From positions 179,979 to 243,978 of the forward strand of contig JBAZWG010000001.1 in assembly GCA_041660505.1 (NCBI GenBank): a DNA stretch of 64,000 nucleotides, given 5' to 3'. Positions 1 through 64,000 of this stretch are shown here, piece after piece. Each line of letters starts with the position of its first letter. Within the stretch, counting starts at the first letter, position 1. The notes under the pieces were generated by a model. The model made no database searches. It was not told where the DNA came from and saw nothing but the letters and a program-made list of their open reading frames with translations. The translations under genes were made by a program, and so were the position numbers. The stretch is from Minisyncoccota bacterium. GTDB lineage: Bacteria > Patescibacteriota > Minisyncoccia > Phycocordibacterales > JACRKE01.

Positions 1-87
1 AGTATAACCGTTCCCTTTTACTTCGTATCCGCAATGCTCGCAAATAAAGTCTTCTTTGTTTTTTATGAATGTCATAGCGTCATGATT

Positions 88-903
88 TTATTTGAGTTCT
101 ACTTTTTCTGCAAGAATTTTCTTACCGAAGAATCTACTGCCGAGTCTTGTGAATTTTTCAGTCAGATCGGTTGAGTAGAATTTACATCCTCCATCTCTAG
201 CCAGCTTGCTCTCAATTTCCGGATGCTGTGCAAAGTACTCTTTGAGTTTCTTTGGTATAATACTCGCCTCAGATATAATTTGCACTTTTCTGCCCATGAT
301 ATTTTTAATCTGCTTCTCTAATATACCATAATGCGTACAGCCGAGTATTAGCGTATCTATATTTTTCGTTTTAAGGGGATTGAGATATTTTTCCAGAATC
401 TGCTTTGTAAAAATTGCGCGATCCTCTCCGGACTCGACGATTGGCACCAGAAGCGGACAGGCCTGTTGAAAAACTTTTACTTCTTTATCAAGTTTAGTAA
501 GTTCGCGCACAAATGCGCCCGATTTAACAGTCCCCTCTGTGGCGATAACGCCTATTCTTTTATTTCTTGTTTGTTGCATCGCTTCTTCTGCTGCCGGGAT
601 GAGCACGCCCAGCACTCGTTTGCTCGGATACTTCTCTGGCAGATATTCTTGCTGTATCTTACGCAGAGCATCACTGGATGCCGTATTGCAGGCAAGAATA
701 ATAAGCTCGCAATTGTTTAATAAAAGAAAATCAACCGCTTGTCGCGTGAATTCATAAACAACATCCGTAGAACGGGTGCCATAAGGCGTCCGCGCCGTAT
801 CGCCGAGATATATATAATTATACTCGGGCAGAGCTTTAACAATCCCCCGTAATATATTGATCCCACCGAAGCCGGAATCAAACACGCCTATATTCTTTTT
901 CAT
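88..903 (-). CDS. murI: glutamate racemase
   Basis: ORF 88..1029 trimmed to the internal Met (MKKNIGVFDSGFGG...). Racemase motifs DSGxGG, ACNTAS and GCTHY are present. The longer N-terminal extension reads through tRNA genes, so the start is set at 903. Confidence 0.85.
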   Translation of the reverse strand: MKKNIGVFDSGFGGINILRGIVKALPEYNYIYLGDTARTPYGTRSTDVVYEFTRQAVDFLLLNNCELIILACNTASSDALRKIQQEYLPEKYPSKRVLGVLIPAAEEAMQQTRNKRIGVIATEGTVKSGAFVRELTKLDKEVKVFQQACPLLVPIVESGEDRAIFTKQILEKYLNPLKTKNIDTLILGCTHYGILEKQIKNIMGRKVQIISEASIIPKKLKEYFAQHPEIESKLARDGGCKFYSTDLTEKFTRLGSRFFGKKILAEKVELK

Positions 904-904
904 A

Positions 905-990
905 TGGTGCGAGCGGCGGGAATCGGACCCGCGCCCGATGCTTGTCGCCTCTCTGGCGACCCGCCGTTGAGGCGGGGGAAGCTCGACGGC
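905..990 (-). tRNA. tRNA-like 3' fragment, Leu(CAA)-like, possibly truncated or aberrant
   Basis: Minus-sense sequence ends ...GCGGGTCCGATTCCCGC-CGCTCGC-A-CCA (T-arm, acceptor 3' strand, discriminator, encoded CCA). A 5-bp anticodon-like stem CCCGC/GCGGG with loop CUCAACG (U33, CAA) and a GUCGCC-AGAGA-GGCGAC variable-arm-like hairpin are present. No complementary 5' acceptor strand (GCGAGCG) or D-arm could be found before tRNA-Gly begins at 998. Confidence 0.35.
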
Positions 991-997
991 TTCACTG

Positions 998-1068
998 TGC
1001 GGGCACCGGGAATCGAACCCGGGTCTCAACCTTGGGAAGGTCGCATTCTACCACTAAACCATGCCCGC
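998..1068 (-). tRNA. tRNA-Gly (anticodon CCC)
   Basis: Reverse complement GCGGGCA-UG-GUUUAGUGGUAGAAU-G-CGACC-UUCCCAA-GGUUG-AGAC-CCGGGUUCGAUUCCCGG-UGCCCGC-A folds as a canonical cloverleaf. The anticodon loop is UUCCCAA. CCA is not encoded. Confidence 0.9.
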
Positions 1069-1072
1069 ATAT

Positions 1073-1330
1073 TTATTTTTCAACACTAAACTTCAACCGA
1101 CTCTTTATTGCCTCTCTGCCAAAACCCGTCTTATAAAACTTCTCCGCGGCAAGTGCGTCGCGTTTGTCTAAATAAGCTTCATAATATACCAGTTTGAACG
1201 GCTTGTTAATTGAGGAGTATCGACCGCCAAACCCTGCGTTGTGTCTTTTGACTCTTTCTTTCAAATCACTGGTGCTGCCAATATATCTGCTATTGTTCTT
1301 CAGACTTTTTAGGAAATAGACGTAGTACAT
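1073..1330 (-). CDS. GIY-YIG nuclease family protein (UPF0213-like)
   Basis: Internal Met MYYVYFLKS...YIGSTSDLKERVKRH matches the GIY-YIG motifs. An 85-aa length is typical. The upstream in-frame extension is GC-rich and repeat-like. Confidence 0.75.
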   Translation of the reverse strand: MYYVYFLKSLKNNSRYIGSTSDLKERVKRHNAGFGGRYSSINKPFKLVYYEAYLDKRDALAAEKFYKTGFGREAIKSRLKFSVEK

Positions 1331-1391
1331 TATTTTGTTCTGCCACCCGCCTCTTCGGCGGGCCGCCGGGGAGGCGGCTAAACTACGCTCG

Positions 1392-1772
1392 CTAGAATCC
1401 AAAAAAACTCGTTACATTCTGCCAGAAAGAAGACTTTTGCTCAAGTTTTTCTGGCGTCGCTGTTGCCGCTGTTTTTACAATGACTACCGCCTCTTCGCCG
1501 GGCTTAACGACAGAAAACTTGCGGCGAAGTTCAAGGTCGACACCTTCGCTCGTGCTCAAACGTGCCACGTCGGCCGAGAGAGACTTCTCGCGTGCGAGAA
1601 TATCATTATACTCCTGTCGCGCCTGCGCCTCATTGGAGGCGGTGTAGCGCTCTTTACCATATAATTGGATATCAGACTTGAGAATAAGTAAGTTAAGCAC
1701 GACAAGCGCCCCGATTGTCACCTTAGAATATAGAATCCTTTTAATCTGTCGTTTGGCTTGAAAGTCCCGCAT
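1392..1772 (-). CDS. septum formation initiator (FtsB/DivIC-like) protein
   Basis: 126 aa with a single N-terminal TM helix (ILYSKVTIGALVVLNLLIL) followed by a heptad/coiled-coil region, the typical FtsB architecture. Confidence 0.5.
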   Translation of the reverse strand: MRDFQAKRQIKRILYSKVTIGALVVLNLLILKSDIQLYGKERYTASNEAQARQEYNDILAREKSLSADVARLSTSEGVDLELRRKFSVVKPGEEAVVIVKTAATATPEKLEQKSSFWQNVTSFFGF

Positions 1773-1999
1773 AAGAACAGTATACTATATATATGTTCCT
1801 AAAGACAAAACGACACAAAAAAATTTTCAGCGTATTCGTCGCGATAATCTGTATTCTTACCGTCTTCAGTATGGTCGCTTTGTATTCTCTCCCGTTTTTG
1901 CGCTAGGTGTGGTACAGAAAAGTCCTTGAGGAAATGGTCTGGCCGAGTGAAGCGAGGAGATCCGAGGACCTTTCCGAGAGGAGCTTTTCTGTACCACAT

Positions 2000-3847
2000 C
2001 TACTTCATCACCTTCAAGAAGACGTCGTGCGGGATGTTTACCACTCCCATCGCTTTCATCTTCTTCTTGCCTTTCTTCTGCTTTTCGCGGAGTTTCATTT
2101 TGCGCGTGATGTCGCCGCCGTACAGGTAGTCTGTGACATCCTTCTTCATACCCGACAAATGGCGTGACGACAAGATGCGCCCGCCGGCCTTGGCCTGGAT
2201 CTTGAAGTCGAACATCTGTCGTGGGATGACATTCTTAATCTTCTCAACAATCTCTTCGGCCTCCTTTTGCAGACGTGCCCGAGAGACAATACGTGAGAAC
2301 GCGGGCACAACTTCATCGGCAATAAGCACCTCAACCTTGATAACGTCAGCCTCGCGCATATCGGCGAAGGTATAAGCTATGGACGCATAACCGGAAGTGA
2401 CGCTTTTAATCTCGTCGAAGAAGTTGCGCATTAGCTCGCGCAAAGGTATCTGAATAGATAATGCCGTACGATGATCGCCGAATATTTCTGTATTCACAAC
2501 CGTCGCCTCATGTTCATGGAAGAGCTGGACGAGCGAGCCCATATATTCCGGCGGGGTTATAATCTGCGCATCCACCCAGCGCTCATACACCTTCTCAATC
2601 TGCGACTCTTCGGGGAAGGCCGTTGCGGAATAGACCTTTTCTCTTGTTCCGTTAGTTCGCTGGATTTCGTAACTAATAGTCGGTGAAGTGATTATGAGTT
2701 CCAGATTAAATTCACGTCTTAATCTTTCTGAAATAATTTCGAGATGCAACATGCCGAGAAATCCGCAACGAAATCCCCTGCCGACAGCCCCTGCCGCTTC
2801 TTCTTCGAAGGAGAGTGCGGAGTCTTGCAAGCGCAATCGCTCAAGCGCTTGGCGGAGCGTCATGAAGTCGTCTTGATTCTCCGGATAGACCGATGCCCAG
2901 ACTACAGGCCGCGGCTCGCTATAGCCCGGCAGGGGCGCAAGTGGTCGTGAGGCTGTGGTAATAGTATCGCCGACGCGCGCGGCGCCGGTCTTCTTGATGC
3001 CGGTCACCAAATATCCGATCTCACCGGGCGATAGCATTTCGCACGGTTTCTTTTGCGGAGAAAAGATCCCGAGCTCCAGCACGGTAAATTGGTCTTTACC
3101 GGCAATGAATGCAAGCGCGTCCTTTTTGTGGATCATGCCGTCTATGACACGAACGTACACTATGAGTCCGGCATGAATATCGTATTCGAAGTCGAAGACT
3201 AGCGAACGGCTGGAATTGAGCGGGAAAGGTCTCTCCTCAGCTTCAGGCAGAGGTGGGTCCTTGCCCACGTCCGACTGCGGAGCAGGAACACGCTCAATAA
3301 CCGCGTCCAAAATTTCTAAAACGCCGGCGCCGGTCTTGCCAGAAGCGGCCAAAATATCTTTCTCTTCGCAATGCAAAAGTTCGATAATCTCCGCCTTTAC
3401 TTCCTCAACTTGCGCAACAGCAAGATCTATCTTGTTAATAACAGGAATTATCTTTACCCCCAATGCCTGCGCGGTGCGAAGTGTCGTTAAGGTCTGGGCC
3501 TGCACACCTTGCGTCGCATCTACAAGGAGTATCGCGCCTTCAACGGCCTGCAGTGCTCGCGAAACCTCGTAAGAGAAGTCGATATGCCCGGGCGTGTCAA
3601 TGAGGTTGAGTTCATAGGAGTTAGAAGTTGGGAGATCTCCTAACTTCTGTTTGTACTGCATCCGCACCGGTTGCATCTTGATGGTAATCCCCCGTTCCCT
3701 TTCCAGATCCATCATATCGAGTACCTGCTCTTTCATCTTGCGCTTCTCGATGGTCCCTGTGAGCTCCAACATGCGGTCCGCCAAGGTTGACTTACCGTGG
3801 TCAATGTGAGCGATTATTGAGAAGTTGCGTATATGCGCAGTATCCAT
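2000..3847 (-). CDS. lepA: elongation factor 4 (LepA)
   Basis: 615 aa. N-terminal GTPase motifs AHIDHGKST, DTPGH and NKID are present, and the C-terminal LepA-specific domain spans the full length. Confidence 0.95.
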   Translation of the reverse strand: MDTAHIRNFSIIAHIDHGKSTLADRMLELTGTIEKRKMKEQVLDMMDLERERGITIKMQPVRMQYKQKLGDLPTSNSYELNLIDTPGHIDFSYEVSRALQAVEGAILLVDATQGVQAQTLTTLRTAQALGVKIIPVINKIDLAVAQVEEVKAEIIELLHCEEKDILAASGKTGAGVLEILDAVIERVPAPQSDVGKDPPLPEAEERPFPLNSSRSLVFDFEYDIHAGLIVYVRVIDGMIHKKDALAFIAGKDQFTVLELGIFSPQKKPCEMLSPGEIGYLVTGIKKTGAARVGDTITTASRPLAPLPGYSEPRPVVWASVYPENQDDFMTLRQALERLRLQDSALSFEEEAAGAVGRGFRCGFLGMLHLEIISERLRREFNLELIITSPTISYEIQRTNGTREKVYSATAFPEESQIEKVYERWVDAQIITPPEYMGSLVQLFHEHEATVVNTEIFGDHRTALSIQIPLRELMRNFFDEIKSVTSGYASIAYTFADMREADVIKVEVLIADEVVPAFSRIVSRARLQKEAEEIVEKIKNVIPRQMFDFKIQAKAGGRILSSRHLSGMKKDVTDYLYGGDITRKMKLREKQKKGKKKMKAMGVVNIPHDVFLKVMK

Positions 3848-3886
3848 CGCACCAGAATACTCTAAATAAGGCCAAAATACAATTTC

Positions 3887-3905
3887 TAGAAGGCCTCGCC
3901 TTCTA
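3887..3905. repeat. 19-nt hairpin TAGAAGGC-CTC-GCCTTCTA (REP-like), copy 1
   Basis: Perfect 8-bp stem with a 3-nt loop. Identical copies occur at 4560-4578 and 5693-5711. This copy overlaps the stop codon of the Y1 transposase. Confidence 0.8.
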
Positions 3906-4529
3906 TTTATGGTCTATGGTTATGTGGTTTATCGCCGAAAAGTCGTGCTGGCCTGTGATCCACCTGCGATAATCTTTTGGAAGTTCAGTAAAATCATTAA
4001 GAGCTTCTGCCGTAAGGATTTTATCGTACTTTTTCTGATTGCAAAAATCGTGATAGCTTGACCATCGGTACTCGCTCAAATGTTCAATCTCTCGAGGGTT
4101 TAGGTGAATATAGTCGATTACTCCGAGCAAGTATTCTTCGTCGTCAACTAACTTACTTTTAAACGGTCCTTGGAAAAGCGCTCCGCTCCTATCATTCTTT
4201 TCATTAAAGTACATTGTATACGCCGTACCCAACCTTTGCATAAATCTGCTGATTCCCCCTTCTCGACATTCATGCAGAAGCAAATGGAAATGATTGGGCA
4301 TCAAACAGAATGCGACAACGTCTGCAAGTCGCTCCTTTTTCTCATCTTCTTCTGCCCTTTGAGAAAGGACTTCGAATGTATTGGGACTTTGAACTTCTGT
4401 GTCGTTTAAAACTTGGAGATACAAGAGAAATCTTTTGTAGTCTTTATCCTCCTCAAAAATAACACGCTTATCAACGCCGCGATTGTATACATGATGAAAT
4501 GAATCCTCTTCAATTGGTGCGCGATCCAT
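3903..4529 (-). CDS. IS200/IS605-family Y1 HUH transposase, REP-associated (RAYT/COG1943-like)
   Basis: Motifs HVYNRGVDKRVIF, HUH-like MPNHFHLLL, FNEKNDRSGALFQGPF and C-terminal YIHLNP...EYRWSSY match the COG1943/RAYT family as recalled. The gene is flanked by identical hairpins. Confidence 0.75.
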   Translation of the reverse strand: MDRAPIEEDSFHHVYNRGVDKRVIFEEDKDYKRFLLYLQVLNDTEVQSPNTFEVLSQRAEEDEKKERLADVVAFCLMPNHFHLLLHECREGGISRFMQRLGTAYTMYFNEKNDRSGALFQGPFKSKLVDDEEYLLGVIDYIHLNPREIEHLSEYRWSSYHDFCNQKKYDKILTAEALNDFTELPKDYRRWITGQHDFSAINHITIDHK

Positions 4530-4559
4530 ATCGCAATTATCTCACAGTTTCCCATTTTT

Positions 4560-4578
4560 TAGAAGGCCTCGCCTTCTA
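4560..4578. repeat. REP-like hairpin copy 2
   Basis: TAGAAGGCCTCGCCTTCTA, identical to copy 1. Confidence 0.8.
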
Positions 4579-4689
4579 TGAATTGATCGCTCATTGGTTC
4601 AATATGCCCTTTATTGTCTTGACATATATAGTCTTATATGCTACAATATACGGAGTAGTGTCTCAAGCCTGTTTGGGCTATCAGGGCTG

Positions 4690-4780
4690 AGAATCAATAA
4701 TTACTGTCCTTTGCCCCTTCCTTTGGGAAGTAAGCGGACAGTCCCTCCTTGACCGATTAATCACCGACAAGGAGGACAGT
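4690..4780 (+). promoter_or_regulatory. structured 5' leader with anti-SD/SD pairing
   Basis: GGACAGUCCCUCCUUG ... CAAGGAGGACAGU, where CCUCCUU is complementary to the SD AAGGAGG placed 6 nt before the ATG at 4781. Additional hairpins CUUCCUUUGGGAAG and ACUGUCC/GGACAGU are present. Confidence 0.4.
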
Positions 4781-5032
4781 ATGTTTCAGAAGTGCAGGCT
4801 CTGTAAAAAGGTATATTGGACCGAGTTCCAGTTCGGCGAGCTTGACTTCGAGGGTCGAGAGTTTAACAGGTGTTACGACTGCTTGCTGCAGTTAAGCAAC
4901 AATCCTGATTGGGCTCATCAGATGTCACTCGAATCAACTCCTCCGGCTGAATTCCTTCCATGCGGTCGCTGTGGCCAACTTGACGACTGGTGCCAGTGCG
5001 ACTATACCGACGACACTGAAGCAGACAGCTAA
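4781..5032 (+). CDS. small Cys-rich protein (putative zinc-ribbon), hypothetical
   Basis: 83 aa with CxxC...CxxC and CGRC...CQC motifs. A strong SD AAGGAGG precedes the ATG and an intrinsic terminator follows. Confidence 0.5.
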   Translation: MFQKCRLCKKVYWTEFQFGELDFEGREFNRCYDCLLQLSNNPDWAHQMSLESTPPAEFLPCGRCGQLDDWCQCDYTDDTEADS

Positions 5033-5050
5033 TCTGCTCGTACAGGAACC

Positions 5051-5099
5051 CCTTTGGTTAAAACCAATGCGTCAAGGGTTCCTTTTTATTTGTCCGGAT
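5051..5099 (+). terminator. rho-independent terminator
   Basis: AGGAACCCUUUGG...CAAGGGUUCCU hairpin followed by UUUUUAUUU. Confidence 0.6.
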
Positions 5100-5158
5100 A
5101 ACAGACTAATCGCACATTCCCCTTTTTAAAAGGTTTAACCTTCTTTCTATGGTCGCTT

Positions 5159-5656
5159 TTATCTATTGATAATAGTGACTATTTCGCTCGCTGTTTCTTC
5201 CGGAGTTTGATCCGTGCTGTCGATTTTATGATTGTTGGGGAAATGAGATTCAGTTCTATACTTCTCGTTATTCTCGATGGCTGTTTTGTAATCTCTAAAG
5301 CCACTATCTCTGGTTTCTGTTAAAACTCTTTGCTTGAGAATTTCATCATCTCTCAGATAGAGAGTAAAAACTATGGTTTTATACCTTTTCAGTTGCTCTA
5401 AAAGTTTTTCCGATACTCCCCCGCCTATAATTACATTATAGTAGTCGTGTTTTGCATAGTTTTTTAACAAGAGAACTAGATTTTCAACAGTCAACTCTTC
5501 TTCTGCCTCAGAAACATTGGTCCAATCACGATTTAAGTGAAATCCTCGTATCCAATCAAAATCAATATTAACCGAGTTAAGTTTTTCTTTCAGTAGTCTG
5601 GTGAGTGTAGTTTTTCCTGTGCCCTGGGCACCACGAATGAAGATAAAGTTGTACAT
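5159..5656 (-). CDS. P-loop NTPase / kinase-like protein (AAA_33-like)
   Basis: Walker A FIRGAQGTGKTT sits at the N-terminus. The 165-aa size and fold are like small nucleotide/antibiotic kinases. Function is not assignable. Confidence 0.55.
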   Translation of the reverse strand: MYNFIFIRGAQGTGKTTLTRLLKEKLNSVNIDFDWIRGFHLNRDWTNVSEAEEELTVENLVLLLKNYAKHDYYNVIIGGGVSEKLLEQLKRYKTIVFTLYLRDDEILKQRVLTETRDSGFRDYKTAIENNEKYRTESHFPNNHKIDSTDQTPEETASEIVTIINR

Positions 5657-5692
5657 ACTATTTCAGATGACGAGTGTCAGTCGGTGCCACTT

Positions 5693-5711
5693 CTAGAAGG
5701 CCTCGCCTTCT
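5693..5711. repeat. REP-like hairpin copy 3
   Basis: TAGAAGGCCTCGCCTTCTA, identical to copy 1. Confidence 0.8.
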
Positions 5712-5713
5712 AA

Positions 5714-8281
5714 TTATTGTGCGACGGGGGGAGATTTGCGTTTTTCTGGCGCTGGGGCTGGGGCGTTCGTTAGCGCATCACGACCGGCTTCGAGGTTGCC
5801 GAGAATGCGCTTCACGTCGGCATTGTCCGGGTTGGACTCTGCGATCTCCTTGAACTGCTGAATAGCGTCATTGGTCTTGCCGGTCTTGGCCAAGCTTAGG
5901 CCCAAGAAATACTTAGCATTTGAATAGCTCGGGTTAATCTGGACAGCGGCACCGAGCACGCTTATGGCACCGGCATAATCATGCTTCATGTACTTCAAGA
6001 ATCCGAGCTGGAATAGTGCGCCGATATCCTGCGGAGCAAGCTCTGCGGCTTGTTGCGCATTCTTAATAGCGGCATCGAGATTCCCGGCATCAGCCTCTAT
6101 CTGTGAGAGCAAGAAGATGGCGGCGGCGTAGTTACTCTTCTCTGCCAGCGCCTTACTGATCATCTCGCGCGCCTTGGTTTTGTCGCCCTTCGCCACTTCG
6201 AGTCTGGCCATCGTCAAGTAGATCTGGGGATTGTGAGGATTAAGCGCAAGCGCGGCTTTATATTCTGCCACTGCGCGATCATAAGCGGCCGGTAGTATAG
6301 GTACCAATGATTCGTACACGCGGCCGAACGAAAGATGATTCTGGTAATTGGCGCCGTCGGCCTTCACTGCGTTAGAACCGCTCTCAATTGCCTTTGCGAG
6401 CACAGCTTGGAACTGTTTTTGCAATTCTTCTTTCGGAACGTCGGATGTGTTCATGAGCTTGCTCATCTCCAGGACATGCAGATCGGTAAGTGAACGATAG
6501 AAGACATCGGAACCATCAAGGCTGACTGCTGTTTCTAAGTATTTAGACGTTGCCACCAAGTCGCCGCTCGTGTTGCTGACAATAAGAGCGGATTGGAAAT
6601 TGGCGAGCGCTATGTATTTCTTGACCGAGAAGAATAGGAATGATACCGAGACAAGCATCAGTACAACAATGCTTAATACTCCGACGAAGCTGAAGCGCGG
6701 GCTGTTGAAGAAAGACAGTGTGAATTCACCGCTGAATTTAGTAGTGACCAGACTGCTCACAAATATACCTGTAGCGGCGAAGGCTAGCGCGAGGACTACC
6801 GTGTCAGGCACATAGACCACCGCCATTATCCACAGGAAAAGTGACGATAAGAATGATACCGAGAGCACGCCGTGCGTCAGATGATCGCCGGAAAGTTTAA
6901 AGAGTGCCTTGATACCGAAGTAAAGGTAGGACACCAAGAGGAAGAGCCAGGCAATCAATCCGAGGATTCCTGTCGTAGCGACGAAGGTCGGTATATATCC
7001 GACGCCGGCGTTGAAGTCGGTGCTCCAGAATACCGTATCGTTAACACCAGCCGGCTTATAAGTAAGCCAGTCATTAGAGAAGGTATTCGGACCGCTACCC
7101 GTCAAGGCGTGTTTGCTTAAGACCTTACCGACAACCTCAAATGTCGAGCCCCAAGCCGGACGAACCTCGAGCGAACTTATCTGATTGGCACCGAGATAAC
7201 TACCTATCTGTGTATACAAGAAGAAGCAAAGTATCGAGATTAGCAACACATAAAGGGCCGGTGATGAAATAATCCCCAGCTTCTTGGAATAATAAAGAAC
7301 CGCGAAGCCCAGAACAACGATTATCAGCGTGACGAGGTAGGGCGAGTAGTTATGGGCAATAAGCCACGGCATGCCGAAGGCACTAAAAAGCAAGAATACG
7401 ATGAAACTTATAAGCACGGCCGGAGCCGGCTTGGCACCAAACATCTTCTGCATAGAAAGCCGATAGACAAGAAGAACTAGCGCAATAACGCCGAGCACTG
7501 CCCAAGCAACGTTGAAGTTTACGAGAAACATAAGAAGCAGTCCGACCGCCCCTCCTATATATAGGAGTCTGGGAGCATGAGACTCGATGAGTTCCAAAAG
7601 AGACATGCACACAACAACGCCTAGAGCGAAAAATGTGCCGAGGTTGTTCCACTTGCCGAGCAAGTTGTCGGTAACATTCGGCAAAAGGCCGAAGACGGTC
7701 GTCCCATGCCCGAACATCGGAACAACTCCCTGAAATGTCGGAAAAAGTCTTAGGAGTTCGAGAACCGCCAAAATCATAAAGGAGAGCATGAATACTTTCA
7801 CTGCTGTCGCCAAACGTTTCCTTGATTGGAAATAGATTGCGGAAAGAAGTAGCAAGGCAACGAAGACGAACAATGCGGCAACAGTGTTGGTCTCTGTCCC
7901 TATCCCCCAGAATGTAACATTGAACATGCCGGAGGCTATCGATGATATGAGCGCGGTCAATGCAACAAGCCCGCCACCAAGCAGTATTGGGCTCTTTGGC
8001 ACCGAAAGGATACCGTCCTCTAGGCGCGCGCCGAGCCAAAAAAGAAACGCCAAGCTGACACCGATAACAAGCGTTGCCTTCTTGGCGAGATCAAGCGGGA
8101 CAGAAGCAAAAGGAAGAATTATGAAAGGCAGGAGGAAAATAACGGCAATGAGCAACCAACCGGCAATATTATCAAAAAGCGGAGCGTAACTGGGGCGCTT
8201 TTTCTTCGCCGAGCTTTCGTTACCACCAAGTTCGTCATTAAGGGAGGAGAGCATCTCTTTAGCCAAGAGTTCGTCATTCAT
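5714..8281 (-). CDS. O-antigen ligase (Wzy_C)-like polytopic membrane protein with C-terminal TPR repeats
   Basis: 855 aa with more than 10 predicted TM helices. The C-terminal third carries repeated TPR-like units (AxxYxxALxLNP...). Confidence 0.7.
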   Translation of the reverse strand: MNDELLAKEMLSSLNDELGGNESSAKKKRPSYAPLFDNIAGWLLIAVIFLLPFIILPFASVPLDLAKKATLVIGVSLAFLFWLGARLEDGILSVPKSPILLGGGLVALTALISSIASGMFNVTFWGIGTETNTVAALFVFVALLLLSAIYFQSRKRLATAVKVFMLSFMILAVLELLRLFPTFQGVVPMFGHGTTVFGLLPNVTDNLLGKWNNLGTFFALGVVVCMSLLELIESHAPRLLYIGGAVGLLLMFLVNFNVAWAVLGVIALVLLVYRLSMQKMFGAKPAPAVLISFIVFLLFSAFGMPWLIAHNYSPYLVTLIIVVLGFAVLYYSKKLGIISSPALYVLLISILCFFLYTQIGSYLGANQISSLEVRPAWGSTFEVVGKVLSKHALTGSGPNTFSNDWLTYKPAGVNDTVFWSTDFNAGVGYIPTFVATTGILGLIAWLFLLVSYLYFGIKALFKLSGDHLTHGVLSVSFLSSLFLWIMAVVYVPDTVVLALAFAATGIFVSSLVTTKFSGEFTLSFFNSPRFSFVGVLSIVVLMLVSVSFLFFSVKKYIALANFQSALIVSNTSGDLVATSKYLETAVSLDGSDVFYRSLTDLHVLEMSKLMNTSDVPKEELQKQFQAVLAKAIESGSNAVKADGANYQNHLSFGRVYESLVPILPAAYDRAVAEYKAALALNPHNPQIYLTMARLEVAKGDKTKAREMISKALAEKSNYAAAIFLLSQIEADAGNLDAAIKNAQQAAELAPQDIGALFQLGFLKYMKHDYAGAISVLGAAVQINPSYSNAKYFLGLSLAKTGKTNDAIQQFKEIAESNPDNADVKRILGNLEAGRDALTNAPAPAPEKRKSPPVAQ

Positions 8282-8409
8282 AAAACAGTTTTTAGTTATT
8301 AGTTTTCCCGCCTGCCATCGTCTGGAGCTCAGGCTTTTGGCGGGCAGGTAGTTTGTAGAAATACAGTATACGTCAGTTACTTACAAAAATACAATAAACT
8401 TTGTGGAAA

Positions 8410-8785
8410 ACAAAAGACCCCTTGCGGGGCCCCTTGGCATGCGATAAGCCGAATTCTGTTTGGATATTCATTTATCTAGGCTCTATATTACTATAGGGCT
8501 CAAGCGGCACTCTGGCCGGAACTTTAACTCCGATGTTAAGGTCTCTCCTCCTCATGGGAGGTGAGACCTTTAGCTGTCAACATCGGATGTTAAAGTTCCG
8601 GCCAGCACGGCCTTGCACTCACGTAGGAATTTTGCCGTTTCAGCCGGACTTAACCGGGTCGTTTCTGTTCTCATCCCTATGATTACTCACGACGGGCGTT
8701 ACCCGCTACGCGTACCCACTAAAGGGTTAAGTGTTCGGACTTTCCTCATCCCGCCGAGGCGGGACGCGAATATCTCGCATACTTG
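8410..8785 (-). ncRNA. rnpB: RNase P RNA, bacterial type A
   Basis: Minus strand contains the P4 5' strand GAGGAAAGUCCGAACAC. It also carries GGUAACGCC, ACAGAAAC, and a 3' region CCUAGAUAAAUGAAUAUCCAAACAGAAUUCGGCUUAUCGC, which matches E. coli M1 CCUAGAUGAAUGACUGUCCACGACAGAACCCGGCUUAUCGG as recalled. P1 pairing is UAUGCGA/UCGCAUG. A terminator CCCCGCAAGGGG + UUUUGUUUU follows. Confidence 0.85.
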
Positions 8786-8821
8786 ACGCAGTATACTATA
8801 GATTGTGAGGTAATACCAGCC

Positions 8822-11170
8822 TTACTTCATTGCCACGGGTGCTAGGTCTATCTCGCAGACGCCGGCCACACAGGCGAGCTCGGCTTTGGATGTCGTATAG
8901 TCGTCGTATTCATACAAGACTATCTTCGAGAAGTCTATCGGTGGGAATTTCTTGGCCAGTTCTTCGTACCGCTCTTTCGTAATCTCTTCATACGGCGCGA
9001 GCTGATAAACGTGATTATTGCGCGGGAGGAATGAGAGACCGCCGATTATATCCCAATTCTCATAAACCCAAGAGCCAACTTTGAACCATTCATCGTCAGA
9101 AACAGACACGGTACAGGATGGGTTGTGCTCGGTGTAATTAAGCTTAATCATCTTCCAATACTCAAGCAGGTCGAGAGCAGAAACTTCGTTCTTTGTCACT
9201 GACCCTTCCGGCGCTTTGACGGGGAATTCGACCACGAACGTGGTCGCGGTCGCCGCATTCTGGCCCACCTCCGGATGATACGGCACGCCCAAATCGCGCA
9301 TCATATGGAAGACGGGGCTGAATGATTCCACGCGGACGCGGCGGATGTAGTAAGGCGCGTGGCGCGGGTGCATGCCGGACGATGAGTCCAAGAATTGCGA
9401 GGTGTTACCGGACGGCTTGATACAAGTTATGGCAGTCGACTCATTAATACCGAAGCGTTTGGCGTATTTTTTATTCGTCTCGATGGCAGCTTCGCGCATT
9501 TTGCGCAACACCTTGGGATTCTTAAGTGCCGGACAATCGTACATGCCGGTGATGCCGACGCCAAGAAGCGCTTCTTCTTCGCAATTCTTCTTCCATTCCG
9601 GTGAGAGATATTTGAAGTCGGTAAGCATCGCCTGATAGGTGCCCAGAATAGTGGCGATCTTAGTTTTCTGTATCAAAGTCCTTTCTGTATCCTCCGGTCG
9701 AGCTGTCACTTGGGTGAGGTTACAGAACTGCTTCGACTTGAGCACAATCTCTCCGCACGGATTCATGCCGGCATAGCGATAATCTTTCTCAAACTTCTTC
9801 CATCTTCTATCCGGAAGCTGTTTCTTGAGCGAGCCTCGGTTATAAATACCGCGTTCGCCGGAGCCTGCCTTGACGAGATTAATCCACTCATCCATAAGCT
9901 CTTCCATCCCCGGCTTGTTAATATACGCCACCGAGTTATTGGCCATACTGCGCTGAGGCTCGGTAATATAAAATTGACCGTTCTTGGCTTCGCGCATTTC
10001 GAGATCATCGAGATCGGAGAGTGAGATAAGTGCCGCCCGGCGCGAACCGCCGATAACGACGCTCGTGCCAATCTTGCAGACAATATCATGAATATCAATC
10101 GGGGCCATATGCCTCCCCTGCTTTCGCAATATTTTACCCTTGACGAACTCGAGGAGCTCGCGCAATGGTTCCGGACCGGAAGCGCGGCTACCCATGGTGA
10201 CAAGCCTGGCGCCCTGCGGACGAACCTTGGAGAAGTCGAACTTTACATCTTTGCCTGATGCCCAAACGTTGCAACCATGGACGAGCGCGTCGGCCCAACC
10301 CTCTTTAGAATCTCCGACCACGTGCGTCGGCAACATCTCCCCTGTCTGGGGCTCAATAATCGGGAACTGTTCGGCGGTCTGACGTTCAACAGAGAAGCCG
10401 AGGCCGGACCCGCACATCAATATATAGATAATCTCGCCGAAGTCTTGCCACTTCGTCGGTGCGATATAAGAGCAGTTGTAGGCGCAGATGTTGGTATAAC
10501 GGCAAGCAGGACCGGCGCTGAATTGTAAGCGGGCGGAGCCGAGCACATCCAGCCTTAACATAGACTCGCCTATTTCTTTATATTCCGCCTCGGTCAATTT
10601 ATTCTTGACCTTCTCTTTCATAAAGCTCATATAGCGCTCAACAGTCTCAACCCAAGCCTCACGGCGGCCCTTCTCGGGAATCCATTTGGAATAAGCGGTG
10701 TAATACACGTATTCTTGCAGGGGATTTTTGAAGTATTTTTTACTCTCGGCTACAAGCTTCCGAACCTCTTCCGGGACGGTACGTTGGGCTATTCTCTGTT
10801 TGGCATGACGTTCGCGGAATAAAATGTAAGACTTGGCGGTAACAACGAAGTCCATTAACATCAGTTCTTTCTCCACGATATCTTGCACGCCTTCGACTGA
10901 CGGCACATAGCCTTTATCTTTCTCCACGATACCCATAAGCTCGCGGACGACGCCGGCGCACACCATCTTGGCCGCCTCCGGACTGCCCTCTTTGGTATCA
11001 TTGAAGGCTCTTTGGATGGCATTGGTTATGAACTGCGGGTCGAACGGTACTATCCGGCCGTCGCGCTTCCTTATCAACTTCGGCAACTTCATACCCTTGA
11101 AACCGCCTGCGTTTTTAGCTTTCTTGTCCTGACTCTCTTTCTTCGCTTTCGCGATAGGTTTTTTGGGCAT
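8822..11170 (-). CDS. nrdJ: ribonucleotide reductase, class II (adenosylcobalamin-dependent) with N-terminal ATP-cone
   Basis: 782 aa. An ATP-cone (KRDGRIVPFDPQFITNAIQRAF) and the active-site motif NPCGEI are present. There is no adjacent nrdB-like gene, and a C-terminal Cys pair is present. Confidence 0.8.
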   Translation of the reverse strand: MPKKPIAKAKKESQDKKAKNAGGFKGMKLPKLIRKRDGRIVPFDPQFITNAIQRAFNDTKEGSPEAAKMVCAGVVRELMGIVEKDKGYVPSVEGVQDIVEKELMLMDFVVTAKSYILFRERHAKQRIAQRTVPEEVRKLVAESKKYFKNPLQEYVYYTAYSKWIPEKGRREAWVETVERYMSFMKEKVKNKLTEAEYKEIGESMLRLDVLGSARLQFSAGPACRYTNICAYNCSYIAPTKWQDFGEIIYILMCGSGLGFSVERQTAEQFPIIEPQTGEMLPTHVVGDSKEGWADALVHGCNVWASGKDVKFDFSKVRPQGARLVTMGSRASGPEPLRELLEFVKGKILRKQGRHMAPIDIHDIVCKIGTSVVIGGSRRAALISLSDLDDLEMREAKNGQFYITEPQRSMANNSVAYINKPGMEELMDEWINLVKAGSGERGIYNRGSLKKQLPDRRWKKFEKDYRYAGMNPCGEIVLKSKQFCNLTQVTARPEDTERTLIQKTKIATILGTYQAMLTDFKYLSPEWKKNCEEEALLGVGITGMYDCPALKNPKVLRKMREAAIETNKKYAKRFGINESTAITCIKPSGNTSQFLDSSSGMHPRHAPYYIRRVRVESFSPVFHMMRDLGVPYHPEVGQNAATATTFVVEFPVKAPEGSVTKNEVSALDLLEYWKMIKLNYTEHNPSCTVSVSDDEWFKVGSWVYENWDIIGGLSFLPRNNHVYQLAPYEEITKERYEELAKKFPPIDFSKIVLYEYDDYTTSKAELACVAGVCEIDLAPVAMK

Positions 11171-11220
11171 AAAATTTATAAAAATTTAGTAAAGGAGACT
11201 TCATTGTACTTACGTGCGCA

Positions 11221-11253
11221 ACAAAAAACAGTGGAAAACTTTTTTCCCACTGC
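11221..11253 (-). terminator. rho-independent terminator downstream of the PAP2 gene, within the nrdJ 5' region
   Basis: Minus sense CAGUGGGAAAAAAGUUUUCCACUG followed by UUUUUUGUU. It is flanked by GTGCGCAA direct repeats at 11216 and 11276. Confidence 0.5.
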
Positions 11254-11289
11254 ATCAGAAAACGTTCGCAAAAAGTGCGCAAGGAATTT

Positions 11290-11838
11290 TCAGAATTGCG
11301 CCTGCCGCGAAGCCTTTTCCCACCACTTGACAGTAATGTAAAGTACTGTGCTCGCTATAATTATACTCGCGAACACGTCGGTCAGATAATGTTCGCCAAG
11401 ATATAACCTGCTTATCGGTATCAAGATAATAAAAAGCATACTGATAATGCGCACAACTCCCCGCCAAGCGCTGTTCTGAACGAACTTAGTTGCATACCAA
11501 ATCAAGAATCCAAAGAAAAATACCGCGAACGCCGCGTGACCGGAAGGGAAAGATGGGTCGGTCTCAAGTACCACCGCGAGTAACTGCCTAGGGCGATTCA
11601 TGAGATACTTAAGTGTGAACACAATAATCTCATTAGCCACGAGCCCCCAAACGAAATACTTGATAAGCACCTTTTGTTTACGCCATACAAGATAAAGGCA
11701 GAATAAAACAGCGAGCAAGACTACCGCCCTACTACTGCCAAAGAAAGTAACGAATTTGAATACAGAAACACCCGCATCAGAACGCAAGGCATAAAACCAG
11801 AGAGAAACCTGTTGATCTATAGAATACATTAGAGCCAC
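11290..11838 (-). CDS. PAP2-family phosphatase (undecaprenyl-diphosphatase-like)
   Basis: Multi-TM protein with the PAP2 signature ...SFPSGHA... and a KxxxxxxRP-like motif (NRPRQ). Confidence 0.7.
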   Translation of the reverse strand: MALMYSIDQQVSLWFYALRSDAGVSVFKFVTFFGSSRAVVLLAVLFCLYLVWRKQKVLIKYFVWGLVANEIIVFTLKYLMNRPRQLLAVVLETDPSFPSGHAAFAVFFFGFLIWYATKFVQNSAWRGVVRIISMLFIILIPISRLYLGEHYLTDVFASIIIASTVLYITVKWWEKASRQAQF

Positions 11839-12350
11839 AGTTTTGCCAGCCTTGGTTGTATGTAGCGATCCAAACCGATGTGGCCGACGATGCGCCAGGC
11901 TAGGATTAGGAAGATACCGAGTAAGAGTAATTCCGGATTGGTGCTGACCGTACCGGCGAAGAGATAGTTTGCATTCATGAATACTCCGAAGAACGCGGCT
12001 ACGCTAGTGAATACGCCGAGGATAAGGGCGATGCCGACGAGGAGCTCGCCGTAAGCCACGAGGTACGACCAAAACTCCGGATATGGAATGACTAACGTGT
12101 TCAGAAACCATGCGTACCAGTTCGGGACATCAGGATGCAAGCCCGCCGTCTTCGTAAGTGAGACTGTTGAAAATTTGACGATGACCGTGCCCGCCCCGCT
12201 CCCAACCCACATATCACTAATAACTTTCTCCCATCCTGCGGTTATCCATGCGTATCCGACGTAAAGCCGGACGATGAGCCAGATCCAGCTACTCTGTGTG
12301 TTATGAAAGAACCATGATGCAATCGACATATCCTTCGCGATATATGACAT
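11829..12350 (-). CDS. DoxX-family membrane protein
   Basis: 173 aa with 4 TM helices and a DoxX-like RLYVGYAWITAGWEKV motif. It overlaps the downstream PAP2 gene by 10 nt. Confidence 0.55.
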   Translation of the reverse strand: MSYIAKDMSIASWFFHNTQSSWIWLIVRLYVGYAWITAGWEKVISDMWVGSGAGTVIVKFSTVSLTKTAGLHPDVPNWYAWFLNTLVIPYPEFWSYLVAYGELLVGIALILGVFTSVAAFFGVFMNANYLFAGTVSTNPELLLLGIFLILAWRIVGHIGLDRYIQPRLAKLWL

Positions 12351-12489
12351 AAACTAGTTTTCCTGCCCGACATTGCCTGCGGCTTCAGTCGCTGGCAGGC
12401 GGGTAGTTATTATATATAATCATAATAGTATACACCAAACACCCCTCATCTTTCCAGACAAGAGGTGTTTTGTTATGCACTGTGGAATC

Positions 12490-13098
12490 CTATTGATTCG
12501 TCACGAGCGTCTTGTGGGTCGTCCACATAATATTGCCAGAACCGTCAACCGACTCGCGAACGTAGTAGTACGCGGTGTTGGGCTGAAGTCCGGTAAGCGT
12601 GATACTGCTACCGAGATTGTAGCTATTCGTACCTACGCTGGATGCACTAGCATAGAGGAACGGCCAACCGGTACCGAACATGACACGGCTCTTGGCCGGC
12701 TCGTTCGTAGTCCACGATAATGTCGCCGAATTATTGCTCTTACTCACGTTTGTGCTACCCATGAGCGGCGCATTAGAATCAAAGGAGGAGTTGCCGTTAC
12801 CAAGACCATTATTGCTGTTGATTGACGCGCGCGTAATCGGACCGACAGTGCCCGTTTGCGAGATACCGTTCGCGGCTTGGTAGCGCACAACCGCAGCTCT
12901 GGTCAATGAACCGAACGTTCCCGTAATCAAACCTTCGGGATAGATTGAGCTGTCACTGGCTAGGAAGGTCTGCAACTCTATAACTTCGGAACCGGTGGAA
13001 CCAACCGAGAGATTCTGCGTAAGCGTTGACGCACTGGCCGTACCGGCAAAGAGGCCGAATATTGCGAGTGCCGCGATGAATGTTTTATTATATGTCAT
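12490..13098 (-). CDS. secreted protein with peptidoglycan-binding-like and Fn3-like domains
   Basis: Signal peptide MTYNKTFIAALAIFGLFAGTASAS. A PG_binding_1-like segment (GSTGSEVIELQTFL...VVRYQAANGISQTGTVG) and a C-terminal beta-rich Fn3-like region are present. Confidence 0.5.
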   Translation of the reverse strand: MTYNKTFIAALAIFGLFAGTASASTLTQNLSVGSTGSEVIELQTFLASDSSIYPEGLITGTFGSLTRAAVVRYQAANGISQTGTVGPITRASINSNNGLGNGNSSFDSNAPLMGSTNVSKSNNSATLSWTTNEPAKSRVMFGTGWPFLYASASSVGTNSYNLGSSITLTGLQPNTAYYYVRESVDGSGNIMWTTHKTLVTNQ

Positions 13099-13187
13099 AA
13101 ATTTTATTTAAGTTAATAACACTTTGTGCGACCTTTATTGCCTTGCCTTATTGTAAGTGATGCCGATCGAAGACCTATTCTATTACG

Positions 13188-13739
13188 TCATCTATTCACC
13201 GCCTTAAGCTCGTTGACCTCGTTTTCCAGTTTGATTATGTATTTTTCCAACTTATGAACTCTTTCGTTAAGCTTCAACTCCAGCTGCTTGGCATGGCCGG
13301 CCAGAGTCTCCGCAACCACCATCATGTCGGTAATATCTTCCATCGCCAGTAAGATTATCGGCGGTAATTGTTCGGAAACGTTATCTTCTTTGAAGTGGAT
13401 CTGTCTGGCGTTCAAGATCATGACCTTGCGCCCGATGAAGGGAAATTCGTGCGTCACTTCGAAGCCCTTAAAGAAAGTGTTCTTCGGCAAAATATCTTCG
13501 AGCAACTTGCGCAGAGCCGGGATATCCCACTGGTGATTCCCGAGCTCATATATCACCTGGCCTTCGGTATCCTTATGCTCGACCTGGAAGGTTCGGTAGA
13601 ACGGCTCGTTGGCAACCATTACGCGCAAATCTTTATCGAGTATCAAAACCGGTTCACGGACCACATCCACGACTGTCTTGATATACGTCCAGCTCTTTTC
13701 CCACAGATGCTCGACGAATTCTTTGTCATTTGTTTTCAT
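13188..13739 (-). CDS. PAS domain protein with C-terminal coiled coil
   Basis: PAS-like core (LILDKDLRVMVANEPFYRTF...GRKVMILNARQI) followed by a heptad region. Confidence 0.6.
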   Translation of the reverse strand: MKTNDKEFVEHLWEKSWTYIKTVVDVVREPVLILDKDLRVMVANEPFYRTFQVEHKDTEGQVIYELGNHQWDIPALRKLLEDILPKNTFFKGFEVTHEFPFIGRKVMILNARQIHFKEDNVSEQLPPIILLAMEDITDMMVVAETLAGHAKQLELKLNERVHKLEKYIIKLENEVNELKAVNR

Positions 13740-13827
13740 ACAGATATTGCCGTTATCGGTGATACATTATTACAAGTCGAGTAGCTATTCCTGTGATGCG
13801 GTGCTACACTTGAGTAACAATAGACGT

Positions 13828-13841
13828 GTAATATTACACTT
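13828..13841. promoter_or_regulatory. perfect 14-bp palindrome GTGTAATATTACAC in a divergent intergenic region
   Basis: Lies between the divergent PAS-protein and ECF-sigma genes. Candidate operator. Confidence 0.3.
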
Positions 13842-13861
13842 ACGCGTTCGTCTTCAATAAT

Positions 13862-14386
13862 ATGAATGCCAAGCAAGAAACAGCTAGCAATAGCACTCTG
13901 ACGTCGGCCCACCACGATTTCGAAAAAGGGCTTAATTCCTATGCCTTTTTTAAGGTTAGCGACCATGCGACCGGCGAGGATCTAGTGCAAGATACATTCC
14001 TAAAAACCTGGCGCTATCTGGTCAAGGGAGGCAAGATAGAAGTAATGAAAGCCTTTCTCTATCATGTTCTAAATAACCTTATCGTTGATCAATATCGCAA
14101 ACGCAAAACTGCGTCGTTGGACGTGTTGCTCGAAAAAGGTTTCGAGCCTGTCGCGACCGCAAGCACGAGCGAATCTTCTCGTCTTTTGAATATCCTTGAC
14201 GGTCGAGCGGCAATGCTCCTTATCGCTCGCCTGCCCGAAGCTTACCGAAAAGTCATGCGCATGAAGTATGTCCAAGATCTTTCGCTTAAAGAAATGTCGC
14301 GCATCACCGGTCAGACAAAAAACGCGTTGGCCGTACAACTGCACCGCGGTCTGGCCAAACTCAAAATTTTGTACCGCCACAAATGA
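13862..14386 (+). CDS. RNA polymerase sigma factor, ECF (sigma-70 family)
   Basis: Region 2 (DLVQDTFLKTWRYL...FLYHVLNNLIVDQYRKR) and region 4 HTH (LPEAYRKVMRMKYVQDLSLKEMSRITGQTKNALAVQLHRGLAKL) are present. Confidence 0.75.
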   Translation: MNAKQETASNSTLTSAHHDFEKGLNSYAFFKVSDHATGEDLVQDTFLKTWRYLVKGGKIEVMKAFLYHVLNNLIVDQYRKRKTASLDVLLEKGFEPVATASTSESSRLLNILDGRAAMLLIARLPEAYRKVMRMKYVQDLSLKEMSRITGQTKNALAVQLHRGLAKLKILYRHK

Positions 14387-14413
14387 GCTTTCGGCGACCC
14401 AAGTTTCAATCTG

Positions 14414-14500
14414 CGGATCGGGTGGGATTCGAACCCACGAGACTATTGCTAGTCTGGCAGTTTAGTAAACTGCTGCCTTCAACCACTCGGCCACCGATCC
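14414..14500 (-). tRNA. type-II (long variable arm) tRNA, Ser-like, nominal anticodon ACU
   Basis: Reverse complement GGAUCGG-UG-GCCGAGUGGUUGAAGGC-A-GCAGU-UUACUAA-ACUGC-CAGACUAGCAAUAGUCUCG-GUGGGUUCGAAUCCCAC-CCGAUCC-G. The acceptor pairs fully. The D-arm is Ser-like. The anticodon loop UUACUAA gives ACU in place of the usual GCU. Confidence 0.7.
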
Positions 14501-14573
14501 TTGCGAATTACCAGACTATCACATTTACCGGCTAGAAAAAAGGTGGAAATAATGCTAGATTTATCAAGTATTT

Positions 14574-14662
14574 GGAGCCGTGGTGGAGTGGTCTAACATA
14601 CCTCTTTGCTAAAGAGGCGGCCGGGTAAAACTGGCCCGCGAGTTCGAATCTCGCCGGCTCCG
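14574..14662 (+). tRNA. tRNA-Ser (anticodon GCU)
   Basis: GGAGCCG-UG-GUGGAGUGGUCUAACAU-A-CCUCU-UUGCUAA-AGAGG-CGGCCGGGUAAAACUGGCCCG-CGAGUUCGAAUCUCG-CCGGCUCC-G. Type II with a long variable arm. Confidence 0.9.
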
Positions 14663-14698
14663 TTTGTAAAATTTTATTAATCTTTATATAATACGTTC

Positions 14699-15187
14699 AT
14701 GCAATCAGCACCATTGCCGGAAAACGAGGAAGAGCGATTAAAGAAGGTTATTGAGCTCGGCATATTAGATACCGAACCGGAGGAGAGGTTCGACGCTATT
14801 ACACGCGACGCGATCAAGGCGTTCGACGTTCCTATTTCGACTATCACTATAATGGATTCGAATCGCGAGTGGTATAAATCCTGCCAAGGAGTGGATGTAA
14901 AGGAGATGCCGCGAGAAGTCTCATTCTGCGCTCATGCCATGCTGGCGAAGGACACCTTCATTGTCGAAGACACTCTGCTCGATGACCGCTTCAAGGATAA
15001 TCCGATGGTGACAGGCAAACCGTACATCCGCTTCTATGCCGGTGTCGCTCTAAAGAAAGACGGCCTGACCGTCGGCGTCTTCTGTATCAAAGATACTAAA
15101 CCAAGAAAGCTGACTGTAGAAGATGTCGCTAGGCTTATTGTCTTTGCCGAACGTGCCGAAGCCGAGTTGAATAAGAAAAATGCCTAA
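14699..15187 (+). CDS. GAF domain protein
   Basis: GAF-like core (...FDVPISTITIMDSNREWYKSCQGV...SFCAHAML...YIRFYAGVALK...). Confidence 0.6.
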   Translation: MQSAPLPENEEERLKKVIELGILDTEPEERFDAITRDAIKAFDVPISTITIMDSNREWYKSCQGVDVKEMPREVSFCAHAMLAKDTFIVEDTLLDDRFKDNPMVTGKPYIRFYAGVALKKDGLTVGVFCIKDTKPRKLTVEDVARLIVFAERAEAELNKKNA

Positions 15188-15593
15188 AACACTTCTTAAC
15201 CCTCCCGGGTTCCCGGGTGCTACCAGCGCTTTCTCTCACGGCGTCAAGATAGACTTGAACGACGCGGAGATAATATTCGTCACCGGTCAGGTGGCGATAG
15301 ACGAGCAAGGCAATGTGCTCTTTGCCGACAGTATCGCGAAGCAAACAGAATTTGTTTTCGAGAATATAAAGAAAATTCTGGCCGAAGGCGGAGCCTTGCT
15401 TGATGATATAGTGAAAGTGACTATTTACTTAACCCATCTGCACGCCGCAACATTCGCCGAGGTTGCCGCCGTGCGTAATAGATATCTCGCTAATGCAAAA
15501 GCCGCGAGCACTCTTGTAGGAGTGGCAAAGCTGGCCAAAGACGCCTGCCACGTCGAGATTGACGCAATAGCGGTGAAGAAAAAGATTATCTAG
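15180..15593 (+). CDS. RidA/YjgF/TdcF family reactive-intermediate deaminase
   Basis: 137 aa with family motifs IIFVTGQVAID and VKVTIYLT...AAVRNRY. It overlaps the upstream GAF gene by 8 nt. Confidence 0.8.
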   Translation: MPKTLLNPPGFPGATSAFSHGVKIDLNDAEIIFVTGQVAIDEQGNVLFADSIAKQTEFVFENIKKILAEGGALLDDIVKVTIYLTHLHAATFAEVAAVRNRYLANAKAASTLVGVAKLAKDACHVEIDAIAVKKKII

Positions 15594-18500
15594 TTGCCGA
15601 ACACTGTTACGAGCATAGCGCGCGTCGCAGGACCGACGACTCCGTATCCGATCGCTCCCCTTTTCGCGATACCATACTTCTCTTGGAATTTCTGGACAGC
15701 TTGAAGTGTCAGATTGCCGAAGTAGCCGGTGACTTGTCCATTCTTATATATAGACTTATCTTGAGCCAATAGTCTCTGGAGCAGAGTAACACTGCTACCT
15801 CTAGAACCAATGACCAACACAGAGTTGATGCTTGAAGCGCCCTTAATAGTTGCGGGTACTCGAACTTGTGTTTGTGCTCTTTTAGAAATTACGGGGTGGA
15901 GAAAAATGAAACTGTCTGCCGGCGTAACTGTGGGTACTACTTTCTCCATCACCTTAGGCTTAGCATCACTAAACAATCCCATCACCCAGCCGTAGATAGG
16001 GCCGTTGTTGCTAGCGAGACGGACCACCTCAGGCACGGCTGTTAATGTGCCGAAGGTCGTGAAGTGGTAAGTTAAGACTTTCGTCTGCAGGCCATTACTG
16101 ATACCGCATTCGCCGAACGGTGTCGGATCTGTCGGAGAGGAATATGTACCGGCGCAAGTTGAGAGCGTCTGCCAAGTGTCTGAGCCGGCCATCTTGAATA
16201 CCATTGTCTTAACAGTGTCGAATGTGAGAGTAACTGCTTTGTCAAATATGAGAGTAACATCGGCTGAACCGATCTGTATAGCATCGCCGACCAAAAAACC
16301 GGATGGCGAAGTGCCAGCACTACTACCCGTAATGGGCGGGGTTATTTTGCCGTCCCAGTCGGTGGGGCCCATTATGGACGTGGCATCAGGGATAGACAAA
16401 CTTGTGCCGGAGACTGCCGAACCGGTAATGACTACTGGAGAGCCAGTCGTACCGGAATTAAGAGTGAAGCCGGTGCCGACTGTGACAGTCTTATCCGCAA
16501 TCGTTTGGGGTTGAGTCAAGTCGACAGAGACAAGCGAACCGCTCGTGAATGCGCCAAGCGGCAAGATTGAACCATTAAGAGTTAAGTTGCCACCAGAGAT
16601 TGATGACAGACTAGTGGACGCAGACAACGGGGAGGATTCGGAAAGGACCAGTGTTGTAATAGAACTCGGCATGGTGACACCGCCAGAAGAAGTTCCTTCG
16701 AACACGACCGGTTCACTGCCACCGGTTACGGTGGTACCGCTCGTCGTCAGGGATTTGAAGTTTCTTGTGGCAGAAGTGTTAACGTTACCGGCAAGGTCGT
16801 TGCAGGTGACAGTCAAAGTATGAGCTGTGCCTGTTATGCCGGTAATTGCGCTAGCAGTATGAGTGGTTCCTCCGGTCGTGGCGAAGGCAACCGAGTCCGC
16901 GCCATCGTATGAATATGTGCAGGTTGCCGCTTCATTGGTTGTGACTTGCGGGGTAGTTGAAGTGGCAATCATAGAACCTTCTGTCGGAGTCGTGATGCTG
17001 ATCGTAGGAGTAGACTTATCGAAGGTGACGCCAGAGCCGGAAGTGATAGCCGTCACCGCAGAAGCGGCGTTGCCAACGATATCTGTCGGAGTGATACTAA
17101 ACTGTATCACCTGTTGGGTGTCGCCGGATATCATCGTGGTCGAGGCCGTCCATGACGTACCGGAGCCTGTAATATTCGCACTGCGGCTGGCAATAAGAAC
17201 AGTAGGAGTTGTAATGCTTTCGTTGGCAGTAAATGTTAAGGTGACGATATCGTTCGTTGTGGCTCTGGAGGCGGTCGTATTGTTGTTCGAGGCGATCGTG
17301 ACAGGAGAAAGCGTCGGGGCAGATTTATCGAAGGTTACATTGGAACCGGAAGTGACAGCGAGCGCGGTCGTGCCGACATTCCCCGCCAAGTCAACCGGTG
17401 TAATGGCAAAGCTAATGGCGCTTTCGGTATCGCCGGTCTCCATCGTCTGCGTGGCGCTCCAGGATGAATTCGAACCTGATACACTGGCCGCTCTGCCAGC
17501 GATGGTTACCGTTGGCGTCTTGATATTCTCATCTGTTGTAAATATGAGCGTCACAATATTGGCCACCTTCGCAAGTGTGTTGGTCGTGTTGTTGGAAGAT
17601 ATCGTGACGGTTGACACTGCCGGTGGGGTTTTGTCGAAGCGAACATTAGAGCCCGACGTGATGGCGGTGACGGCGATGCCGGAGTTGCCTGCCATATCAA
17701 TAGGTGTTGCCGAGAACGTAACTGTGCCGTTCGTGTCCCCCGTCTCCATCGTGGTCGAGGCTGTCCACGACGTGCCAGAGCCAAGGACAGTTGCAGGGCG
17801 ACCGAAGATTGTGACAGTCGGCGTGGCGATGGCTTCAGAACTTGTGAACGTAAGGGTCACAATATCAGCGACTTTTGCGAGCGTGTTAGTAGTATTGTTA
17901 GAAGATATAGTAACAGGCGAGAGGGTCGGTACGGTTTTGTCAAATACGACATTCAGACCTGTTGTGATGGCGGTAACAGCCGAGCCTTCGTTCCCCGCCG
18001 CATCTGTCGGCGTGATGGAAAATGCCACGGCCGTTTCGCTATCGCCGGACTGCATCGTCGTCGAGGCCGTCCACGTCGTACCCGAACCGAGTACAGTTGC
18101 GCTCCTGCCGGCAATGGTTACCACCGGCGTTCGCAAACTCTCGTCTGCCGTGAATGCGAGGGTAACGACATTATCTGTTTTCGCCAGAGTCGTCGATGAA
18201 TTGGATGATGAGATAGTAACAGTTGGCACGGTTGGAACTGTTTTATCAAAAGTGACAGCCGAGCCGTTGGACGTTGCCGTGACGGGCGTGGCCTCATTCC
18301 CTAACGTATCCGTGGCTGTCACCGAGAAGGTAACCACTGCTTCAGTATCTCCTGCTTGCATCGTGGTCGAGGCTTGCCATGTCGTGCCGGAGCCGGTGAT
18401 GTTCGCACCTCTACCATCGATGGTTACAACGGGAGTTTGAATGGATTTATTTGCTGTGAACGAGAGTGTAACGATGTCGTCTGTCTTTGCGCGCGTAGTG

Positions 18501-20617
18501 CTTGAGTTATTAGACGTAATTGTTATTGGCGCGAGCACTGGCGCGGACTTGTCCATCGTAACGCTTGATGAATTGGTTGTGCTTGTGACAGCAGAAGCAA
18601 CATTGCCAGCCGTATCTGTCGCGGTGATGCTGAACGGTATTGCAATTTCCGGATCGTCAGCCGTCATTGTGGTCGAGGCCGTCCAAGACGTGCCGGAGCC
18701 GGTGATGTTCGCACCTCTGCCGGCGATAGTAACAGTAGGGGAAACTATCGCTTCGTTCGCGACGATTGTAAGCGTAACAATACTGCCGATGCCGGCCTTA
18801 GTGGTATCAGAATTGTTTGAAGCTATCGTAACTGTGTCGAGCGTGGGGGGATTGAAGTCGGCATCGGCAGTGGCAGCAGCTGCACCAGTAGAACCATTGT
18901 GACTGCCACCGCTAGTACCGCTACCGCCTGCGGCCGCGACACTCCCGCTCCACGAACCACCACTTGAATAATGAACTGCAACTATTCCTCCCCCGCCACC
19001 ACCGCTAACATTATTAGTCGTGCCCGCACCGCCGGTCGCCGTTATACTGCCAGAACCTGCGAGAGTATTTGTGTATATATAGACACCACCGCCAGCACCA
19101 CCTCCGCCAGTTTGTGAAAATTGGCCACTTGTACCATCAGAACCATTTGCGACTATAGTGCCGTTAAGTGTAAAACTGCCTGTTGCCAAAATTGAAAGAT
19201 GGCCACCGCCCGCGCCACCGCTTGCGTATCCGCCGACTTCACTTCCCGCACCTCCGGAGCCCATGTCTGTAGGGTGAGTCGCGGTATCGTAAGCGACACC
19301 TCCGCCGGCCCCATTGCCACCGTCTCCCCCTCTGCCGCCATGGCCACCTCCGTCACCTTGGACAGTCACTCCCACTCCTCCTCCGCCGGGTCCGTTGCCT
19401 ATTTGCGTGGGACTCCCTCCGGTATACCCCTTACCTGAGATGCTAATGGATCCGCCAGAATCAATTGTAACGTCTGTAATTGTCCAATCTATGTAATTTG
19501 TTTTGGCTGTGGTATTCGTCTTGTGAGTCATTAGACCGCTCGATTTTATCGTGAGAGCATCAAGGGTAATAGTGTTATCAGCGAAGCCAGTACCAACATT
19601 AGAAGATACTCCGTTGTTAGCAACAAAAATTTCACCATATGTCTCTGCGGCTGATTTTGTAAAAATAGTTCCGGCTCCGGCATCCTGACCTCCGCTGTAA
19701 TGAGTACCGCCGTATGCTTTAACGTAAGTGTCAAAGTTGGACGACGTAAACATGTTGTTCGTGGTGTAACGAATTGCAATTCTGCCACCCCCACCACCAC
19801 CGCTAGAGTTGTTCGAGCTACCCACACCTCCGTTTGCGGTGATAGTCCCCGCACCGTTCAGAGTCCCTGTGTTTATTAAAATACTTCCGCCCGCGCCACC
19901 ACCACCGGTTTGAGAAAACTGACCACCTACCGCATTGGAACCATTCGCCGAAATCGTTCCGCCGATTGTTGCCGTACCCGAAATTGTAAGGCTAATAAGA
20001 CCACCTCCTGTGCCACCGCTTGCATAACCTCCAACACCACTTCCGGAACCGCCCGATCCCATATCTGTCGGTGTAGAGGCAGAATCATAGACCGTACCTC
20101 CGGCACCACCATCTCCCTTACCGCCAAATCCTCCATGGCCACCACCGTTGCCCTGGATGTCTGCGCCTCCTACGCCGCCGCCGGGGCCGGAACCGGAAGT
20201 CAAGCCGCCACCGCCCGCATAACCCAAACCGGCCGCAGTGAGAGTGCCGTTGATGGTCGTGCTCGCGGCGGTAATATTTACACTGCCGTAACTAGCGCCG
20301 TCATACGCTTTGACAGAAACCGTGCCGGAAGGAATTGAGAACCCTGCTATCCCGCAGTGAGCGCCGGCGATAGCGATTCCCGCCGTGCCGTCCAAGTCCC
20401 ACGTGTCGCCATTGGTTGGTGTCCAGTCCTGGTCTACGCCATCTACGGCGTGATCATTCGCACATGTGTCGGCCTTACTTATAAAAGGGGTTAGTGCGAA
20501 TTTATGGATAGCGACGGCAACAACAGCCACCGCCAAGACGTGGACAAAAATATGGAATGCCGGACACCTTTCCGCATCAATAAAGTGGCGCGACAGCGTT
20601 GTTGGATATTTCGCCAT
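15590..20617 (-). CDS. giant cell-surface protein: N-terminal TM anchor, Gly-rich beta-helix-like region, ~9 tandem ~95-aa Ig-like repeats, C-terminal peptidoglycan-binding-like domain
   Basis: 1675 aa. The repeated unit is TVTISSNNSxTTLAKxxxIVTLxFTxxExIxTPxVTIAGRxAxxxGSGTxWxASTTM..GD....FSITPxDxAGNxG. Repeat units of about 285 bp are visible in the DNA at 16860-18900. GG[AS]G-rich stretches are present. The C-terminus has LLQRLLAQDKSIYKNGQVTGYFGNLTLQAVQKFQEKYGI. Confidence 0.7.
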   Translation of the reverse strand: MAKYPTTLSRHFIDAERCPAFHIFVHVLAVAVVAVAIHKFALTPFISKADTCANDHAVDGVDQDWTPTNGDTWDLDGTAGIAIAGAHCGIAGFSIPSGTVSVKAYDGASYGSVNITAASTTINGTLTAAGLGYAGGGGLTSGSGPGGGVGGADIQGNGGGHGGFGGKGDGGAGGTVYDSASTPTDMGSGGSGSGVGGYASGGTGGGLISLTISGTATIGGTISANGSNAVGGQFSQTGGGGAGGSILINTGTLNGAGTITANGGVGSSNNSSGGGGGGRIAIRYTTNNMFTSSNFDTYVKAYGGTHYSGGQDAGAGTIFTKSAAETYGEIFVANNGVSSNVGTGFADNTITLDALTIKSSGLMTHKTNTTAKTNYIDWTITDVTIDSGGSISISGKGYTGGSPTQIGNGPGGGGVGVTVQGDGGGHGGRGGDGGNGAGGGVAYDTATHPTDMGSGGAGSEVGGYASGGAGGGHLSILATGSFTLNGTIVANGSDGTSGQFSQTGGGGAGGGVYIYTNTLAGSGSITATGGAGTTNNVSGGGGGGIVAVHYSSGGSWSGSVAAAGGSGTSGGSHNGSTGAAAATADADFNPPTLDTVTIASNNSDTTKAGIGSIVTLTIVANEAIVSPTVTIAGRGANITGSGTSWTASTTMTADDPEIAIPFSITATDTAGNVASAVTSTTNSSSVTMDKSAPVLAPITITSNNSSTTRAKTDDIVTLSFTANKSIQTPVVTIDGRGANITGSGTTWQASTTMQAGDTEAVVTFSVTATDTLGNEATPVTATSNGSAVTFDKTVPTVPTVTISSSNSSTTLAKTDNVVTLAFTADESLRTPVVTIAGRSATVLGSGTTWTASTTMQSGDSETAVAFSITPTDAAGNEGSAVTAITTGLNVVFDKTVPTLSPVTISSNNTTNTLAKVADIVTLTFTSSEAIATPTVTIFGRPATVLGSGTSWTASTTMETGDTNGTVTFSATPIDMAGNSGIAVTAITSGSNVRFDKTPPAVSTVTISSNNTTNTLAKVANIVTLIFTTDENIKTPTVTIAGRAASVSGSNSSWSATQTMETGDTESAISFAITPVDLAGNVGTTALAVTSGSNVTFDKSAPTLSPVTIASNNNTTASRATTNDIVTLTFTANESITTPTVLIASRSANITGSGTSWTASTTMISGDTQQVIQFSITPTDIVGNAASAVTAITSGSGVTFDKSTPTISITTPTEGSMIATSTTPQVTTNEAATCTYSYDGADSVAFATTGGTTHTASAITGITGTAHTLTVTCNDLAGNVNTSATRNFKSLTTSGTTVTGGSEPVVFEGTSSGGVTMPSSITTLVLSESSPLSASTSLSSISGGNLTLNGSILPLGAFTSGSLVSVDLTQPQTIADKTVTVGTGFTLNSGTTGSPVVITGSAVSGTSLSIPDATSIMGPTDWDGKITPPITGSSAGTSPSGFLVGDAIQIGSADVTLIFDKAVTLTFDTVKTMVFKMAGSDTWQTLSTCAGTYSSPTDPTPFGECGISNGLQTKVLTYHFTTFGTLTAVPEVVRLASNNGPIYGWVMGLFSDAKPKVMEKVVPTVTPADSFIFLHPVISKRAQTQVRVPATIKGASSINSVLVIGSRGSSVTLLQRLLAQDKSIYKNGQVTGYFGNLTLQAVQKFQEKYGIAKRGAIGYGVVGPATRAMLVTVFGN

Positions 20618-20691
20618 ATATTATAAATTATAATGTTTTTCTCTGCGAAAACAAAATAATTTATACACAGAAAACAAAAGTTTTTTTATAT

Positions 20692-21171
20692 TTAAGCGTC
20701 TTGCGATTGATCGAAGGCTATCGAGTCCAGATTAGGCTTTTCATTCTGCTTCCTTTCTTCCACTTCTTTTATAAATTCCTGTTTGTCTTGGTCGAACTTG
20801 CTTTCCACCTCTTCATATTCAATCGCACTAAGCACCGCTTTGATATCGTGGGCTCCGAGTATCGAGCTCTCATATTTGCTTGCACCGGAGATGTCTCGCC
20901 TGATCTTCTTTTGCTTTTCCGCTGGTAGTTCAAAAAAGGCGATGATTAGGCGCAAGTCGTCAAGCTGTGCGCTTTTGTTCGGGTCGCCGTCCGGCAGGTT
21001 AATAATTCTTTCCGCTCGCCTAAGTACGGCGTTGCTACCGGTGGCACGCGCATGATTTATGATTTCATTAACCCTTATCTCCGCCGCCCTGCCGGCCAAG
21101 ATCTCGTTTATCTCCAAAATTTCGTCGGTAATATCCTCCCCTCCCGCCGTGTTAAATGGTTCTTTATTCAT
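20692..21171 (-). CDS. hypothetical protein
   Basis: ORF 20692..21252 trimmed to the internal Met MNKEPF. No recognisable domain. Confidence 0.4.
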   Translation of the reverse strand: MNKEPFNTAGGEDITDEILEINEILAGRAAEIRVNEIINHARATGSNAVLRRAERIINLPDGDPNKSAQLDDLRLIIAFFELPAEKQKKIRRDISGASKYESSILGAHDIKAVLSAIEYEEVESKFDQDKQEFIKEVEERKQNEKPNLDSIAFDQSQDA

Positions 21172-21313
21172 AGAATATGATATTAGCAAATATTCCGTAT
21201 TCGTCAAAATAAATCTGCCGAGGTTCGACCTCGGCAATACGGATAAAAACACAGAAGCCCGGGCGGAATGAAGATTTTAACCTCCTTCTCCGCCTCGGGC
21301 TTCGTAAAGAACA

Positions 21314-21329
21314 TTTTTGAAAACTACGA
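21314..21329. repeat. inverted repeat, left arm TTTTTGAAAACTACGA
   Basis: Pairs with TCGTAGTTTCAAAAA at 22249-22263. Both arms are followed by TCTACCG, at 21334-21340 and 22264-22270. Confidence 0.6.
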
Positions 21330-21360
21330 CACGTCTACCGGACGTGCACGGGCGCTTAAA

Positions 21361-22185
21361 TTACTTCGAGCGCTTTTTTCTTCCCCCTTTGGAGCGGACT
21401 GACTCGCTCTCGAGCCTCTCGACTCGAGAGCGAGTCTCCTCCGCATCCGCCCAGAGCTTCAGGCCGGCTCCGGCCTCGCCCGCAAAATGCGGGTCGAGGC
21501 GTAGGCCGGACGAGGTGCCGATGTAGATGTTGACCATCGGCGCCTCGCGAAGCGAGGCAGTCGTCACCGGCTTGGTAGCCGGCGCCGCCGTGGTGGTGGG
21601 GACAGGTGTTGAGGTCGCCTGCGGAGCCGGTTGGCTCCCGCAAGTTTGAGCGGTCGCCGAGTTGTTGCCTCCGTTAACCACGATGCTCGGCTGGGTGGCA
21701 GGAGCGGGCGTAGGGTGACCAACGAGGACCGGAGTCCCCGTCAAAATACCCGAGGCCCAGTTCGACCACTCTTTGAGTGTGTCGAGGCGGCCGAGGAGTT
21801 CTGTCTTCTCCTCCTTCACCGCCGCTGTCTCAGCTTGGGTCCATTCCAGCTCCTCGCGGAGCTTGGCGAGCTCGCCTTCCTTGACCGTTAGCACCTGCTC
21901 GCGGTCGATAAGAAGCCGTTGTTGTTCGCTAAGCTTCTTCTCCAGCGACACGATGGCCCGGCCGAAATCAAATTGAACGCGACCAAGCTCCGTCTTGAGC
22001 TCGGCGACCTGCCCGCGAATGCGAGCGGTCTGCGGGCCAGTCGCCGCACCCTGCTCGCGCACAATGCGCGCCAGGGTATCGACGGCCACGTTATTGGTGT
22101 CGAACTCGTTCGGCGTTATTGCCAGAACGAGACACCAGAGACCAACGACAACCAGACCCCAGAAACCAAGCATTTGCTGTCGCAT
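21361..22185 (-). CDS. membrane-anchored coiled-coil protein with Pro/Thr-rich linker, hypothetical (GC-rich gene)
   Basis: 274 aa with an N-terminal TM helix (FWGLVVVGLWCLVLAI), heptad repeats and a PTPAPATQPS...TTTAAPATKP linker. Local GC is about 62% against about 48% in the flanks. Confidence 0.45.
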   Translation of the reverse strand: MRQQMLGFWGLVVVGLWCLVLAITPNEFDTNNVAVDTLARIVREQGAATGPQTARIRGQVAELKTELGRVQFDFGRAIVSLEKKLSEQQRLLIDREQVLTVKEGELAKLREELEWTQAETAAVKEEKTELLGRLDTLKEWSNWASGILTGTPVLVGHPTPAPATQPSIVVNGGNNSATAQTCGSQPAPQATSTPVPTTTAAPATKPVTTASLREAPMVNIYIGTSSGLRLDPHFAGEAGAGLKLWADAEETRSRVERLESESVRSKGGRKKRSK

Positions 22186-22248
22186 ATCCTAGCCCCCTCC
22201 CGGAGGCCGTATAACATTGTGAACCGTGGCGGACGCCACGGTTCGTTT

Positions 22249-22263
22249 TCGTAGTTTCAAAAA
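22249..22263. repeat. inverted repeat, right arm TCGTAGTTTCAAAAA
   Basis: Reverse complement of the left arm. A hairpin ACCGTGGCGGACGCCACGGU + UCGUUUUCG sits just inside at 22223-22250. Confidence 0.6.
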
Positions 22264-22275
22264 TCTACCGTCAGT

Positions 22276-22304
22276 ATACTAACATATTATTGACATTTGT
22301 GTCA
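22276..22304 (-). promoter_or_regulatory. sigma70-like promoter for the GC-rich gene
   Basis: Minus strand TTGACA-N17-TAGTAT, located just outside the right inverted repeat. The -35 lies within the palindrome TTGACATTTGTGTCAA. Confidence 0.4.
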
Positions 22305-22401
22305 AGAGTGTTTCTTTATTGTATTTTAGGACTTTTTGTCCTTGGCCGGCCTGCATCACTTGTGCAGGCCGGCTTGGACACTTCGTGCCGTCCACCAGAA
22401 C

Positions 22402-22722
22402 TCACTTCACGCCGGCCGGCGAGTAGAGAGTCCAGTGGAATATGATCCGGAGGCGCCAGAAGAAGCGCTCCATCGAGGCGACTCTCTCGATCTTCTCGAA
22501 TTGAGTCTCCACAACAAGGTGGTCGTCCCCCTTGTTGTTGAACTCCCTCTTGATTTTGTCCTTGATTCCTACGATGAAGGCCTTCTCCTCGTGCTCAATA
22601 CAGTAAGCCGTGTTATTCGACTTACCCGTCTTGATGCCTTCCTCGATCCGCCGCTTCAGGACGGACTTGATGTCATCAACAATATCTTGATAAACGAAGT
22701 CGGGCATTCCCTCTCCTCTCAC
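22402..22722 (-). CDS. hypothetical small protein
   Basis: 106-aa ORF with a possible start at MPDFVY. No recognisable motif. The 3' end overlaps a 12-bp-stem hairpin GGCCGGCCTGCA...TGCAGGCCGGC at 22345-22376. Confidence 0.3.
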   Translation of the reverse strand: MRGEGMPDFVYQDIVDDIKSVLKRRIEEGIKTGKSNNTAYCIEHEEKAFIVGIKDKIKREFNNKGDDHLVVETQFEKIERVASMERFFWRLRIIFHWTLYSPAGVK

Positions 22723-22813
22723 CTATCGCACGGCACGTGCGAAACTTGCTTTATCCTACAGATTTCCGTCAATAACGCAAACAGCGGAGGTTCAACCTCC
22801 GCTGTTCTGTTGT

Positions 22814-22857
22814 CACCGAGGAGAGACCTCCGCTTTTCCGGAGGACTCACCTCGCCG
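22814..22857. repeat. ~45-nt GC-rich palindromic element (CCGAGGAGAGACCTCCG-loop-CGGAGGACTCACCTCGG family), copy 1
   Basis: Imperfect hairpin immediately 3' of groEL. Related copies are at 47953-48000, 48014-48062 and 62533-62579. Confidence 0.7.
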
Positions 22858-22907
22858 TCTTTAATTTTATTATTCCTAACTCCTATCTCCCATCTCCTAA
22901 CTCCTCT

Positions 22908-24590
<1,683 letters not shown>

Positions 24591-24607
24591 TTATTAGTTT
24601 GTAGTTT

Positions 24608-24922
24608 TTAGTTTTCAAAAACTAATGAAATACTAGACTCGGAGAGAACTAAGTACTCCTTTCCCCCGATTTTAAATTCTTCGGATCCGTATTTTGCAAA
24701 CATCACCTTCTCGCCAACCTTTACGTTCATTGGTAGGATTTTGCCATTCTCATCGCGTTTGCCCGGGCCAATGGCCACGATAACGCCCTGCTCGGCACGT
24801 TCTTTTTCTGCCGTCTCCGGTATAAAAATCCCGCTCTTCGTAAGAGCGCCTCGCTCATGTTCTGCTAGAGGCTCTACGATAACGCGATCAGCCAAAGGTC
24901 GCACGCTTAGTTTTTTTGCCAT
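24608..24922 (-). CDS. groES: co-chaperonin GroES
   Basis: Internal Met MAKKLSVRPLADRVIVEP... with the mobile loop and a roughly 100-aa length. The 32-aa N-terminal extension in the ORF track is probably spurious. Confidence 0.9.
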   Translation of the reverse strand: MAKKLSVRPLADRVIVEPLAEHERGALTKSGIFIPETAEKERAEQGVIVAIGPGKRDENGKILPMNVKVGEKVMFAKYGSEEFKIGGKEYLVLSESSISLVFEN

Positions 24923-25065
24923 ACTGTTTTTGTTAGTTAAGAACTTTTGCGTTTGATTGCCGAGTCGGCGTCGGAGCCCGCCGGTAGGCGGGTAAAGACG
25001 CGAGGCAAGCAAATGCATAAGTTCTTTGTTTTAATAAAAAAGTTTACCCTATGTAGAGTAAACAT

Positions 25066-25095
25066 CTCATTATATGCAGAAAGTAACCCGGAGTC
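25066..25095 (-). promoter_or_regulatory. groESL sigma70 promoter (TTGACT-N17-TATAAT) with overlapping palindrome
   Basis: Minus sense TTGACTCCGGGTTACTTTCTGCATATAAT. The -35 is embedded in the palindrome AGTCAAAATTTGACT. No CIRCE (TTAGCACTC-N9-GAGTGCTAA) is present. Confidence 0.5.
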
Positions 25096-25181
25096 AAATT
25101 TTGACTATTGACAAATAAATCGAGATTGTGAAAAATAGAGATTGTTGTTTGAACCCTGACCGGAAGAAAGGAGAGGTCTTG

Positions 25182-25304
25182 ATGAAGGGCGTCAGTAAGG
25201 AATATCTGGAATCGCAGAGCCGGGCGTGGTCTGAAGCAGAAGAGACCAAACCCGAAGAACCCACGCCTCCGCCACAGAAGCCCCCGCCCGCCCCGGAGAA
25301 ATGA
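25182..25304 (+). CDS. hypothetical 40-aa Pro/Glu-rich peptide
   Basis: RBS AGGAGAGG precedes the ATG by 6 nt. ORF MKGVSKEYLESQSRAWSEAEETKPEEPTPPPQKPPPAPEK is followed by hairpin GACCAGCACAAAGGUUUGUGCUGGUC + GUUUG. It falls below the ORF-track cutoff. Confidence 0.3.
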   Translation: MKGVSKEYLESQSRAWSEAEETKPEEPTPPPQKPPPAPEK

Positions 25305-25441
25305 GGCGGCGAGCCCGGTCGAACGACCAGCACAAAGGTTTGTGCTGGTCGTTTGCATTTGACAAATAAGTGTCTTTTAGCTACATTTATATGCATGAAT
25401 ATCACACGCGGGATCATTATTATTAACCTCATTATTCCTCA

Positions 25442-25570
25442 CAGAGGGGCTTAATTCTCGCATATACCAAAACTAAGCCCCTCTTGCGAAAACGAGAGGG
25501 GCTTTTTTCGTGAAAATTGTTGAAGGGTCGGCAAAGTGCGTTTGATAAGATGCATTTTGCCAACCCCTTA
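25442..25570 (+). promoter_or_regulatory. attenuator-like leader with mutually exclusive hairpins
   Basis: Hairpin A is AGAGGGGCUUA...UAAGCCCCUCU (25442-25484). Hairpin B is GCCCCUCU-ugcgaaaacg-AGAGGGGC + UUUUUUCG (25475-25508) and shares GCCCCUCU with A. A third hairpin GGGUCGGCAAA...UUUGCCAACCC follows. All lie upstream of ORF 25648. Confidence 0.4.
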
Positions 25571-25647
25571 ACGAGTAGAGAGTAGGGGGTTGTGTACTGG
25601 ACATTTACAGTTTTTCGACGCCGCGCATTGCGCGGAGGAGTAACGAG

Positions 25648-25870
25648 TATGAAGACGAAGAAGACGAGGGTTCTTGTCATCCTGCCGGCCGGGGCAAATG
25701 TCGCCGAGCTTGAGGACTTTTTGTCCTCCCTCGGCGGAATCGTGGCCGCAAAAGAGGAAGACGAGTCGAAGAAGAAGTTCTCCGCCGAGGTTTTCTGGAG
25801 CGGGGAGGCCACGCGACATCACCGCAAAGAGGAAGATGTGCAGGCGGTCGGACACGTCGGCGGGCTCTGA
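25648..25870 (+). CDS. hypothetical small protein
   Basis: ORF 25592..25870 with probable start MKTKKTRVLVILPAG, preceded by GGAGG. A perfect 15-bp-stem terminator hairpin follows. Confidence 0.4.
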
Positions 25871-25900
25871 ACCCGAAGAAAACTGTAGACAGGCTGGCAT

Positions 25901-25935
25901 CGAATCAATTTCGATGCCAGCCTGTTCTCGTTCGA
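25901..25935 (+). terminator. terminator hairpin
   Basis: CAGGCUGGCAUCGAA-UCAAU-UUCGAUGCCAGCCUG followed by UUCUCGUU. Confidence 0.5.
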
Positions 25936-25970
25936 GATGACACTTTCTGGACTTTTTCGGTCAGTATGTT

Positions 25971-26219
25971 ATGATACTACCCATCATGCAGTTACTTCAG
26001 ACAGCATTGCCTTGGATACAAGTAGTCCTCGCTATTGTGCTTACCGGCCTCATCATGCTCCAGCAAGGTGAAGGGTCACTCGGCGCCGCATTTGGTGGCG
26101 ACAGTACCGCCGGCGGCTTCCGCACCAAACGTGGAGCGGAGAAGGTCATCTTCAATATTACTCTTGTGGTCAGTATCTTGTTCGTTGTCGCAGCCATCGT
26201 TACCCTTCTCATTAAGTAA
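25971..26219 (+). CDS. secG: preprotein translocase subunit SecG
   Basis: 82 aa with two TM helices and the SecG motif LQQGEGSLGAAFGG...RGAEK. Confidence 0.8.
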   Translation: MILPIMQLLQTALPWIQVVLAIVLTGLIMLQQGEGSLGAAFGGDSTAGGFRTKRGAEKVIFNITLVVSILFVVAAIVTLLIK

Positions 26220-26312
26220 ATTACAAAGCAGAATTGGAGAATTTAGGAATTTGAGAATTAGGGAATATTCTTAAATTCTAAAATTCTTTAATTCATAAAT
26301 TCTGTCAGAATT

Positions 26313-28121
26313 TTGATCAATTTTCATTTTTTGGAGTCTTTATCGCGCAAGTACGACGAGTTCGGAAAGGCGCTTGCTCCCAAGTCAAAAGCGGGTAAAA
26401 AAATATACGACTTCTTCGGCTATTTCTCTTTGAAAGAAAGATTGGCTTTTTATGTTCTGCTTTTAATTTTCCTCATGAGCTTCGGACTTTTGGTAAAAAA
26501 GCTTAATGATATGATTACGGTTGAGGTGCCTCTCTTCGGCGGAACACTGCGCGAGGGTATCGTGGGCATTCCGCGTTTTAGTAATCCCGTTCTGGCCTCG
26601 AGCGACGTGGATAAGGATGTGGCGAGCCTTATTTATTCCGGCCTTATGCGCGTCGGGTCAGAAGGCAAACTAATCCCCGATCTGGCAGAAAATTATTCCG
26701 TATCTCCAGACGGTCTTACATATACTTTCGTTCTTAAGAAGAATCTTGTATTCCATGACGGGAGCAAGCTCTCGAGTGCCGACGTCGCCTATACTATCAA
26801 TCAAGTTAAGAATCCGATTTTCAAAAGTCCTCGCGGAGCGGCTTGGAGCGGAATCAATATAGAAACTCCCGACGACCTAACTGTTGTGTTCCATCTCAAA
26901 TCTCCTTACGCACTCTTCCTCGAAAGTACGACGTTGGGAATACTCCCGAAAAGTTTATGGAAGAAGACGAATGACGAGACATTCCCCTATAACGAGCTTA
27001 ATCTAGCGGGCGTCGGTTCCGGACCATACAAAGTGGTGAATGTTGCAAAAAATAAAGACAGCGTACCAACAGTATTGACACTCACTGCGTTTAACTCTTT
27101 CACGCTTGCCAAGCCTTATATCAAGAACATCAAACTGTACTTCTACGCGAATGAAGAGGCACGGTCTGCCGCTTATGGAGCCGGTTATATAGACACACTC
27201 TCCGGCATCACAGCGGAGGATGTGGGGGCACTTAACACGGGCAAAGGTCACATAGTCTCATTCTATCTCCCAAGAATCTTCGCCGTGTTCTTCAATCAAA
27301 ACCAAGAATCTGCCTTCACTTACCGTGAGGTTCGCGCAGCACTCGACGCTTCGCTCGATAAAGAAGCCATTACTCGTACCGTGCTTCATGATTATGGCAA
27401 CGCGATAAACGGCACGATTCCGCCGGGTTCGTTCGGCTACGCGAGCAGTACCAATCCTATAAAAGATCAGCCGGCACGCATCGCAAGCGCCCAAGCCCTA
27501 CTGCAACAGAACGGTTGGAATAAAGTTGGCGGAGTTTACCAAAAGAAGTTTACCGGCGACCCTAAGAAAAAGAGTAGTTCGACGGTCGTCTCTCTCGCCT
27601 TCTCTATTTCTACGGCAGACACGCCGGAACTCAAGCGGACAGCAGAACTGATTCGAGACACGTGGAACAGCCTTGGCGCAAAAGTCGAGCTCAAGGTATA
27701 TGAGATCGGCGACTTGAATCAAAACGTCATTCGTCCTCGCAATTTCGATGCGTTATTCTTCGGCGAGATTGTCGGCCGCAACCCCGACCCATTCTTCTAC
27801 TGGCATTCGTCGGAACGCGCCGACCCGGGACTCAATATCGCCATGTACGCAAACCCAGCCGTTGATAAGCTTGTAGACAGCATTCGTGCCAGCGCATCCG
27901 ACAGCGACCGACTAGACAAGCTCCGCAAACTGGACACAGCAATAAAGCGCGACCAGCCGGCTTCATTCATATATGCGCCACAATACATTTATCTTATTAA
28001 TAATCGGGTGCGAGGAGTGACGCCGATGTCTCTCACGACACCCAATGAAAGATTCTCTAATATCTACACCTGGTACATCGATACCGAAAGAGTGTGGAAG
28101 ATTTTTACTAAACAGAATTAA
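26313..28121 (+). CDS. ABC transporter substrate-binding protein, family 5 (peptide/nickel)
   Basis: SBP_bac_5-like sequence throughout. The N-terminal TM anchor is reached from a TTG start. The true start is uncertain (an internal ATG at MSFGLL is possible). Confidence 0.7.
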   Translation: MINFHFLESLSRKYDEFGKALAPKSKAGKKIYDFFGYFSLKERLAFYVLLLIFLMSFGLLVKKLNDMITVEVPLFGGTLREGIVGIPRFSNPVLASSDVDKDVASLIYSGLMRVGSEGKLIPDLAENYSVSPDGLTYTFVLKKNLVFHDGSKLSSADVAYTINQVKNPIFKSPRGAAWSGINIETPDDLTVVFHLKSPYALFLESTTLGILPKSLWKKTNDETFPYNELNLAGVGSGPYKVVNVAKNKDSVPTVLTLTAFNSFTLAKPYIKNIKLYFYANEEARSAAYGAGYIDTLSGITAEDVGALNTGKGHIVSFYLPRIFAVFFNQNQESAFTYREVRAALDASLDKEAITRTVLHDYGNAINGTIPPGSFGYASSTNPIKDQPARIASAQALLQQNGWNKVGGVYQKKFTGDPKKKSSSTVVSLAFSISTADTPELKRTAELIRDTWNSLGAKVELKVYEIGDLNQNVIRPRNFDALFFGEIVGRNPDPFFYWHSSERADPGLNIAMYANPAVDKLVDSIRASASDSDRLDKLRKLDTAIKRDQPASFIYAPQYIYLINNRVRGVTPMSLTTPNERFSNIYTWYIDTERVWKIFTKQN

Positions 28122-28192
28122 AGAATTTCAGAATTTAGGAATTTAATTCATTCTTACATTCTCATATTCTTTAATTCATAAATTCCGTTAAC

Positions 28193-30133
28193 ATGGAACC
28201 ACAGCAACCAAAAAAATTCGTGCCCCAAGCGGCACGCGCGTTCGTTTCTGATGCACCTGCCCGCCATACCTTCGGCAAGTCGATGGCAGGCGGGCCAGCG
28301 CCACGGCGCGCGCCGATGCGTAAACAAACGTCCGTACGTCCGCGCCGAGAGCGTGGTCCGCAACACCGCTCACAACCGGCAAGCAGTCGACCGCACCATG
28401 AACGACATGACCAGGGTGAAGAAGAAAAGAAAAAGAAGGTGATCATTCCGCCGCTCGCGACGGACAGTATCCGCATCATTCCCTTGGGAGGCGTAGAGGG
28501 TGTCGGCATGAACATGACCGTCGTCGAATTTAATGGCGACATCTTCATTGTGGACGCTGGCTTCATGTTCCCAGGCGAGGACTCCCCCGGCGTCGACTAC
28601 ATCATCCCCGATGTCACCTATCTCGAAGAACGCAAGGATAAGATTCGTGGCATCTTCATCACCCACGGCCACTTGGACCACATCGGCAGTCTCCCTTACA
28701 TCATGCAAAAGTTGGGCAACCCGCCGGTCTACACGCGCCTCTTCGGCGCTATGATGATTAAGAAGCGCCAGGCCGAATTCCCCCAGATCCCGATGCCGGA
28801 CCTGCGCATCGTCGAGACCAACAGTCGCGTCAAGGCCGGCAATACTTACGTAAGGTTCTCTAACGTCACCCATACGATTCCGGATTCGATGTGCATAATT
28901 ATAGAGAGTCCTTGGGGCAATCTGCTCTTCATGGGCGATCTCAAGGTAGACCACATCGACCAAGTACCGCTGCCATCGGAGGTCAAGCTCTACACCGAGC
29001 TCGGCAAAGAGAATAATCTCTTCATGGCCGGCGACTCGACCAATACCCACAAGCCCGGCTGGTCCGACTCCGAGACGACAGTGCGCGAGAACTTGCGCGA
29101 GATCGTCCGTACCGCCAAGGGCCGCCTCATCATGGGTACCTTCGCGTCACTAGTCGACCGCGTTATTTACGTCATCACCGAGGCGGAGAAGATGGGCAAG
29201 AAGGTGATTATCGATGGCCGCGGCATGCGTGAATCAATTGAGATCGCTACCGAGCTTGGCCGAGTCAAGATGCAACCGGGCACAATAATCCCCGTAGAGG
29301 AAGTCGACAACTATCCGCCCGATCGCATCCTCATCATGGCGACCGGCGCGCAGGCGGATGAATATTCATCTCTCCAACGCATGTCGATCAAGACGCACAA
29401 ATATCTCAAGCTCCACAAAGGCGACACCATCGTGCTGTCGTCATCCGTAATTCCTGGCAACGAGAAGGGTGTGGAAATCTTGAAGGACAACCTCTCCCGC
29501 CAAGGTGCCAAGATAATCCATTATCGTCTCAAAGACGTGCACTCTTCCGGCCACGCCTACGGCGACGAGGCGACGTGGTTATACAAAATGGTCAAACCCA
29601 AATTCTTTATGCCGGTGCACGGTGGCCACTACATGCTCCGCATGCACGAGGAGGTGGCCATCGGCGCGGGCATCAAGCCCGAGAACATCGCCGTGCCGGA
29701 CAACGGTTCGATTGTCGAAATAACGGGTGGTGGTAAGAAGATTCATATATTAAAAGAAAAAGCACCGATAGACATGGTCATGGTGGACGCCATGGGCGAT
29801 GGCGCCGGCGTGCACGAGCTGGTCATCCGTGACCGCAAGGTCTTGGCCGAGGACGGCATGTTCGTCATCATCGCAACAATCGACGTCAAGACCGGCAAGC
29901 TCCGCCAATCCCCCGACATCATCTCGCGCGGCTTCGTCTATCTTAAAGAATCGCGCGAATTGTTAAAAGAAGTCCGCGGCCTCATTAAGAAGACAATAGA
30001 AAGTGTGACGGTAGATATGCACCCAATAAATATAGACTACGTGAAAAATCTGGTCAGAGAAAAAACCGGCCGCTTCCTCCTCCAAAAAACCCGCAAGCGC
30101 CCGATAATCCTGCCGGTCTTAATCGAGGTGTAA
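28193..30133 (+). CDS. rnj: ribonuclease J
   Basis: Metallo-beta-lactamase motif HGHLDHIG plus beta-CASP and RMMBL regions. There is an approximately 90-aa Arg/His-rich low-complexity N-terminal extension. Confidence 0.9.
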   Translation: MEPQQPKKFVPQAARAFVSDAPARHTFGKSMAGGPAPRRAPMRKQTSVRPRRERGPQHRSQPASSRPHHERHDQGEEEKKKKVIIPPLATDSIRIIPLGGVEGVGMNMTVVEFNGDIFIVDAGFMFPGEDSPGVDYIIPDVTYLEERKDKIRGIFITHGHLDHIGSLPYIMQKLGNPPVYTRLFGAMMIKKRQAEFPQIPMPDLRIVETNSRVKAGNTYVRFSNVTHTIPDSMCIIIESPWGNLLFMGDLKVDHIDQVPLPSEVKLYTELGKENNLFMAGDSTNTHKPGWSDSETTVRENLREIVRTAKGRLIMGTFASLVDRVIYVITEAEKMGKKVIIDGRGMRESIEIATELGRVKMQPGTIIPVEEVDNYPPDRILIMATGAQADEYSSLQRMSIKTHKYLKLHKGDTIVLSSSVIPGNEKGVEILKDNLSRQGAKIIHYRLKDVHSSGHAYGDEATWLYKMVKPKFFMPVHGGHYMLRMHEEVAIGAGIKPENIAVPDNGSIVEITGGGKKIHILKEKAPIDMVMVDAMGDGAGVHELVIRDRKVLAEDGMFVIIATIDVKTGKLRQSPDIISRGFVYLKESRELLKEVRGLIKKTIESVTVDMHPINIDYVKNLVREKTGRFLLQKTRKRPIILPVLIEV

Positions 30134-30196
30134 CTTGGAAGCTAAGCTTCCAAGCGGGGTCCGACGCTTGGCATCTGGGAGCCCGACGCCGAGCGT

Positions 30197-31159
30197 CTAA
30201 AGCATTTCCTGTAACTTCTGTGTATTTCCGTGCTTTAGCAACCCGAGATAGGATTGCAGGGTAGCTGGATTGTGTAGCTTTTTCTGCAAGTTTCTAAACA
30301 TCCGTTTCTTCGTCGTCGTGCGCAGTACCCGGTGATCGGGAAAATGCACCCATCCCAGGAAGTCGACGCCAGAAGCAAGTGTAGCGATAGAAACCTTGTT
30401 CGGATGCAATGAAAGCTTGAGCATTATATTCAGAAAATCAGAAATTTGGGGAATGAGTTGTTCGAGTAATGTTTTGTCATCAGAAAGAAAGACAAAATCA
30501 TCTGCATAACGAATGTAATGCTTTACTTTTAGTTTGTGTTTCACATACTGATCGAACTCGTCCATGTAAATATTCACTAAAAGTTGCGAGGTCAGATTAC
30601 CGAGCGGCAGACCGGTTTGAAAACTTGAAATTACTTTCTCAAGCAACCACTGGACGTTCTCGTCAGAAATATATTCTGCAAGAATGCTAAAAATAATCTG
30701 GTGGTTGATGTTCGCAAAGAACTTGCGTATGTCGCATTTGAGTACCCAGCAGGTACGGGTATTATTCTTGGACATCCGATGTCCAAATTCTTCAAATCGC
30801 TTGAGTGCCTTGTGAGTTCCCTTTCGTAACCGACAAGAGTATGAGTCAGATATAAAAGTCCCGTCGAAGAAGGGATAGAGTTTGCGGTAGAGCGCGTGAT
30901 GTAATAACCTGTCGCGCACCGACGCCTTATGAATATCGCGAGGCTTGGGGTCATTAATTTTGAAGTGCTCATAGTGGCCGTGCATATAGGTAAAACTTTT
31001 CAATTCTCGATGAAGAGTCAAGATATTGTGCAGTAAATGTAACTGAAAAACTTGCACGTCGGCTTTCGTCTTTTTATCTCGAACAAAGTTTTGCCACGCA
31101 AATAACAAATTCTTTACGGAAATGATCTCTTCATAGCTAGTTGTAAACTTTTTTCTCAT
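30197..31159 (-). CDS. DGR reverse transcriptase
   Basis: RT motifs in order: RPRDIHKASVRDRLLHHAL, CDIRKFFANINH, GLPLGNLTSQLLVNIYM (the DGR-type [LI]GxxxSQ signature replacing QGxxxSP) and YIRYADDFVFL. 320 aa, with no maturase or endonuclease domains. Confidence 0.85.
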   Translation of the reverse strand: MRKKFTTSYEEIISVKNLLFAWQNFVRDKKTKADVQVFQLHLLHNILTLHRELKSFTYMHGHYEHFKINDPKPRDIHKASVRDRLLHHALYRKLYPFFDGTFISDSYSCRLRKGTHKALKRFEEFGHRMSKNNTRTCWVLKCDIRKFFANINHQIIFSILAEYISDENVQWLLEKVISSFQTGLPLGNLTSQLLVNIYMDEFDQYVKHKLKVKHYIRYADDFVFLSDDKTLLEQLIPQISDFLNIMLKLSLHPNKVSIATLASGVDFLGWVHFPDHRVLRTTTKKRMFRNLQKKLHNPATLQSYLGLLKHGNTQKLQEML

Positions 31160-31202
31160 ATGGTAGCTTTTTTAATTATGCAAAATCAAAACCTTAAAAG
31201 TA

Positions 31203-31213
31203 CCCCCCCCCCC
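31203..31213. repeat. homopolymeric C11 tract (G11 on the RT strand)
   Basis: taCCCCCCCCCCCgcaac, 44-54 nt upstream of the RT ATG, in the divergent RT/avd intergenic region. Confidence 0.9.
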
Positions 31214-31281
31214 GCAACACCCTGCCGCTTATTACGAAAGTAAAAGCAGTCTATATTTTGTGGCTTCCGGTTCATAAGAAT

Positions 31282-31584
31282 ATGCCAAGGCTCGAACGAT
31301 TTGGCCTTGGCGCGACCATCGAGAAAACTTTTCTTGATCTGCTCAATACGCTTCGCAAAGCTGCCTACGCAGACACGACTCATAAGTTACCGTTGCTTGA
31401 AGAAGCGATTGACGCGGTAGACTGCTTACGTTTCTTTTTACAGCTCGCATGGGAAACCAAGACTATCTCGCACAAACATCTTGCAATCATCGGCGAAGGC
31501 ATCGAGGAAGTTGGGCGCATGATCGGCGGATGGCGAAAAGGCCTGCTTACGAAAACCTCCACAACGCGTGCGGAGGAAAGATAA
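31282..31584 (+). CDS. avd: DGR accessory variability determinant (Avd)-like four-helix-bundle protein
   Basis: ORF 31258..31584 with likely start MPRLERFGLG. Motifs LRFFLQLAW and EEVGRMIGGWRKG resemble bAvd (LRFWLRFLA / AEVGRILGSW) as recalled. The gene is on the opposite strand from the RT and TR. Confidence 0.6.
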   Translation: MPRLERFGLGATIEKTFLDLLNTLRKAAYADTTHKLPLLEEAIDAVDCLRFFLQLAWETKTISHKHLAIIGEGIEEVGRMIGGWRKGLLTKTSTTRAEER

Positions 31585-31588
31585 GGGT

Positions 31589-31693
31589 AGCGGGAGACGA
31601 CCTGATTGCCGTCGTTCCACCTGTTCGGGTTCTCGACCGAGTTCGCGTTGACGTTCCAGCCGTTGCCGGAGTTCCAGTTCGCGTTCACGACCC
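31589..31693 (-). repeat. DGR1 template repeat (TR)
   Basis: 105-nt match to 32058-32162. All 17 mismatches are T on the plus strand here (A on minus). TT doublets correspond to AAC (Asn) codons in minus sense. Confidence 0.8.
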
Positions 31694-32055
31694 AGAGAAA
31701 CAAGCGCCACGCACCGTGCAGACTGCCATCCGTGCCACTGTTCTTTGAGTTCTTTTGGAATACTCGCCGAGCTGTATCGTGTCTGGGACATTCAAAGTCC
31801 GCCAGCAATCTGCACCGATCCTCACTCTTTTTTAGAGCTTGCTGTATCCACACTTGGTGCAGGCGTACCCGCACTAATTCTCGAATACAGGGATGCGAGG
31901 CCCTCTGCACAAGCCGTAGCCGGTGCAATGGAGTGGCCTTAACTTGAGAAGCTAGCATATGTAGATAAAAAACAAAACCCCCCGATACCTGCCGCCAAAG
32001 CGACAAAGTGTCAGAGGGCTTAAGAAGAAAGAATAAGTGACCGAGGTAAACAGGA

Positions 32056-32787
32056 TCAGCGGGAGACGACCTGAAGGCCGACGCTCCACCTGAGCGGGCC
32101 CTCGACCGAGCGCGCGAGGACGTACCAGCCGTTGCCGGAGTCCCAGCCCGCGCTCACGAACCAGAGAACGCCATTTTCGTCCTCGACATACGCGATGTTC
32201 GCGTAGCCGTTGACGAGGAGCGGGCCAGTCTCTCCGCGGGGCTGCTGCAACAGCATACCCCAGAAGTGGGCTAGCTTGATGACCCGGCGAGCTTCATCGA
32301 GCTCGCTCATGATTTCGGGATCGAGTGAGGAACGGAGGAGGGTGTGGCAGCGCAGCTCGGCCTTCTCGACGTCGGTCTCGATCTTGTTCGAGAAGTTCGC
32401 CTTGAAGTTGTCGCCCAGGTAGTAGATCTGGACGGCGGCCTTCGCGGAGGTGTCGAGCTTGAAGTGCTTCTTCACTTCGAACTTGTCGTAGGACGGCACG
32501 ATGGTCGTGCCTTCGACGAGCTTGAGCCGCGGCTGCGCGGGCGGTGCGGATGGCGAGACAACCTCGGGCTTGACGACGAGCGTCTTGCCCGAGTTGATGG
32601 CTGCACACGCGTCCGCCATCTGTTCCCGCACGGACTTCTTGTCCTTGTGCGCGAGCGCCGCCTGTTGCTCAGGCGTAAGCTTGCCGAGGAGTTCGGCGGC
32701 GAGGAGGAGTCGCGCATTTGCGATCTTCCCCGCGAGGTCGTAGGACGCTCCGCGTCCTCGGGTGTCGGGCAATCCCTTTCTGGGCAT
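32056..32787 (-). CDS. DGR1 target protein (C-type-lectin-like C-terminus carrying VR)
   Basis: Start set at MPRKGLPD, with SD GGAAGGAGGTG 5 nt upstream. The C-terminus ...WFVSAGWDSGNGWYVLARSVEGPLRWSVGLQVVSR is encoded by the VR and ends at the stop. No signal peptide. Confidence 0.7.
   Translation of the reverse strand: MPRKGLPDTRGRGASYDLAGKIANARLLLAAELLGKLTPEQQAALAHKDKKSVREQMADACAAINSGKTLVVKPEVVSPSAPPAQPRLKLVEGTTIVPSYDKFEVKKHFKLDTSAKAAVQIYYLGDNFKANFSNKIETDVEKAELRCHTLLRSSLDPEIMSELDEARRVIKLAHFWGMLLQQPRGETGPLLVNGYANIAYVEDENGVLWFVSAGWDSGNGWYVLARSVEGPLRWSVGLQVVSR
32058..32162 (-). repeat. DGR1 variable repeat (VR)
   Basis: Homologous to TR1, with A/G/C at the 17 positions where TR1 has T (plus strand). 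It abuts the target stop codon. Confidence 0.8.
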
Positions 32788-32981
32788 TGGACACCTCCTT
32801 CCCACACAGCGGTGGGGTACACGGTAAATGATAGTCTTGCAACCGAGCAAGTATCATTAACCGCGATCACTTATCGGTTTTCAATATAGCGAAGCTGCCG
32901 TATAATTTAGCATACTCTTTCGATATATGTCAATAGCAGTTATCCAGAACTAATTTTGTCACCGCGCGATATAATAGAGAT

Positions 32982-34157
32982 ATGACCAAAGCTGTTTCGG
33001 GCAAGCTTCTGCAATTTGTTTATGCGAGTAATTTTTTCTATGGCCTTCATTTCGCGCTCGTTGTCTATGTGCTCTCCACCTACATTGCAAGCTATATCGG
33101 CGAGACTTATGTGGGACTGGTTTATGCGAGCATCGCGCTTATCTCGATATTCTTCTCGCTTAATTTCTTCCGTCTAATCAATTGGTTGGGGCATCGCAAG
33201 CTCACTCTTATACTTTTTGCTGTTACAATACTTTCGTCGCTTGCACTTGCGTTCTCGTCAGATGCCGTTACAGCCATAATCTTCGTTGTTATCTATTCTG
33301 TCGCGGAATTCCTGCTTCTTATCGCCTTCGATCTTGCTGTCGAGAAGTTGTCGAATGACGCAACCACCGGCAATATCCGCGGAGTTTACTTGACCATGTA
33401 CAACCTGGCCTTCGTCGCCGGCCCGCTTATCACAGGCAGTATTATCGGCAATGATAGCTACCCTCTCATGTTCGTCACGGCCGCGTTAATTTTATTACCG
33501 TCCCTTGCTATCTGCATCTTCGGCCTTAAAGGCCTCCCGGAGATAAAGCCTCGCGACCACCATCTGCGCGATGGCTTACGCGTACTGAACAGGAATGTTA
33601 ACATTCGCAAGATATTCATTTCGACATTTGTACTCGAATTTTTCTATACCTGGATGACAATCTACACGCCGCTCTATTTGCATCAATACGCAGGATTTGC
33701 CTGGAGCGATATCGGCTTTATCTTTATGATTATGCTCCTGCCTTTTGTGTTCTTTGAGCTACCTCTTGGTGTCATCGCCGACAGATATTTGGGCGAGCAA
33801 GAGATACTCACCGCCGGGTTCATAATCGCCGCAGTATCCACGGCCGGGCTCTACTTCCTCGGATACACAAGCATCGTCCCGTGGGCGGCGCTCTTATTCC
33901 TCACCCGCACCGGTGCCTCGGCGATAGAGATAATGAACGAGACTTATTTCTTCAAACAGATTGGCCCGCGCGACGCTGGTGTCATCGCTTTCTTCCGCAA
34001 CGCCCGCCAGTTTAATTATATTGTCGCACCAATCGTCGCGATTATTTTGCTTCAGATTATGCCGATGCAAGGACTATTTCTGGCGCTTGGTATCGTAATG
34101 CTCGTAGGCGCATATAACGCCTCTTCGCTTCAGGATACCGAACCGTCAAGAGCTTAG
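32982..34157 (+). CDS. MFS transporter
   Basis: 391 aa with 12 predicted TM helices in the MFS arrangement. Confidence 0.8.
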   Translation: MTKAVSGKLLQFVYASNFFYGLHFALVVYVLSTYIASYIGETYVGLVYASIALISIFFSLNFFRLINWLGHRKLTLILFAVTILSSLALAFSSDAVTAIIFVVIYSVAEFLLLIAFDLAVEKLSNDATTGNIRGVYLTMYNLAFVAGPLITGSIIGNDSYPLMFVTAALILLPSLAICIFGLKGLPEIKPRDHHLRDGLRVLNRNVNIRKIFISTFVLEFFYTWMTIYTPLYLHQYAGFAWSDIGFIFMIMLLPFVFFELPLGVIADRYLGEQEILTAGFIIAAVSTAGLYFLGYTSIVPWAALLFLTRTGASAIEIMNETYFFKQIGPRDAGVIAFFRNARQFNYIVAPIVAIILLQIMPMQGLFLALGIVMLVGAYNASSLQDTEPSRA

Positions 34158-34172
34158 TCTTTATTTCTTCGT

Positions 34173-34649
34173 CTATTCTATTACCTTTTCTTCGAAATAA
34201 GAGACTACGCCCAATATTATAATAGCGAGGACAGCAGAAAATGTGGCGAGAATATAATATCCGAGCCCGCAGGCCATTCCGACACCGGCAGTTGCCCAGA
34301 GCCCGGCCGCGGTGGTAAGACCGTTCATGTGTTCGTGTTTCAAGAAAATGAGACCGGTACCAATGAAGCCAATACCGGAGATGACGGTGGCCAGAACATT
34401 CGCAAGAGCAATGGATGAAACGGGTATCGATGTTAAAGCAACCTGTTCGCCGATGATTGCAAAGAGAGCCGCCGCAAGTGCGATAAGTGAAAAAGTGCGC
34501 ATCCCGGCCGTCTTGTGCGCCAAAGACCGTTCCGTACCGATAAGTAAACCGAGTAATGCCGCAACAACAAGTCTAATAAAAAGCTCGTAGGTTCCGGCGT
34601 CAATGAGAAATTCTTGTATCATGGCTATAGTATATCGCGAAGACGGCAA
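34173..34649 (-). CDS. MgtC/SapB family membrane protein
   Basis: 158 aa. The MgtC N-domain signature LLGLLIGTERSLAHKTAGMRTFSLIALAAALF is present. Confidence 0.75.
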   Translation of the reverse strand: MPSSRYTIAMIQEFLIDAGTYELFIRLVVAALLGLLIGTERSLAHKTAGMRTFSLIALAAALFAIIGEQVALTSIPVSSIALANVLATVISGIGFIGTGLIFLKHEHMNGLTTAAGLWATAGVGMACGLGYYILATFSAVLAIIILGVVSYFEEKVIE

Positions 34650-37555
34650 TATTCACACTGTTTATCCCCACATCTTTTCTGCCAGAACGACAGGTTTAGT
34701 ATCTCGTTGGCGACCCGCGCAACTTCTTCTTCTAATTTCGATACTTCTTCTTTAGTTATCGTGAAGACTTCTTTTTTGTATTTGCCGATATTCTTGCCTG
34801 CCTGCCGGCGAGGCAGGTCCGGGATAATAAAGTCTATCATGCCGGTCTGCATATTATATTTCTCCTCTTCGTATCTGTCTAACAGAAGTTTATAAAACAC
34901 CAACTGGCGGTGATAATCCCCTTCGGAATTCTTAGTTTTACCCAAGATTTCATTTCGGGATTTAATCTTGCCGGTTTTATAGTCCACTACGTTTACGGCT
35001 CCGTCTGTTATTTCGAGTTTATCGAGTTTGCCAGTCAGTCTTAATTCGCCATCTCCGACCGGAAACATAACGTCTATAGGAAATTCATTTTTTATATCTC
35101 TAGCCCAAGAGTTTTTGTACGCGTCATAATAACCGGATATGGCATCTTTGCCATTTTTCTTTATCTCTGTTAATTCTTTATCGGTGAAATATTCTTTCTC
35201 AAGTTCCCTGTCCAGAGTCTCCAGCAATTCTTTCTTACCCATGTCTTCTTGAACACGATACTTATCGAAGAATTTCTTAAGTGTTGCGTGCACCGCGTTG
35301 CCGAACATGAGCGAGCTGTTCTGCGGCTCGGGAATGCGCAAGAGATTGCGATAGAAATATTTCCACGGACAAGACAGGTAATTATTAAGGCCAGTAACCG
35401 CAAGACCTCTCTCTGATAGCGTCTCGCGCACAAAATCCTGGATATCTTTTCTCGTTTGCGACGTTACAGTCGGCACCAGTATCTGCGCCACTCGTCCCAC
35501 AAGACCGCCTTGTGTAATAGCACACAAGGCGGTCTTGTGTAATAACTTCTCTGGCAGGTCCGCGATAAATCTGCTAGGCAGGAGTGTCGCTCCGTCTTCG
35601 CGCGAAGTTGCGTAGCTTATAGTGAGCTCTTTTTTCGCCCGCGTCATTGCGACGAAAAACAGTTTGCGCTCGTCCGCCTCCTCTTCTTCTTTGGTCGAGG
35701 CAACAATCCCCGGGATTTTGAATACCGTTCGGCTCGCTCGCCCGCCCCAGTTGCCTTCTACGACGCCCGTTATATACACGTGTTCATATTCAAGACCCTT
35801 TGCTTTATGAGCGGTCATTACGAGGACGCGTCCGGCTCGTCTCGTGCCTACGCGACTTTCGAGGACGTTATACTCATCAAGCAAGGATAACACTTTCGCG
35901 ATGTCTTTGATCCGAGCCGAACGGTGAGTTTTAGTATAATCTTCCAGATACGTCAATAAGCGCGCGAGCTTATCCAGCTCTGTGTCTGCATCCGAGTGGG
36001 CAATAAATTGGTTTAACAAGCCTGACTCGCGCAGAATATTAGAGATGAGTTCTGCCGGTGATACGTTCGCGCCAACCTTGGCCCACGAAAGGATAAGTTG
36101 GCGCGCGCGTTCTATCTCGCCTCCCGCACGGACGCGCCATGCCGATATTTTTTTTCTCCGCGCCTCTCGCGCGAGCTCGTATATCTCGAGCTCGTTTATA
36201 TTAAAGCAATCAAGATGCAGAGCCGAGATAAGCGCGAAGTCTTCACCAACTTGCGCCGCCGCATTGAACAAAATCAGCAGTTTCTCTATCAGCGGATCGT
36301 CAAGAATATCTTCCTTTGTTTCTACGGACAAAGCGACGCCGCTCCTTGCAAGCGCCGCCGCATATTGCCCGAGCTCTTTATTGGTGCGGGTAAAGATTGC
36401 GATTTCTTCGGGATTTACGCCTGATTTTATCTTTTTAGAAATTTCTTGTGCAATACAATCTGCTTCGTCCGGCACACTCGCACATTCGTATACCTTTATA
36501 AAAGACTCTTTACGCTTTGCCTTAGCAACAAGATCGGCTCCGGCAATATCCAAAATATTCTGCGTCGAGCGATAATTTTCGGTCAGTGTTATTATCTTCG
36601 CGTCTGGATATTGTTTCTTAAAATTAGTAAAGTTTTCGTGCGAGGCGCCTTGGAATCTGTATATTGCCTGCTTCTCATCGCCGACAATGAATATATTGGG
36701 AGAATCATGAAAGTCTGCGAGCAAATCAAGCACTCTGTTCTGCGCGCCGTTGCCATCCTGATACTCATCGGCAAGCAGATATTGGTACTCCTCTTGCAGA
36801 ATAAGCTTCAAATTTTTATTTGTCTCGAGCGCCGTCACAAGCGCGAGTATCATATCCTCGTAGTCATAGAATAAACTATCGGCGAGTGCTTCTTCATATT
36901 TTTTATAGAGCAAGGCGAGTTCGCGATTCTTAATTATCGCTTCCTCGCGCTTTTGATATTCACCTTTTACTTTGCCTTTATGCGGGCCTTTAATATGTCT
37001 GTAGTCATCTGCCTTTCTGATTACCTGTTCTTCTTTTTTTAAACGAGCGAGAAGTTCACGCGGACTTATGATCTCACGTTTGAGTAAAGAAATTGCCGAA
37101 AGCGTTTTTTGCAGATAGTGGTATGGCGCTCTGTGCGAAGCAAGATGTTCAAGATCGGCAATATCAAAGACTTTTTGCATCAGCAAAATGCGGTCGAGTT
37201 CTGAACATGGCCGCGAGCCCGCCAAGTCGGGGAAATGCTCCGAAAAGCGATTAATCACTTCATTCGCGAACCCGTGGAAGGTAAAAATGGGCACGCGGTA
37301 TGCCGTAACGCCGATTATGGAGACCAGACGCTCGCGCATCGCGGTAACACCGGCATCGGTAAAGGTGAGCGCCAAAATCTGCTCCGGCGCCGTGTCGGTC
37401 TTCTTTAGGATATTCGCAATGCGAAGAGTCAGTATTTGGGTCTTGCCGGTACCGGGGCCGGCCACAACCATCACCGGACCTTCTATATTATCTACAGCAC
37501 TTCTCTGTGCTTTATTCAGTTTTTTGTATATTTCGGTGAAGATTTTAGATGCCAA
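34625..37555 (-). CDS. UvrD/PcrA-type helicase fused to a C-terminal PD-(D/E)XK (RecB/Cas4-like) nuclease (AddA-like)
   Basis: Walker A AGPGTGKTQILT, UvrD motifs and a C-terminal DYKTGK...QLVFYKLLL nuclease core with Cys cluster CGDKQCEYC. A perfect 17-bp inverted repeat is embedded in-frame at 35508-35549. Confidence 0.7.
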   Translation of the reverse strand: MASKIFTEIYKKLNKAQRSAVDNIEGPVMVVAGPGTGKTQILTLRIANILKKTDTAPEQILALTFTDAGVTAMRERLVSIIGVTAYRVPIFTFHGFANEVINRFSEHFPDLAGSRPCSELDRILLMQKVFDIADLEHLASHRAPYHYLQKTLSAISLLKREIISPRELLARLKKEEQVIRKADDYRHIKGPHKGKVKGEYQKREEAIIKNRELALLYKKYEEALADSLFYDYEDMILALVTALETNKNLKLILQEEYQYLLADEYQDGNGAQNRVLDLLADFHDSPNIFIVGDEKQAIYRFQGASHENFTNFKKQYPDAKIITLTENYRSTQNILDIAGADLVAKAKRKESFIKVYECASVPDEADCIAQEISKKIKSGVNPEEIAIFTRTNKELGQYAAALARSGVALSVETKEDILDDPLIEKLLILFNAAAQVGEDFALISALHLDCFNINELEIYELAREARRKKISAWRVRAGGEIERARQLILSWAKVGANVSPAELISNILRESGLLNQFIAHSDADTELDKLARLLTYLEDYTKTHRSARIKDIAKVLSLLDEYNVLESRVGTRRAGRVLVMTAHKAKGLEYEHVYITGVVEGNWGGRASRTVFKIPGIVASTKEEEEADERKLFFVAMTRAKKELTISYATSREDGATLLPSRFIADLPEKLLHKTALCAITQGGLVGRVAQILVPTVTSQTRKDIQDFVRETLSERGLAVTGLNNYLSCPWKYFYRNLLRIPEPQNSSLMFGNAVHATLKKFFDKYRVQEDMGKKELLETLDRELEKEYFTDKELTEIKKNGKDAISGYYDAYKNSWARDIKNEFPIDVMFPVGDGELRLTGKLDKLEITDGAVNVVDYKTGKIKSRNEILGKTKNSEGDYHRQLVFYKLLLDRYEEEKYNMQTGMIDFIIPDLPRRQAGKNIGKYKKEVFTITKEEVSKLEEEVARVANEILNLSFWQKRCGDKQCEYCRLRDIL

Positions 37556-38345
37556 GCTTTTTCTTTAGTTCGATAATAGATTTCTCGCGAAGAGCGGCTT
37601 GATATTTAAGTTTCTTCTCGAGGTCTTTGAAGAGATCGTTCTCTTCGTCGATTGCCGCCGCAAGCTTCTCCTTCCACGAGAACCATTCTGAACGTTTGAG
37701 TGCCACAATCTTCTGCTTCGAGCGCTTGAGACTGCTCTCGATGTCAAGCAAGGTCTGTTCGAGATCCTCCATACTGCTGTCCACATCCAGCTCCTCTCCG
37801 TCATCCGATTCTTCGAGAAGCCGCAGTCCGATCAAGTCGCCCCTCGCGTAGGCGTCGTTCACTTTCTGCATCATCTGCTCGCGCTCTTTCTTCTCGCCAT
37901 CGTCTTGCACTAAGTCGGGGTGGAAGCGGAAGGCCAGTTTGCGCCAGAGCTTCTTGAGCTCGAGGCCGTTCGCGGGCGTCGCCGCACTGCGTCGCATCAT
38001 GCGATCGTACTCTTCGTGCATTCGGCTGTCTTCTTCGTCGCGTTTTGTTTGCTCGGCTTCAGCACGGCCGGCGAGGATTTTCTGTGCTTCTTTAAGCGTC
38101 ATATCTTTATCAAGCAAGTCGCCCAATTTGCGCAATGCGAATATCGACTCATCAAGCTCATCAATTTTCAGGTAGAGCACTCCTATCGTCGTGTCATAGA
38201 GATGCTTGATTTGCATCAGCTCGTTACGGAGCGTTTGCTCGTCTCCGGCCGTGTCGGCAAGGAGCTTCTTCTTGCGCATGATGACCGCACGAATGCGCTT
38301 TTTGACCAATGGTTCGTCTACAGAATTAGCCTTTTTCTTCGCCAT
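37545..38345 (-). CDS. J-domain (DnaJ-like) coiled-coil protein
   Basis: J-domain core LKKLWRKLAFRFHPDLV with the HPD motif, flanked by long Glu/Lys-rich coiled coils. Confidence 0.55.
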   Translation of the reverse strand: MAKKKANSVDEPLVKKRIRAVIMRKKKLLADTAGDEQTLRNELMQIKHLYDTTIGVLYLKIDELDESIFALRKLGDLLDKDMTLKEAQKILAGRAEAEQTKRDEEDSRMHEEYDRMMRRSAATPANGLELKKLWRKLAFRFHPDLVQDDGEKKEREQMMQKVNDAYARGDLIGLRLLEESDDGEELDVDSSMEDLEQTLLDIESSLKRSKQKIVALKRSEWFSWKEKLAAAIDEENDLFKDLEKKLKYQAALREKSIIELKKKLGI

Positions 38346-38394
38346 AATCTGTTAATTATAGCATATTTCCCCGCTTTCAGCTATACTAGAGTAT

Positions 38395-38847
38395 ATGTTA
38401 CATGATGATATAAAAGCGAGCATCAAAGACGCGATGCGAGCCAAGGATGAGGTTCGCCTACGGACCTTGCGCGGAATTCTGGCGGCATTTACCAATGAGC
38501 TGGTCGCGACCAAACGCACCCCGCAAGAGATGCTCCCGAACGAGGACGGCATAGCCGTTATCCGCCGGCTGGTCAAACAGCGCAAGGATTCGATAGACCA
38601 ATTCGAAAAAGGCGGCCGTCAAGATCTGGTGGAAGGCGAGAAAGCCGAGATGAGCATACTCGAAAAGTATCTGCCACAGCTGATGCCCAGAGCCGATATT
38701 CAGATCCTGGCCGAAGCCAAGAAAGCCGAGCTTAATATTTCCGACAAATCCAAAGCAGGTATCCTCACCGGCGCCCTGATGAAAGACTTGAAAGGCAAGG
38801 CCGACGGTGCAGATGTGAAGGCGGTCGTCGATTCGCTATTCGCTTAA
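38395..38847 (+). CDS. GatB/YqeY domain protein
   Basis: 150 aa with the GatB_Yqey pattern (DIKASIKDAMRAKD...LRGILAAF...ILEKYLP). Confidence 0.8.
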   Translation: MLHDDIKASIKDAMRAKDEVRLRTLRGILAAFTNELVATKRTPQEMLPNEDGIAVIRRLVKQRKDSIDQFEKGGRQDLVEGEKAEMSILEKYLPQLMPRADIQILAEAKKAELNISDKSKAGILTGALMKDLKGKADGADVKAVVDSLFA

Positions 38848-41444
38848 AGATTCTTCAAGAACTTCTCGACGTCTTTTTGCGCTTTTTTGTGCCACAAGAG
38901 GCGACCTTCTACACTCTCAATTGCTTGGGCGAATGGCCTCTCGGCGCCTTTTTGTTTGTTTTTGTTTTTATTCCAGAATAATTTAGCGGCTTTTACTTGT
39001 TCTTTGGTTTGGAAATGGCCGAAGAAGCCTAATGCCATAAAGTTAAACAAACTGCCGGTGTGCGAGAATCTATCATAAAGCAGTCCCCAATTCTTCTCTG
39101 TCCAGCGCCACAATACTTCACTCGCTTCAGGGTTCGCAATGACGCCCGCTTGCACCGTACGCGAATCTTGCGGGCGCACCATGTCAGACATAGAGAAATC
39201 AAGCGTGCGCAATGCCAACGCGGAGTCGCGGAAGAACCCAAGTGCGATAGCCAATCTCTGCTTCTCTTCTTGCATGCTTTCTTTATGCCATAAGGCGAGC
39301 ATCTGCTCGTACTCTTTCACATTGCCGTGCAAGGCGACGGTCTGATAGACGCCCGCACGCAGGTCGGGATATATTTCTGCGCCCGATGCCACATGCGCGT
39401 CGAAGAGCTTCTCTGCATGCTCGACAGTTGCCGTATGCCCATACCGGCCGAGTTGGCCAAAGGTAAGCGAGCGCAGGAGCGAGGTACTATGGCTGTCGTC
39501 TTTTTTGGGCTGGTAACCCAACGTGTCCATCACTGTAGCGAACAAATTTCTCGCGTAGGCACGCAACTTTTTTTGCAATGGATTGCCGTGCAACATAAGG
39601 TCTACCGCGCCGATGACACCGGCGATTTCCGACCAGACATTATAATTATCTTCATGCTCGTAGGCGGCAAGCAAATCAAGCACTGTATATGTCGATATCC
39701 GGCAGGCCCGAGTAGAGGCGAATGCATCGCTCAAGATACTCAAGCGGTCGATGGGCGAAAGCTCCTTGTTTCGAATAGGTTCATATAGTTTCGCAAGGAG
39801 TTCTTTGCTGTATGCGGTACGAAAGAACCCGGCCTGGCCGGCATTAACAAGTGTCCAGTCGGCTGATGCACCGACTAAGACTTGGGCTTGTTTCTTGGTC
39901 AATAAAGTTTTCTCGAGTTGCTTCTTCCCTGCCTGCTCGATAAGTACCGGAATCTGCCAGACTGCATTCTTCTTTGTTGCTGATTTTGGATTCGAGAAGA
40001 ACCTTTCTTGCGAAAGCACTATTTTATCAGACTTAAGAGAGGCAGAAACAATCGGGTAGCCTGGCTCGCCGATCCAATTCGTCATGAGTTTCGCCACATT
40101 GACACCCGATACTTTAGTGAGCGAATCCCACAAATCTTTCGTCACTGTATTTTTGTACGAATGTTTTTTGAGATAATGTTGCAGACCTTTTTGGAACGTC
40201 TTCGGCCCGAGGAAGGCGTGGAGCATATGAATCACCGAGGCGCCCTTGTGATAGCTCACCGCATCGAAAAGCGAAGAGATCTCCTTAGGATGATGTACCG
40301 GGACTTCAATCGGGTGAGTCGAGGCAAGTGCGTCCAAATGCAAAGCTTCCGCCTTGTCCATGGTGTGGAACTGTTCCCACATATTCCATTCTGGATGAAT
40401 ATGATTCATCGCGAGGAATTCAATCCACGAGGCGAAGCCTTCATTAAGCCAGAGCTGGGTCCACCACTCCATAGTAACAAGGTTGCCGAACCATTGGTGC
40501 GCCAGCTCGTGCGCAATTACGAGCGTAACTCTCTGCTTTGCCGCCGCAGATGAATGATCCGGATCGACGAGCAAGCCGGTCTCGCGATATGTTATAGCGC
40601 CCCAATTCTCCATAGCCCCGACGGGAAAGTCGGGCACAGCGATGAGGTCGAGTACCGGCAACGGGTATTTTATGCCAAAATAATCGGTGTAAAATTCTAA
40701 TATCTTGACTGTTGTGTCGAGCGCATACTCTGACTGATGCTTCTTGCCGGGTGTCGCAAAAATTCTTACACGCACCCCGCCCTTCGTCTTCGCTTCAACG
40801 TAATCAAAGTTACCGACAATAAAGGCGACGAGATAGGTCGACATCCTCGGCGTCGGCGCGAACTTGACGATTTCGTACAGCCCCTCCCCTGCCCCTCCCC
40901 GAAGGAGAGGGGTTTCTATTTCTCGGTCAATCTCGTAGGTATTCGAAATTGCAATCTGCCCCTTCGGCACCATCAAAGTAATATCGAAGATTGCCTTCTG
41001 CGAAGGCTCATCGAAGCATGGGAAGGCACGGCGAGCATCTACAGGCTCGAATTGAGTCGTAGCCAACGTGCGCTTCTCGCCCTCATGTTCGTAGGTACTG
41101 CGATAGAATCCGGCGAGCTTCTCTGTGATTTTACCATTGAAGGCGAGTTCGAGCTCGCACTTCCCTTGTACTGCTTTTGCAAACGTAAAGGTTGCTGTCT
41201 CTTCTGCCGGGTCGTACGACACAATACCTTCTTGTCTGCTCTTTTTTTGAGACAGAAAAACAGAGCTTATCGTCAGATCAGCAGAGTGCAAAGTTATAGC
41301 TTTTGTTGGTTTTGCAAGCGCAAGCTCGATAGTTTCTTCGCCCTTAAACGTCTTATGATTGTGGCTCGGGTGGATCATAAGACGGTAACGGCTTGGGCTT
41401 ACATTTGACGATAAACGTACTGATTTTGCTTTATTTTTTTGCAT
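38844..41444 (-). CDS. pepN: aminopeptidase N (M1 family)
   Basis: GAMEN motif (GAMENWG) and zinc site HELAHQWFGNLVTMEWWTQLWLNEGFA (HExxH-x18-E). Confidence 0.85.
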   Translation of the reverse strand: MQKNKAKSVRLSSNVSPSRYRLMIHPSHNHKTFKGEETIELALAKPTKAITLHSADLTISSVFLSQKKSRQEGIVSYDPAEETATFTFAKAVQGKCELELAFNGKITEKLAGFYRSTYEHEGEKRTLATTQFEPVDARRAFPCFDEPSQKAIFDITLMVPKGQIAISNTYEIDREIETPLLRGGAGEGLYEIVKFAPTPRMSTYLVAFIVGNFDYVEAKTKGGVRVRIFATPGKKHQSEYALDTTVKILEFYTDYFGIKYPLPVLDLIAVPDFPVGAMENWGAITYRETGLLVDPDHSSAAAKQRVTLVIAHELAHQWFGNLVTMEWWTQLWLNEGFASWIEFLAMNHIHPEWNMWEQFHTMDKAEALHLDALASTHPIEVPVHHPKEISSLFDAVSYHKGASVIHMLHAFLGPKTFQKGLQHYLKKHSYKNTVTKDLWDSLTKVSGVNVAKLMTNWIGEPGYPIVSASLKSDKIVLSQERFFSNPKSATKKNAVWQIPVLIEQAGKKQLEKTLLTKKQAQVLVGASADWTLVNAGQAGFFRTAYSKELLAKLYEPIRNKELSPIDRLSILSDAFASTRACRISTYTVLDLLAAYEHEDNYNVWSEIAGVIGAVDLMLHGNPLQKKLRAYARNLFATVMDTLGYQPKKDDSHSTSLLRSLTFGQLGRYGHTATVEHAEKLFDAHVASGAEIYPDLRAGVYQTVALHGNVKEYEQMLALWHKESMQEEKQRLAIALGFFRDSALALRTLDFSMSDMVRPQDSRTVQAGVIANPEASEVLWRWTEKNWGLLYDRFSHTGSLFNFMALGFFGHFQTKEQVKAAKLFWNKNKNKQKGAERPFAQAIESVEGRLLWHKKAQKDVEKFLKNL

Positions 41445-41452
41445 AGAAATTA

Positions 41453-42529
41453 CTATATCACAAGTTTATGTTGCCTCAAAACAGCTTCGACATCTTGAGA
41501 ACTTTCTGTTTGCATAAGCGCAATTTTTAGTTCTTTAGCGTGTATGTGCCCTGCCATGTACGAGCCGAAGTGTTTACGCATAACAGCAAATGGCTTTATG
41601 CCTTTATACAATTTTTCGAAGAGTCCGGCATGCTCAAGCATTACTTTCGCGCGTTCTTCATAAGGCAAATCCTCGCGCGAAACTTTCGGATTAAACAGCC
41701 ACGGATTACCGAATATGCCACGCCCGATCATTACGCCGTCTACGCAATATTTCTCGGCCATTGTTTTGGCCTCGTTCATGTTTCTTACATCACCGTTGCC
41801 GATGCATAAAATTCCGCCAGCTGGCGGATTTACCGCCGCATGAATTAATTTTGCCGCCTTGGCAATTTCATCCCAATGCGCCGGCACTTTCGACATCTCT
41901 TTCTTTGTCCGCCCGTGAATAGTGATTGCTGCCGGTTCTGACTTTATAATTTCACTTATCCATTTTTCTGTAATAATACTGTTATAACCTATGCGGGTCT
42001 TAACCGACACCGGTATCCGCCGGCTGGCGGACATCGCGCCCTCCTTCGCCGCTTCAATAACTTCACGCGCAAGTTCCGGGTTATTTATCAAATCCGCGCC
42101 GGCTTTCTGCTTATTCACAGACTTGTCCGGGCAACCCATATTGATGTCCACACCGTCGAAGCCAAGCTCACTCGCCAATTTTGCACAATAATAAAAGTTC
42201 TCCGGTTTCGAACCGAAAAACTGCGCCACTATCGGCCGCTCGCCTTCGCTGTATCGCAAATCCAAAAGTAATTTTTCTCTTGCCTTTTCATGTACAAGAC
42301 CGTCGCAGGATACTTGCTCGGTCCAAAATACAGTTTCGCCTTGAGGAAAAGGGTGTTTGGAAATGGTCTGGCCGAGGCGCAAGCCGAGGAGATCCGAGGA
42401 CCTTTCCAAAGACCTCTTTTCGAGAGGAAAACTATATTTTGCCACTATTTGCCGAAATGCCGCGTCGGTGACATCAGCCATTGGGGCCAATGCAAAGAAA
42501 GGTTTAGGTAATTTAGTCCAGAAAGACAT
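41453..42529 (-). CDS. dus: tRNA-dihydrouridine synthase
   Basis: N-terminal LAPMADVTDAAFRQI plus TIM-barrel motifs and a catalytic Cys region. The reading frame carries an approximately 34-aa insertion (SFPLEKRSLERSSDLLGLRLGQTISKHPFPQGET) encoded by a repeat element. Confidence 0.85.
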   Translation of the reverse strand: MSFWTKLPKPFFALAPMADVTDAAFRQIVAKYSFPLEKRSLERSSDLLGLRLGQTISKHPFPQGETVFWTEQVSCDGLVHEKAREKLLLDLRYSEGERPIVAQFFGSKPENFYYCAKLASELGFDGVDINMGCPDKSVNKQKAGADLINNPELAREVIEAAKEGAMSASRRIPVSVKTRIGYNSIITEKWISEIIKSEPAAITIHGRTKKEMSKVPAHWDEIAKAAKLIHAAVNPPAGGILCIGNGDVRNMNEAKTMAEKYCVDGVMIGRGIFGNPWLFNPKVSREDLPYEERAKVMLEHAGLFEKLYKGIKPFAVMRKHFGSYMAGHIHAKELKIALMQTESSQDVEAVLRQHKLVI

Positions 42530-42554
42530 AAGTTACCTATTATGCAATATTTTT

Positions 42555-42582
42555 AGCCTTTACGCTAGGTCGGTTGCGGTGA
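42555..42582. repeat. 28-bp direct repeat CCTTTACGCTAGGTCGGTTGCGGTGAGC, copy 1
   Basis: Identical to 44118-44145. Together they flank the SDR + wHTH-Cas2-like segment. Confidence 0.85.
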
Positions 42583-42611
42583 GCCAGTTTAAATTTTGGG
42601 CAGCGTATCTC

Positions 42612-43352
42612 TTACTGATATCCGCCATCTACCACGAGAGTTGCACCCGTGATGAAACTTGCGTCATCTGAGCAGAGGAATAGGGCCGCATTTGCTATCT
42701 CTTCCGGCCGACCCCATCTACCCAAGGCAATCTTCTCTGTTTCGCTTTTAACAAGCTCTTGTGGCAAGTCCTTGTTTATTTCTGTATCAACCCAGCCTGG
42801 AGCTATTGAGTTTACCCTGATTTGAGGGGCTAGAGCTTGAGACATGTTCTTCGTCAGACTAATGACTCCTGCTTTTGAGGTATCGTAGTCTGCCGAATCC
42901 GGACTTAATGAATCAATGCCGTTTGTTGAAGAAATATTAAGGATCGACGCACCAACCCTATTTTTCATATGTGGCACGGCATATTTAGCACAAAGAAAAG
43001 TTCCTATCAAATTGACGCGGAGGACTCGTTCCCATTGTTCAACAGTTTTTGTAAATATGGGAATATCCCAAACGATACCAGCATTATTAACCAAAATATC
43101 AATTGCCCCGAAGTGCTGTGTCGTTTCGCTAATCATTCTTTTCACATCGTCTTCGCTCGCCACGTCCGCCTGGATTGCAATAGCACCTACGCCCAAACCT
43201 CGTATCTCTGCCACCACTTCATCGGCAGCTGATTTGTTTTTTACATAGTTCACCACGATACTGGAACCTTCTTTGGCAAAAACTATAGCTGTTGCCTTGC
43301 CGATTCCTCTGCTTGAACCCGTAATAAGTGCTACTTTGTTTCTTAATTTCAT
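42612..43352 (-). CDS. SDR family oxidoreductase (FabG-like)
   Basis: TGSSRGIGKA Rossmann motif, NNAG and a catalytic YxxxK-type region. Confidence 0.8.
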   Translation of the reverse strand: MKLRNKVALITGSSRGIGKATAIVFAKEGSSIVVNYVKNKSAADEVVAEIRGLGVGAIAIQADVASEDDVKRMISETTQHFGAIDILVNNAGIVWDIPIFTKTVEQWERVLRVNLIGTFLCAKYAVPHMKNRVGASILNISSTNGIDSLSPDSADYDTSKAGVISLTKNMSQALAPQIRVNSIAPGWVDTEINKDLPQELVKSETEKIALGRWGRPEEIANAALFLCSDDASFITGATLVVDGGYQ

Positions 43353-43438
43353 CTAGGATATGTTAATTTCTTCCTTGCAAGTATAGCATCGATGTAAACA
43401 CTGTACCACAAACGAGCCAGAACATATCACTACATTTT

Positions 43439-43463
43439 TAGACGGCCGTCACGATTTGTAGTG
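43439..43463. promoter_or_regulatory. palindromic site TAGACGGCCGTC...TTGTAGTG upstream of the regulator gene
   Basis: GACGGCCGTC is self-complementary. A second copy (TTAGACGGCCGTT...TGTAGTA) lies at 44076-44100 after the gene. An extended -10 TGATATAAT sits 6 nt before the ATG, suggesting a leaderless start. Confidence 0.4.
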
Positions 43464-43493
43464 TTTTTACATCGAGTTTGATATAATTAATCT

Positions 43494-44054
43494 ATGGCGA
43501 TTAAATACACCTACAAGGGTGCTCCGGAAATTATTCTGACACTTCTCGACCAATCAAAAGACTGGGATACTCGAGAATTCCTGACCATGGCAGTCAATGA
43601 GCTACAGCCACTCATTGTTAGAAAAAAATACACCGCAAAACATTATGCCTCCCTTTCGGTAGAACGACTCTGCTCGCAGGGACTCGTCATCAAAACAGTC
43701 CGAGGCAAGAAGGAATTCTACATGATTACCAAAATGGGTGAACGTAAGCTCAGAGACACACAAAGAAAGAAGATAAAAATTACGAAGACAGTATGGGACG
43801 GTAAATGGCGAATGGTAATTTTTGATATCAAGGAGACAAAACGAAAAAAACGAAATCTTTTGCGCAGAGAGCTTAAGGCCCAGGGTTTCGAGAGACTTCA
43901 GCAAAGCGTCTGGATATATCCTTATGAATGTTACGACTACGTTGCACTGCTTAAAACATCGTTCGCGAGCAACGCAGAGATTCTGTATGCAATCGTCGAG
44001 AAGCTTGAGAATGACGAATGGCTACTTAAAAAGTTCGGGCTGAAAGGAAAATAA
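43494..44054 (+). CDS. wHTH (PadR-like) N-domain fused to a Cas2/VapD-like C-domain, hypothetical regulator
   Basis: N-terminal LSVERLCSQGLVIKTVRGKKEFYMITKMGERKL is wing-like. C-terminal KWRMVIFDIKETKRKKRNLLRRELKAQGFERLQQSVWIYP matches the Cas2 N-terminal pattern (xVLVxYDI...RRR..L...L...G.RVQ.SVF). No CRISPR array is nearby. Confidence 0.45.
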   Translation: MAIKYTYKGAPEIILTLLDQSKDWDTREFLTMAVNELQPLIVRKKYTAKHYASLSVERLCSQGLVIKTVRGKKEFYMITKMGERKLRDTQRKKIKITKTVWDGKWRMVIFDIKETKRKKRNLLRRELKAQGFERLQQSVWIYPYECYDYVALLKTSFASNAEILYAIVEKLENDEWLLKKFGLKGK

Positions 44055-44117
44055 AATACTACAAAATTAGACGGCCGTTCAAAAATGTAGTAAATCCGGG
44101 TTTCAAGAATTATGACC

Positions 44118-44145
44118 TTTACGCTAGGTCGGTTGCGGTGAGCTC
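44118..44145. repeat. 28-bp direct repeat, copy 2
   Basis: Encodes the last 8 codons and stop of the Clp-like gene (ELTATDLA*). Confidence 0.85.
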
Positions 44146-46503
44146 TATCTTTGACCCAGCAGGCAGTTCGCCGGCGATTATTTTGCGGGCAATCAGGCCC
44201 TCTACCTTATCTTGAATAGCGCGGTTCATCGGGCGGGCGCCAAACTTGGGGTCGTAGCCTATTAACACAACGCTATCCAATACAGCCTGATTAATAACGA
44301 AATCAATTCCCTTCTCGCGCAGGCGCGCCTGCAATTTCTTGAGGAGCATCTCGGCGATCTTAGTGATATTCTCCTTCGACAATGGTTCGAAGAATATCGT
44401 GCCGTCGAAGCGATTCATGAGTTCCGGCTTGAGCGTCCCGTTCGCGACAAGCGCGTTGGTCAGCTCCTCTTTATGCTCGGCCAAGTTGCCGCCGCTCTCG
44501 ACAATTTTGAAAATATCATCACTCCCGGCGTTTGAGGTGGCGATGAAAATAACATTGCGTGCGTTTACCTTCTCGCCGGAGGCATCGGCGAAGACGCCTT
44601 CATCCAGCACTTGCAGGAACAAGTCTTTTACATTATTCGACGCTTTCTCAAATTCATCCAGTAAAAGTACGCCGTATTTCTTGTCGCGAATCATAGATGA
44701 CATCACGCCCGGCTTGCCGAGGCTGAAGGAGCCGATCAGGCGGTCGATGGCGTCCGATTCTTTGTACTGATTCATGTCGAGACGCATCATACTCGACTCG
44801 TCGCCGAAGTAGGCGCCGGCCAAGGCTTTTGCCGTCTCGGTCTTACCCACGCCGGTCGGCCCCAAGAAGAGGAAGGTGCCGATGGGGCGATTTGGATTCT
44901 TGATACCGCTACGAACACGACGAAGTGCGTCAGCCACTGCCTTAATCGCTTGTTCTTGGCCGATTACGCGCTGATGTAAATATTCCTCGAGATGTTCCAG
45001 CTTGCTTTGTTCATCCATGCCAATCGCGCCGACAGGAATTTTTGTTTTTAATTTCACGAACTGGAGCACATCTTCTTTAGAGACGAAAAAATCATGGTCG
45101 CGTACGAGAGTTGATGATAAGTCCATGAGCAGGTCAACGGCCTTGTCCGGCATAATGCCGTCCGTAATATACTGCTCGGCACATTCCACGATAGACACGA
45201 GTGCCGGATATGTAAAAGTTAGCCCGCTCTTGTCTTCGATGTCGGCACCCATGCGCGCGATTAGTGCAACAACAGCATCGTGATTAGGTTCGTCGATACT
45301 TATCTTCTCGAACTTTGACATGAGCGATTGATTGGATTCAAAAAGCTTATGGAAATTCGCTGCGTCGGAGAGCGCGATAATCTGGATTGCAGAAGACGCA
45401 AGGACGGGAGCAAGCAAGGCTGTAACGTCTGAACCCAAAGCTTGCGCGGAACTATAAAAGGCGGCAAAGTCGTCGAAGATAAGTAGAATATTACCGGCGT
45501 GAATGGCTTCTTTGATTGTTAGCTGGAACTCCGTCTCGAAGACGTCTTTGGCTTTTGAGCCGGAGACAAGAGCGACACCATGGAAGCGAACGGTACGTTT
45601 ATGGGCGAGCTGAGCCGTTGTTTTACCGGTCAAAATCTTGTCGGCCAGACCATTTATAATATCCACGACCCCTGCCCCGGGATGGCCAACCAAGAATACA
45701 TTAGTCTCATCCGCGCGCGAGAGCGCCACCTCGATGCGGCTGATTTCAGCCTCGTGCATATCGCTCTTTACGCGGTCCATTATCCCCTTGCGCGTGCGGG
45801 TAATGTCCTCACTATAGCGATCGAGCCGAAAGGTGTCCCCATAGGCCCAATCTTTGCCGATACTTTTTATACTGCCGAGATTCTCTGCTGTCCACCAGCG
45901 CTCCTTCTGCCGGCGTACATTCTCTTGATCCATTACAAGGGCGACAGTGCCGGTAAACTCTTTCTCGCCTGCTGCAACATTAAATAACACGTCGCGCAAA
46001 GCCACTTCGGCCAAGAACAATTCGCGCGAGAATGTCTTAAATGAACAAAGTGCCTCGTCCGAAGGTGTAAATGGCGAGGCAGAAGCCAAGCGCGGTGCTT
46101 GTGCCAGCGAATTTATCGCCGCCGCCTCCATACCGAGACGGAGCAATACTTCGTAGCCCGCGCGAGATTCGACGTAAGCGCGGAGGTAATCGTTCTCATA
46201 TCTTCCTCGATTTGCGATAATGTAAGCCTCTATCCAGTAGGGCTCATGGTCGGAGTCGTAGGAACGCTCATATGCATCAAGCAAGATTAGGCAAATCCAC
46301 AGAACCAGCAAAAGCGCGAGGACTCCGAGGAGGCGCACAGCGATACTCGGCACAGAGATGAAATAGTGGGCATACGCCAAGAAAAGAATACCGACAATCA
46401 TGAAAATCTTGGTAGCAATAAGAAGAATTTTGCGCGACTTATTGGTCAAGATGCTGTCGAGACCAGCAAGCGATTTGGCGGTCATTAATGTGTATGCATT
46501 CAT
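44119..46503 (-). CDS. Clp/Hsp100-family AAA+ ATPase (two AAA modules) with N-terminal transmembrane segment
   Basis: Walker A motifs GHPGAGVVD... and GPTGVGKTETAKALA are present. An N-terminal region of about 110 aa carries 2-3 TM helices. Confidence 0.65.
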   Translation of the reverse strand: MNAYTLMTAKSLAGLDSILTNKSRKILLIATKIFMIVGILFLAYAHYFISVPSIAVRLLGVLALLLVLWICLILLDAYERSYDSDHEPYWIEAYIIANRGRYENDYLRAYVESRAGYEVLLRLGMEAAAINSLAQAPRLASASPFTPSDEALCSFKTFSRELFLAEVALRDVLFNVAAGEKEFTGTVALVMDQENVRRQKERWWTAENLGSIKSIGKDWAYGDTFRLDRYSEDITRTRKGIMDRVKSDMHEAEISRIEVALSRADETNVFLVGHPGAGVVDIINGLADKILTGKTTAQLAHKRTVRFHGVALVSGSKAKDVFETEFQLTIKEAIHAGNILLIFDDFAAFYSSAQALGSDVTALLAPVLASSAIQIIALSDAANFHKLFESNQSLMSKFEKISIDEPNHDAVVALIARMGADIEDKSGLTFTYPALVSIVECAEQYITDGIMPDKAVDLLMDLSSTLVRDHDFFVSKEDVLQFVKLKTKIPVGAIGMDEQSKLEHLEEYLHQRVIGQEQAIKAVADALRRVRSGIKNPNRPIGTFLFLGPTGVGKTETAKALAGAYFGDESSMMRLDMNQYKESDAIDRLIGSFSLGKPGVMSSMIRDKKYGVLLLDEFEKASNNVKDLFLQVLDEGVFADASGEKVNARNVIFIATSNAGSDDIFKIVESGGNLAEHKEELTNALVANGTLKPELMNRFDGTIFFEPLSKENITKIAEMLLKKLQARLREKGIDFVINQAVLDSVVLIGYDPKFGARPMNRAIQDKVEGLIARKIIAGELPAGSKIELTATDLA

Positions 46504-46512
46504 GATGTGTTC

Positions 46513-46917
46513 TTAGGCTATTGGCCTGAAGATAAACGTGAATCCGGCAAATACCAGAATAATCAAAAATATTGGCAAGAGCATCCAGAGCAATATCATT
46601 CCAACTCCGCCGACTATCACTAAAGCCGTTGCGACCAGACCGATGACGATAGTGACGGTTCTGATGAGCAGGCCGACGACCCGCATAATGCTGTTGAATA
46701 TCACGTGCTCCATGATAGCGCCCGGATTGATGGTGTGTGAGGCACCTTCGTTCATGCGTTTCCAAGGCGAAATGAGAGTGAGCAAAAGATTCGGTATCGA
46801 AAAATAATGAATCACAAAATACAAAATATGCCCCCAGTTTACGAGCAATTCTTTGAGCCCTTTGGTGTAATGCCAAATGAGATAATTGGGGAGAAGCAAG
46901 GCGATAGGCATGACCAT
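46513..46917 (-). CDS. hypothetical membrane protein
   Basis: 134 aa with 3-4 hydrophobic helices, immediately upstream of the Clp-like gene. Confidence 0.4.
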   Translation of the reverse strand: MVMPIALLLPNYLIWHYTKGLKELLVNWGHILYFVIHYFSIPNLLLTLISPWKRMNEGASHTINPGAIMEHVIFNSIMRVVGLLIRTVTIVIGLVATALVIVGGVGMILLWMLLPIFLIILVFAGFTFIFRPIA

Positions 46918-47070
46918 ATTATATCACTGCCGCCACGCAAACGCTGTGTATAAAATTAAGAGACCTCGGCCACAAAAAGGTATCTGAAATAAAACACAGC
47001 CGCTCACGAGGAACGGCTGGTTGAGGAAATTCCTCGAAGAACTAAAAATTGTCTTGGCCAAGTACTCGGA

Positions 47071-47763
47071 CTACGAACGCTTTTCGCGCTTTGCGAGCAC
47101 GTAGGCGTTATCGAAGTAACGCTGCTCGATGAAGTCATGAATGCTGACGCTTTCGAGACTTCTACCGGCGCGATTGGCAAACATAGGGAATCTACTCACC
47201 GTATCATTCATTCCTCGGTCGTTTACCCATGGAATGAACAGGTACCGTTTTTCGCAAAACCAGGGAAAGCTTGCAACGAAAAGGTAGGCCTCGCGCAAGC
47301 TGATGGGAGACAGATCGCTGTCTCCCCGCCCGGTGCGCTCCCTATCCTTCTTATACATCTGGTTGACGAGATCTCGTGGGGTCTCCGCGTGATAGCCTTC
47401 GTCGCCTAGCTCAATCGGCTCAAAGACGATTCTGTTGCCGGCGTTGACACCTTCCGAGACGCACGGCATTTCCCAGTTGAACCTCTCACTGAATCCATCC
47501 TCGATGTAGTTGAGGCGACAGGCGGCGAGCAGTTTCTGGGTGTGTGGTGTAGCCGAACCCACTTCAATCGGCAAACCGGTCTCTGCAAGAAAGCTACAGA
47601 GGTTGATCTTGCTGAGAAGCAAGTATTCGAGTGCTTCCTCGTTGTCGAGCAGTCGCTGTGCGAGCTCTCCGTCCAGTCTCCCATACAAATAGGAAAACCG
47701 AATCTGGAGAAACTCCGTTTGCCCTTGCGACACCGACTTACGCGGTATCCTTGGCTTAACCAT
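47071..47763 (-). CDS. hypothetical protein
   Basis: ORF 47071..47904 trimmed to MVKPRIP. No recognisable domain. Confidence 0.35.
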   Translation of the reverse strand: MVKPRIPRKSVSQGQTEFLQIRFSYLYGRLDGELAQRLLDNEEALEYLLLSKINLCSFLAETGLPIEVGSATPHTQKLLAACRLNYIEDGFSERFNWEMPCVSEGVNAGNRIVFEPIELGDEGYHAETPRDLVNQMYKKDRERTGRGDSDLSPISLREAYLFVASFPWFCEKRYLFIPWVNDRGMNDTVSRFPMFANRAGRSLESVSIHDFIEQRYFDNAYVLAKREKRS

Positions 47764-47952
47764 GACAAAACTCCTTTTCCAGCCAATGGGAATGATTCCC
47801 AAAAGCCCTAATTCCTCCGTGGGTGGAGACGTACTGTTCCATGTTCCCCCAGAGGCGAGTGACCGTATCAAGGTTGTTATAGCATACTGCCAACAAGAGA
47901 ACAACTCGACCCCAGTGGCTCATTTCCCACCATTTGACCCGAGGATGCTTGG

Positions 47953-48000
47953 TCGCCGAGGAGAGACCTCCGCTTTTACCGGAGGACTCACCTCGGCGAC
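47953..48000. repeat. GC-rich palindromic element, copy 2
   Basis: GTCGCCGAGGAGAGACCTCCGCTTTTACCGGAGGACTCACCTCGGCGAC. Confidence 0.7.
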
Positions 48001-48013
48001 AGAATATTAAGAC

Positions 48014-48062
48014 GGCAAGGTCTCTCCTCAAGGAGCGGAGCGGGAAGAGGTGAGTCCTTGCC
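48014..48062. repeat. GC-rich palindromic element, divergent copy 3
   Basis: GGCAAGGTCTCTCCTCAAGGAGCGGAGCGGGAAGAGGTGAGTCCTTGCC. Confidence 0.6.
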
Positions 48063-48066
48063 GCCC

Positions 48067-50427
48067 TTACAGGTCGTCTTCCGACAGATACGGGATCCCG
48101 CGCTCGTCAGCCTTGACTATGGCGCCGTTGGTTTCTATTATTTCGCCTCCTTGGAGGAGGACTTCGAGCGCTATCCCCTGGAACGGCTTAGTGAGGAGCG
48201 CCGGGTCATAAATGAAGTCGCCAAGGCTATAGGCGATGACGCCGTCTTTGTACCTTTCGATACTGCCGACCTCGTGCGGGCCGACGCCTATCACTATCTT
48301 CGCACCGGCATCAATGAGGCTCTTGGCAAATACGCTGGCACCAACTTCATCGATACTCTCGGCGCCTGCGTTCGCATTATAGATAACCGCGAGGAATTGT
48401 ACTTTTGCGGCCGAATTGCGAACAGTCTCGAGAAACGAAGAAATGTCCGCCGGATCGATTGAATTTATAACCGGAACATTCGAGGGTGACGAAAGCCAAG
48501 CCGGCGCGCCAATGGCGACATTCAAAAATCCGACGGTCATACCGCTTACGGTCTGTGTCCGCAAGACGCCGGCCTCGGTTGCGTCTCTGCCGATACCGAC
48601 CGGCGTTACTCCGGCGCTAGCCAGTGTCGTGACAGTATCGCCAATCGCCCCCCTGCCCCAATCACCCGCGTGGCTGGTTGCGAGCGATGCGACAGTAACG
48701 CCGGCATCGTGAAGCGTCTTGGCAAAACCGGATGGCGCTTTAAAAGACGGGTGACTCCCGAGATCATAGCCAACGTCAGAGACCGGACCGATTATCGAAG
48801 TTATTCCCACATTTGAGTCTTTTAGAAATCCGCTGTTCGCAAAATATTTCATGAAGTCAGTTGAACTCTTCGGCAATGTATTTTTCGGTAACGCTATCGT
48901 GCCGAGGAAGATCAGAGAGGCGCGATCCTTTGCATCTTCATTGGCGAAGAGTGATTCGGTCGGAATTTTAGCCACCGTGCGCAGAGTGACACCCTTGTCG
49001 TACACCAAGCTATCATAAAGCTGATTGAGAATTAGTTTATTATCGCGGTCGCGGTTGGCACTATTCAAAAGGACGATGCCGATGTTCTTCTTACTGAATT
49101 CTGCCAAGGGTAATGAAAATAACGAGACCGAGGTCAGCCCCGACTCATCGATATAGCCAGTCTTGCCGCCAATATATCTGTCATCTTTGGCCAGAACGAA
49201 TTTATTATGATTGGTCCAAACATGTCGCGCCGCACCTTCAGGACTCTTGAGCGTGTAGCTATAGGTCTTCGCAATGTTCAGTACATCGGGGCGGAATTTG
49301 TAGAGATATTGTGCAAGAGTGAAAAGATCTTTGGCCGAAGAGACGTTGTGAGACGATAGCCCCGATGGGTCGCCGAATGAAGTATGCGCAAGCTTGAGCG
49401 TCTTTGCCTTCTCATTCATCTTGGCGATGAACTGGTCGCGGCCAAACGACTCTGCAATGGCCTCGGCCATGTCGTTCGATGATTCCAAGAGAAGCGGGTA
49501 AAGCGCGTCGTTTACGCCCATACGTTCGCCGACAAATAGTTCTCCTTCGGTACCGAGCGTCGTTAGCGCGCGTTGGCTCACCTGCACCACGTTATCTTTA
49601 GAATAGTCTTCTGTCGCGACAAGTGTCGTGAATAATTTAGAAATTGACGCTATCGAACGTGTTTTGTCTTCATCGCGATTCATAATTACCTCGCCGGTAT
49701 CCAAGTCGGCGATGTAATAGGAGAGCGAGTTTAGGCGCAAGACCGACTTTGGAACGGCTGTGTAAGCCGGAATGAGCGCACCGATAGAAGCCAAGCGTTC
49801 GACGGAGACGAAGGTTGACTCCTTTTTTGTCTTTACTATCACCACGTCTCCGGTGCTCAAGAAGCGATATACGGCCGCAGCATCAGCCGATTTGAGATGT
49901 ATCGACCCGAACGTGTTTTTAGGGCTGTCACCAGGCTTTGTTTTGTATGGGTCACCATGGATGAAGGTGTTGCCGAATATCTGCACCGCATCGGGGAAAT
50001 TCATCTTGGCGAGCGGAGACGAATGAGAGATTTCTTTAACGAGCACCTTATATCGTCCGGCCGGAGTCTCCCATGGCGAGCCGATGGCGCCAGTAGAGAC
50101 AAGTGCGTAGGTGTCACTGATGAGGCCGCCCTCGTAAAGCGTAATATCATTCTTGTCGAGATCGATTATCGCGGCATGCCCCGTCTTCGGTGGCAAAGAA
50201 TCGCGATAAGTGAGTTTGCCAAGTCCGGCGAAGTTGGCAAGCTTGGCGCTGTTCGTCATGAGCAGATCCTTACCCGATATATCACTACCGCGAAACAATA
50301 ATCCAGAAAGGCCGAAGCCGATAGCGAGCGCCAATATAGCAACGATACTAGTTGTGAGCAGATGTTGTCGTTGCATTGGAGCCTGTCCCTTTAAATTTAT
50401 AAAATACTTTGTCGCCGAGCCGCACAT
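48067..50427 (-). CDS. multidomain cell-wall protein: YkuD/L,D-transpeptidase-like + S11 D-Ala-D-Ala carboxypeptidase + CapA-like metallophosphatase
   Basis: N-terminal TM anchor. The YkuD-like block contains FGSIHLKS with no Cys. An SxxK motif is present (SISKLF). The C-terminal CapA/PGA_cap-like region includes GDFIYDP. Confidence 0.55.
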   Translation of the reverse strand: MCGSATKYFINLKGQAPMQRQHLLTTSIVAILALAIGFGLSGLLFRGSDISGKDLLMTNSAKLANFAGLGKLTYRDSLPPKTGHAAIIDLDKNDITLYEGGLISDTYALVSTGAIGSPWETPAGRYKVLVKEISHSSPLAKMNFPDAVQIFGNTFIHGDPYKTKPGDSPKNTFGSIHLKSADAAAVYRFLSTGDVVIVKTKKESTFVSVERLASIGALIPAYTAVPKSVLRLNSLSYYIADLDTGEVIMNRDEDKTRSIASISKLFTTLVATEDYSKDNVVQVSQRALTTLGTEGELFVGERMGVNDALYPLLLESSNDMAEAIAESFGRDQFIAKMNEKAKTLKLAHTSFGDPSGLSSHNVSSAKDLFTLAQYLYKFRPDVLNIAKTYSYTLKSPEGAARHVWTNHNKFVLAKDDRYIGGKTGYIDESGLTSVSLFSLPLAEFSKKNIGIVLLNSANRDRDNKLILNQLYDSLVYDKGVTLRTVAKIPTESLFANEDAKDRASLIFLGTIALPKNTLPKSSTDFMKYFANSGFLKDSNVGITSIIGPVSDVGYDLGSHPSFKAPSGFAKTLHDAGVTVASLATSHAGDWGRGAIGDTVTTLASAGVTPVGIGRDATEAGVLRTQTVSGMTVGFLNVAIGAPAWLSSPSNVPVINSIDPADISSFLETVRNSAAKVQFLAVIYNANAGAESIDEVGASVFAKSLIDAGAKIVIGVGPHEVGSIERYKDGVIAYSLGDFIYDPALLTKPFQGIALEVLLQGGEIIETNGAIVKADERGIPYLSEDDL

Positions 50428-51214
50428 CTATATATTCAAGCGAATGAGGATGGCCTACGTATTCACCTGCAAATCGCGCGCTAGCTATTGTCGCCCGCAG
50501 ACTGTCGGCAACATCTTGCGCCGATTGATCCTTGGTGAACAATACGTACCAGCCGTTTTTTATAAACACACGGAACGAGCCCTCATCTGTTTCCTCGAAC
50601 GAACTTATGCTCAAATTCTGCGCGCTGAATAATTCAATTAATTTACGGAGTTTTTCCGGCACATCATCATTAAATACATTTGTCATCATAAGTGTTGACG
50701 ATGCCAGACGCGGCGAACGGAGCTCCGGATAAACAGGGGCCGAGAGAGCCGGCGCAGGCGCGAAAACGAGCGTGTTGCGATCGGCGTAATAGCAAATACC
50801 ATCCGGTCCGCAGACTATATAGACCGGCGTGCGCTCTGTGACCGAAATGCGCACCCCGTGTGGCGACTCGAGAGCAATAGTTGCTTTCTCGACCCAAGGC
50901 ACGGCTTTCATCAAGTCGGCAGTCATACTACCGGGCGAAGATATCATTGTATAACGAGGGAAAATAAGAAATGTGTTCTGTTTAAGTAATCCGGTGACAG
51001 TGCTCGACACTTCTGTCTCGCGCGATCCTACTACTCCTTGCACCGCCACTGTTTCGATACGTAATACCGGTAAGCGGAAGGCCAGTGCCAGTGCGAGCAA
51101 GTAAATAATAATATTAAGCAAAACCAGGCCGGCCGTGATACCGGAGCGCTTCAGCTTCTTCTGCCGCTGTTCTTTCTTGATCGCCGTAATGGCGCGCCCG
51201 CGGATAACAACCAT
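50348..51214 (-). CDS. ftsQ: cell division protein FtsQ/DivIB-like
   Basis: Basic N-terminus, one TM helix and POTRA-like and beta domains typical of FtsQ. Confidence 0.5.
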   Translation of the reverse strand: MVVIRGRAITAIKKEQRQKKLKRSGITAGLVLLNIIIYLLALALAFRLPVLRIETVAVQGVVGSRETEVSSTVTGLLKQNTFLIFPRYTMISSPGSMTADLMKAVPWVEKATIALESPHGVRISVTERTPVYIVCGPDGICYYADRNTLVFAPAPALSAPVYPELRSPRLASSTLMMTNVFNDDVPEKLRKLIELFSAQNLSISSFEETDEGSFRVFIKNGWYVLFTKDQSAQDVADSLRATIASARFAGEYVGHPHSLEYIDVRLGDKVFYKFKGTGSNATTTSAHN

Positions 51215-52473
51215 TACTTGATTGTATCAAATCCGGTGTACTTTCGTAAAACTTCCGGAATGTTGATACTGCCGTCGGCTTGCTGATAGTTCTCCACAAG
51301 CGAGACCAATATGCGCGGAGTCGGGATGGCCGTGCAGTTCAATGAATGCGCGTATTTAAGTTTGCCTTCTTGGTCGCGGTATTTGATATTCAACCGTCTG
51401 GTCTGGAAATCGTGGAAGTATGACGCGGAGCTTATCTCGCGATATTTCTGCTCCATCGGGACCCAGAGCTCGACGTCATATTTTTTAACTTGGCCGAGGC
51501 CGAGGTCACCACCACAGTTAACTACTGTGTGATACGGAATACCGAGAAGCTCGATAAACTCTTCCGTATTTCTGTTCAATTCTTCATGATACCTGACCGA
51601 CGCTTCATGATTCGCCTCACAGAGAATCACTTGCTCCCATTTATAAAATTCATGCACGCGAATGAGACCCTTCACGTCCTTACTATGACTCCCCGCTTCC
51701 CTACGAAAGCATGGCGAGAATGATATGCATTTCTTGGGTTTGGAAAGGTCGATGACTTCATTCATGAAATATCCCATCGTGCCCACCTCTGCCGTGCCGG
51801 CAAGGAAGTTGCCGTCCTGCGTCTTGTACAAATCCTCTTCTCCTTGCGGGAGAAATCCTGTACCGAGCAATGCTTCGCGCTTAACGAGTGACGGGATTAT
51901 CATCGGCGAGAAACCTTTTTCGCTGAAGAATTTAAGTGCCAACTGCCAGATTGCCAGCGACAGATTGACTCCGGCATTCTTGAGCACATACCCGCGGAAG
52001 CCCGCGATCTTCACCCCGCGGTCGATGTCGAGCATATCCAACTTCTCCATTATCTCGATGTGGCTTTTAGGCGTGAATTCGAATTTGGTCTTTTCTCCCC
52101 AGACCTTCGTCTCCACATTCTGCTCGTCGCTCTCGCCCTCCGGTACGGAGATATCCGGCACGTTCGGTACTTCTAGCATCAACGTGTGCCATTCTTTCAT
52201 TATTTCGCGCAACTCTTCTTCCTTTTTCTGAAGAGTTTCTTTGAGTACCTTCATTTCTGCAATAAGCCCTTCGCGGACTCCACCGTCAGTCGCCCCTGCC
52301 ACCAAGGTGGACGTGGCATTCTGCTTCTCGCGCATACCCTCGACTTCGCGGAGCAAAGCAAGCCGTTTATCGTCGGCAGTGATTAATTTCTCAAGATCCA
52401 ATTTGACGCGTTTCTTCCGCGCCGCCTCCTTTATCAAGTCCGCATTTTCGCGGATAAATTTAATGTCTAACAT
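51214..52473 (-). CDS. serS: serine--tRNA ligase
   Basis: N-terminal coiled-coil arm and class II motifs (FRRE, GYRG...E). 419 aa. Confidence 0.9.
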   Translation of the reverse strand: MLDIKFIRENADLIKEAARKKRVKLDLEKLITADDKRLALLREVEGMREKQNATSTLVAGATDGGVREGLIAEMKVLKETLQKKEEELREIMKEWHTLMLEVPNVPDISVPEGESDEQNVETKVWGEKTKFEFTPKSHIEIMEKLDMLDIDRGVKIAGFRGYVLKNAGVNLSLAIWQLALKFFSEKGFSPMIIPSLVKREALLGTGFLPQGEEDLYKTQDGNFLAGTAEVGTMGYFMNEVIDLSKPKKCISFSPCFRREAGSHSKDVKGLIRVHEFYKWEQVILCEANHEASVRYHEELNRNTEEFIELLGIPYHTVVNCGGDLGLGQVKKYDVELWVPMEQKYREISSASYFHDFQTRRLNIKYRDQEGKLKYAHSLNCTAIPTPRILVSLVENYQQADGSINIPEVLRKYTGFDTIK

Positions 52474-52565
52474 GACTAGTTTTTAGTTGGTAGTTTGTAG
52501 TTTTTAGGAAAGCGAATACAAGACACACTATACCAAAATATGCGCCCGATGTGTAGTGCATTTTG

Positions 52566-52602
52566 AGGTTCGACCTTTCAGATGTCCGATAAGGTCGAAC
52601 TT
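52566..52602. repeat. AGGTTCGACCTT-N13-AAGGTCGAACTT hairpin in the serS leader
   Basis: 12-bp stem with a 13-nt loop. It belongs to the AAGGTTNAACCTT hairpin family. Confidence 0.7.
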
Positions 52603-52645
52603 CTGTCGGTATAACTACACAAGGCAGTCTTGTGCCATAACGCCA

Positions 52646-52873
52646 TTAGGCCGGCACCAATTTTGATGTTGCAAACGGTACTTGAATATCGATATGCGAA
52701 AGGTCATTCAGCGACAGCTTTTTGCTTGCTTCCAAAATCTCAATGCCGAGCAGTGACTTGTCTTCACCAATGTCAAAAATCACACCGTCTGTTGGTTCTT
52801 CATTTTCCAAGAACTTCCCTTCTCGAAGTTTTATGTACAGCGCATCGGCTGTTGTGTCGTAGCTAATTTTCAT
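52646..52873 (-). CDS. DUF2283-family protein (putative antitoxin)
   Basis: 75 aa, MKISYDTTADALYIKL pattern. It overlaps the upstream DUF4258 gene by 11 nt. Confidence 0.55.
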   Translation of the reverse strand: MKISYDTTADALYIKLREGKFLENEEPTDGVIFDIGEDKSLLGIEILEASKKLSLNDLSHIDIQVPFATSKLVPA

Positions 52874-53093
52874 ATGTTTTGTGCCAAATGGTTGAGATGA
52901 TAATCGTATGCTTTCCCTCCGGTTTACAAACTATTTTTATTGTCCCTGCTTTTAACTTCTTAAAGATTACTTCTCGTTCATCGTGTCCTACTATTTTCTC
53001 ATCTGGGTGCTCTAGCCCTTCGTTCACCATTTTCTCGGTGATTGACCGTTCAGCCATTCGCTCTTTTGCGTGTTCCGTATAGATGACGGTCAT
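52863..53093 (-). CDS. DUF4258-family protein (putative toxin)
   Basis: 76 aa, MTVIYTEHAKERMAERSIT pattern. Confidence 0.55.
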   Translation of the reverse strand: MTVIYTEHAKERMAERSITEKMVNEGLEHPDEKIVGHDEREVIFKKLKAGTIKIVCKPEGKHTIIISTIWHKTYEN

Positions 53094-53143
53094 AGGGGTA
53101 TTCTATCACAAACTGGCCAAAATAGAAGCGGTGAGTGCGTTTT

Positions 53144-54139
53144 TTAGCCAATTGTTTTTTGTATGCCATGTCCATTGCAATGTTTGAGTAGCCCGACATA
53201 TGACTGTATTACATCAGGATTATATTCTTTTCCTACTATATTCCGAAACATTCGTTTTTTAGTCTTTGTTCGCAAAATGCGATGATTTGGAAACTGCACA
53301 TAACCGAGAAAATCAATTCCTTGCCGTAGTTTAGAAATCGAAACTTTTTTCGGATGAAGTGAGAGCTTTAGTTTTTCTTGCAAAAAAACGTTGACACGAG
53401 GCAATAAAGCCTCAAGCTCTGTATGACTTTGTGAAAGTATAACGAAATCATCGCAGTAACGAATGTAGTACTTTTGTTTAAGGATATGTTTTACGAACTG
53501 ATCCAGCTCATTCAGGTACACATTGGCAAACAGTTGGCTCGTCACATTGCCGAGCGGTATTGCCTTGCCTTGTATTTTTTCAAAACTGCCGATGATTTTT
53601 TTGATTAGCCACTTAGTATCTTCTCCGTGGATAACATGAGACAGTAGTCTAAGCAAAATTTCGTGATCGATAGTATCGAAAAACTTGCGAATATCGCATT
53701 TGAGCACATACGCGAGCTGATTATTATTCGCACTAACTCTTCGGCCGAACGCATGCAGTCGCTCGACTCCCGCATGCGTTCCCTTGCGAAACCGGCATGA
53801 GTAGGAGTCGAAGATAAAATGCTGATCGAATTGGTGATACAAGACTCGGAAAATTGCTTGGTGTAGTACGCGATCAAAGACCGTTGCTTTGTGGATGTGC
53901 CGGAGTTTCGGATCGCGGACGTAGAACGCTTCATACCGGCCGGTCTCGTATGTTTTGTTTTTTAGCTGTTCGTGGAGCAAAAACAGATTATCTTCGAGTC
54001 GGAATTCAAATTCCTGAACGTCTTGCTTTTTCGTCTTGCCTCGTTTAAACTCGCGCCATGCGGCAAATAGATTTTCGAGTGAAATAATCCGTTCAAATAC
54101 ATGATCGAAAATTCCACTAATAAGACCCCCCCCCGGCAC
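53144..54139 (-). CDS. DGR reverse transcriptase (paralog)
   Basis: Motifs CDIRKFFDTIDH, AIPLGNVTSQLFANVYL (the [LI]GxxxSQ signature) and YIRYCDDFVIL. The GTG start is immediately followed by an in-frame G9 tract encoding PGGG. Confidence 0.85.
   Translation of the reverse strand: MPGGGLISGIFDHVFERIISLENLFAAWREFKRGKTKKQDVQEFEFRLEDNLFLLHEQLKNKTYETGRYEAFYVRDPKLRHIHKATVFDRVLHQAIFRVLYHQFDQHFIFDSYSCRFRKGTHAGVERLHAFGRRVSANNNQLAYVLKCDIRKFFDTIDHEILLRLLSHVIHGEDTKWLIKKIIGSFEKIQGKAIPLGNVTSQLFANVYLNELDQFVKHILKQKYYIRYCDDFVILSQSHTELEALLPRVNVFLQEKLKLSLHPKKVSISKLRQGIDFLGYVQFPNHRILRTKTKKRMFRNIVGKEYNPDVIQSYVGLLKHCNGHGIQKTIG
54126..54134. repeat. homopolymeric C9 tract (G9 on the RT strand) at the RT2 5' end
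   Basis: agaCCCCCCCCCgg, located in codons 2-5 of the RT2 ORF as called and 70 nt from the avd2 ATG. Confidence 0.9.
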
Positions 54140-54206
54140 TCTCCAAATCCCCTTGGTTCATAAGATTCGTGAAGTATATCGGAGTTTATATATTGTCGGC
54201 AAGCGG

Positions 54207-54491
54207 ATGCCGAAGCGAGATAGGTTCGGAATATACCAACAGCTCGAGACGTTAGTCTTGCTCTGTCTGCGGATTGCTATTACGGCCGCCTTATCAAAAC
54301 CGGAACAAAAGCCTCCTTTCATAACACGCTTGCGTATTGAAATTGAAGTATGCAAACAGCTTATCCGCGTGGCACACGAATTGGGCAGTATTGAGCAGAA
54401 AGATTATTTGATGTTATCAGAATTCCTTATCGAATGTTCCAAGATGTCCTATAAGTGGCTTGAGTCTCTAACCAAAAAGGAGCCGCAGTAA
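54207..54491 (+). CDS. avd: Avd-like four-helix-bundle protein (paralog)
   Basis: ORF 54153..54491 (TTG) with likely start MPKRDRFGIY, paralleling avd1 MPRLERFGLG. It is divergent from RT2. Confidence 0.6.
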   Translation: MPKRDRFGIYQQLETLVLLCLRIAITAALSKPEQKPPFITRLRIEIEVCKQLIRVAHELGSIEQKDYLMLSEFLIECSKMSYKWLESLTKKEPQ

Positions 54492-54513
54492 TGCGACTCC
54501 GCTTGGCGAGACT

Positions 54514-54626
54514 ATCTCACGGGTACGCAGGTTCTCGTTCGCATTGTCCGTGTTGTACCAGTTGACGTTCAGCTTGTCGTAGTTCCAGTTCACGTTCGGG
54601 ACGTTGCCGTCGGAATTGCGCGAGCC
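54514..54626 (-). repeat. DGR2 template repeat (TR)
   Basis: 113-nt match to 54934-55046. All 19 mismatches are T (plus strand), so A on the minus strand. Confidence 0.8.
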
Positions 54627-54857
54627 ATGTGTTGCCTCATGCCATCCACTTCACTGGCGGTCTTTTGCAAAGTCGCCTGTTCCCGTTTCTCGCGGTACTG
54701 CGCCGAGGCAGCTCTGTTTGGAGGCAGACTGCAAAATTATTTTTGCAAGACATCCTCGCCAGCATGAGGCACGTAGTTTCGTATAGACTGTGGCAAACCG
54801 ATATCTCGTTTTTTATGCGAGACCGATTGTATGAGCCAGATTAGTAGTATAAAAGAA

Positions 54858-54890
54858 TCGAACCCCATTTGCCAGAGGCAAACAGGGTTC
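54858..54890. repeat. hairpin downstream of VR2
   Basis: CGAACCC-cauuugccagaggcaaaca-GGGUUCG, about 45 nt 3' of the target stop in minus sense. Confidence 0.5.
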
Positions 54891-54922
54891 GAAAAGTGTA
54901 CAAAATAAAAAGGAGGCAAGTG

Positions 54923-55642
54923 TTACGAAACGACCTCACGGGCACGCAGGTGCTCGTGCGCACCGTCCGCGTCGTACCAGTGGACGCTCAGCTTGCCGTA
55001 GTACCAGTACACGAGCGGGACGTAGCCGCCGGAATAGCGCGAGCCCGAGCACAGCGTGATGTTCACGCTGTCCAAATGCTTCCCCGTTTCGAGGAAGTAC
55101 TTGAGCTCCAGGTCAAGGCGCTCGGGCAAGCTGATGCCCTGTACCTTCTTGTCCTCGAGGTCGTTGGCGGAGCAGTTCTTCCACTCGGCGTCTGCCTCAA
55201 CGCCGTCCCGCACCCAGATGGCGTGGGGCTTTTCGGTGCCGAAACGGTCGTTCCGCGTCACCGACGCGTCGAGGTCGGCCGTGTAGCGCCAGCAGGTGAA
55301 CTGCTTGGCGCAGACGTCGAACCTCCGGTTGATGGTGACGCCCGGTGCCTCGATGATGAGGCGACCGAAGCCCGGACGCGTGACGGGGATGGCGAGCTCA
55401 CGCAGGTCGAGTTTGACCTTGTAGAGATCGCCCCAATAGGCAATCCACGGGGTGAGCAACTTCTTGCGTGCCCGCCCGCCGAGCGCGCGCGGCCCCGTGC
55501 CTGCGCGCTCGAGCTTGAACGGGTTCCGACGCTGGAGGAAGAGCTTGACCTCTTCCTCGCTCAAGGCACCCGCCTTGAGCTTCGCCGTGAAGTCGACCAA
55601 AAGGTCGAACTTCGTGTTGTTACCGGCCTGTCCGTCAGACAT
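54923..55642 (-). CDS. DGR2 target protein (C-type-lectin-like C-terminus carrying VR)
   Basis: SD AGGAGG precedes the ATG by 6 nt. The C-terminus ...SGSRYSGGYVPLVYWYYGKLSVHWYDADGAHEHLRAREVVS is encoded by the VR. Confidence 0.7.
   Translation of the reverse strand: MSDGQAGNNTKFDLLVDFTAKLKAGALSEEEVKLFLQRRNPFKLERAGTGPRALGGRARKKLLTPWIAYWGDLYKVKLDLRELAIPVTRPGFGRLIIEAPGVTINRRFDVCAKQFTCWRYTADLDASVTRNDRFGTEKPHAIWVRDGVEADAEWKNCSANDLEDKKVQGISLPERLDLELKYFLETGKHLDSVNITLCSGSRYSGGYVPLVYWYYGKLSVHWYDADGAHEHLRAREVVS
54934..55046 (-). repeat. DGR2 variable repeat (VR)
   Basis: A/G/C at the 19 positions where TR2 has T (plus strand). Confidence 0.8.
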
Positions 55643-55839
55643 AGCCAGCCTCCTTTATTTCAATGCCTTTGGCTTTCCGGCAAACTATTTGCCATAAAAC
55701 CGCAAGCGTTCAGCTGGTTTTATATTATACAATAATTTACAATCTGTCAAGATAGGTTTTTTCGCTTAGTACACAACTTGGCACGGCCGTAACAAGTTAT
55801 GTACTATTATTTTTATAGCACACAAGACTCCCCCGTGTG

Positions 55840-57924
55840 CTACTCCAATACCCGCAAGATGAAGGCATACTCGAAGGCCAGTTCACGTAGAGCGTTGTAA
55901 CGGCCTGATGGACCGCCGTGGCCGGCTCCTAGGTGAGTTTTTAACAAAATAACGTTGTCATCGGTTTTAAGGGCGCGGAGTTTGGCGACCCATTTGGCCG
56001 GCTCCCAATAAGCGACGCGGGCGTCGTTCATCCCGCCGAGGACGAGCATATGCGGGTAGGCCTTTGCCTCAAGATTGGTGTACGGCGCGTAAGATTTGAT
56101 GTAGTCAAAGTAGGCGCGCTCGTTCGGATTGCCCCATTCTTCATATTCACCTACAGTCAGAGGTAGGGATGAATCCATCATCGTGTTAAGACTGTCGACG
56201 AATGGCACATGTGCCACGACGGCACGGAAGAGCTCCGGTCGCAGATTGGCTACAGCGCCCATGAGCAAGCCCCCAGCACTACCGCCAGCCGCGATCAACT
56301 TTTCCGGTTTAGTGTATTTTCTTTTAATCAACTCTTCAGCAGAGGCGATAAAGTCGAGAAAAGTGTTTTTCTTTTTTAGAAATTTGCCTTCATGATACCA
56401 GCGCCGGCCAAGCTCACCTCCCCCGCGCGGGTTGGCGAAGGCCATAACATAACCGCGATCGGCAAGCGAGAGCCTCGTCGAAGAAAACCATAAATCGTAC
56501 GAAATTCCATAAGCACCGTAAGCCGTAAGCAGTGTCGGGCTAGCTCCATCTTTTTTTATGAGCGCGGTTTTATAAAAAATGGAGACAGGAACTTTTGTCC
56601 CATCGTGAGACGTCGCGTCGAAGCGTTCTACTGTATATAAAGATGAGTCATAACCGCCGACGACTTCCTCCTGCTTGCGTACGGTGCGTTCGTGAGTGCG
56701 CATATCATAATCATACACAGTTGACGGTGTGCGCAGTGACGAGTAGGTGAAGCGTAAAGTTTCCGAGTCATATTCCGGATTACTGCCGACACCAAAGGCA
56801 TAAGAAGCATCGTCGAAAGTAATGTCGCGCCAGCTCTTCTTCTCCAGATCATAGATCTTTAGGAATTGCAGGCCGTGTTTGCGTCCTTCGAGAACGATGA
56901 AATTTTTAAAGGCATCTACATCGTTAATCGTCACGTCGTCATTATGCGGGACGAATTCCACCCAAGAACTTTTCGGCGCGTCGAAGCTCTTCGCAAAAAG
57001 GACTTTAAAGTTTATTGCGTTCTCGTTGGTGATAATATACACACCCGCCTCATGATGCTCTACATCGTACTCTATATCCTGCGCGCGCGGTATAAATACA
57101 GAAAATTTCTCTTCCGGTTTATCTGCATCCATGTATTGCGTCTCGCTCGTTGTATAGCCGTCGGAATTAATAAAGAGATATTTCTCGCTCCGGCTCTTCG
57201 ACACATAGGTCACGAAGCGTGAATCTTCTTCTTTATATATAAGCGCACCAGCCTCATTCCCGAGTTTGCGCCGATGTATCTCCGCCGGGCGCTTGGTCTC
57301 ATCAAGTACGGAATAGAAATAAGTTGCGTTATCATTTGCCCATTCGAAGTTCGCAGCGACACCAGTTACGGTATCGGCAAACAGTTCGCCTGTCTCTAAA
57401 TTCTTGAAATATAAAGTGTAGATTTCGTCACCTGAAGTATTAACGGCGTAGGCCAGAATTTTATGATCCGGCGAGACTGATAATGTGCCGATAGAAAAGA
57501 ATTCGTGATCTTTCGCCAGTTCATTCTCATCCAAAAGAATTTGCTCTACTTCACTATCAATCGGTTTACGACAGTAGACGGGATACTGCTTGCCTTCTTC
57601 GGTGCGTAAGTAGTAATAAAAAATATCTATTCTTTCGGGCACCGACATGTCTGTTTCTTTAATCCGGCCGAGCATCTCTTTATATAATTTCGTCTGTAGC
57701 TCTTTGGTCTCTGCCATCACCGCATCGGCGTATGAATTTTCTGTCTTGATATATTTAAGCGTATCGGGGTCGTTAATATCCTTAAGCCAGTTATATTTGT
57801 CCTCATATTTTTCGCCATGATAGTCATGAGCAAAATCCAGCCGTTTGGCGACCGGTGGCGTAATCCCCTTTTTCACGTATTCCGAAGTGCTGAACATAGT
57901 TTTGTTATTATACCACAAAATCAC
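55840..57924 (-). CDS. S9-family serine peptidase (prolyl oligopeptidase / oligopeptidase B-like)
   Basis: Beta-propeller N-domain plus a catalytic domain with nucleophile motif GGSAGG and Asp/His downstream. The start may be at an internal Met (MFSTSEY). Confidence 0.8.
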   Translation of the reverse strand: MILWYNNKTMFSTSEYVKKGITPPVAKRLDFAHDYHGEKYEDKYNWLKDINDPDTLKYIKTENSYADAVMAETKELQTKLYKEMLGRIKETDMSVPERIDIFYYYLRTEEGKQYPVYCRKPIDSEVEQILLDENELAKDHEFFSIGTLSVSPDHKILAYAVNTSGDEIYTLYFKNLETGELFADTVTGVAANFEWANDNATYFYSVLDETKRPAEIHRRKLGNEAGALIYKEEDSRFVTYVSKSRSEKYLFINSDGYTTSETQYMDADKPEEKFSVFIPRAQDIEYDVEHHEAGVYIITNENAINFKVLFAKSFDAPKSSWVEFVPHNDDVTINDVDAFKNFIVLEGRKHGLQFLKIYDLEKKSWRDITFDDASYAFGVGSNPEYDSETLRFTYSSLRTPSTVYDYDMRTHERTVRKQEEVVGGYDSSLYTVERFDATSHDGTKVPVSIFYKTALIKKDGASPTLLTAYGAYGISYDLWFSSTRLSLADRGYVMAFANPRGGGELGRRWYHEGKFLKKKNTFLDFIASAEELIKRKYTKPEKLIAAGGSAGGLLMGAVANLRPELFRAVVAHVPFVDSLNTMMDSSLPLTVGEYEEWGNPNERAYFDYIKSYAPYTNLEAKAYPHMLVLGGMNDARVAYWEPAKWVAKLRALKTDDNVILLKTHLGAGHGGPSGRYNALRELAFEYAFILRVLE

Positions 57925-59152
57925 CTCCTTGATAAGCCCTCAAAAACTGTGATTTATGGTCTAAAAATGTGTCATTCAAAATAGACTGCCTGATATTTTT
58001 TACTAAGTTAACAAAGAAAAATAAATTATGAATAGAGGCTAGTGTGTACGCAATCAGTTCGTTGGCTCTGAATAGATGCGCAAGATAGGCGCTGGTATAA
58101 TGCTTGCAGGTGTAGCAGACGCAGTCTGGTTCTATCGGCGTTAAGTCTGTTCTATACTTTGCATTCAACACACTGATACGGCCTTGCTTGGTGTACAGCG
58201 CGCCATTGCGCGCTTCTCGCGTGGGGCTGACACAATCGAAAGTGTCGACGCCGTTTTCGACACCCAGGAATAAATCTTCTACTGCGCCTATGCCAAGCAA
58301 ATGTCGCGGTTTATCTTCGGGCAAGATTTTATTCACCCAGCTCACTGCCGTACCCATATCTGCTTTATCAAATGATCCACCGATGGCATAGCCGTCGAAA
58401 TTCATGGAACTAATTTTCTTTGCGCTTAACTCTCTTAAATCCTGATGCCTACCTCCCTGAACTATTCCAAATAAAGCCTGCGGATTTTCTAAGGTTAAAC
58501 CTTGGGCATCTAGAAGGTTTAACCTTCTATGCTCGGCAAGACTTCTTTCAGCCCAGCGATGCGTTCTTTCTAATGACTGTTTCTGATACTCATATGATTC
58601 GGTCGGTGAGGTGCATTCGTCGAAGGCGAGGATAATATCAGCGCCCAAGTCGTGCTGGATCTGCATCGACTTCTCTGGTGTGAAGAAATGTTTAGAGCCG
58701 TCTATATGCGAGCGGAACTCGACGCCGTCTTCGGTGATTTTTACGAGAGATTCTTTTGGTACCGATAAGGTTGAACCTTTTGGATGCTCAAGGTTCAACC
58801 TTCCTGGTTCAGAATTCAAAATTTTCCCAATCCCTTTGCCGAAGCTCGCACCTAGTGAGAACACTTGGAATCCGCCCGAGTCGGTAAAGGTCGGCCCCGG
58901 CCAATTCATGAATTTATGCAAGTCGCCGGCTTTTTTAACGAGCTCACTCCCCGGTTGTAGATATAAGTGATAGGTGTTGGCGAGCACAGCATCGGCTCCA
59001 AGCTCTTTTACTTGTTCTGGTAGCAACGCCTTAATCGTCGCTTTGGTGGCCGGCGCGATGTATGACGGCGTCAGGATGTCGCCATGCGAAGTAGAAATAA
59101 CTCCCGCTCGCGCGAGAGTATTCTTGAGTTTCTTTTCGATACGGAAGTTCAT
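57908..59152 (-). CDS. tgt: queuine tRNA-ribosyltransferase
   Basis: ORF trimmed to MNFRIEKK so that it does not overlap the gyrB stop. Tgt motifs and the zinc site CVCYTCKHY...H are present. Two in-frame 36-nt hairpin insertions lie within the CDS. Confidence 0.85.
   Translation of the reverse strand: MNFRIEKKLKNTLARAGVISTSHGDILTPSYIAPATKATIKALLPEQVKELGADAVLANTYHLYLQPGSELVKKAGDLHKFMNWPGPTFTDSGGFQVFSLGASFGKGIGKILNSEPGRLNLEHPKGSTLSVPKESLVKITEDGVEFRSHIDGSKHFFTPEKSMQIQHDLGADIILAFDECTSPTESYEYQKQSLERTHRWAERSLAEHRRLNLLDAQGLTLENPQALFGIVQGGRHQDLRELSAKKISSMNFDGYAIGGSFDKADMGTAVSWVNKILPEDKPRHLLGIGAVEDLFLGVENGVDTFDCVSPTREARNGALYTKQGRISVLNAKYRTDLTPIEPDCVCYTCKHYTSAYLAHLFRANELIAYTLASIHNLFFFVNLVKNIRQSILNDTFLDHKSQFLRAYQGGDFVV
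58490..58525. repeat. AAGGTTAAACCTT-N10-AAGGTTTAACCTT hairpin inside tgt
   Basis: Perfect 13-bp stem. It is in frame and encodes RRLNLLDAQGLT. Confidence 0.8.
58767..58802. repeat. AAGGTTGAACCTT-N10-AAGGTTCAACCTT hairpin inside tgt
   Basis: Perfect 13-bp stem. It is in frame and encodes GRLNLEHPKGST. Confidence 0.8.
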
Positions 59153-59153
59153 G

Positions 59154-61199
59154 CTAGACATCGAGATTGGCCATCTTGGCGTGAGTCTGGATAAATAATT
59201 TGCGCGGTGGCACCTCGGAACCCATAAGCATATCGAAGGTCTGGTCGGCCTCTTCGGCATTCTCAATAGTCACTTGCTTAAGTATGCGCTTGGCCGGATC
59301 CATCGTGGTCTCCCAGAGCTCTTCAGGATTCATCTCTCCAAGACCTTTGTATCTTTGCACGCGGACTTTCGGGCCTTTCTTTGTTTTTTCGGCCTCGGCT
59401 TCGTCTTCGTTCACGAGTTCCTCCCCTTCTTCTATCACCATCGCTTCGTTGCCGACGAACTTAGCTTTGTCTTCTTCTGTGTAAGCATAATTAATCTCCT
59501 TGCCTTTGGTGATTTTATAGAGTGGCGGCTGGGCGATGTAAATATATCCACCATCGATAAGCGGTTTAAAGTATCTGTAAAATAACGTGAGCAGAAGTGT
59601 GCGAATGTGCGCACCGTCAACATCGGCATCTGTTGCGATAATTACTTTATGGTAACGTAATTTTGAAATATCAAACGTCTCGGCAATGCCGGTCCCCATG
59701 GCGATTATTAGAGAACGTACCTCAACTGACGAAAGCATTTTGTCGAGTCGGGCGCGTTCTACATTTAATATTTTACCCTTCAAAGGCAAGACCGCCTGTG
59801 TCTTGCGATCGCGACCCATCTTGGATGAACCGCCTGCAGAATCTCCCTCTACGATAAACACCTCCGACTCCTCGGCACTGCGCGATTGACAGTCAGAAAG
59901 TTTGCCCGGCAAAGTCATGCCCTCCAAAGCGCCCTTGCGCAAGACACTATCCTTCGCCGCCTTGGCCGCCTTGCGAGCCTTCAAGGCCAGGATAGTTTTA
60001 TTCAACATCCCGCGAGCGTCATCTGGATTCTCCTCGAGGAACATCGCGAACGCCTCGCCGAAGACAGCCTCCACCGCCCCACGCGCTTCTACCGATCCAA
60101 GCTTAGCCTTAGTCTGGCCTTCGAATTGCGCGTCGTGAAGTTTAACGGACACAACGGCTGTGATACCCTCGCGCACATCATCGCCGGTCAGGTTATCTTC
60201 CGATTCTTTTAAGATGTTATTCTTGCGACCGTAATCGTTCAATACGCGGGTGAGCGCAGTGCGGAAGCCGGTCAAGTGTGTCCCACCTTCAGGCGTCGAG
60301 GTGCTGTTGGCATAAGTGAACTCGCGCGTCTTGATGTCGTCTATGTACTGTAAAGCACACTCGACTTGAATATCGTTAACCTCCTTCTCTATATAGAAGA
60401 CATTATTATGCACCGGCTTCTCGTGGAGATTGTAAAATTTTACCAAAGAGAGCAGACCGCCTTCGAAATAAAAAGTTTGCGAGGGTGCTTCGATATCGAG
60501 CTCTGTAAAGTATCCGACACCGTTCAAGTCCATTTTGCCTTCATATCCTCGTGCATCAATAACACGCACACGCAAGGCTTTGACGAGATATGCCTGTTGA
60601 CGAAAGTGACCGATGAGTTTGTTCCAATCAAAAATAGTTTCGGAGAATATCGCCGGATCAGGGTGGAAGGTGACGACCGTACCCTGGTGTTTGGTCTTTC
60701 CTGCCTTGCGCACGTTGTAGAGCTTCTTGCCTATTTTATATTCTTGCTCGTAAACCGTACCATCTTTATGGACCTCCACTTTCGTCCAAATAGAAAGTGC
60801 GTTCACAACAGATGCGCCTACGCCGTGCAAACCACCGGCAATCTTATAAGAGCCCTGATCAAATTTACCGCCGGCATGCAAGGTAGTCATGACCGTCTCA
60901 AGCGCCGAGACCTTGGTCTTTGAGTGTATATCAACCGGTATACCGCGGCCGTTGTCTGTTACTCTGATTTTTTCTCCCGGCAAAATGACCACCTCAATCT
61001 CATTGGCAAAGCCGCCCATCGCCTCATCGCGCGAGTTGTCGAAGATTTCTATGACGAGGTGATGCAAGCCCTCCGTACCGGTCGAGCCGATATACATGCC
61101 CGGTCGTTTCCGCACCGGCTCCAAACCCTCCAAAACAGTGATGTTCTCGGCGCTATATTCGTGACCGAAGCCTTTCTTTTTATCTTTATTTTCTGCCAT
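59154..61199 (-). CDS. gyrB: DNA gyrase subunit B
   Basis: GHKL ATPase motifs, TOPRIM (EGDSAGG) and the C-terminal GyrB tail. 681 aa. Confidence 0.95.
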   Translation of the reverse strand: MAENKDKKKGFGHEYSAENITVLEGLEPVRKRPGMYIGSTGTEGLHHLVIEIFDNSRDEAMGGFANEIEVVILPGEKIRVTDNGRGIPVDIHSKTKVSALETVMTTLHAGGKFDQGSYKIAGGLHGVGASVVNALSIWTKVEVHKDGTVYEQEYKIGKKLYNVRKAGKTKHQGTVVTFHPDPAIFSETIFDWNKLIGHFRQQAYLVKALRVRVIDARGYEGKMDLNGVGYFTELDIEAPSQTFYFEGGLLSLVKFYNLHEKPVHNNVFYIEKEVNDIQVECALQYIDDIKTREFTYANSTSTPEGGTHLTGFRTALTRVLNDYGRKNNILKESEDNLTGDDVREGITAVVSVKLHDAQFEGQTKAKLGSVEARGAVEAVFGEAFAMFLEENPDDARGMLNKTILALKARKAAKAAKDSVLRKGALEGMTLPGKLSDCQSRSAEESEVFIVEGDSAGGSSKMGRDRKTQAVLPLKGKILNVERARLDKMLSSVEVRSLIIAMGTGIAETFDISKLRYHKVIIATDADVDGAHIRTLLLTLFYRYFKPLIDGGYIYIAQPPLYKITKGKEINYAYTEEDKAKFVGNEAMVIEEGEELVNEDEAEAEKTKKGPKVRVQRYKGLGEMNPEELWETTMDPAKRILKQVTIENAEEADQTFDMLMGSEVPPRKLFIQTHAKMANLDV

Positions 61200-61257
61200 A
61201 ACGTTCAGTAATTATAGCATATTCTACCCTATTCTGCGAGTGTAAAACTATCGAATT

Positions 61258-62391
61258 TTACCGCACCTCGGCGCCGAACTGCTTCTTGGTCTCTGACTCA
61301 ACTTTGGCGTGGATAGTATCTACCTCTTTGCTCTCGAGTGTGCGCTCCATACTGCGATAGACGGTGCGGTAGGTATAGCTCATCTTGTCTGCTCCAAACT
61401 TTTCTTCATTCTCATATTTATCAAGAAGTGACACTTGCTCCACCAATTCCCCGCCGATATCGCGAATGAGATCGAAGTAATCGTTAGGCACAAATGTGGC
61501 AGGAACGACAAACGAAATATCGCGTGTGATAGGCGGATACTTACTCACCTCCACAAATTCTTGCCCAAGCTTTAGCTGCTTAGTTACCCGAGGATCATCG
61601 GACCAGAGTAAGCGGATGTCTGGCAATTTCATCGAAGCGATTGCCAAGCGTTCCATGCCGAAGCCGAAGGCCCAGCCGTGATAGCCGGTGAGCCCCATTT
61701 CGGCCAAGACGCTCTTGCGCACCATACCGCACCCGACCATCTCTATCCACTCGCCGTTGATGTTCGCCTCCATCTCGAAGCTGGGATCCGTGTATGGGAA
61801 GGTGTGATCATAGAATCTGAATTCTGTCTTCTCGCCGAAGATACTGCGAGCGATCTCGCTTAATGCGTCCTTCAAATCCTGCGGGGTTATCGTCTTCTTG
61901 TCATCAGGCGCAAGATAGAAGGCACCAATCTGGTGAAAGACGTTCATATGCTTGCGGTCTATTTCATCCTTGCGGTAAACCTTGCCGTGACAAACAGCAC
62001 CAAGCATCTCGCCTTTCGCGATGCGCGCCTTGATATCCGGATGATTAAGATAATAGTACCAGAATACGGTATCGTGCGTACGCAACACGTGGTCATCATC
62101 GACATAATAAGTATCAGACTTACTGCGCGCCGGATGCTCCGGCGGCATATTGAAGAGGTCAAAAAGAATGTGAGTCGAGACTATCTCGGGAATTTTTATA
62201 ATATCAAGACCGTTCAAGCTCTTGGTTTTGAGCGCACGCGTCACGATTTCATTAAGAGGACTCCCCAGCGTTCTAGATAAGTCAGGCATACTCAAAAAGC
62301 GCTCCATTCGCCGAGCCTCGGCGTCTGTACGCTTGCTCAACTCTTCTCGTAGTTTCTTCTCCTCGCTCAAATCTATGTTTATTTCTTGCAT
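61258..62391 (-). CDS. pheS: phenylalanine--tRNA ligase alpha subunit
   Basis: Class II motifs including FNMPPEHPAR and GFGMERLA. Confidence 0.9.
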   Translation of the reverse strand: MQEINIDLSEEKKLREELSKRTDAEARRMERFLSMPDLSRTLGSPLNEIVTRALKTKSLNGLDIIKIPEIVSTHILFDLFNMPPEHPARSKSDTYYVDDDHVLRTHDTVFWYYYLNHPDIKARIAKGEMLGAVCHGKVYRKDEIDRKHMNVFHQIGAFYLAPDDKKTITPQDLKDALSEIARSIFGEKTEFRFYDHTFPYTDPSFEMEANINGEWIEMVGCGMVRKSVLAEMGLTGYHGWAFGFGMERLAIASMKLPDIRLLWSDDPRVTKQLKLGQEFVEVSKYPPITRDISFVVPATFVPNDYFDLIRDIGGELVEQVSLLDKYENEEKFGADKMSYTYRTVYRSMERTLESKEVDTIHAKVESETKKQFGAEVR

Positions 62392-62409
62392 ATTACTTTA
62401 TCTTATTTT

Positions 62410-62484
62410 TGGAGCCGCCTCTCGGATTTGAACCGAGGACCCACGCTTTACAAAAGCGTTGCTCTACCACTGAGCTAAGGCGGC
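62410..62484 (-). tRNA. tRNA-Thr (anticodon UGU)
   Basis: Reverse complement GCCGCCU-UA-GCUCAGUGGUAGAGC-A-ACGCU-UUUGUAA-AGCGU-GGGUC-CUCGGUUCAAAUCCGAG-AGGCGGC-U-CCA. Confidence 0.9.
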
Positions 62485-62532
62485 GTAATTAGAAAATCCT
62501 AACATAATATTAGGATTTTCGGAAGCCTTTTT

Positions 62533-62579
62533 GTCGCCGAGGTGAGACCTCCGCCCTTGCTGGAGGACTCACCTCGGCG
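62533..62579. repeat. GC-rich palindromic element, copy 4
   Basis: GTCGCCGAGGTGAGACCTCCGCCCTTGCTGGAGGACTCACCTCGGCG. Confidence 0.7.
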
Positions 62580-62581
62580 TC

Positions 62582-62971
62582 TTATTCTTCGAGAGCATTC
62601 TCCTTCTGCGCGTAGGCAAGCATGAACGAAGCACCGCTTCTGTTCTCCGGCAATTCACCGCGCCCTTTTATGGCATTGGCGATTTTGGCGAAGCGTTTGG
62701 CTATTGCAGCGCTTGTCGTATAAGCCACAAGCATCACATCTTTATACGCTTGCTTGAGTGTTGGCTCTAGCTTGGTCTGCAACTGCGCGAAGAGCTTAAG
62801 ACCATGAACGTGTGCCGCCTTGGCGATAGGGCCGACGAGGTGAAGATCGTACGGCTCTTCTATTTTGCCGGTCTTAATGTGCCAGAGCTTGTTGCCGGTC
62901 ATCGCGACGAGTGCCAAAAACGACAGTAACGACGTAAAAATTAGTATTTGCATATGCCTACAGTATAGCAA
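62582..62971 (-). CDS. hypothetical secreted/membrane protein
   Basis: 129 aa with an N-terminal hydrophobic segment. No known domain. Confidence 0.35.
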   Translation of the reverse strand: MLYCRHMQILIFTSLLSFLALVAMTGNKLWHIKTGKIEEPYDLHLVGPIAKAAHVHGLKLFAQLQTKLEPTLKQAYKDVMLVAYTTSAAIAKRFAKIANAIKGRGELPENRSGASFMLAYAQKENALEE

Positions 62972-62975
62972 AAAA

Positions 62976-63569
62976 TTAAGCCTCGAGCACCTTCATTCGG
63001 GAGAACTTACCAACACGAATCTTCTCACCAAACTTCTGAGTCCCCTGCTCGATGAGCTGGGAGACCGTAATATCAGGGTTTTTTATGAATGGTTGGGCCA
63101 AGAGGGTACGCTCGGCGAAGTAGGCATTAAGCTTGCCTTCCATGATCTTAGACTTCATATCCGCTGGCTTGTCAAGCTTTTCTACCTCTTCTTTATAAAG
63201 TTCCTCGGCCTTTGCCTTCGCCTCTGCCGGAATAGAGTCGGAGTCAATATAAAGCGGATTACTTGCGGCGACGTGCATGGCTATGTCGTAGGCCAATGTC
63301 TTGAACTCGTCGTTCTTCGCGACGAAGTCGGTCTCGGTCTGGAGTTCTACCATAGCACCAACCTGCCCGCCGTGCAGATATGCCGCGATTGTGCCGGCAC
63401 CTAGGGTGCGGTCGGCTTTTTTAATGGCAATTTCCCCGCTTTTCTTTTTTAAAATCTCTATTGCCTTGTCAGAATCCCCGCCCGCTTCCTCAAGTGCCTT
63501 CTTACACTGCATGACTGAAATGCCTGTTGCATCACGCAAACTTTTGATTTGCTCTGGTGTGATATTCAT
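62976..63569 (-). CDS. tsf: elongation factor Ts
   Basis: N-terminal UBA-like ITPEQIKSLRDATGISVMQCKKAL plus the EF-Ts core. 197 aa. Confidence 0.9.
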   Translation of the reverse strand: MNITPEQIKSLRDATGISVMQCKKALEEAGGDSDKAIEILKKKSGEIAIKKADRTLGAGTIAAYLHGGQVGAMVELQTETDFVAKNDEFKTLAYDIAMHVAASNPLYIDSDSIPAEAKAKAEELYKEEVEKLDKPADMKSKIMEGKLNAYFAERTLLAQPFIKNPDITVSQLIEQGTQKFGEKIRVGKFSRMKVLEA

Positions 63570-63667
63570 AGTTTTAAATGTTAAGTTTTGAGTTTTAAAT
63601 TAATTTTTAAGATTTTCAATTTGTAAATTGAATTAAAACTTAAAAATCGAAACTTGAAACTTATCGC

Positions 63668-64000
63668 TTACTCTGCGCTTGCCAAAGTGGAGGTTGAAGG
63701 ATTTGCGAGCGTTGCTCCCGTGTGCGTAACGAGCGGCTTGGTGACGAGCTCCGGTGCCGATGCAAGACCATCCAGATATGCCGTGAGGATGCGCTTGGTG
63801 ATATATCCGATAGAAGCACGCGATGCGTCGTTAGCGGGGATAACATGGGTAACGCGAGAAATGTCGCAATCTGAACCAGCAAGGGCGATGACCGGTATAT
63901 GCATCTGTCGGGCTTCATCAACAGCAGTCACCTCTTCGCGCGGGTCGATAATATAGAGTCCAGCGGGCATGCCTTTCAAGTTAACGATGCCTGCGAAGAA
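63668..64000 (-). CDS. rpsB: 30S ribosomal protein S2 (3' part; continues beyond window)
   Basis: C-terminal S2 sequence GLYIIDPREE...IPVIALAGSDCD. The N-terminus lies past position 64000. Confidence 0.85.
   Translation of the reverse strand, partial: FFAGIVNLKGMPAGLYIIDPREEVTAVDEARQMHIPVIALAGSDCDISRVTHVIPANDASRASIGYITKRILTAYLDGLASAPELVTKPLVTHTGATLANPSTSTLASAE

What the first reader, a model, noticed from the sequence alone, without database searches (positions are those of the whole stretch)
42340..42441. RPE-like palindromic element inserted in frame into dus; second copy just after lepA
A core of about 50 nt, GAAATGGTCTGGCCGAG..AAGC.GAGGAGATCCGAGGACCTTTCC, occurs at 1929-1976 and 42359-42407. 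The first copy is intergenic, directly 3' of lepA, and is flanked by 14-bp inverted repeats GTGGTACAGAAAAG / CTTTTCTGTACCAC. The second copy lies inside the dus coding sequence exactly where Dus proteins normally have a short loop (FRxIVxxxGAGLxxTEMVS). It adds about 34 residues (SFPLEKRSLERSSDLLGLRLGQTISKHPFPQGET) without breaking the frame. This in-frame palindromic element insertion is analogous to Rickettsia RPEs.
Basis: partly seen in the sequence, partly recalled or inferred. Interest (0 to 1): 0.65.

Follow-up and report, generated by a model that had tools for sequence, protein, structure and literature searches.

The report
In-frame hairpin repeat inside CPR genes
The extra 30 residues in this bacterium's Dus enzyme come from a roughly 100-base hairpin-forming DNA repeat that is read straight through by the ribosome, and the same repeat, apparently undescribed, sits in frame inside dozens of DNA-repair and tRNA-enzyme genes across a whole class of ultra-small (CPR) bacteria.

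Summary
Two copies of one palindromic element lie at 1904-2002 (touching the lepA stop codon) and 42332-42433 (inside dus). The dus copy puts 34 residues where relatives have 4 (net +30) without breaking the frame. 118 of 120 Dus homologues lack the element, so it is an insertion, not ancestral.

It belongs to a large family. An exact 15+9-nt core (GGTCCTCGGATCTCC...GGCCAGACC) occurs in at least 120 places in Paceibacteria-type CPR genomes; the scan was cut at its limit.
- Of 126 copies, 89 lie inside long ORFs, never breaking the frame. 74 are sense-oriented and use all three codon phases.
- Hosts are almost all tRNA- or DNA-handling enzymes: PheT, LigA, TruB, PolA, UvrABCD, Tgt, MnmA, Dus.
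- The flanking arms differ in every copy but co-vary.
- The strand antisense to the host gene folds better in 102 of 123 copies.
- Close LigA relatives are empty, filled in either orientation, or carry decayed copies.

Best reading: a non-autonomous palindromic mobile element, behaving like Rickettsia RPEs and tolerated as a disordered loop. Its core is probably the recognition module for an unknown trans factor. I found no transposase, no target duplication and no literature or Rfam match. A functional nucleic-acid motif is not excluded.

The parts
42332..42433 (-). Element copy 2: a complete 102-nt hairpin inside dus. It is read in frame as S33...T66 (SFPLEKRSLERSSDLLGLRLGQTISKHPFPQGET). The top strand (GGTCC...) is the minus strand, which is dus sense.
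   Evidence: Fold; covariance-model hit 42341-42426 at 72.3 bits; DNA alignment to insert-free dus genes L004 and L005; AlphaFold2 pLDDT below 50 for residues 37-63.
42365..42402 (-). Invariant core plus apical stem-loop of copy 2: GGTCCTCGGATCTCC-TCGGCTTGCGCCTC-GGCCAGACC.
   Evidence: Exact pattern match. Core helices P1, P2 and P3 with two 3'-side bulges were predicted independently by RNAalifold.
41453..42529 (-). dus (tRNA-dihydrouridine synthase), the host gene. Its frame is intact through the element.
   Evidence: ORF listing; Pfam PF01207; matches to solved Dus structures, which skip residues 35-70; AlphaFold2 mean pLDDT 85.6.
1904..2002 (-). Element copy 1: a 99-nt hairpin directly 3' of lepA, in the same orientation as lepA. 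The lepA stop codon (2000-2002) lies in the outermost stem. TA dinucleotides sit at 1904-1905 and 2001-2002.
   Evidence: Inverted repeat I2; fold at -53.9 kcal/mol; covariance-model hit 1912-1995 at 70.6 bits; sequence.
1936..1970 (-). Invariant core plus apical stem-loop of copy 1: GGTCCTCGGATCTCC-TCGCTTCACTC-GGCCAGACC.
   Evidence: Exact pattern match.
2000..3847 (-). lepA, the gene whose 3' end abuts copy 1. It is not interrupted.
   Evidence: ORF listing. In 15 other family members a sense-strand gene likewise stops 27-36 nt 5' of the core.

Best explanation
The dus insert and the lepA-adjacent copy are two members of a large family of small (about 90-110 nt), protein-less, hairpin-forming repeat elements. 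The family is spread through Paceibacteria-type CPR (Patescibacteria) genomes.

Anatomy. Written on the strand that folds best (the window + strand), each element has:
- a long arm whose sequence is specific to each copy;
- a bulged pyrimidine;
- an invariant core, in which GGUCUGGCC pairs with GGAGAUCCGAGGACC. It forms P1 (GGUCU/GGACC, ending in a U.G pair), a GA bulge, P2 (GG/CC), an AGAU bulge, and P3 (CC/GG);
- a variable apical stem-loop.

Shown:
- The elements sit mostly inside protein-coding genes. They always have a length and phase that keep the reading frame open, so they are translated as an extra loop. In Dus this is a roughly 30-residue disordered loop between helix 1 and strand 2.
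- Copies are gained, lost, inverted and decayed on short evolutionary time scales.

Inferred:
- The element is selfish, non-autonomous mobile DNA, comparable in behaviour to Rickettsia RPEs and to MITEs.
- The conserved core is the recognition module for a trans-acting, structure- and strand-specific factor that acts on the folded 'bottom' strand. This would most simply be a single-strand-DNA recombinase or nuclease, encoded elsewhere and not identified here.
- Only insertions that stay in frame, in permissive surface loops of lowly expressed information-processing enzymes, survive selection.
- The arms stay complementary by compensatory or palindrome-correcting change.
For: Family and anatomy:
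- The arms differ in every copy yet 83% of cells are paired against 62% in shuffles. There are 960 double-change cells against 352 +/- 17, and slid controls give 33-60%.
- RNAalifold independently returns the same core helices.
- Diverged copies carry compensatory changes inside core helices: G-C to A-U, C-G to U-A.

Translated, not removed:
- 89 of 126 copies lie in through-ORFs of at least 450 nt, and none breaks the frame.
- All three sense phases are used (36, 23 and 15 copies), plus 15 antisense copies.
- In the AlphaFold2 Dus model (mean pLDDT 85.6) only residues 37-63 fall below 50.

Insertion, not ancestral:
- 118 of 120 Dus homologues lack it.
- The only other carrier, P0003, nests among insert-free sequences.

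Mobility and turnover:
- The same arm subfamily, AAAGCTCCTCTY..|core|..CTCAYAGGACTTT, occurs in lepA-3' (window), dus (L002), LigA, PolA (L039) and L078.
- Of the 120 closest LigA sequences, 33 are empty, 26 have an intact core (14 sense, 12 antisense) and 51 are decayed.
- LigA genes with nearly identical flanks (2 differences in 59 nt) are empty (L126), sense (L127) or antisense (L118).

Strand-specific structure:
- The bottom strand folds better in 102 of 123 copies with arms only and in 111 of 123 with the full element (p about 1e-15 to 1e-20).
- A:C mismatches on the top strand number 172 against 79 G:T.
- The bias follows the element, not the host gene: 62:12 in sense copies, 11:4 in antisense copies, 29:5 in copies outside long ORFs.
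Against: - No mobilising enzyme was found. Relatives of the window's GIY-YIG and Y1-transposase-like proteins occur in only 2 of about 120 element loci each, and no viral contig carries the element.
- No consistent target-site duplication. There is TA...TA at the lepA copy only, and nothing clean in dus or LigA.
- No two copies in one genome share their distal arms, which simple copy-and-paste does not predict. In genome JAIFWI01 all 9 copies recovered have a near-identical 34-nt core with apical loop but unrelated distal arms.
- The same protein sites recur across hosts only 37-60% identical, and host genes are strongly biased to tRNA and DNA enzymes. Both could instead indicate function.
- The better-folding strand is antisense to the host mRNA. 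In the window it is the leading-strand template. That is not what the IS200/IS605 single-strand model predicts.
Confidence: 0.6

Rival explanations
1. The element is a functional cis-acting nucleic-acid module, an RNA or single-strand-DNA structure bound by a conserved CPR factor. Selection would keep it inside a regulon of DNA-repair and tRNA-enzyme genes, with translation of the element as a tolerated by-product.
For: - The 24 core nucleotides are identical in three codon phases and both orientations, at the same protein sites, in hosts only 37-60% identical.
- 27 of 31 host families handle tRNA or DNA.
- There is a strong orientation bias: 74 sense against 15 antisense in coding sequence, and 15 against 6 for copies just 3' of genes.
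- Structural hallmarks of folded nucleic acids are present: a conserved U.G pair, tandem G.A, purine-rich internal loops, and compensatory changes.
Against: - The apparent invariance is partly by construction, because the scan demanded an exact core. Of 12 bystander copies found near scan hits, 9 had variant cores.
- In LigA, 30% of close relatives lack any insert and 46% carry decayed versions.
- Only 2 of 120 Dus homologues carry it.
- Near-identical genes differ in presence and orientation.
- The better-folding strand is antisense to the mRNA.
Confidence: 0.22
2. The element is an intervening sequence, removed from the mRNA or bypassed by the ribosome as with T4 gene 60 or yeast-mitochondrial 'byps', so that the extra residues are never made.
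For: It is a very stable hairpin inside coding sequence. CPR genomes are known, from my own knowledge, to carry unusual insertions in rRNA genes.
Against: All 89 in-gene copies keep the host frame open, with 3n length and no stops, in whichever phase they sit. A removed or bypassed element would be under no such constraint; roughly 10% would be open by chance. No Rfam ribozyme or intron match was found.
Confidence: 0.03
3. The segment is an ordinary lineage-specific protein loop of Dus, a protein-level feature, and the lepA-adjacent similarity is incidental.
For: The same Dus site carries other, unrelated loop extensions in some CPR lineages (SKYGGQDIGDGS...GGPDV in P0007, P0058, P0082, P0098).
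Against: - Conservation is at nucleotide level, in a non-coding copy and in three phases and both orientations across at least 31 host families.
- 118 of 120 Dus homologues lack it.
- AlphaFold2 gives no structure for it.
Confidence: 0.02

Closest known systems
Rickettsia palindromic elements (RPE-1 to RPE-10; Ogata et al. 2000, 2002, as summarised in PMC10969869)
   Same: Both are short palindromic repeats in a reduced genome. Both are inserted in frame into many unrelated housekeeping genes and are translated. Both are compatible with the protein fold because they land in surface loops. No transposase is encoded in either.
   Different: - RPE families each encode a conserved peptide in one frame. 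Here the same nucleotides are read in three phases and on both strands.
- Only a core of about 24 nt (38 nt with the apical loop) is conserved. The arms are copy-specific and co-vary.
- The host is CPR/Paceibacteria.
- There is a strong host-gene bias towards tRNA and DNA enzymes.
- The same sites recur across distant genomes.
MITEs and other bacterial interspersed palindromes (Correia, ERIC, BOX, RUP)
   Same: Small, non-coding, with inverted-repeat arms, multi-copy, non-autonomous, co-transcribed with neighbouring genes, and sometimes intragenic.
   Different: - No consistent target-site duplication was found.
- No parent insertion sequence with matching ends was found.
- The termini are the variable part and the centre is the conserved part, the reverse of a MITE.
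REP/REPIN elements with RAYT (Y1/HUH) transposases
   Same: Hairpin repeats thought to be handled as single-stranded DNA by a trans-acting domesticated transposase. A Y1_Tnp-like gene is present in the window (3903-4529).
   Different: - REPs are extragenic, with conserved stems and a 5' GTAG.
- The window's Y1-like gene is flanked by a different hairpin, TAGAAGGCCTCGCCTTCTA.
- That gene family is not linked to the element elsewhere.
Integron attC sites
   Same: Imperfect palindromes whose structure, rather than sequence, is conserved. Both have unpaired or bulged bases and a marked bottom-strand folding preference.
   Different: - attC sites lie at cassette 3' ends next to an integron integrase.
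- Their conserved boxes are at the base of the hairpin (RYYYAAC / GTTRRRY), not at the apex.
- They are not embedded in frame in housekeeping genes.
Inteins and homing elements
   Same: Both occupy the same conserved sites of replication, repair and tRNA-related enzymes across distant genomes. Distribution among close relatives is patchy.
   Different: The element has no splicing or endonuclease domain. It stays in the mature protein as a disordered loop.

Membership tests
Rickettsia palindromic elements (RPE) | Palindromic repeat of roughly 100-150 bp able to form a stable hairpin | tested here: met
   Hairpins of 99 and 102 nt; -53.9 and -45.0 kcal/mol; z -6.8 and -3.6. Arms co-vary across 124 copies.
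Rickettsia palindromic elements (RPE) | In-frame insertion into ORFs of unrelated genes | tested here: met
   89 of 126 copies lie in through-ORFs belonging to 31 host families, and none breaks the frame.
Rickettsia palindromic elements (RPE) | Each family encodes a conserved peptide, read in a fixed frame (PMC10969869) | tested here: not met
   Sense phases are used 36, 23 and 15 times, plus 15 antisense copies. This gives at least five unrelated peptide series, such as VLGSP.., RSSDL.., GPRIS.., GLAE..GDPRT.
Rickettsia palindromic elements (RPE) | Sequence homology to RPE consensus sequences; Rickettsiales host | not tested
The host is Candidatus Paceibacterota, so common descent is unlikely.
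MITE | Small, non-coding, with terminal inverted repeats | tested here: met
   About 90-110 nt; complementary arms in every copy.
MITE | Flanking target-site duplication | tested here: inconclusive
   TA...TA flanks the lepA copy. No consistent flanking dinucleotide was seen across 123 copies, and there are no clean boundaries in dus or LigA.
MITE | Cognate autonomous insertion sequence with matching ends | tested here: inconclusive
   None was seen in about 1 Mb of flanking sequence. Relatives of the window's GIY-YIG and Y1 proteins are each present in only 2 loci. Whole genomes were not searched.
REP/REPIN-RAYT | Extragenic location, and RAYT gene flanked by the same REPs | tested here: not met
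   Most copies are intragenic. The window's Y1_Tnp-like gene is flanked by a different repeat, D7.
Integron attC | R''/L''-L'/R' boxes at the hairpin base, at cassette ends near intI | tested here: not met
   Conserved nucleotides are apical and the base of the hairpin is variable. Copies lie in housekeeping genes.
Any Rfam RNA family | Match to a curated covariance model | tested here: not met
   No hit at gathering thresholds. The permissive search gave only spurious hairpin hits such as MIR1094 at 26 bits against an 80-bit cutoff.

The most novel reading that the evidence does not exclude
The element is not a decaying MITE but a new kind of protein-less 'homing hairpin'. In this reading it is a structure-defined module, recognised on its bottom strand as single-stranded DNA, or as a cDNA or antisense RNA, by a dedicated CPR factor. 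That factor repeatedly inserts, flips and excises it at fixed hot spots inside essential tRNA- and DNA-enzyme genes. The element would then possibly double as a shared regulatory or processing signal for that gene set.
Probability: 0.2. Interest if true: 0.88.

Novelty: new variant of a known kind. Interest (0 to 1): 0.72.

Why it matters
In-frame, translated selfish palindromes have so far been treated as a peculiarity of Rickettsia. This result shows the same life-style on a much larger scale, in an unrelated radiation of ultra-small bacteria.

Several features are unexplained by current MITE or REP models:
- The centre is invariant and the ends are variable.
- Selection is visibly at the nucleic-acid level: three phases, two orientations and a strand-specific fold.
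- The same loops of LigA, PolA, PheT, TruB, Tgt and UvrC are hit again and again.

Practical consequences:
- It explains many 'CPR-specific insertions' in conserved proteins.
- It explains why some domain models fail. The LigA zinc-finger Pfam hit is absent from most of the long, insert-sized LigA proteins.
- It gives a compact marker for Paceibacteria.
- It defines a testable target, the core hairpin, for finding a new structure-specific recombinase or binding protein.

Tried and rejected
- Rfam at gathering and permissive thresholds gave nothing real.
- Literature searches by topic and by the literal core sequence found no description.
- The third 17-mer hit at 45640 is chance similarity inside the ClpB-like ORF.
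- I looked for a link to the neighbouring Y1_Tnp-like and GIY-YIG genes. It is rejected: those genes carry their own repeat and are absent from about 98% of element loci.
- IMG/VR has no copies, so I found no evidence of a phage vector.
- A target-site duplication search using outermost MFE pairs was uninformative, because the fold over-extends.
- I compared the core by eye with K-turn, sarcin-ricin/loop E, T-loop, group II domain 5, hairpin and hammerhead ribozymes and SRP domain IV. None fits. These comparisons are from memory and are not tests.
- The top-strand core GGAUCUCCUC resembles the 16S 3' end GGAUCACCUCC (from memory). I did not pursue this and it may be coincidence.
- Replication- or transcription-linked deamination cannot explain the strand asymmetry. 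It predicts excess G:T on the leading, sense strand, the opposite of what is seen.

Full report
OBSERVATION

The two copies are real.
Chance expectation is 0.12 and 0 matches.
- Both regions are long imperfect palindromes that fold far better than shuffled controls.
- Copy 1 spans 1904-2002. Its outermost stem contains the lepA stop codon at 2000-2002.
- Copy 2 spans 42332-42433 inside dus. dus is 41453-42529 on the minus strand, 358 aa, PF01207.
- A covariance model built later finds only these two copies in the window (72.3 and 70.6 bits; next best 19 bits).
- The partial hit at 45640 is chance.
- The organism is a Candidatus Paceibacterota (CPR) genome with a 719-kb contig. An independent Logan assembly carries the identical gene.

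IS IT AN INSERTION?

Yes.
- Solved Dus structures align to residues up to about 34 and again from about 71. They skip the segment between.
- In an alignment of 24 homologues, the window protein has 34 residues where relatives have GKPD. DNA alignment to the syntenic, insert-free genes L004 and L005 shows a net +90 nt.
- Of the 120 closest Dus sequences, only the window protein and P0003 carry the element.
- P0003 is 82-85% identical to insert-free P0002 and P0005. The window protein is about 70-72% identical to all of them. The history therefore needs two gains, or one gain and several losses.
- P0003's insert is the same element read in another codon phase: AVQKAPLGKVLGSPRP... against ...LERSSDLLGLRLGQT.... 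Its arms match the window's lepA copy rather than the dus copy.
- AlphaFold2 models the TIM barrel confidently (mean pLDDT 85.6, pTM 0.85). Only residues 37-63 fall below 50, as a coil between helix 23-33 and strand 66-74.

THE FAMILY

- By record title, nearly all hits are CPR genomes: Paceibacterota, Nomurabacteria, Adlerbacteria, Parcubacteria, Minisyncoccia, and MAGs labelled Saccharibacteria. About 75 genomes are represented, with up to 9 copies each among the hits.
- No copy was found in IMG/VR.
- Aligned on the better-folding strand, the anatomy is:
  - a copy-specific arm;
  - A, then a bulged Y;
  - GGUCUGGCC;
  - a variable apical stem-loop, often CC-GA-[stem]-GA-GG;
  - GGAGAUCCGAGGACC;
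  - U, then the complementary arm.
- The arms use all four Watson-Crick pair types at nearly every position. 83% of cells are paired against 62% in shuffles. There are 960 double-change cells against 352 +/- 17. Slid controls give 33-60%.
- RNAalifold independently recovers P1 (GGUCU/GGACC with U.G), a GA bulge, P2, an AGAU bulge and P3.
- Bystander copies found with the model show compensatory changes inside P1 and P3. They also reveal a variant class that lacks the AGAU bulge and P3 but keeps GGUCUGG...CC(C)GAGGACC.
- Caveat: the invariance of the core among the 124 aligned copies is by construction of the search. Of 12 bystander copies, 9 had non-canonical cores.

CODING CONTEXT

- Of 126 exact-core copies, 74 lie in long through-ORFs with the GGTCC... 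strand as sense. They use phases 36, 23 and 15 times. Another 15 are antisense, and 37 are not in through-ORFs.
- No copy shifts or stops a host frame. This argues against splicing or ribosomal bypass, and for plain translation.
- Of the 37 remaining copies, 15 sit immediately 3' of a sense-strand gene whose stop codon lies 27-36 nt 5' of the core. lepA, at -32, is one of these. Six sit after an antisense gene and 6 lie between convergent genes.
- Several copies lie between co-directional genes of one operon. Reading the translations by eye, examples are groES-groEL and rpmE-prfA.
- The 89 in-gene copies fall into 31 host families:
  - PheT (11 copies, 3 sites), LigA (10), TruB (8), PolA (7, one site), UvrC (6, 3 sites), Tgt (6), Dus (4, 2 sites), IleS-like (4), UvrD (3), MnmA (3);
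  - CCA-adding enzyme, GatA, TrmD, PheS, UvrB and RsmI;
  - DnaE, ArgS, TsaD, RecG, RecJ, UvrA and YchF;
  - a few others.
- These hosts are overwhelmingly tRNA- or DNA-handling enzymes.
- The same alignment columns are hit in different genomes, in different phases and orientations. Host identities at shared sites range from 37% to 93%.

WHICH STRAND MATTERS

- The strand complementary to the host mRNA folds better in 102 of 123 copies (arms only) and 111 of 123 (whole element). P-values are about 1e-15 and 1e-20.
- On the sense strand, A:C mismatches outnumber G:T by 172 to 79. Other mismatches are mostly pyrimidine:pyrimidine. On the bottom strand these are G.U-compatible and purine:purine pairs.
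- The bias follows the element, not the host gene: 62:12, 11:4 and 29:5 in sense, antisense and non-through-ORF copies.
- In the window, negative GC skew on the + strand makes the minus strand the leading strand. That strand carries the genes and the element's top strand.
- Deamination bias would therefore predict the opposite asymmetry. I conclude that the bottom strand's fold is an intrinsic, selected property of the family. I cannot say whether it acts as DNA or RNA.

TURNOVER

I took the 120 closest LigA proteins to an element-bearing query and classified their zinc-finger loops:
- 33 are short and canonical.
- 26 encode intact-core peptides (14 sense, 12 antisense).
- 51 are long loops with recognisably degenerate versions: GPRTS, SPRIS, GLAPLLPRPRT and others.
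- 10 could not be parsed.

DNA of five very close relatives shows empty (L126, L128), sense (L127) and antisense (L118, L129) states. L118 and L126 differ at only 2 of 59 upstream nucleotides. L118 also retains a solo arm remnant beside the inverted full element. No clean target duplication is visible.

One arm subfamily, AAAGCTCCTCTY...|core|...CTCAYAGGACTTT, occurs at unrelated loci: lepA-3', dus of L002, LigA, PolA of L039, and L078. Beyond it lie 6-10 bp of locus-specific yet complementary distal stem.

Together these results indicate real mobility, with gain, inversion, decay and loss. They do not indicate a universally maintained motif.

INTERPRETATION

Best-supported reading (confidence about 0.6): a non-autonomous palindromic mobile element that behaves like RPEs. 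Copies survive only where they stay in frame, in permissive loops of low-abundance enzymes.

The core is most simply the recognition module of an unidentified trans-acting, structure- and strand-specific factor. That step is inferred, not shown.

Unexplained points:
- No transposase or target duplication was found.
- Distal arms are unrelated between copies that share an identical core within one genome.
- The same sites recur.
- Host functions are biased.

The main rival (about 0.2) is a functional nucleic-acid motif. The ancestral-loop, intron or bypass, and chance or artefact readings are effectively excluded.

COMPARISON WITH KNOWN SYSTEMS AND NOVELTY

- It works like an RPE or MITE. It fails the RPE criterion of a conserved peptide in a fixed frame (PMC10969869), and the MITE criteria of a target duplication and a parent insertion sequence are unmet or inconclusive.
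- It is not a REP/RAYT element. The window's Y1-like gene has its own, different hairpin repeat.
- Its structure-over-sequence conservation and bottom-strand bias recall integron attC sites. Its host spectrum and site recurrence recall inteins. Both are analogies only.
- No Rfam family and no paper in the searchable library matches, including a search for the literal core strings.
- I rate it a new variant of a known kind. There is an appreciable chance that the mechanism is new.

Noticed in passing
window 3884-3913, 4557-4586, 5124-5153, 5691-5720: Four copies of a different short hairpin repeat, TTCTAGAAGGCCTCGCCTTCTA, spaced 673, 567 and 567 nt apart. They bracket the Y1_Tnp (IS200-like, RAYT-like) gene at 3903-4529 and the next small genes. 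This looks like a separate REP/RAYT-type system.
   Followed up: partly
window 42545-42584 and 44104-44143; also 43429-43467 / 44053-44091: - A 40-nt direct repeat (88% identical) duplicates the 3' end of the ClpB-like gene (ELTATDLA*) just upstream of dus.
- The two repeat copies flank a 1.56-kb two-gene insertion: an SDR at 42612-43352 and a 186-aa ORF at 43494-44054.
- That insertion is absent from the clpB-dus junction of relatives L002, L004 and L005.
- The 186-aa ORF is itself bracketed by 39-nt inverted repeats, ACTACA...TGTAGT.
   Followed up: partly
window 22809-22858, 47949-47998, 62530-62579: A second GC-rich palindromic repeat family of about 50 nt, GTCGCCGAGGWGAGACCTCCG...CGGAGGACTCACCTCGGCGAC, folding at about -40 kcal/mol. 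One copy lies next to tRNA-Thr.
   Followed up: partly
window 14413-14500 (-) and 14573-14663 (+): Two divergently oriented tRNA-Ser genes. ARAGORN assigns the first the unusual anticodon ACT.
   Followed up: no
Dus homologues P0007, P0018, P0034, P0058, P0071, P0082, P0098 (alignment A1): A different extension of about 10-25 residues, SK(Y/F)GG(R/Q)D(I/M)GDGS...GGPDV, occupies exactly the same Dus loop in other CPR lineages. P0046, P0009, P0063 and others have inserts after GNPWLF, where elements L017 and L115 also sit. These loops are general insertion hot spots.
   Followed up: partly
L118 (LigA, about 1433-1600) and L129 (LigA): L118 has a solo arm remnant, CAAAGCTCCTCTCGTAAAAG, in sense orientation directly 5' of a complete element in antisense orientation. 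L129 and L044 carry a further unrelated insert of about 100 nt just downstream, in the same zinc-finger loop.
   Followed up: partly
genome JAIFWI01 (L016, L024, L030, L049, L076, L079, L107, L116, L117): All nine copies recovered from this genome share a near-identical 34-nt core plus apical loop (CCCGCGCAGACGGG on the bottom strand; one copy has a variant loop). They also share about 8-10 nt of inner arm, but their distal arms are unrelated. Simple copy-and-paste does not explain this.
   Followed up: partly
window 26230-26313 and 28114-28196: AT-rich 8-nt-period repeats (AGAATTTN) in inverted orientation, about 1.8 kb apart (repeat families D5, D8, I3).
   Followed up: no
element core, top strand (e.g. 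window 42379-42392 minus strand): The top-strand core GGAUCUCCUC resembles the 3' end of 16S rRNA, GGAUCACCUCC (recalled from memory). The bottom strand would then be an extended Shine-Dalgarno-like GAGGAGAUCC. This is untested and may be coincidence.
   Followed up: no
window 17003-18754: Repeats with a 306-nt period (families D1, D2) inside a large coding region. They suggest a protein with tandem domains of about 102 residues.
   Followed up: no

Follow-up and report, generated by a model that had tools for sequence, protein, structure and literature searches.

The window (the whole 64,000-nucleotide stretch of DNA analysed here) carries, between a clp gene and a dus gene, a 1.5 kb segment that we tentatively interpret as a small islet, horizontally acquired in a gene-flux hotspot of Candidatus Paceibacterota; this reading, including a Campbell-type origin and a regulatory function, is held at somewhat less than even confidence. 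The islet itself is genuine, yet ordinary. It is bounded by perfect 28-bp direct repeats, and its most likely origin is a single Campbell-type integration across the 28-bp end of clp, a mechanism that we infer.

Repeat pair and its boundaries

The repeated 28-mer, CCTTTACGCTAGGTCGGTTGCGGTGAGC, occurs as two exact copies on the + strand with a start-to-start spacing of 1559 (Table 1). The initial annotation of this DNA had recognized the pair, which stands, but had placed it at 42555-42582 and 44118-44145; these positions are off by +2 and -2, and the resulting spacing of 1563 is therefore wrong. A third copy is absent from the window, even allowing 3 mismatches. None of the shuffled sequences gave a match (0/100), the chance expectation being approximately 3e-8 exact 28-mer pairs. 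The edges of the repeat are sharp: outside the 28 nt, just 7/12 bases agree on one side.

Non-coding copy 1 falls in the gap from the end of the SDR gene (stop at 42612) to the beginning of dus (start at 42529), as originally described. Its reverse complement is followed by CTAAAAATATTGCATAATAGGTAACTT and the ATG of dus, the same sequence that follows the clp stop in two relatives with an empty site (L004 and L005). On the opposite strand, copy 2 reads G CTC ACC GCA ACC GAC CTA GCG TAA AGG, with the final base of a Glu codon, seven codons (LTATDLA), the ClpB-like stop and 3 nt further; it was initially described as the last 8 codons and stop of the gene. The clp gene is continuous with copy 2, and its homology to relatives reaches the repeat edge.

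Unlike many recombinase core sites, the 28-mer shows no dyad symmetry beyond chance (the best mirror-complementary pair count is 6, and 58% of shuffles do equally well), and as single-stranded DNA it folds no better than chance (z = 0.09). There is no tRNA, tmRNA or Rfam element at the insertion site. Exact searches of metagenome and viral contig collections gave no further copy of the 28-mer, and hence no attP donor. Of the att-like interpretation proposed initially, the insertion geometry is upheld and the att-like mechanism stays hypothetical, given a 28-mer without dyad symmetry and neither a cognate recombinase nor another 28-mer in the collections searched.

Table 1. Features of the clp-dus interval and contigs supporting it (window coordinates)
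Feature	Position	Strand	Basis or remarks
dus (41453-42529), tRNA-dihydrouridine synthase, plus 27-nt ancestral intergenic sequence with promoter-like TGCATAATA	41453..42556	-	Pfam Dus 1.8e-58
Direct repeat copy 1	42557..42584		Non-coding; left side (+ strand) continuous with ancestral clp-dus intergenic sequence; exact match
Inserted DNA, 1531 bp	42585..44115		Missing from empty-site relatives by alignment
SDR-family oxidoreductase, 246 aa, glucose-1-dehydrogenase/FabG-like, cargo gene	42612..43352	-	Pfam adh_short_C2 E 2.6e-67; NCBIfam NF005559
Divergent control region, 141 bp, holds P1	43353..43493		Sequence
Regulator module P1-gene-P2, 668 bp	43428..44095	+	blastn versus L006-type lineage
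Palindrome P1, ACTACATTTTTAGACGGCCGTCACGATTTGTAGT, probable operator	43429..43462		Sequence
PaaX-like regulator, 186 aa, N-terminal winged helix-turn-helix (wHTH) + Cas2-fold (beta-alpha-beta-beta-alpha-beta)	43494..44054	+	PF20803 (PaaX_M Cas2-like domain) E 6.9e-20
Palindrome P2, ACTACAAAATTAGACGGCCGTTCAAAAATGTAGT, second site copy, 3 nt past regulator stop	44058..44091		Sequence; family-wide pattern
Direct repeat copy 2	44116..44143		ClpB-like last seven codons + stop + 3 nt
ClpB/ClpC-like AAA+ ATPase, 794 aa, target gene, 3' end duplicated	44119..46503	-	Pfam AAA_2, ClpB_D2-small
L001	43081-47984		Logan contig
L092	40484-43110		Logan contig

Extent and content of the insert

The insert starts 3 nt past the clp stop. 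With 28 bp of target on both sides, Clp retains its native C-terminus and stop and dus its native upstream sequence. The inserted DNA is compositionally foreign, its GC content of 0.423 being among the lowest 2% of 1531-nt windows in the 64 kb. Its only genes encode an SDR and a PaaX-like regulator, as profile matches to adh_short_C2 and to the PaaX_M Cas2-like domain bear out for the SDR and wHTH-Cas2-like regulator initially annotated; no integrase or transposase is present in the cassette, which also agrees with that annotation, and no integrase is found among ten mid-size ORFs of the window. Terminal inverted repeats are not evident at the insert ends (best score 7 versus a null of 5.9 +/- 1.1, p = 0.22, with 5/20 bases matching in register).

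Many Patescibacteria have SDRs with 75-81% identity to the window SDR, encoded in unrelated contexts, and an exact look-up found no identical protein on record. Nucleotide homology is limited to positions 42607-43356. The SDR gene has a GC3 of 0.40, compared to 0.56-0.61 in the flanking genes, and the nearest homologs come from genomes of approximately 41% GC. No outer direct repeats surround the SDR-homolog loci examined. As judged from these alignments, the cassette is not one unit with a single history, because the SDR homology covers the coding sequence only and the closest relative of the regulator module adjoins a different gene.

The other lineage-specific insertion in the window, orf230, was also considered; it has no clean long repeat, just partial copies of a hairpin element.

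The clp-dus junction in related genomes

An empty site of the kind expected from the initial annotation, with clp leading directly to dus, is found in L004 and L005, both related Paceibacterota contigs: each has a single 28-mer homolog at the clp end, the same 27-nt intergenic sequence and then dus. Window positions 42501-42584 are 87% identical to the junction in L005 and 85% identical to that in L004. The window thus equals the empty-site sequence plus the insert plus a second 28-mer, in line with the insertion originally proposed to have duplicated the junction next to the clp 3' end, and from the single-copy junction in these two relatives we conclude that the segment was inserted here, duplicating 28 bp and leaving the Clp C-terminus intact.

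Clp orthologs are 74%, 73%, 74% and 60% identical in L004, L005, L006 and L007, respectively, and the tree derived from Clp identities is (window,(L004,(L005,L006-type))). A Clp search of genome contigs gave a sole match, to a 29%-identical Armatimonadota protein.

Other relatives have the same junction filled differently: L006-type contigs carry the regulator module and a 99-106-aa ORF, L007 a 133-aa ORF and L100 a 193-aa ORF. These ORFs are mutually unrelated. On this comparison, the clp-dus junction is a gene-flux hotspot with four unrelated fills, and with such general hotspot behaviour, site-specific targeting is not needed to explain the location of the insert. No comparable outer direct repeats are found among the other fills at this junction; at the clp end of L006, the sequence has 9/28 differences from the 28-mer and no second copy. 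Because the other fills, the regulator loci and the SDR-homolog loci all lack outer repeats, we treat the 28-bp duplication as a singleton event and do not generalize from it.

Two further candidates at this junction were rejected. The small ORFs of L006 and L007 are not shared cargo, as BLASTP gives no alignment between them, and GCTCGCCAAAGA, which precedes dus in both, could not be sustained as a decayed copy of the clp end (local alignments versus shuffles, p = 0.2-0.95).

The PaaX-like regulator and its palindromes

An AF2 model of the regulator (pLDDT 87) consists of a wHTH and a ferredoxin-like domain, with the beta-alpha-beta-beta-alpha-beta arrangement at residues 105-168, and the top PDB match is PaaX 8a39, both by profile and by Foldseek. 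The motif WDGKWR..FD is invariant across the regulator family, and D111 is invariant in 25 sequences. The family is widespread in Candidate Phyla Radiation genomes (>580 metagenomic matches), and none of its members was found on viral contigs. Its NCBI name in the window, "CRISPR-associated endonuclease Cas2", is corrected here: the protein is a short PaaX-like regulator. No paper was found in a literature search pairing PaaX with "Cas2-like".

The palindromic sites initially reported at both ends of the regulator gene are present, but they are not identical: GACGGCCGTC lies at 43441-43450, and its downstream counterpart, GACGGCCGTT (44070-44079), is imperfect. Both are nested in 34-nt interrupted palindromes of the form ACTACA-N6-GACGGCCGTC-N6-TGTAGT (P1 and P2). 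As a hairpin, P1 would have little stability (-2.3 kcal/mol, z -0.8), and because the palindromes fold so poorly, it is more likely a double-stranded binding site. Bracketing of the regulator gene by two copies of a palindrome recurs in 50/70 non-redundant family loci; these palindromes are 30-40 nt in length and locus-specific, differing in sequence from one locus to the next.

In the divergent control region, an extended -10-like sequence, TGATATAAT, is located at 43479-43487 (+), 6 nt ahead of the regulator ATG, and a second, TGCTATACT, at 43388-43380 (-) is a candidate SDR promoter. Their designation as putative promoters is our own; a consensus promoter scan, which needs a -35 element, listed neither. 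The regulator would act as a PaaX-like dimeric wHTH repressor that binds both of the 34-nt palindromes bracketing its own gene. With P1 inside the 141-bp divergent region, such a repressor would govern transcription of its own gene from a leaderless promoter and, as predicted from position, that of the SDR gene; it would probably be released by a small-molecule ligand, as is PaaX. There is no terminator between SDR and dus, so that SDR transcription probably reads into dus.

Homology of the regulator module to L006 and L008-L012 by blastn covers exactly 43428-44095 (75% nt identity), ends at the palindromes and restarts only inside clp. The closest relative of the regulator, in the L006 lineage, is 82% identical at the amino acid level (the next family member is ~48% identical) and is found at the same clp-dus junction in the same orientation, where it adjoins another gene and direct repeats are absent.

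That the nearest regulator occupies the same junction could mean inheritance or exchange among relatives, as opposed to de novo integration.

In 80 other loci, the neighbours of the regulator are housekeeping genes; outer direct repeats are absent around all of them, the only spanning repeats being the palindrome pairs. Adjacency of SDR and regulator recurs in one other locus only (L014, where the SDR is 36% identical and oriented differently). We considered and rejected the module as an active transposon. Members that are at least ~76% identical have one flank or more in common, and differing contexts are seen only below that level; from this shared context and the absence of the family from viral contigs, there is no sign of active transposition.

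Origin of the islet

The ancestral junction comprised the clp 3' end, the 27-nt intergenic sequence and dus. Integration could then have occurred from a DNA, circular or circularised, in which the 28 bp of the clp end were also present; a single crossover in the shared stretch would leave one 28-mer at each end of the insert. Catalysis may have come from a site-specific recombinase supplied in trans or, with lower efficiency, from host homologous recombination on very short homology. Counting against this origin are the missing dyad symmetry, the absence of an integrase from the cassette and the ten mid-size ORFs, the absence of an attP donor from the collections searched, the singleton nature of the duplication, the nearest regulator being at this very junction in the L006 lineage, and a repeat length that lies at the lower limit for RecA-type recombination. 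The islet is probably now immobile, save for a possible repeat-mediated deletion to the empty site. With respect to age, the region is 87% identical to L005, and if the duplication predated the split from the sampled relatives, the chance of 28/28 identity between the copies would be ~0.03.

Of the alternatives, import from a close relative survives best, though we consider it doubtful. DNA of a donor in which the regulator module already followed clp, as in the L006 lineage, would have been taken up with homology in clp as the anchor, and the far end, after SDR, joined illegitimately 28 bp upstream of the anchor end in an "empty" recipient, giving an accidental duplication. The position and orientation of the nearest regulator, which match those of the window in the L006-type lineage, speak for such an import, as does a cassette without recombinase, terminal inverted repeats or dyad symmetry. 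DprA genes are present in these lineages, and there is good documentation of hotspots that lack mobile elements and exchange their content through recombination in the core genes on either side (PMC5635113). Against it, sliding-window identity to L004, L005, L008 and L007 reveals neither a recombination breakpoint nor a shift of affinity along clp, though a close donor could not be recognised from relatives this distant. The clean, sharp-edged 28-bp duplication is the product expected of a single crossover in a shared segment, and microhomology is not visible at the SDR-side junction. In addition, the usual outcome of published illegitimate joins of this anchored type is a loss of recipient DNA and not a duplication, which also counts against this import.

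A target-site duplication is very unlikely. Here, 28-bp staggered nicks at the clp end would be followed by ligation of a linear DNA and gap repair, as in the target-site duplications of transposons or casposons or in CRISPR spacer integration. This would account for the sharp boundaries, would require no similarity between insert and target, and could be linked to the Cas2-fold protein of the cassette with its conserved beta-1 Asp. However, transposase, Cas1 and casposase are absent, the insert ends have no terminal inverted repeats, and the palindromes enclose the regulator gene alone and not the insert. The outer duplication is seen in 0/80 other regulator loci, and the family is both missing from viral contigs and conserved in context among members of at least ~76% identity. 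Usual target-site duplications are far shorter than 28 bp.

Old vertical inheritance seems less probable again. The two 28-mers would have been held identical by gene conversion or by selection (on the Clp C-terminus and on the region upstream of dus), with L004 and L005 representing secondary deletions. The junction is indeed slow-evolving (85-87% identity to L004/L005, versus ~68-70% for clp overall), a deletion between the repeats would recreate the exact L004/L005 sequence, and the regulator is present at the clp-dus junction in two lineages. Yet copy 1 is non-coding and copy 2 could change at its synonymous sites without constraint, which leaves 28/28 identity at the ~0.03 chance given above. 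The divergent clp end of L006 with its missing second copy and an SDR GC3 far off the host value likewise argue against long residence, and the Clp-identity tree would demand two independent precise deletions.

We give slightly less credence still to a more speculative proposal, namely that the palindrome-bracketed wHTH-Cas2-fold gene is more than a plain repressor and forms a self-contained, semi-autonomous module of ~670 bp by which gene-flux hotspots in Candidate Phyla Radiation (CPR) genomes are seeded or marked. The Cas2-like domain and its conserved Asp would then participate in DNA transactions at the module's own palindromes, and the 28-bp duplication would be a long-stagger integration footprint, reminiscent of repeat duplication in CRISPR spacer acquisition, without Cas1.

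Finally, the window belongs to a metagenome-assembled genome in which two contigs might have been chimerically joined via their common 28-mer, an artefact that is scarcely credible: run SRR18595301, assembled independently by Logan, yields two contigs (L001 and L092) that match the window at 100% identity across the junctions, each spanning one junction with at least 0.5-1 kb on either side, and these contigs pass unbranched through both repeats and overlap each other only within SDR, by 30 nt, which is longer than the 28-mer.

Implications

The filled site, the empty site and the target duplication are all documented at nucleotide resolution, providing a record of recent gene gain in a CPR genome, a group in which mobile elements and integration mechanisms are poorly described. 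The host is a small groundwater CPR bacterium. The case shows that a hotspot of accessory-gene turnover between housekeeping genes exists even in sub-megabase CPR genomes. The regulator family with its pair of co-varying palindromes, a by-product of this analysis, offers a ready set of protein and operator for transcription control in uncultured organisms and may outweigh the islet itself in usefulness.

Comparison with known systems

The window regulator is most similar in sequence and fold to PaaX, the phenylacetyl-CoA-responsive repressor of E. coli (PDB 8a39), with which it shares a wHTH and a central Cas2-like domain (PF20803). PaaX binds palindromic operators, and ligand-released repressor logic is plausible for the window regulator as well. 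In contrast to PaaX (~300 aa), the window protein is 186 aa in length and lacks the C-terminal PaaX domain, scoring 56.2 bits against a TIGR02277 equivalog cut-off of 264.55; its beta-1 also keeps an FD(I) motif as in Cas2, absent from PaaX, and its gene is bracketed by a paired palindrome.

The likeness to Cas2 lies in the C-terminal ferredoxin-like fold and the conserved Asp at the end of beta-1 (the TIGR01573 cut-off is narrowly exceeded, 27.8 vs 24.5 bits; 5zyf is among the fold matches). Cas2 is a stand-alone protein of ~90-100 aa, whereas the regulator is fused to a wHTH, and its neighbours in 80 loci are housekeeping genes. Neither cas1 nor a CRISPR array is present in the window. The window regulator is not a CRISPR adaptation protein.

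With regard to the islet as a whole, transposons, insertion sequences and MITEs differ in that the window insert has neither terminal inverted repeats nor a transposase, and its duplication measures 28 bp. Xer-dependent integrative elements and pdif modules are small, integrase-less and bounded by 28-bp dif-like sites, and the islet resembles them in its size, its lack of an integrase and its 28-bp boundary sites. However, the paired sites of pdif modules are inverted and those of the islet direct; the window 28-mer has no XerC/XerD dyad symmetry, and its target is the coding end of clp, conserved in relatives.

The islet can also be compared to cis-mobilizable elements (CIMEs), which are decayed integrative elements that have lost their integrase and retain attL and attR (PMC5704250). 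Like CIMEs and other 3'-end islets, it has direct repeats at both ends, one of which rebuilds the 3' end of the target gene, a single-copy empty site in relatives, no integration genes inside and accessory cargo of foreign composition. It differs in being just 1.5 kb in length, in that searches of the cassette, ten mid-size window ORFs and the contig collections brought up no integrase, attP or related intact element, in a 28-mer without recombinase-core symmetry, and in a target that is the end of a protein gene in a CPR bacterium.

Finally, hotspots of horizontal gene transfer between core genes may be free of mobile elements and turn over by recombination in their flanks (Oliveira et al. 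2017, PMC5635113). The clp-dus interval is similar in that it holds varying, unrelated accessory genes or nothing, and no recognisable mobile-element genes. Such hotspots normally show no duplication, whereas the window allele carries a perfect 28-bp target duplication that records the integration.

Repeat structure and gene content

The 28-mer CCTTTACGCTAGGTCGGTTGCGGTGAGC occurs exactly twice in the window, with a start-to-start distance of 1559 nt, and no further copy is found there with up to three mismatches allowed. Approximately 3e-8 exact 28-mer pairs are expected by chance, and no match to the pair was obtained in shuffled sequences. The repeat edges are sharp: past them there is a weak 7/12 similarity, on one side only. 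Copy 1 is non-coding, located between the SDR oxidoreductase stop and the start of dus (tRNA-dihydrouridine synthase), and copy 2 comprises the final seven codons and stop of the ClpB/ClpC-like gene (clp) plus 3 nt. The enclosed regulator gene is bracketed by 34-nt interrupted palindromes, P1 (31 nt 5' of its start) and P2 (3 nt 3' of its stop), of the form ACTACA-N6-GACGGCCGTC-N6-TGTAGT, with GACGGCCGTT instead in P2. The initial annotation had correctly described the perfect repeat pair, the non-coding first copy and the enclosed SDR and wHTH-Cas2-like regulator genes with palindromes on both sides, but it placed each copy two bases off, assigned eight clp codons to copy 2 and missed the different centre of P2.

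Features of the window and of related contigs
Feature	Position	Strand	Remark
M1 peptidase gene	38844-41444	-	
dus	41453-42529	-	
28-mer copy 1	42557-42584		
Insert	42585-44115		1531 bp
SDR oxidoreductase gene	42612-43352	-	
Regulator gene	43494-44054	+	186 aa, PaaX central Cas2-like domain
28-mer copy 2	44116-44143		
clp	44119-46503	-	AAA+ ATPase
Dus in-frame inserts	42330-42430; L005 6440-6560; L006 9235-9375		
Hairpin repeats	1904-2002; 22809-22858; 47949-48063; 62530-62579; L004 ~4530-4690		
Second insertion	~46965-47945		~1 kb
orf230	47071-47763	-	230 aa
Diversity-generating retroelement	30197-32787		
Its reverse transcriptase	30197-31159		RVT_1 1.4e-24
Its template repeat	31589-31699		
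Its variable repeat	32058-32168		3' end of 243-aa target ORF
AT-rich arrays	26230-26313; 28114-28196		AGAATTT / ATTCTTAA
Solute-binding protein gene	26475-28121		family 5
1675-aa ORF	15590-20617		
Its tandem repeats	17118-18714		six
tRNA-Ser genes	14413-14500; 14573-14663		
30-nt repeat, four copies	3884-5720		TTCTAGAAGGCCTCGCCTTCTA...

The clp-dus junction in relatives

Contigs of relatives were retrieved by searching with Clp homologs, the nearest being approximately 25-30% diverged at the protein level. In L004 and L005 (Clp 74% and 73% identical, respectively), dus lies 30 nt after clp with nothing inserted: ...GAGCTCAC(C/G)GCA(A/G)CCGACCTAGCCTAAA(G/C)G-G(C)(T/A)AAAATATTGCATAATAGG..ATG(dus). 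The window has the same intergenic sequence, CTAAAAATATTGCATAATAGGTAACTT-ATG(dus), directly after the reverse complement of copy 1, and copy 2 is preceded by a clp body homologous to that of these relatives; positions 42501-42584 are 85-87% identical to the empty sites. Since both flanks match in this way, the window amounts, on sequence comparison, to the empty site enlarged by 1531 bp and by a duplicate of 28 bp of the target. The single-28-mer site that the initial annotation proposed seeking in relatives is thus present in both, supporting an insertion.

The clp-dus interval is a hotspot and exists in five states across six lineages: empty (L004, L005), regulator and SDR (window), regulator and a 99-106-aa ORF (L006-type genomes), a 133-aa ORF (L007) and a 193-aa ORF (L100, Clp 45%). 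The small ORFs, which belong to no assigned family, resemble neither each other nor the regulator. Clp identities give the tree (L007,(window,(L004,(L005,L006-type)))), an order that makes the fills patchy.

Composition of the insert

With a GC content of 0.423, the insert ranks among the lowest 2% of windows of its size (mean 0.492), and the SDR gene has a GC3 of 0.40, compared to 0.56-0.61 in clp, the peptidase gene, the PBP gene and serS. The SDR family is widespread and very conserved in Patescibacteria (>100 clusters, 64-81% identical). Its closest members have no regulator gene beside them and occur in unrelated surroundings (DUF2200-SDR-HAD hydrolase; H+-PPase-SDR-MscS), no flanking repeats were found around them, and nucleotide homology to them is limited to the coding sequence (42607-43356). 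The regulator module (P1-gene-P2) is homologous to that of the L006-type lineage over exactly 43428-44095 (75% nt, 82% aa), starting at the first base of P1 and ending just beyond P2, with nothing more until clp. In L006-type genomes (four samples) the module occupies the same junction, convergent with clp and followed by the unrelated 99-106-aa ORF; no direct repeat is detectable there. These differing homology extents, and the module's presence beside another ORF, indicate that the regulator has a history separate from that of the SDR and that the 'cassette' is composite.

The regulator and its predicted control

In the regulator model (pLDDT 87), helices 10-61 and wing 65-78 form a winged helix-turn-helix, followed by a linker helix and then a beta-alpha-beta-beta-alpha-beta domain. 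Its best match by both sequence profile and fold is E. coli PaaX (8a39); the N-terminal domain matches PadR/AspA-type wHTH proteins and the C-terminal domain matches Cas2. Unlike PaaX, it has no PaaX C-terminal domain, and its score is far under the PaaX equivalog cut-off. NCBI's name 'Cas2' for this protein is a mislabel, arising because the cas2 model is barely passed; neither a CRISPR array nor cas1 is present within the window. No paper linking PaaX with 'Cas2-like' was found in the literature searched.

Because P1 and P2 form poor hairpins, they are best read as candidate operators that a dimer would bind in double-stranded form. P1 lies inside the 141-bp divergent region, between two extended -10 elements read from the sequence: a candidate 6 nt upstream of the regulator ATG (TGATATAAT) and a candidate SDR element on the minus strand (TGCTATACT), neither of which was listed by a consensus promoter scan. 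The 6-nt spacing implies that the regulator mRNA would be leaderless. We infer, as with every mechanistic and regulatory statement on this islet, that the regulator would repress both its own gene and the SDR gene until relieved by a ligand.

The regulator family, represented by positions 43428-44095 of the window and by loci L012-L091, has >580 matches in metagenome contigs, mostly from groundwater, and is absent from viral contigs. In 50/70 non-redundant loci with sufficient flanks, the gene is bracketed by an inverted-repeat pair that exceeds the 99th percentile of the shuffled null, with a median arm of 33.5 nt at distances of 14 nt upstream from the start and 17 nt downstream from the stop. 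The palindromes (30-40 nt) are locus-specific, with centres including ACGGCCGT, CGCTATAGCG, ACGACCGT and CGATCG, and both copies at one locus are often identical. The adjacent genes vary greatly and have mostly housekeeping roles (SecA, GyrB, PheT, LepA, MiaA, DprA, M16 peptidase), 77 of the 127 being singletons; regulators of at least ~76% identity usually have a flank in common, and context is lost below this. Contexts that track identity, together with absence from viral contigs, argue against an active transposon and suggest that the regulator, unusual in its two-operator layout, is inherited mainly by vertical descent.

Origin of the insert

Where a direct repeat this long restores the end of a gene, the classical source is a Campbell-type single crossover with circular DNA; ordinary target-site duplications are far shorter than 28 bp. 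Such a crossover, between the chromosome and a circle carrying the same short sequence, is the most likely origin of the insert, although we favour it only tentatively. The att-like geometry and missing integrase of the initial annotation hold: no transposase or integrase gene lies in the insert, and its ends have no terminal inverted repeats (p = 0.22). Counting against this origin, the 28-mer has neither dyad symmetry nor structure, ten mid-size ORFs of the window yielded no recombinase, the suggested search for the 28-mer elsewhere returned no attP-like copy in metagenome or viral contig collections, and none of 80 other regulator loci has outer repeats, making the window event a singleton.

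The main rival, import from a close relative with clp beside the module, is appreciably less probable. Here clp homology would serve as anchor and an illegitimate join would duplicate 28 bp, accounting for the two most similar known regulators sharing one junction; however, deletion would be expected more often than duplication, and no breakpoint is detectable in clp. A long-stagger target duplication is quite improbable for a repeat so far beyond ordinary length around an insert with no transposase or terminal inverted repeats. Still less credible is an ancient arrangement with repeat homogenisation: even in this conserved region, 87% identical to L005, the probability of 28/28 identity since the split from sampled relatives is ~0.03. 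Given this value, and the 9/28 positions that differ at the clp end between L006 and the window, the duplication is, by this estimate, younger than those splits. An assembly artefact can be dismissed, as two contigs of an independent Logan assembly (SRR18595301), 100% identical to 43081-47984 and 40484-43110, each cross one repeat and extend 0.5 kb or more to either side of it. These contigs end and overlap by 30 nt within the SDR gene (43081-43110), not at the repeats, a break that may reflect polymorphism or coverage.

Other features of the window

The sequence covered (64 kb of a 719-kb contig) contains further elements. GC-rich (double-)hairpin repeats of ~100 nt, e.g. GTCGCCGAGGAGAGACCTCCG...CGGAGGACTCACCTCGGCGAC, fall into two families and lie mostly just 3' of genes. 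They occupy the PBP gene-orf134 interval in the window and L004 and are absent from it in L006, so they count as mobile elements of a MITE-like or terminator-like kind. In Dus orthologs, a single site following AKYS/GK holds variable in-frame inserts of 39-47 aa (none in L004 or L007), which at the nucleotide level are copies of repeated hairpin elements also found intergenically: those of the window and L005 match 1904-2002 and that of L006 matches the 47949-48063 family. They resemble Rickettsia palindromic elements, which occur in-frame in protein genes. A second lineage-specific insertion carries orf230 (no family match), adjoins a hairpin element and is missing at the orthologous position in L004-L007; its ends have no clean direct repeat, just partial hairpin-arm copies.

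In the diversity-generating retroelement, 17/20 core mismatches pair an A of the template repeat with any base of the variable repeat. The solute-binding protein gene sits between the AT-rich arrays, which have an 8-nt periodicity and are in inverted orientation. The 1675-aa ORF contains 306-nt (102-aa) repeats of 61-80% identity. The two tRNA-Ser genes are divergent and 72 nt apart, with ARAGORN anticodons GCT and the unusual ACT. The 30-nt hairpin-like repeat, spaced at 567-673 nt, apparently follows each of several small tandem genes.

Comparison with known systems

The clp-dus junction fits the HGT hotspots described between core genes, many of which have no mobile-element genes (PMC5635113). 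A CIME is an integrated element that keeps attL and attR without integration genes (PMC5704250); the islet, placed in a hotspot, shares the repeats, rebuilt gene end and empty site, and differs in the core symmetry of its repeat. Because of this difference, and with no integrase gene in the insert or among the ten mid-size ORFs of the window, we liken the islet to a CIME rather than filing it as a proven one: it is a tidy and well-documented, if unsurprising, case in an under-studied phylum.

Follow-up and report, generated by a model that had tools for sequence, protein, structure and literature searches.

Background

The closest described relatives of the protein analyzed here are PaaX-family regulators, which combine a winged helix-turn-helix (wHTH) with a Cas2-like middle domain (PF20803). 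PaaX of Escherichia coli recognises TGATTC-N27-GAATCA and acts as a repressor at its own promoter, Px, through steric hindrance, occluding RNA polymerase, and its middle domain has been described as a dimerisation motif (PMC9493321). Rv0674 (3kfw) and a PaaX-like protein of Jannaschia (3l09) share the wHTH and the Cas2-like middle domain. The same fold occurs in Cas2 and, outside CRISPR, in the type II toxin ribonuclease VapD (3ui3 from H. pylori, HP0315; 6zi1 from H. influenzae). Counterparts of the wHTH include PadR, LmrR and AspA, the centromere-binding protein of pNOB8; PadR-family regulators and AspA bind palindromic DNA as dimers. The VapD fusions examined in PMC11980593 are not reported to include one with a wHTH, and CPR lineages have been described as essentially devoid of CRISPR-Cas (PMC4742961).

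Here, we compare with these systems a gene from a Candidatus Paceibacterota (CPR/Patescibacteria) MAG, which was analyzed within a 64-kb stretch of DNA (hereafter the window; 49% GC). Its 186-aa product has a truncated PaaX-family (PaaX_M) architecture that is already catalogued, PF20803 being named for the same Cas2-like domain, and it is most likely a small PaaX-type regulator, whose binding to DNA is predicted.

Domain architecture of the encoded protein

The gene (43494–44054, forward strand) starts with ATG and ends with TAA, and its translation includes the peptide KWRMVIFDIKETKRKKRNLLRRELKAQGFERLQQSVWIYPYE, in which the initial annotation had recognized a Cas2/VapD pattern. NCBI lists an identical protein, encoded on a 719-kb contig of a Candidatus Paceibacterota MAG, under the name ‘CRISPR-associated endonuclease Cas2’, a name that derives from a partial match to the cas2 model: NCBIfam TIGR01573 scored 27.8 bits (cutoff 24.5) and was covered only at model positions 3–38 of 96. 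Pfam CRISPR_Cas2 (PF09827) likewise scored 24.4 bits (cutoff 23.8) over residues 105–141, corresponding to only the first ~35 model positions. The best Pfam match was PF20803, ‘PaaX protein central Cas2-like domain’ (PaaX_M), with 71.4 bits (E = 6.9e-20; gathering cutoff, 24 bits) over residues 100–163. The PaaX model TIGR02277 yielded 56.2 bits against an equivalog cutoff of 264.55 and was matched only at positions 40–139 of 279, and the Pfam scan of the protein returned no PaaX_C match and no PadR match at E ≤ 10.

An AlphaFold model of the whole protein, based on 61 homologs, had a pLDDT of 91.2. Its N-terminal part forms a PadR-like wHTH at residues ~10–93 (43521–43772), with helices at residues 10–20 and 26–40, a recognition helix at 48–61, a wing of strands at 65–78 and a linker helix at 80–93. 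Foldseek matched this half to the winged helices of PadR, LmrR, AspA and MarR, the first three superposing on it, and the family profile matched AspA at E = 3e-4, in agreement with the PadR-type winged helix proposed earlier from the sequence. Unlike in PadR, dimerisation would presumably proceed via the Cas2-like domain and not via a C-terminal helix.

The Cas2-like C-terminal domain (43791–44051) was delimited from Pfam, the structure model, Foldseek and the family alignment. The Cas2/VapD reading of this half was borne out when its 92 residues (95–186) were modelled alone (pLDDT 93.7): a complete Cas2/VapD fold was obtained, and the top 50 PDB matches were nearly all Cas2 (3exc, 5zyf, 2ivy, 4es2 and others), VapD (3ui3 and 6zi1) or PaaX, with TM-scores of 0.5–0.7. 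With Cas2 (SSO8090, 3exc; S. pyogenes, 5zyf; B. halodurans, 4es2), the domain shares a ferredoxin-like fold (~75–85 residues, TM 0.5–0.7, 15–27% identity), the Asp of the beta1 motif ‘[FY]D[IV]’ and the motif ‘QxSV[WF]’. The Asp in question is D111 (codon 43824–43826), which aligns with the beta1 Asp of SSO8090.

In a whole-protein Foldseek search of the PDB, the top match was E. coli PaaX (strain W; 8a39) at E = 7.5e-7, followed by Rv0674 and the Jannaschia protein; 8a39 also came first among the PDB matches of a sequence search, with PadR-family proteins among the later ones. The 186-aa protein and PaaX thus have the same wHTH followed by the same Cas2-like middle domain. The chain, however, stops directly after the Cas2-like fold, and the model contains no extra helical domain; the protein is ~130 residues shorter than PaaX and lacks the C-terminal five-helix effector (phenylacetyl-CoA) domain. 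In addition, paa catabolic genes accompany PaaX, whereas none are found near this gene. Since the equivalog cutoff was missed and both the effector domain and the paa genes are absent, the protein is not a PaaX ortholog. Rv0674 and 3l09 each have an additional helical domain at the C-terminus, which the 186-aa protein lacks, and do not have its F-D motif.

The family in CPR genomes

When a family profile was run against 1.84 billion cluster representatives, 7,257 proteins matched at E ≤ 1e-3 and 1,507 of these at E ≤ 1e-30, which puts the family at 1,500 or more clusters (50% identity); nearly all of the best matches were 175–200 aa long. A pattern scan of species-representative genomes gave at least 586 confirmed relatives; the best 80 of these loci, which were kept, were almost all from Patescibacteria, with more than one paralog in several genomes; a 652-kb Moranbacteria contig, for instance, has two. 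Judging from these sequence searches, the family appears to be confined almost entirely to Patescibacteria/CPR, and no member was found in the viral contigs searched. The protein had been described as an orphan, a label that does not hold given the thousands of CPR proteins with this PaaX-family architecture. It had also been suggested to be perhaps a Cas2-fold nuclease or regulator recruited outside CRISPR; of these options, the regulator is the better one and the lack of a CRISPR context was retained, whereas an unusual recruitment gave way to a known architecture.

PF20803 was present in all 71 database homologs, and the core consensus of the family reads WDGKWRMVIFDIPExxRxxRxxLRxxLKxxGFxxLQxSVWVYPY. 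The residues W101, D102, F110, D111, R120 and S138, all within the Cas2-like domain of the 186-aa protein, are invariant, with F110-D111 conserved in 61 of 61 sequences. The F-D motif is also kept in 255-aa PaaX-like relatives with an extra C-terminal domain and is lost in E. coli PaaX; because of its presence in the former, the Cas2-type Asp is a trait of the clade and not specific evidence for a nuclease. A helix resembling a transmembrane (TM) segment was found at the N-terminus of 57 of 75 relatives, whereas the subclade of the window protein has a polar one. Such a TM-like helix is unusual for a soluble repressor. In the literature searched, nothing linked PaaX with Cas2 or PaaX with Patescibacteria.

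CRISPR context

The initial annotation had reported neither a repeat array nor another cas gene in the window, and both statements stood: the repeat search detected no CRISPR-like interspaced array, and PADLOC, run on all 55 ORFs of the window, gave Cas2 matches to the 186-aa protein only, together with one ‘Cas1_IIIb’ match. The latter was rejected, as it corresponds to the reverse transcriptase domain of two diversity-generating-retroelement reverse transcriptases of 320–331 aa, which contain RVT_1 only and no Cas1 domain. CRISPR-like arrays were also absent from 87 related loci (±6 kb each). The neighbours in about 75 family loci were assorted housekeeping genes, with no conserved neighbour and no cas family. 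With a partial HMM match, a wHTH fusion and neither arrays nor cas genes around it in the window or the related loci, a designation as an orphan CRISPR Cas2 was discarded.

There is next to no chance that the protein is a genuine adaptation Cas2 with cas1 and an array elsewhere in the genome, as the NCBI name implies. The TIGR01573 score above its cutoff and the PADLOC Cas2 matches speak for it, but the Cas2 model is matched only over its first part, the PaaX_M match is far better and the protein, unlike Cas2, is fused to a DNA-binding domain. Moreover, none of the 87 related loci has an array or a cas neighbour, and the family is nearly confined to lineages in which CRISPR-Cas is reported to be essentially missing (PMC4742961).

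Palindromes flanking the gene

Two composite palindromes of 34 nt each bracket the gene. The upstream one, the proposed operator O1 (43429–43462), reads ACTACA TTTTTA GACGGCCGTC ACGATT TGTAGT, that is, ACTACA-N6-GACGGCCGTC-N6-TGTAGT, and its centre lies 48 bp before the ATG. The downstream one, the proposed auxiliary operator O2 (44058–44091), begins 4 nt past the stop codon and reads ACTACA AAATTA GACGGCCGT TCAAAAA TGTAGT (ACTACA-N6-GACGGCCGT-N7-TGTAGT). In both, the outer boxes ACTACA and TGTAGT are 22 bp apart, and the two palindromes align best as inverted copies of each other (39 nt, 82% complementary). The pattern ACTACA-N18-26-TGTAGT occurs twice in the 64 kb (0.03 expected), only on the two sides of this gene. 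As RNA hairpins, the two sites fold weakly (dG −11.9 and −6.8). A metagenome scan for the window palindrome, in a collection that does not include the window's contig, returned only orthologs and one solo palindrome on an unrelated contig, which may be a chance occurrence.

An extended −10-like element, TGATATAAT (43479–43487, forward strand), was read from the sequence between O1 and the gene. It ends 6 nt before the ATG, and the gene has no Shine-Dalgarno motif; the element would thus form a predicted promoter giving a leaderless mRNA, with the right arm of the upstream palindrome covering the −35 position. A consensus promoter scanner did not call this element, as no −35 match was present.

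An ortholog with 82% protein identity was found in groundwater contigs (L001-L004). DNA homology between ortholog and window spans exactly 43428–44095 and then resumes inside a ClpB-like gene. Both palindromes are kept in the ortholog, with the three boxes conserved and the spacers changed, a pattern expected of boxes contacted by a protein. In the two genomes, the palindrome-bracketed gene occupies the same position beside the ClpB-like gene although the flanking genes are only ~68–72% identical; the retention of this position across ~30% DNA divergence indicates vertical inheritance.

Palindrome bracket across the family

Matching upstream and downstream sites were found for 58 of 81 family genes (72%) and for 5 of 492 other genes (1.0%; Fisher p = 2.7e-54), when 170 nt upstream and 150 nt downstream of each gene were compared and non-adjacent genes of the same loci served as controls. 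The family sites are locus-specific palindromes of 34–40 bp, symmetric over about ±18–20 bp. Most loci have RCGRYCGY (core CGRYCG) at the centre and a minority CTATAG; neither type is bound to a clade. The outer arms are self-complementary (83–94% at positions −17 to −10) and unrelated in sequence between loci; the symmetry is weaker in the zone from −8 to −5. The upstream palindrome is usually centred 17–60 bp before the start codon. The downstream palindrome tracks the stop codon of the regulator (median +38, IQR 23–58) and not the next gene, which lies at a median of 121 bp (range 11–559) and is convergent in 18 of 49 cases. Within ±6 kb, 38 of 47 loci have exactly two copies of their own site.

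The two copies of a locus co-evolve. Below 50% protein identity, the arms of different loci are no more alike than background, and, in 33 of 39 related pairs, the copies within a locus are more alike than orthologous copies between loci (0.75 vs 0.61). Arm similarity correlated with the similarity of either protein domain at Spearman coefficients of about 0.15–0.2 in all cases, the wHTH doing no better than the Cas2-like domain. In a search for residues separating loci with CGRYCG centres from those with CTATAG centres, the top score reached the 95th percentile of permutations. The bracketing by two palindromes is a new result, and neither it nor the conserved centre or the co-evolving arms are described in the literature searched.

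Many loci have near-perfect hairpins with stems of 16–19 bp (RNA dG −19 to −27 kcal/mol, z −6 to −8). T-runs are not enriched after the family sites, on which ground a role as canonical intrinsic terminators was rejected. Selection for a sense-strand RNA hairpin likewise found no support, the excess of G·U over A·C on that strand being not significant (66 vs 48). No target-site duplications were seen at the family loci.

Only 9% of the genes in these genomes have a Shine-Dalgarno motif, and a −10 box ending 4–10 nt before the start codon is found in 19% of all genes and 32% of family genes (p = 0.008). Leaderless transcription is thus likely, as Shine-Dalgarno motifs are rare and −10 boxes near start codons are common, and it would place the upstream palindrome over the −35/−10 region, that is, the core promoter.

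Proposed function and alternatives

We propose that the protein is probably an autorepressor whose two operators bracket its own gene. The Cas2-fold domain would serve as a dimerisation core, as in PaaX, spacing two winged helices far apart, and the dimer would bind the long palindromes, with their outer boxes 22 bp apart and the central GACGGCCGTC. A dimer in which a Cas2-like core keeps the winged helices apart would suit the wide spacing of the boxes. The arrangement resembles that of the PaaX operator: both consist of 6-bp inverted repeats more than two helical turns apart (N27 in PaaX and N22 in the window, where binding is predicted), and in both a site lies over the protein's own promoter, a predicted one in this case. 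Occupation of the upstream site would block RNA polymerase and cause autorepression, as PaaX does at Px. The downstream copy may act as an auxiliary operator, forming a loop of ~630 bp and sitting as close as a 40-bp palindrome can outside the coding sequence, or as a roadblock insulating the unit from neighbouring transcription. Some observations count against this proposal. PaaX is not known to have a site directly after its own stop codon, and the role given to O2 is a guess; the near-perfect hairpins, and arms that are unrelated below 50% protein identity, would also fit selection for hairpins or cruciforms; and a purely structural role does not explain the invariant Asp at the Cas2 metal-binding position. 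Arm similarity also followed the wHTH no better than the Cas2-like domain, no residue separated loci with different centres, and most relatives have the TM-like N-terminal helix.

The palindromes might instead act at the RNA or single-strand level, either as transcript-end hairpins or DNA cruciforms that stabilise or terminate mRNA or by being bound via a CGRYCG loop by an RRM-like Cas2 fold, which would result in post-transcriptional autoregulation. We regard this as unlikely. The long stems around a centre of 4–6 nt conserved in many loci, which differ freely between loci yet remain self-complementary, are what it would predict, the downstream copy is located where a 3′-end hairpin would be, and known RNases and RNA-binding proteins have the Cas2/VapD fold. 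However, the G·U excess is not significant, no T-run follows the sites, and the symmetry falls at −8 to −5, beside the supposed loop-closing pairs. Leaderless transcripts would not include the upstream copy; the window sites are poor hairpins, yet their boxes are conserved in the ortholog; and hairpin selection alone leaves the identity of the copies within a locus unexplained. It is quite unlikely that the Cas2-like domain is an active metal-dependent nuclease targeted by the wHTH, that is, a site-specific enzyme, or a VapD-type toxin with its own DNA-binding autoregulator, cutting RNA or DNA at or near the palindrome centre. The invariance of F110-D111, the alignment of D111 with the beta1 Asp of Cas2, the ‘QxSVW’ that mirrors the ‘QxSVF’ of Cas2, and the match to catalytically active Cas2 and VapD structures argue for it, and the gene has variable neighbours and no functional partner, like stand-alone defence or toxin genes. 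Set against this, the motif is kept in the 255-aa relatives as a clade trait, and the counterpart domain in the PaaX family has been described as a dimerisation motif (PMC9493321). Nor is an antitoxin-like partner present: unlike VapD, the gene adjoins no small VapX-like antitoxin ORF, its flanks being the palindromes followed by an SDR and a ClpB-like gene. The stable inheritance of the site beside the latter gene, across ~30% DNA divergence, argues against self-cleavage of the flanks.

Other readings treat the bracketed gene as a unit of its own. We consider it very unlikely that gene and palindromes form a self-contained element whose Cas2-fold domain, targeted to DNA, performs chemistry on, or makes structure-specific contacts with, the repeat-like palindromes on its flanks. 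Such an element could be a nuclease or a hairpin-binding module, possibly tethered to the membrane in most relatives, and, if this were true, a lineage of Cas2 relatives would recognise partly palindromic repeats of 34–40 bp without Cas1, with a bearing on the origins of Cas2 and CRISPR repeats. We hold it to be very improbable, too, that the locus is a minimal unit of a selfish or mobile kind, with the palindromes as terminal repeats that the encoded protein would recognise much as a transposase binds inverted repeats. Sites that are tight against both gene ends, specific to each element and co-evolving with the protein would be expected of such a unit, and an overlap of the upstream repeat with the promoter is also seen in many IS elements. 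The genomic contexts of the loci are unrelated, several genomes hold more than one divergent copy, and the homology with the ortholog on the left side starts and stops at the palindromes. Mobility is, however, argued against by the lack of target-site duplications, of identical multi-copy sets, of copies on viral contigs and of any recombinase or transposase fold, and by the position beside the ClpB-like gene shared by two genomes. Furthermore, the site occurs only twice per locus in most cases, and in L032 and L085 it also follows other genes or reaches 4–5 copies: in L032, the site is found after three tandem small membrane-protein genes as well, and L085 has five copies of its locus-specific site.

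Implications for CPR annotation and regulation

On the basis of a partial-domain match, ‘CRISPR-associated endonuclease Cas2’ has become the label of thousands of CPR proteins, and this inflates the apparent CRISPR content of lineages in which CRISPR is largely missing; short PaaX-family (PaaX_M) proteins would be a better name. A mis-named protein of known architecture would by itself be of low interest, and it is the double-palindrome bracket that makes the family directly testable. Next to nothing is known about gene regulation in CPR, and in this family the predicted binding sites come with the genes themselves. The pairs of protein and site can be taken directly from metagenome sequences for tests in vitro and would constitute a natural library of predicted orthogonal repressor/operator pairs. 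The co-evolving site right after the stop codon and the CGRYCG centre, neither of which has been reported for PaaX, lie outside the PaaX model, as do the retained Asp and the TM-like N-termini, and they may point to a different mode of action.

Gene neighbourhood and the 40-nt repeat

In the window, the neighbours of the regulator are genes for an SDR, a Dus and a ClpB-like ATPase. The initial annotation had placed the gene on a repeat-bounded cassette. The 40-nt direct repeat behind that claim is real (42545–42584 and 44104–44143, 28 nt perfect); it is a copy of the last eight codons of the ClpB-like gene plus the terminator-like hairpin of that gene, with its left copy located between the Dus and SDR genes. 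Its part in carrying the regulator was contradicted by the ortholog locus, where the order is Dus, a 100-aa hypothetical protein, palindrome-regulator-palindrome and the ClpB-like gene, and where neither the SDR gene nor the 40-nt repeat is present; the repeat was thus ruled out as the ends of a regulator-carrying cassette. The repeats that do belong to the gene are the two flanking palindromes, which had been missed. A two-gene module of SDR and regulator was also rejected: apart from the window, the two genes adjoin each other only in L005-7 (36% identity), and the 82% ortholog lacks this adjacency. As the ortholog locus lacks both the SDR gene and the repeat, the regulator was not brought in by the 40-nt repeats, and the variable slot is the position of the SDR gene.

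Palindromes and N-terminal variation in the regulator family

Palindromes of the type that bracket the regulator, a short PaaX-family protein with a winged-helix and a Cas2-like domain, were also found beside other genes. At the related locus L032, the region upstream of the regulator (L032 243-2588) holds three paralogous genes in tandem, each encoding a multi-pass membrane protein of ~132 aa, with a unit spacing of 572-596 bp. The 40-bp palindrome bracketing the regulator at this locus is also present after each of these three genes, and its copy 3' of the regulator is inverted. A solo perfect palindrome (GACTACACTTTTAGACGGCCGTCTAAAAGTGTAGTC), whose boxes are those of the window sites (ACTACA and TGTAGT), occurs on an unrelated contig from a metagenome, close to rpsU (L088 7764-7797; L091 7006-7039), and no regulator-family gene was found anywhere in that contig. 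This solo copy may have arisen by chance, or it may serve as the site of a regulator whose gene lies elsewhere.

Using a 19-aa Kyte-Doolittle mean of at least 1.6 as the criterion, 57 of 75 family members (L009-L087 and P0006-P0065, family alignment A1) carry a strongly hydrophobic, transmembrane-like N-terminal helix, for example IILMTVAAAGILAIAILAP. Most members of the family may be anchored in the membrane. Unlike most of the family, the window regulator and its closest relatives (L001, L005, and L008) have a polar N-terminus.

Repeats around the regulator

The regulator and the SDR gene lie between the copies of a 40-nt direct repeat, 28 nt of which are perfect (42545-42584 and 44104-44143). 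The left copy is located downstream of the SDR gene and precedes the start codon of Dus by 16 nt, and the right copy comprises the final 8 codons of the ClpB-like gene and that gene's terminator-like hairpin. Since the repeat is absent at the regulator's ortholog locus, it is probably a trace of the event by which the SDR gene reached its position in the window. Dus is also touched by a short segment shared between 1917-1975 and 42346-42407, which includes an identical 18-mer and 23-mer. The former copy lies just downstream of the lepA stop codon, where the DNA at 1904-2002 forms an inverted repeat of 36 nt; the latter falls within the N-terminal coding part of Dus, where the protein appears to have an extra insertion of ~30 aa.

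Hairpin and periodic elements

A GC-rich hairpin element of ~50 nt (GTCGCCGAGGAGAGACCTCCG...CGGAGGACTCACCTCGGCG) is present in three copies (22809-22858, 47949-47998, and 62530-62579) and had no match to an Rfam family at the gathering score. The region 47952-48060 is 86% identical to a copy in the groundwater contigs that encode the ortholog (L001 160-269), exceeding the conservation of the flanking genes (~68%), and that copy is relocated and inverted, lying inside the Dus coding region. Another hairpin (TTCTAGAAGGCCTCGCCTTCTA; 3884-5720) recurs after four consecutive minus-strand genes (at 3884, 4557, 5124, and 5691) and is probably a shared terminator.

Two elements are periodic. The first is AT-rich, 39 nt long and built on the motif ATTCTnAA, which recurs every 8 nt; its two copies (26267-26305 and 28150-28188, 90% identical) bracket the SBP_bac_5 solute-binding protein gene (26313-28121), the window's second case of a gene between matching sequences. 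The second, a 34-nt element with TAGTTTT periodicity (24578-24611 and 52474-52507, 94% identical) directly precedes the start codons of GroEL (22908-24575, minus strand) and seryl-tRNA synthetase (51214-52473, minus strand).

Diversity-generating retroelements

A diversity-generating retroelement (DGR) spans 30200-32850. Its 320-aa reverse transcriptase (30200-31159, minus strand) carries the motifs GNLTSQ...YADD, and the 111-nt template (31589-31699) and variable (32058-32168) repeats differ almost exclusively at template adenines. The variable repeat lies at the 3' end of ORF 32059-32850 (minus strand), and in the C-terminus of this target protein template Asn codons are replaced by those for D, Y, L, R, G, S, or V. 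A second DGR-type reverse transcriptase (331 aa, YCDD; 53147-54488) is accompanied by a divergently oriented bAvd-like accessory ORF, which scored 38.8 bits against PF22296 (cutoff, 40). The PADLOC match 'Cas1_IIIb' in the window originated from these two reverse transcriptases and is misleading.

tRNA genes and a repetitive protein

ARAGORN called a tRNA-Ser with anticodon ACT at 14413-14500 (minus strand; Rfam tRNA score, 57.7 bits), which divergently adjoins tRNA-Ser(GCT) at 14573-14663; the ACT anticodon (A34) is unusual. Six tandem repeats of ~306 nt (17118-18714), 61-80% identical to the reference copy, lie inside ORF 15590-20617 (minus strand), whose 1,675-aa product ends in a peptidoglycan-binding domain and is probably a repetitive surface protein.
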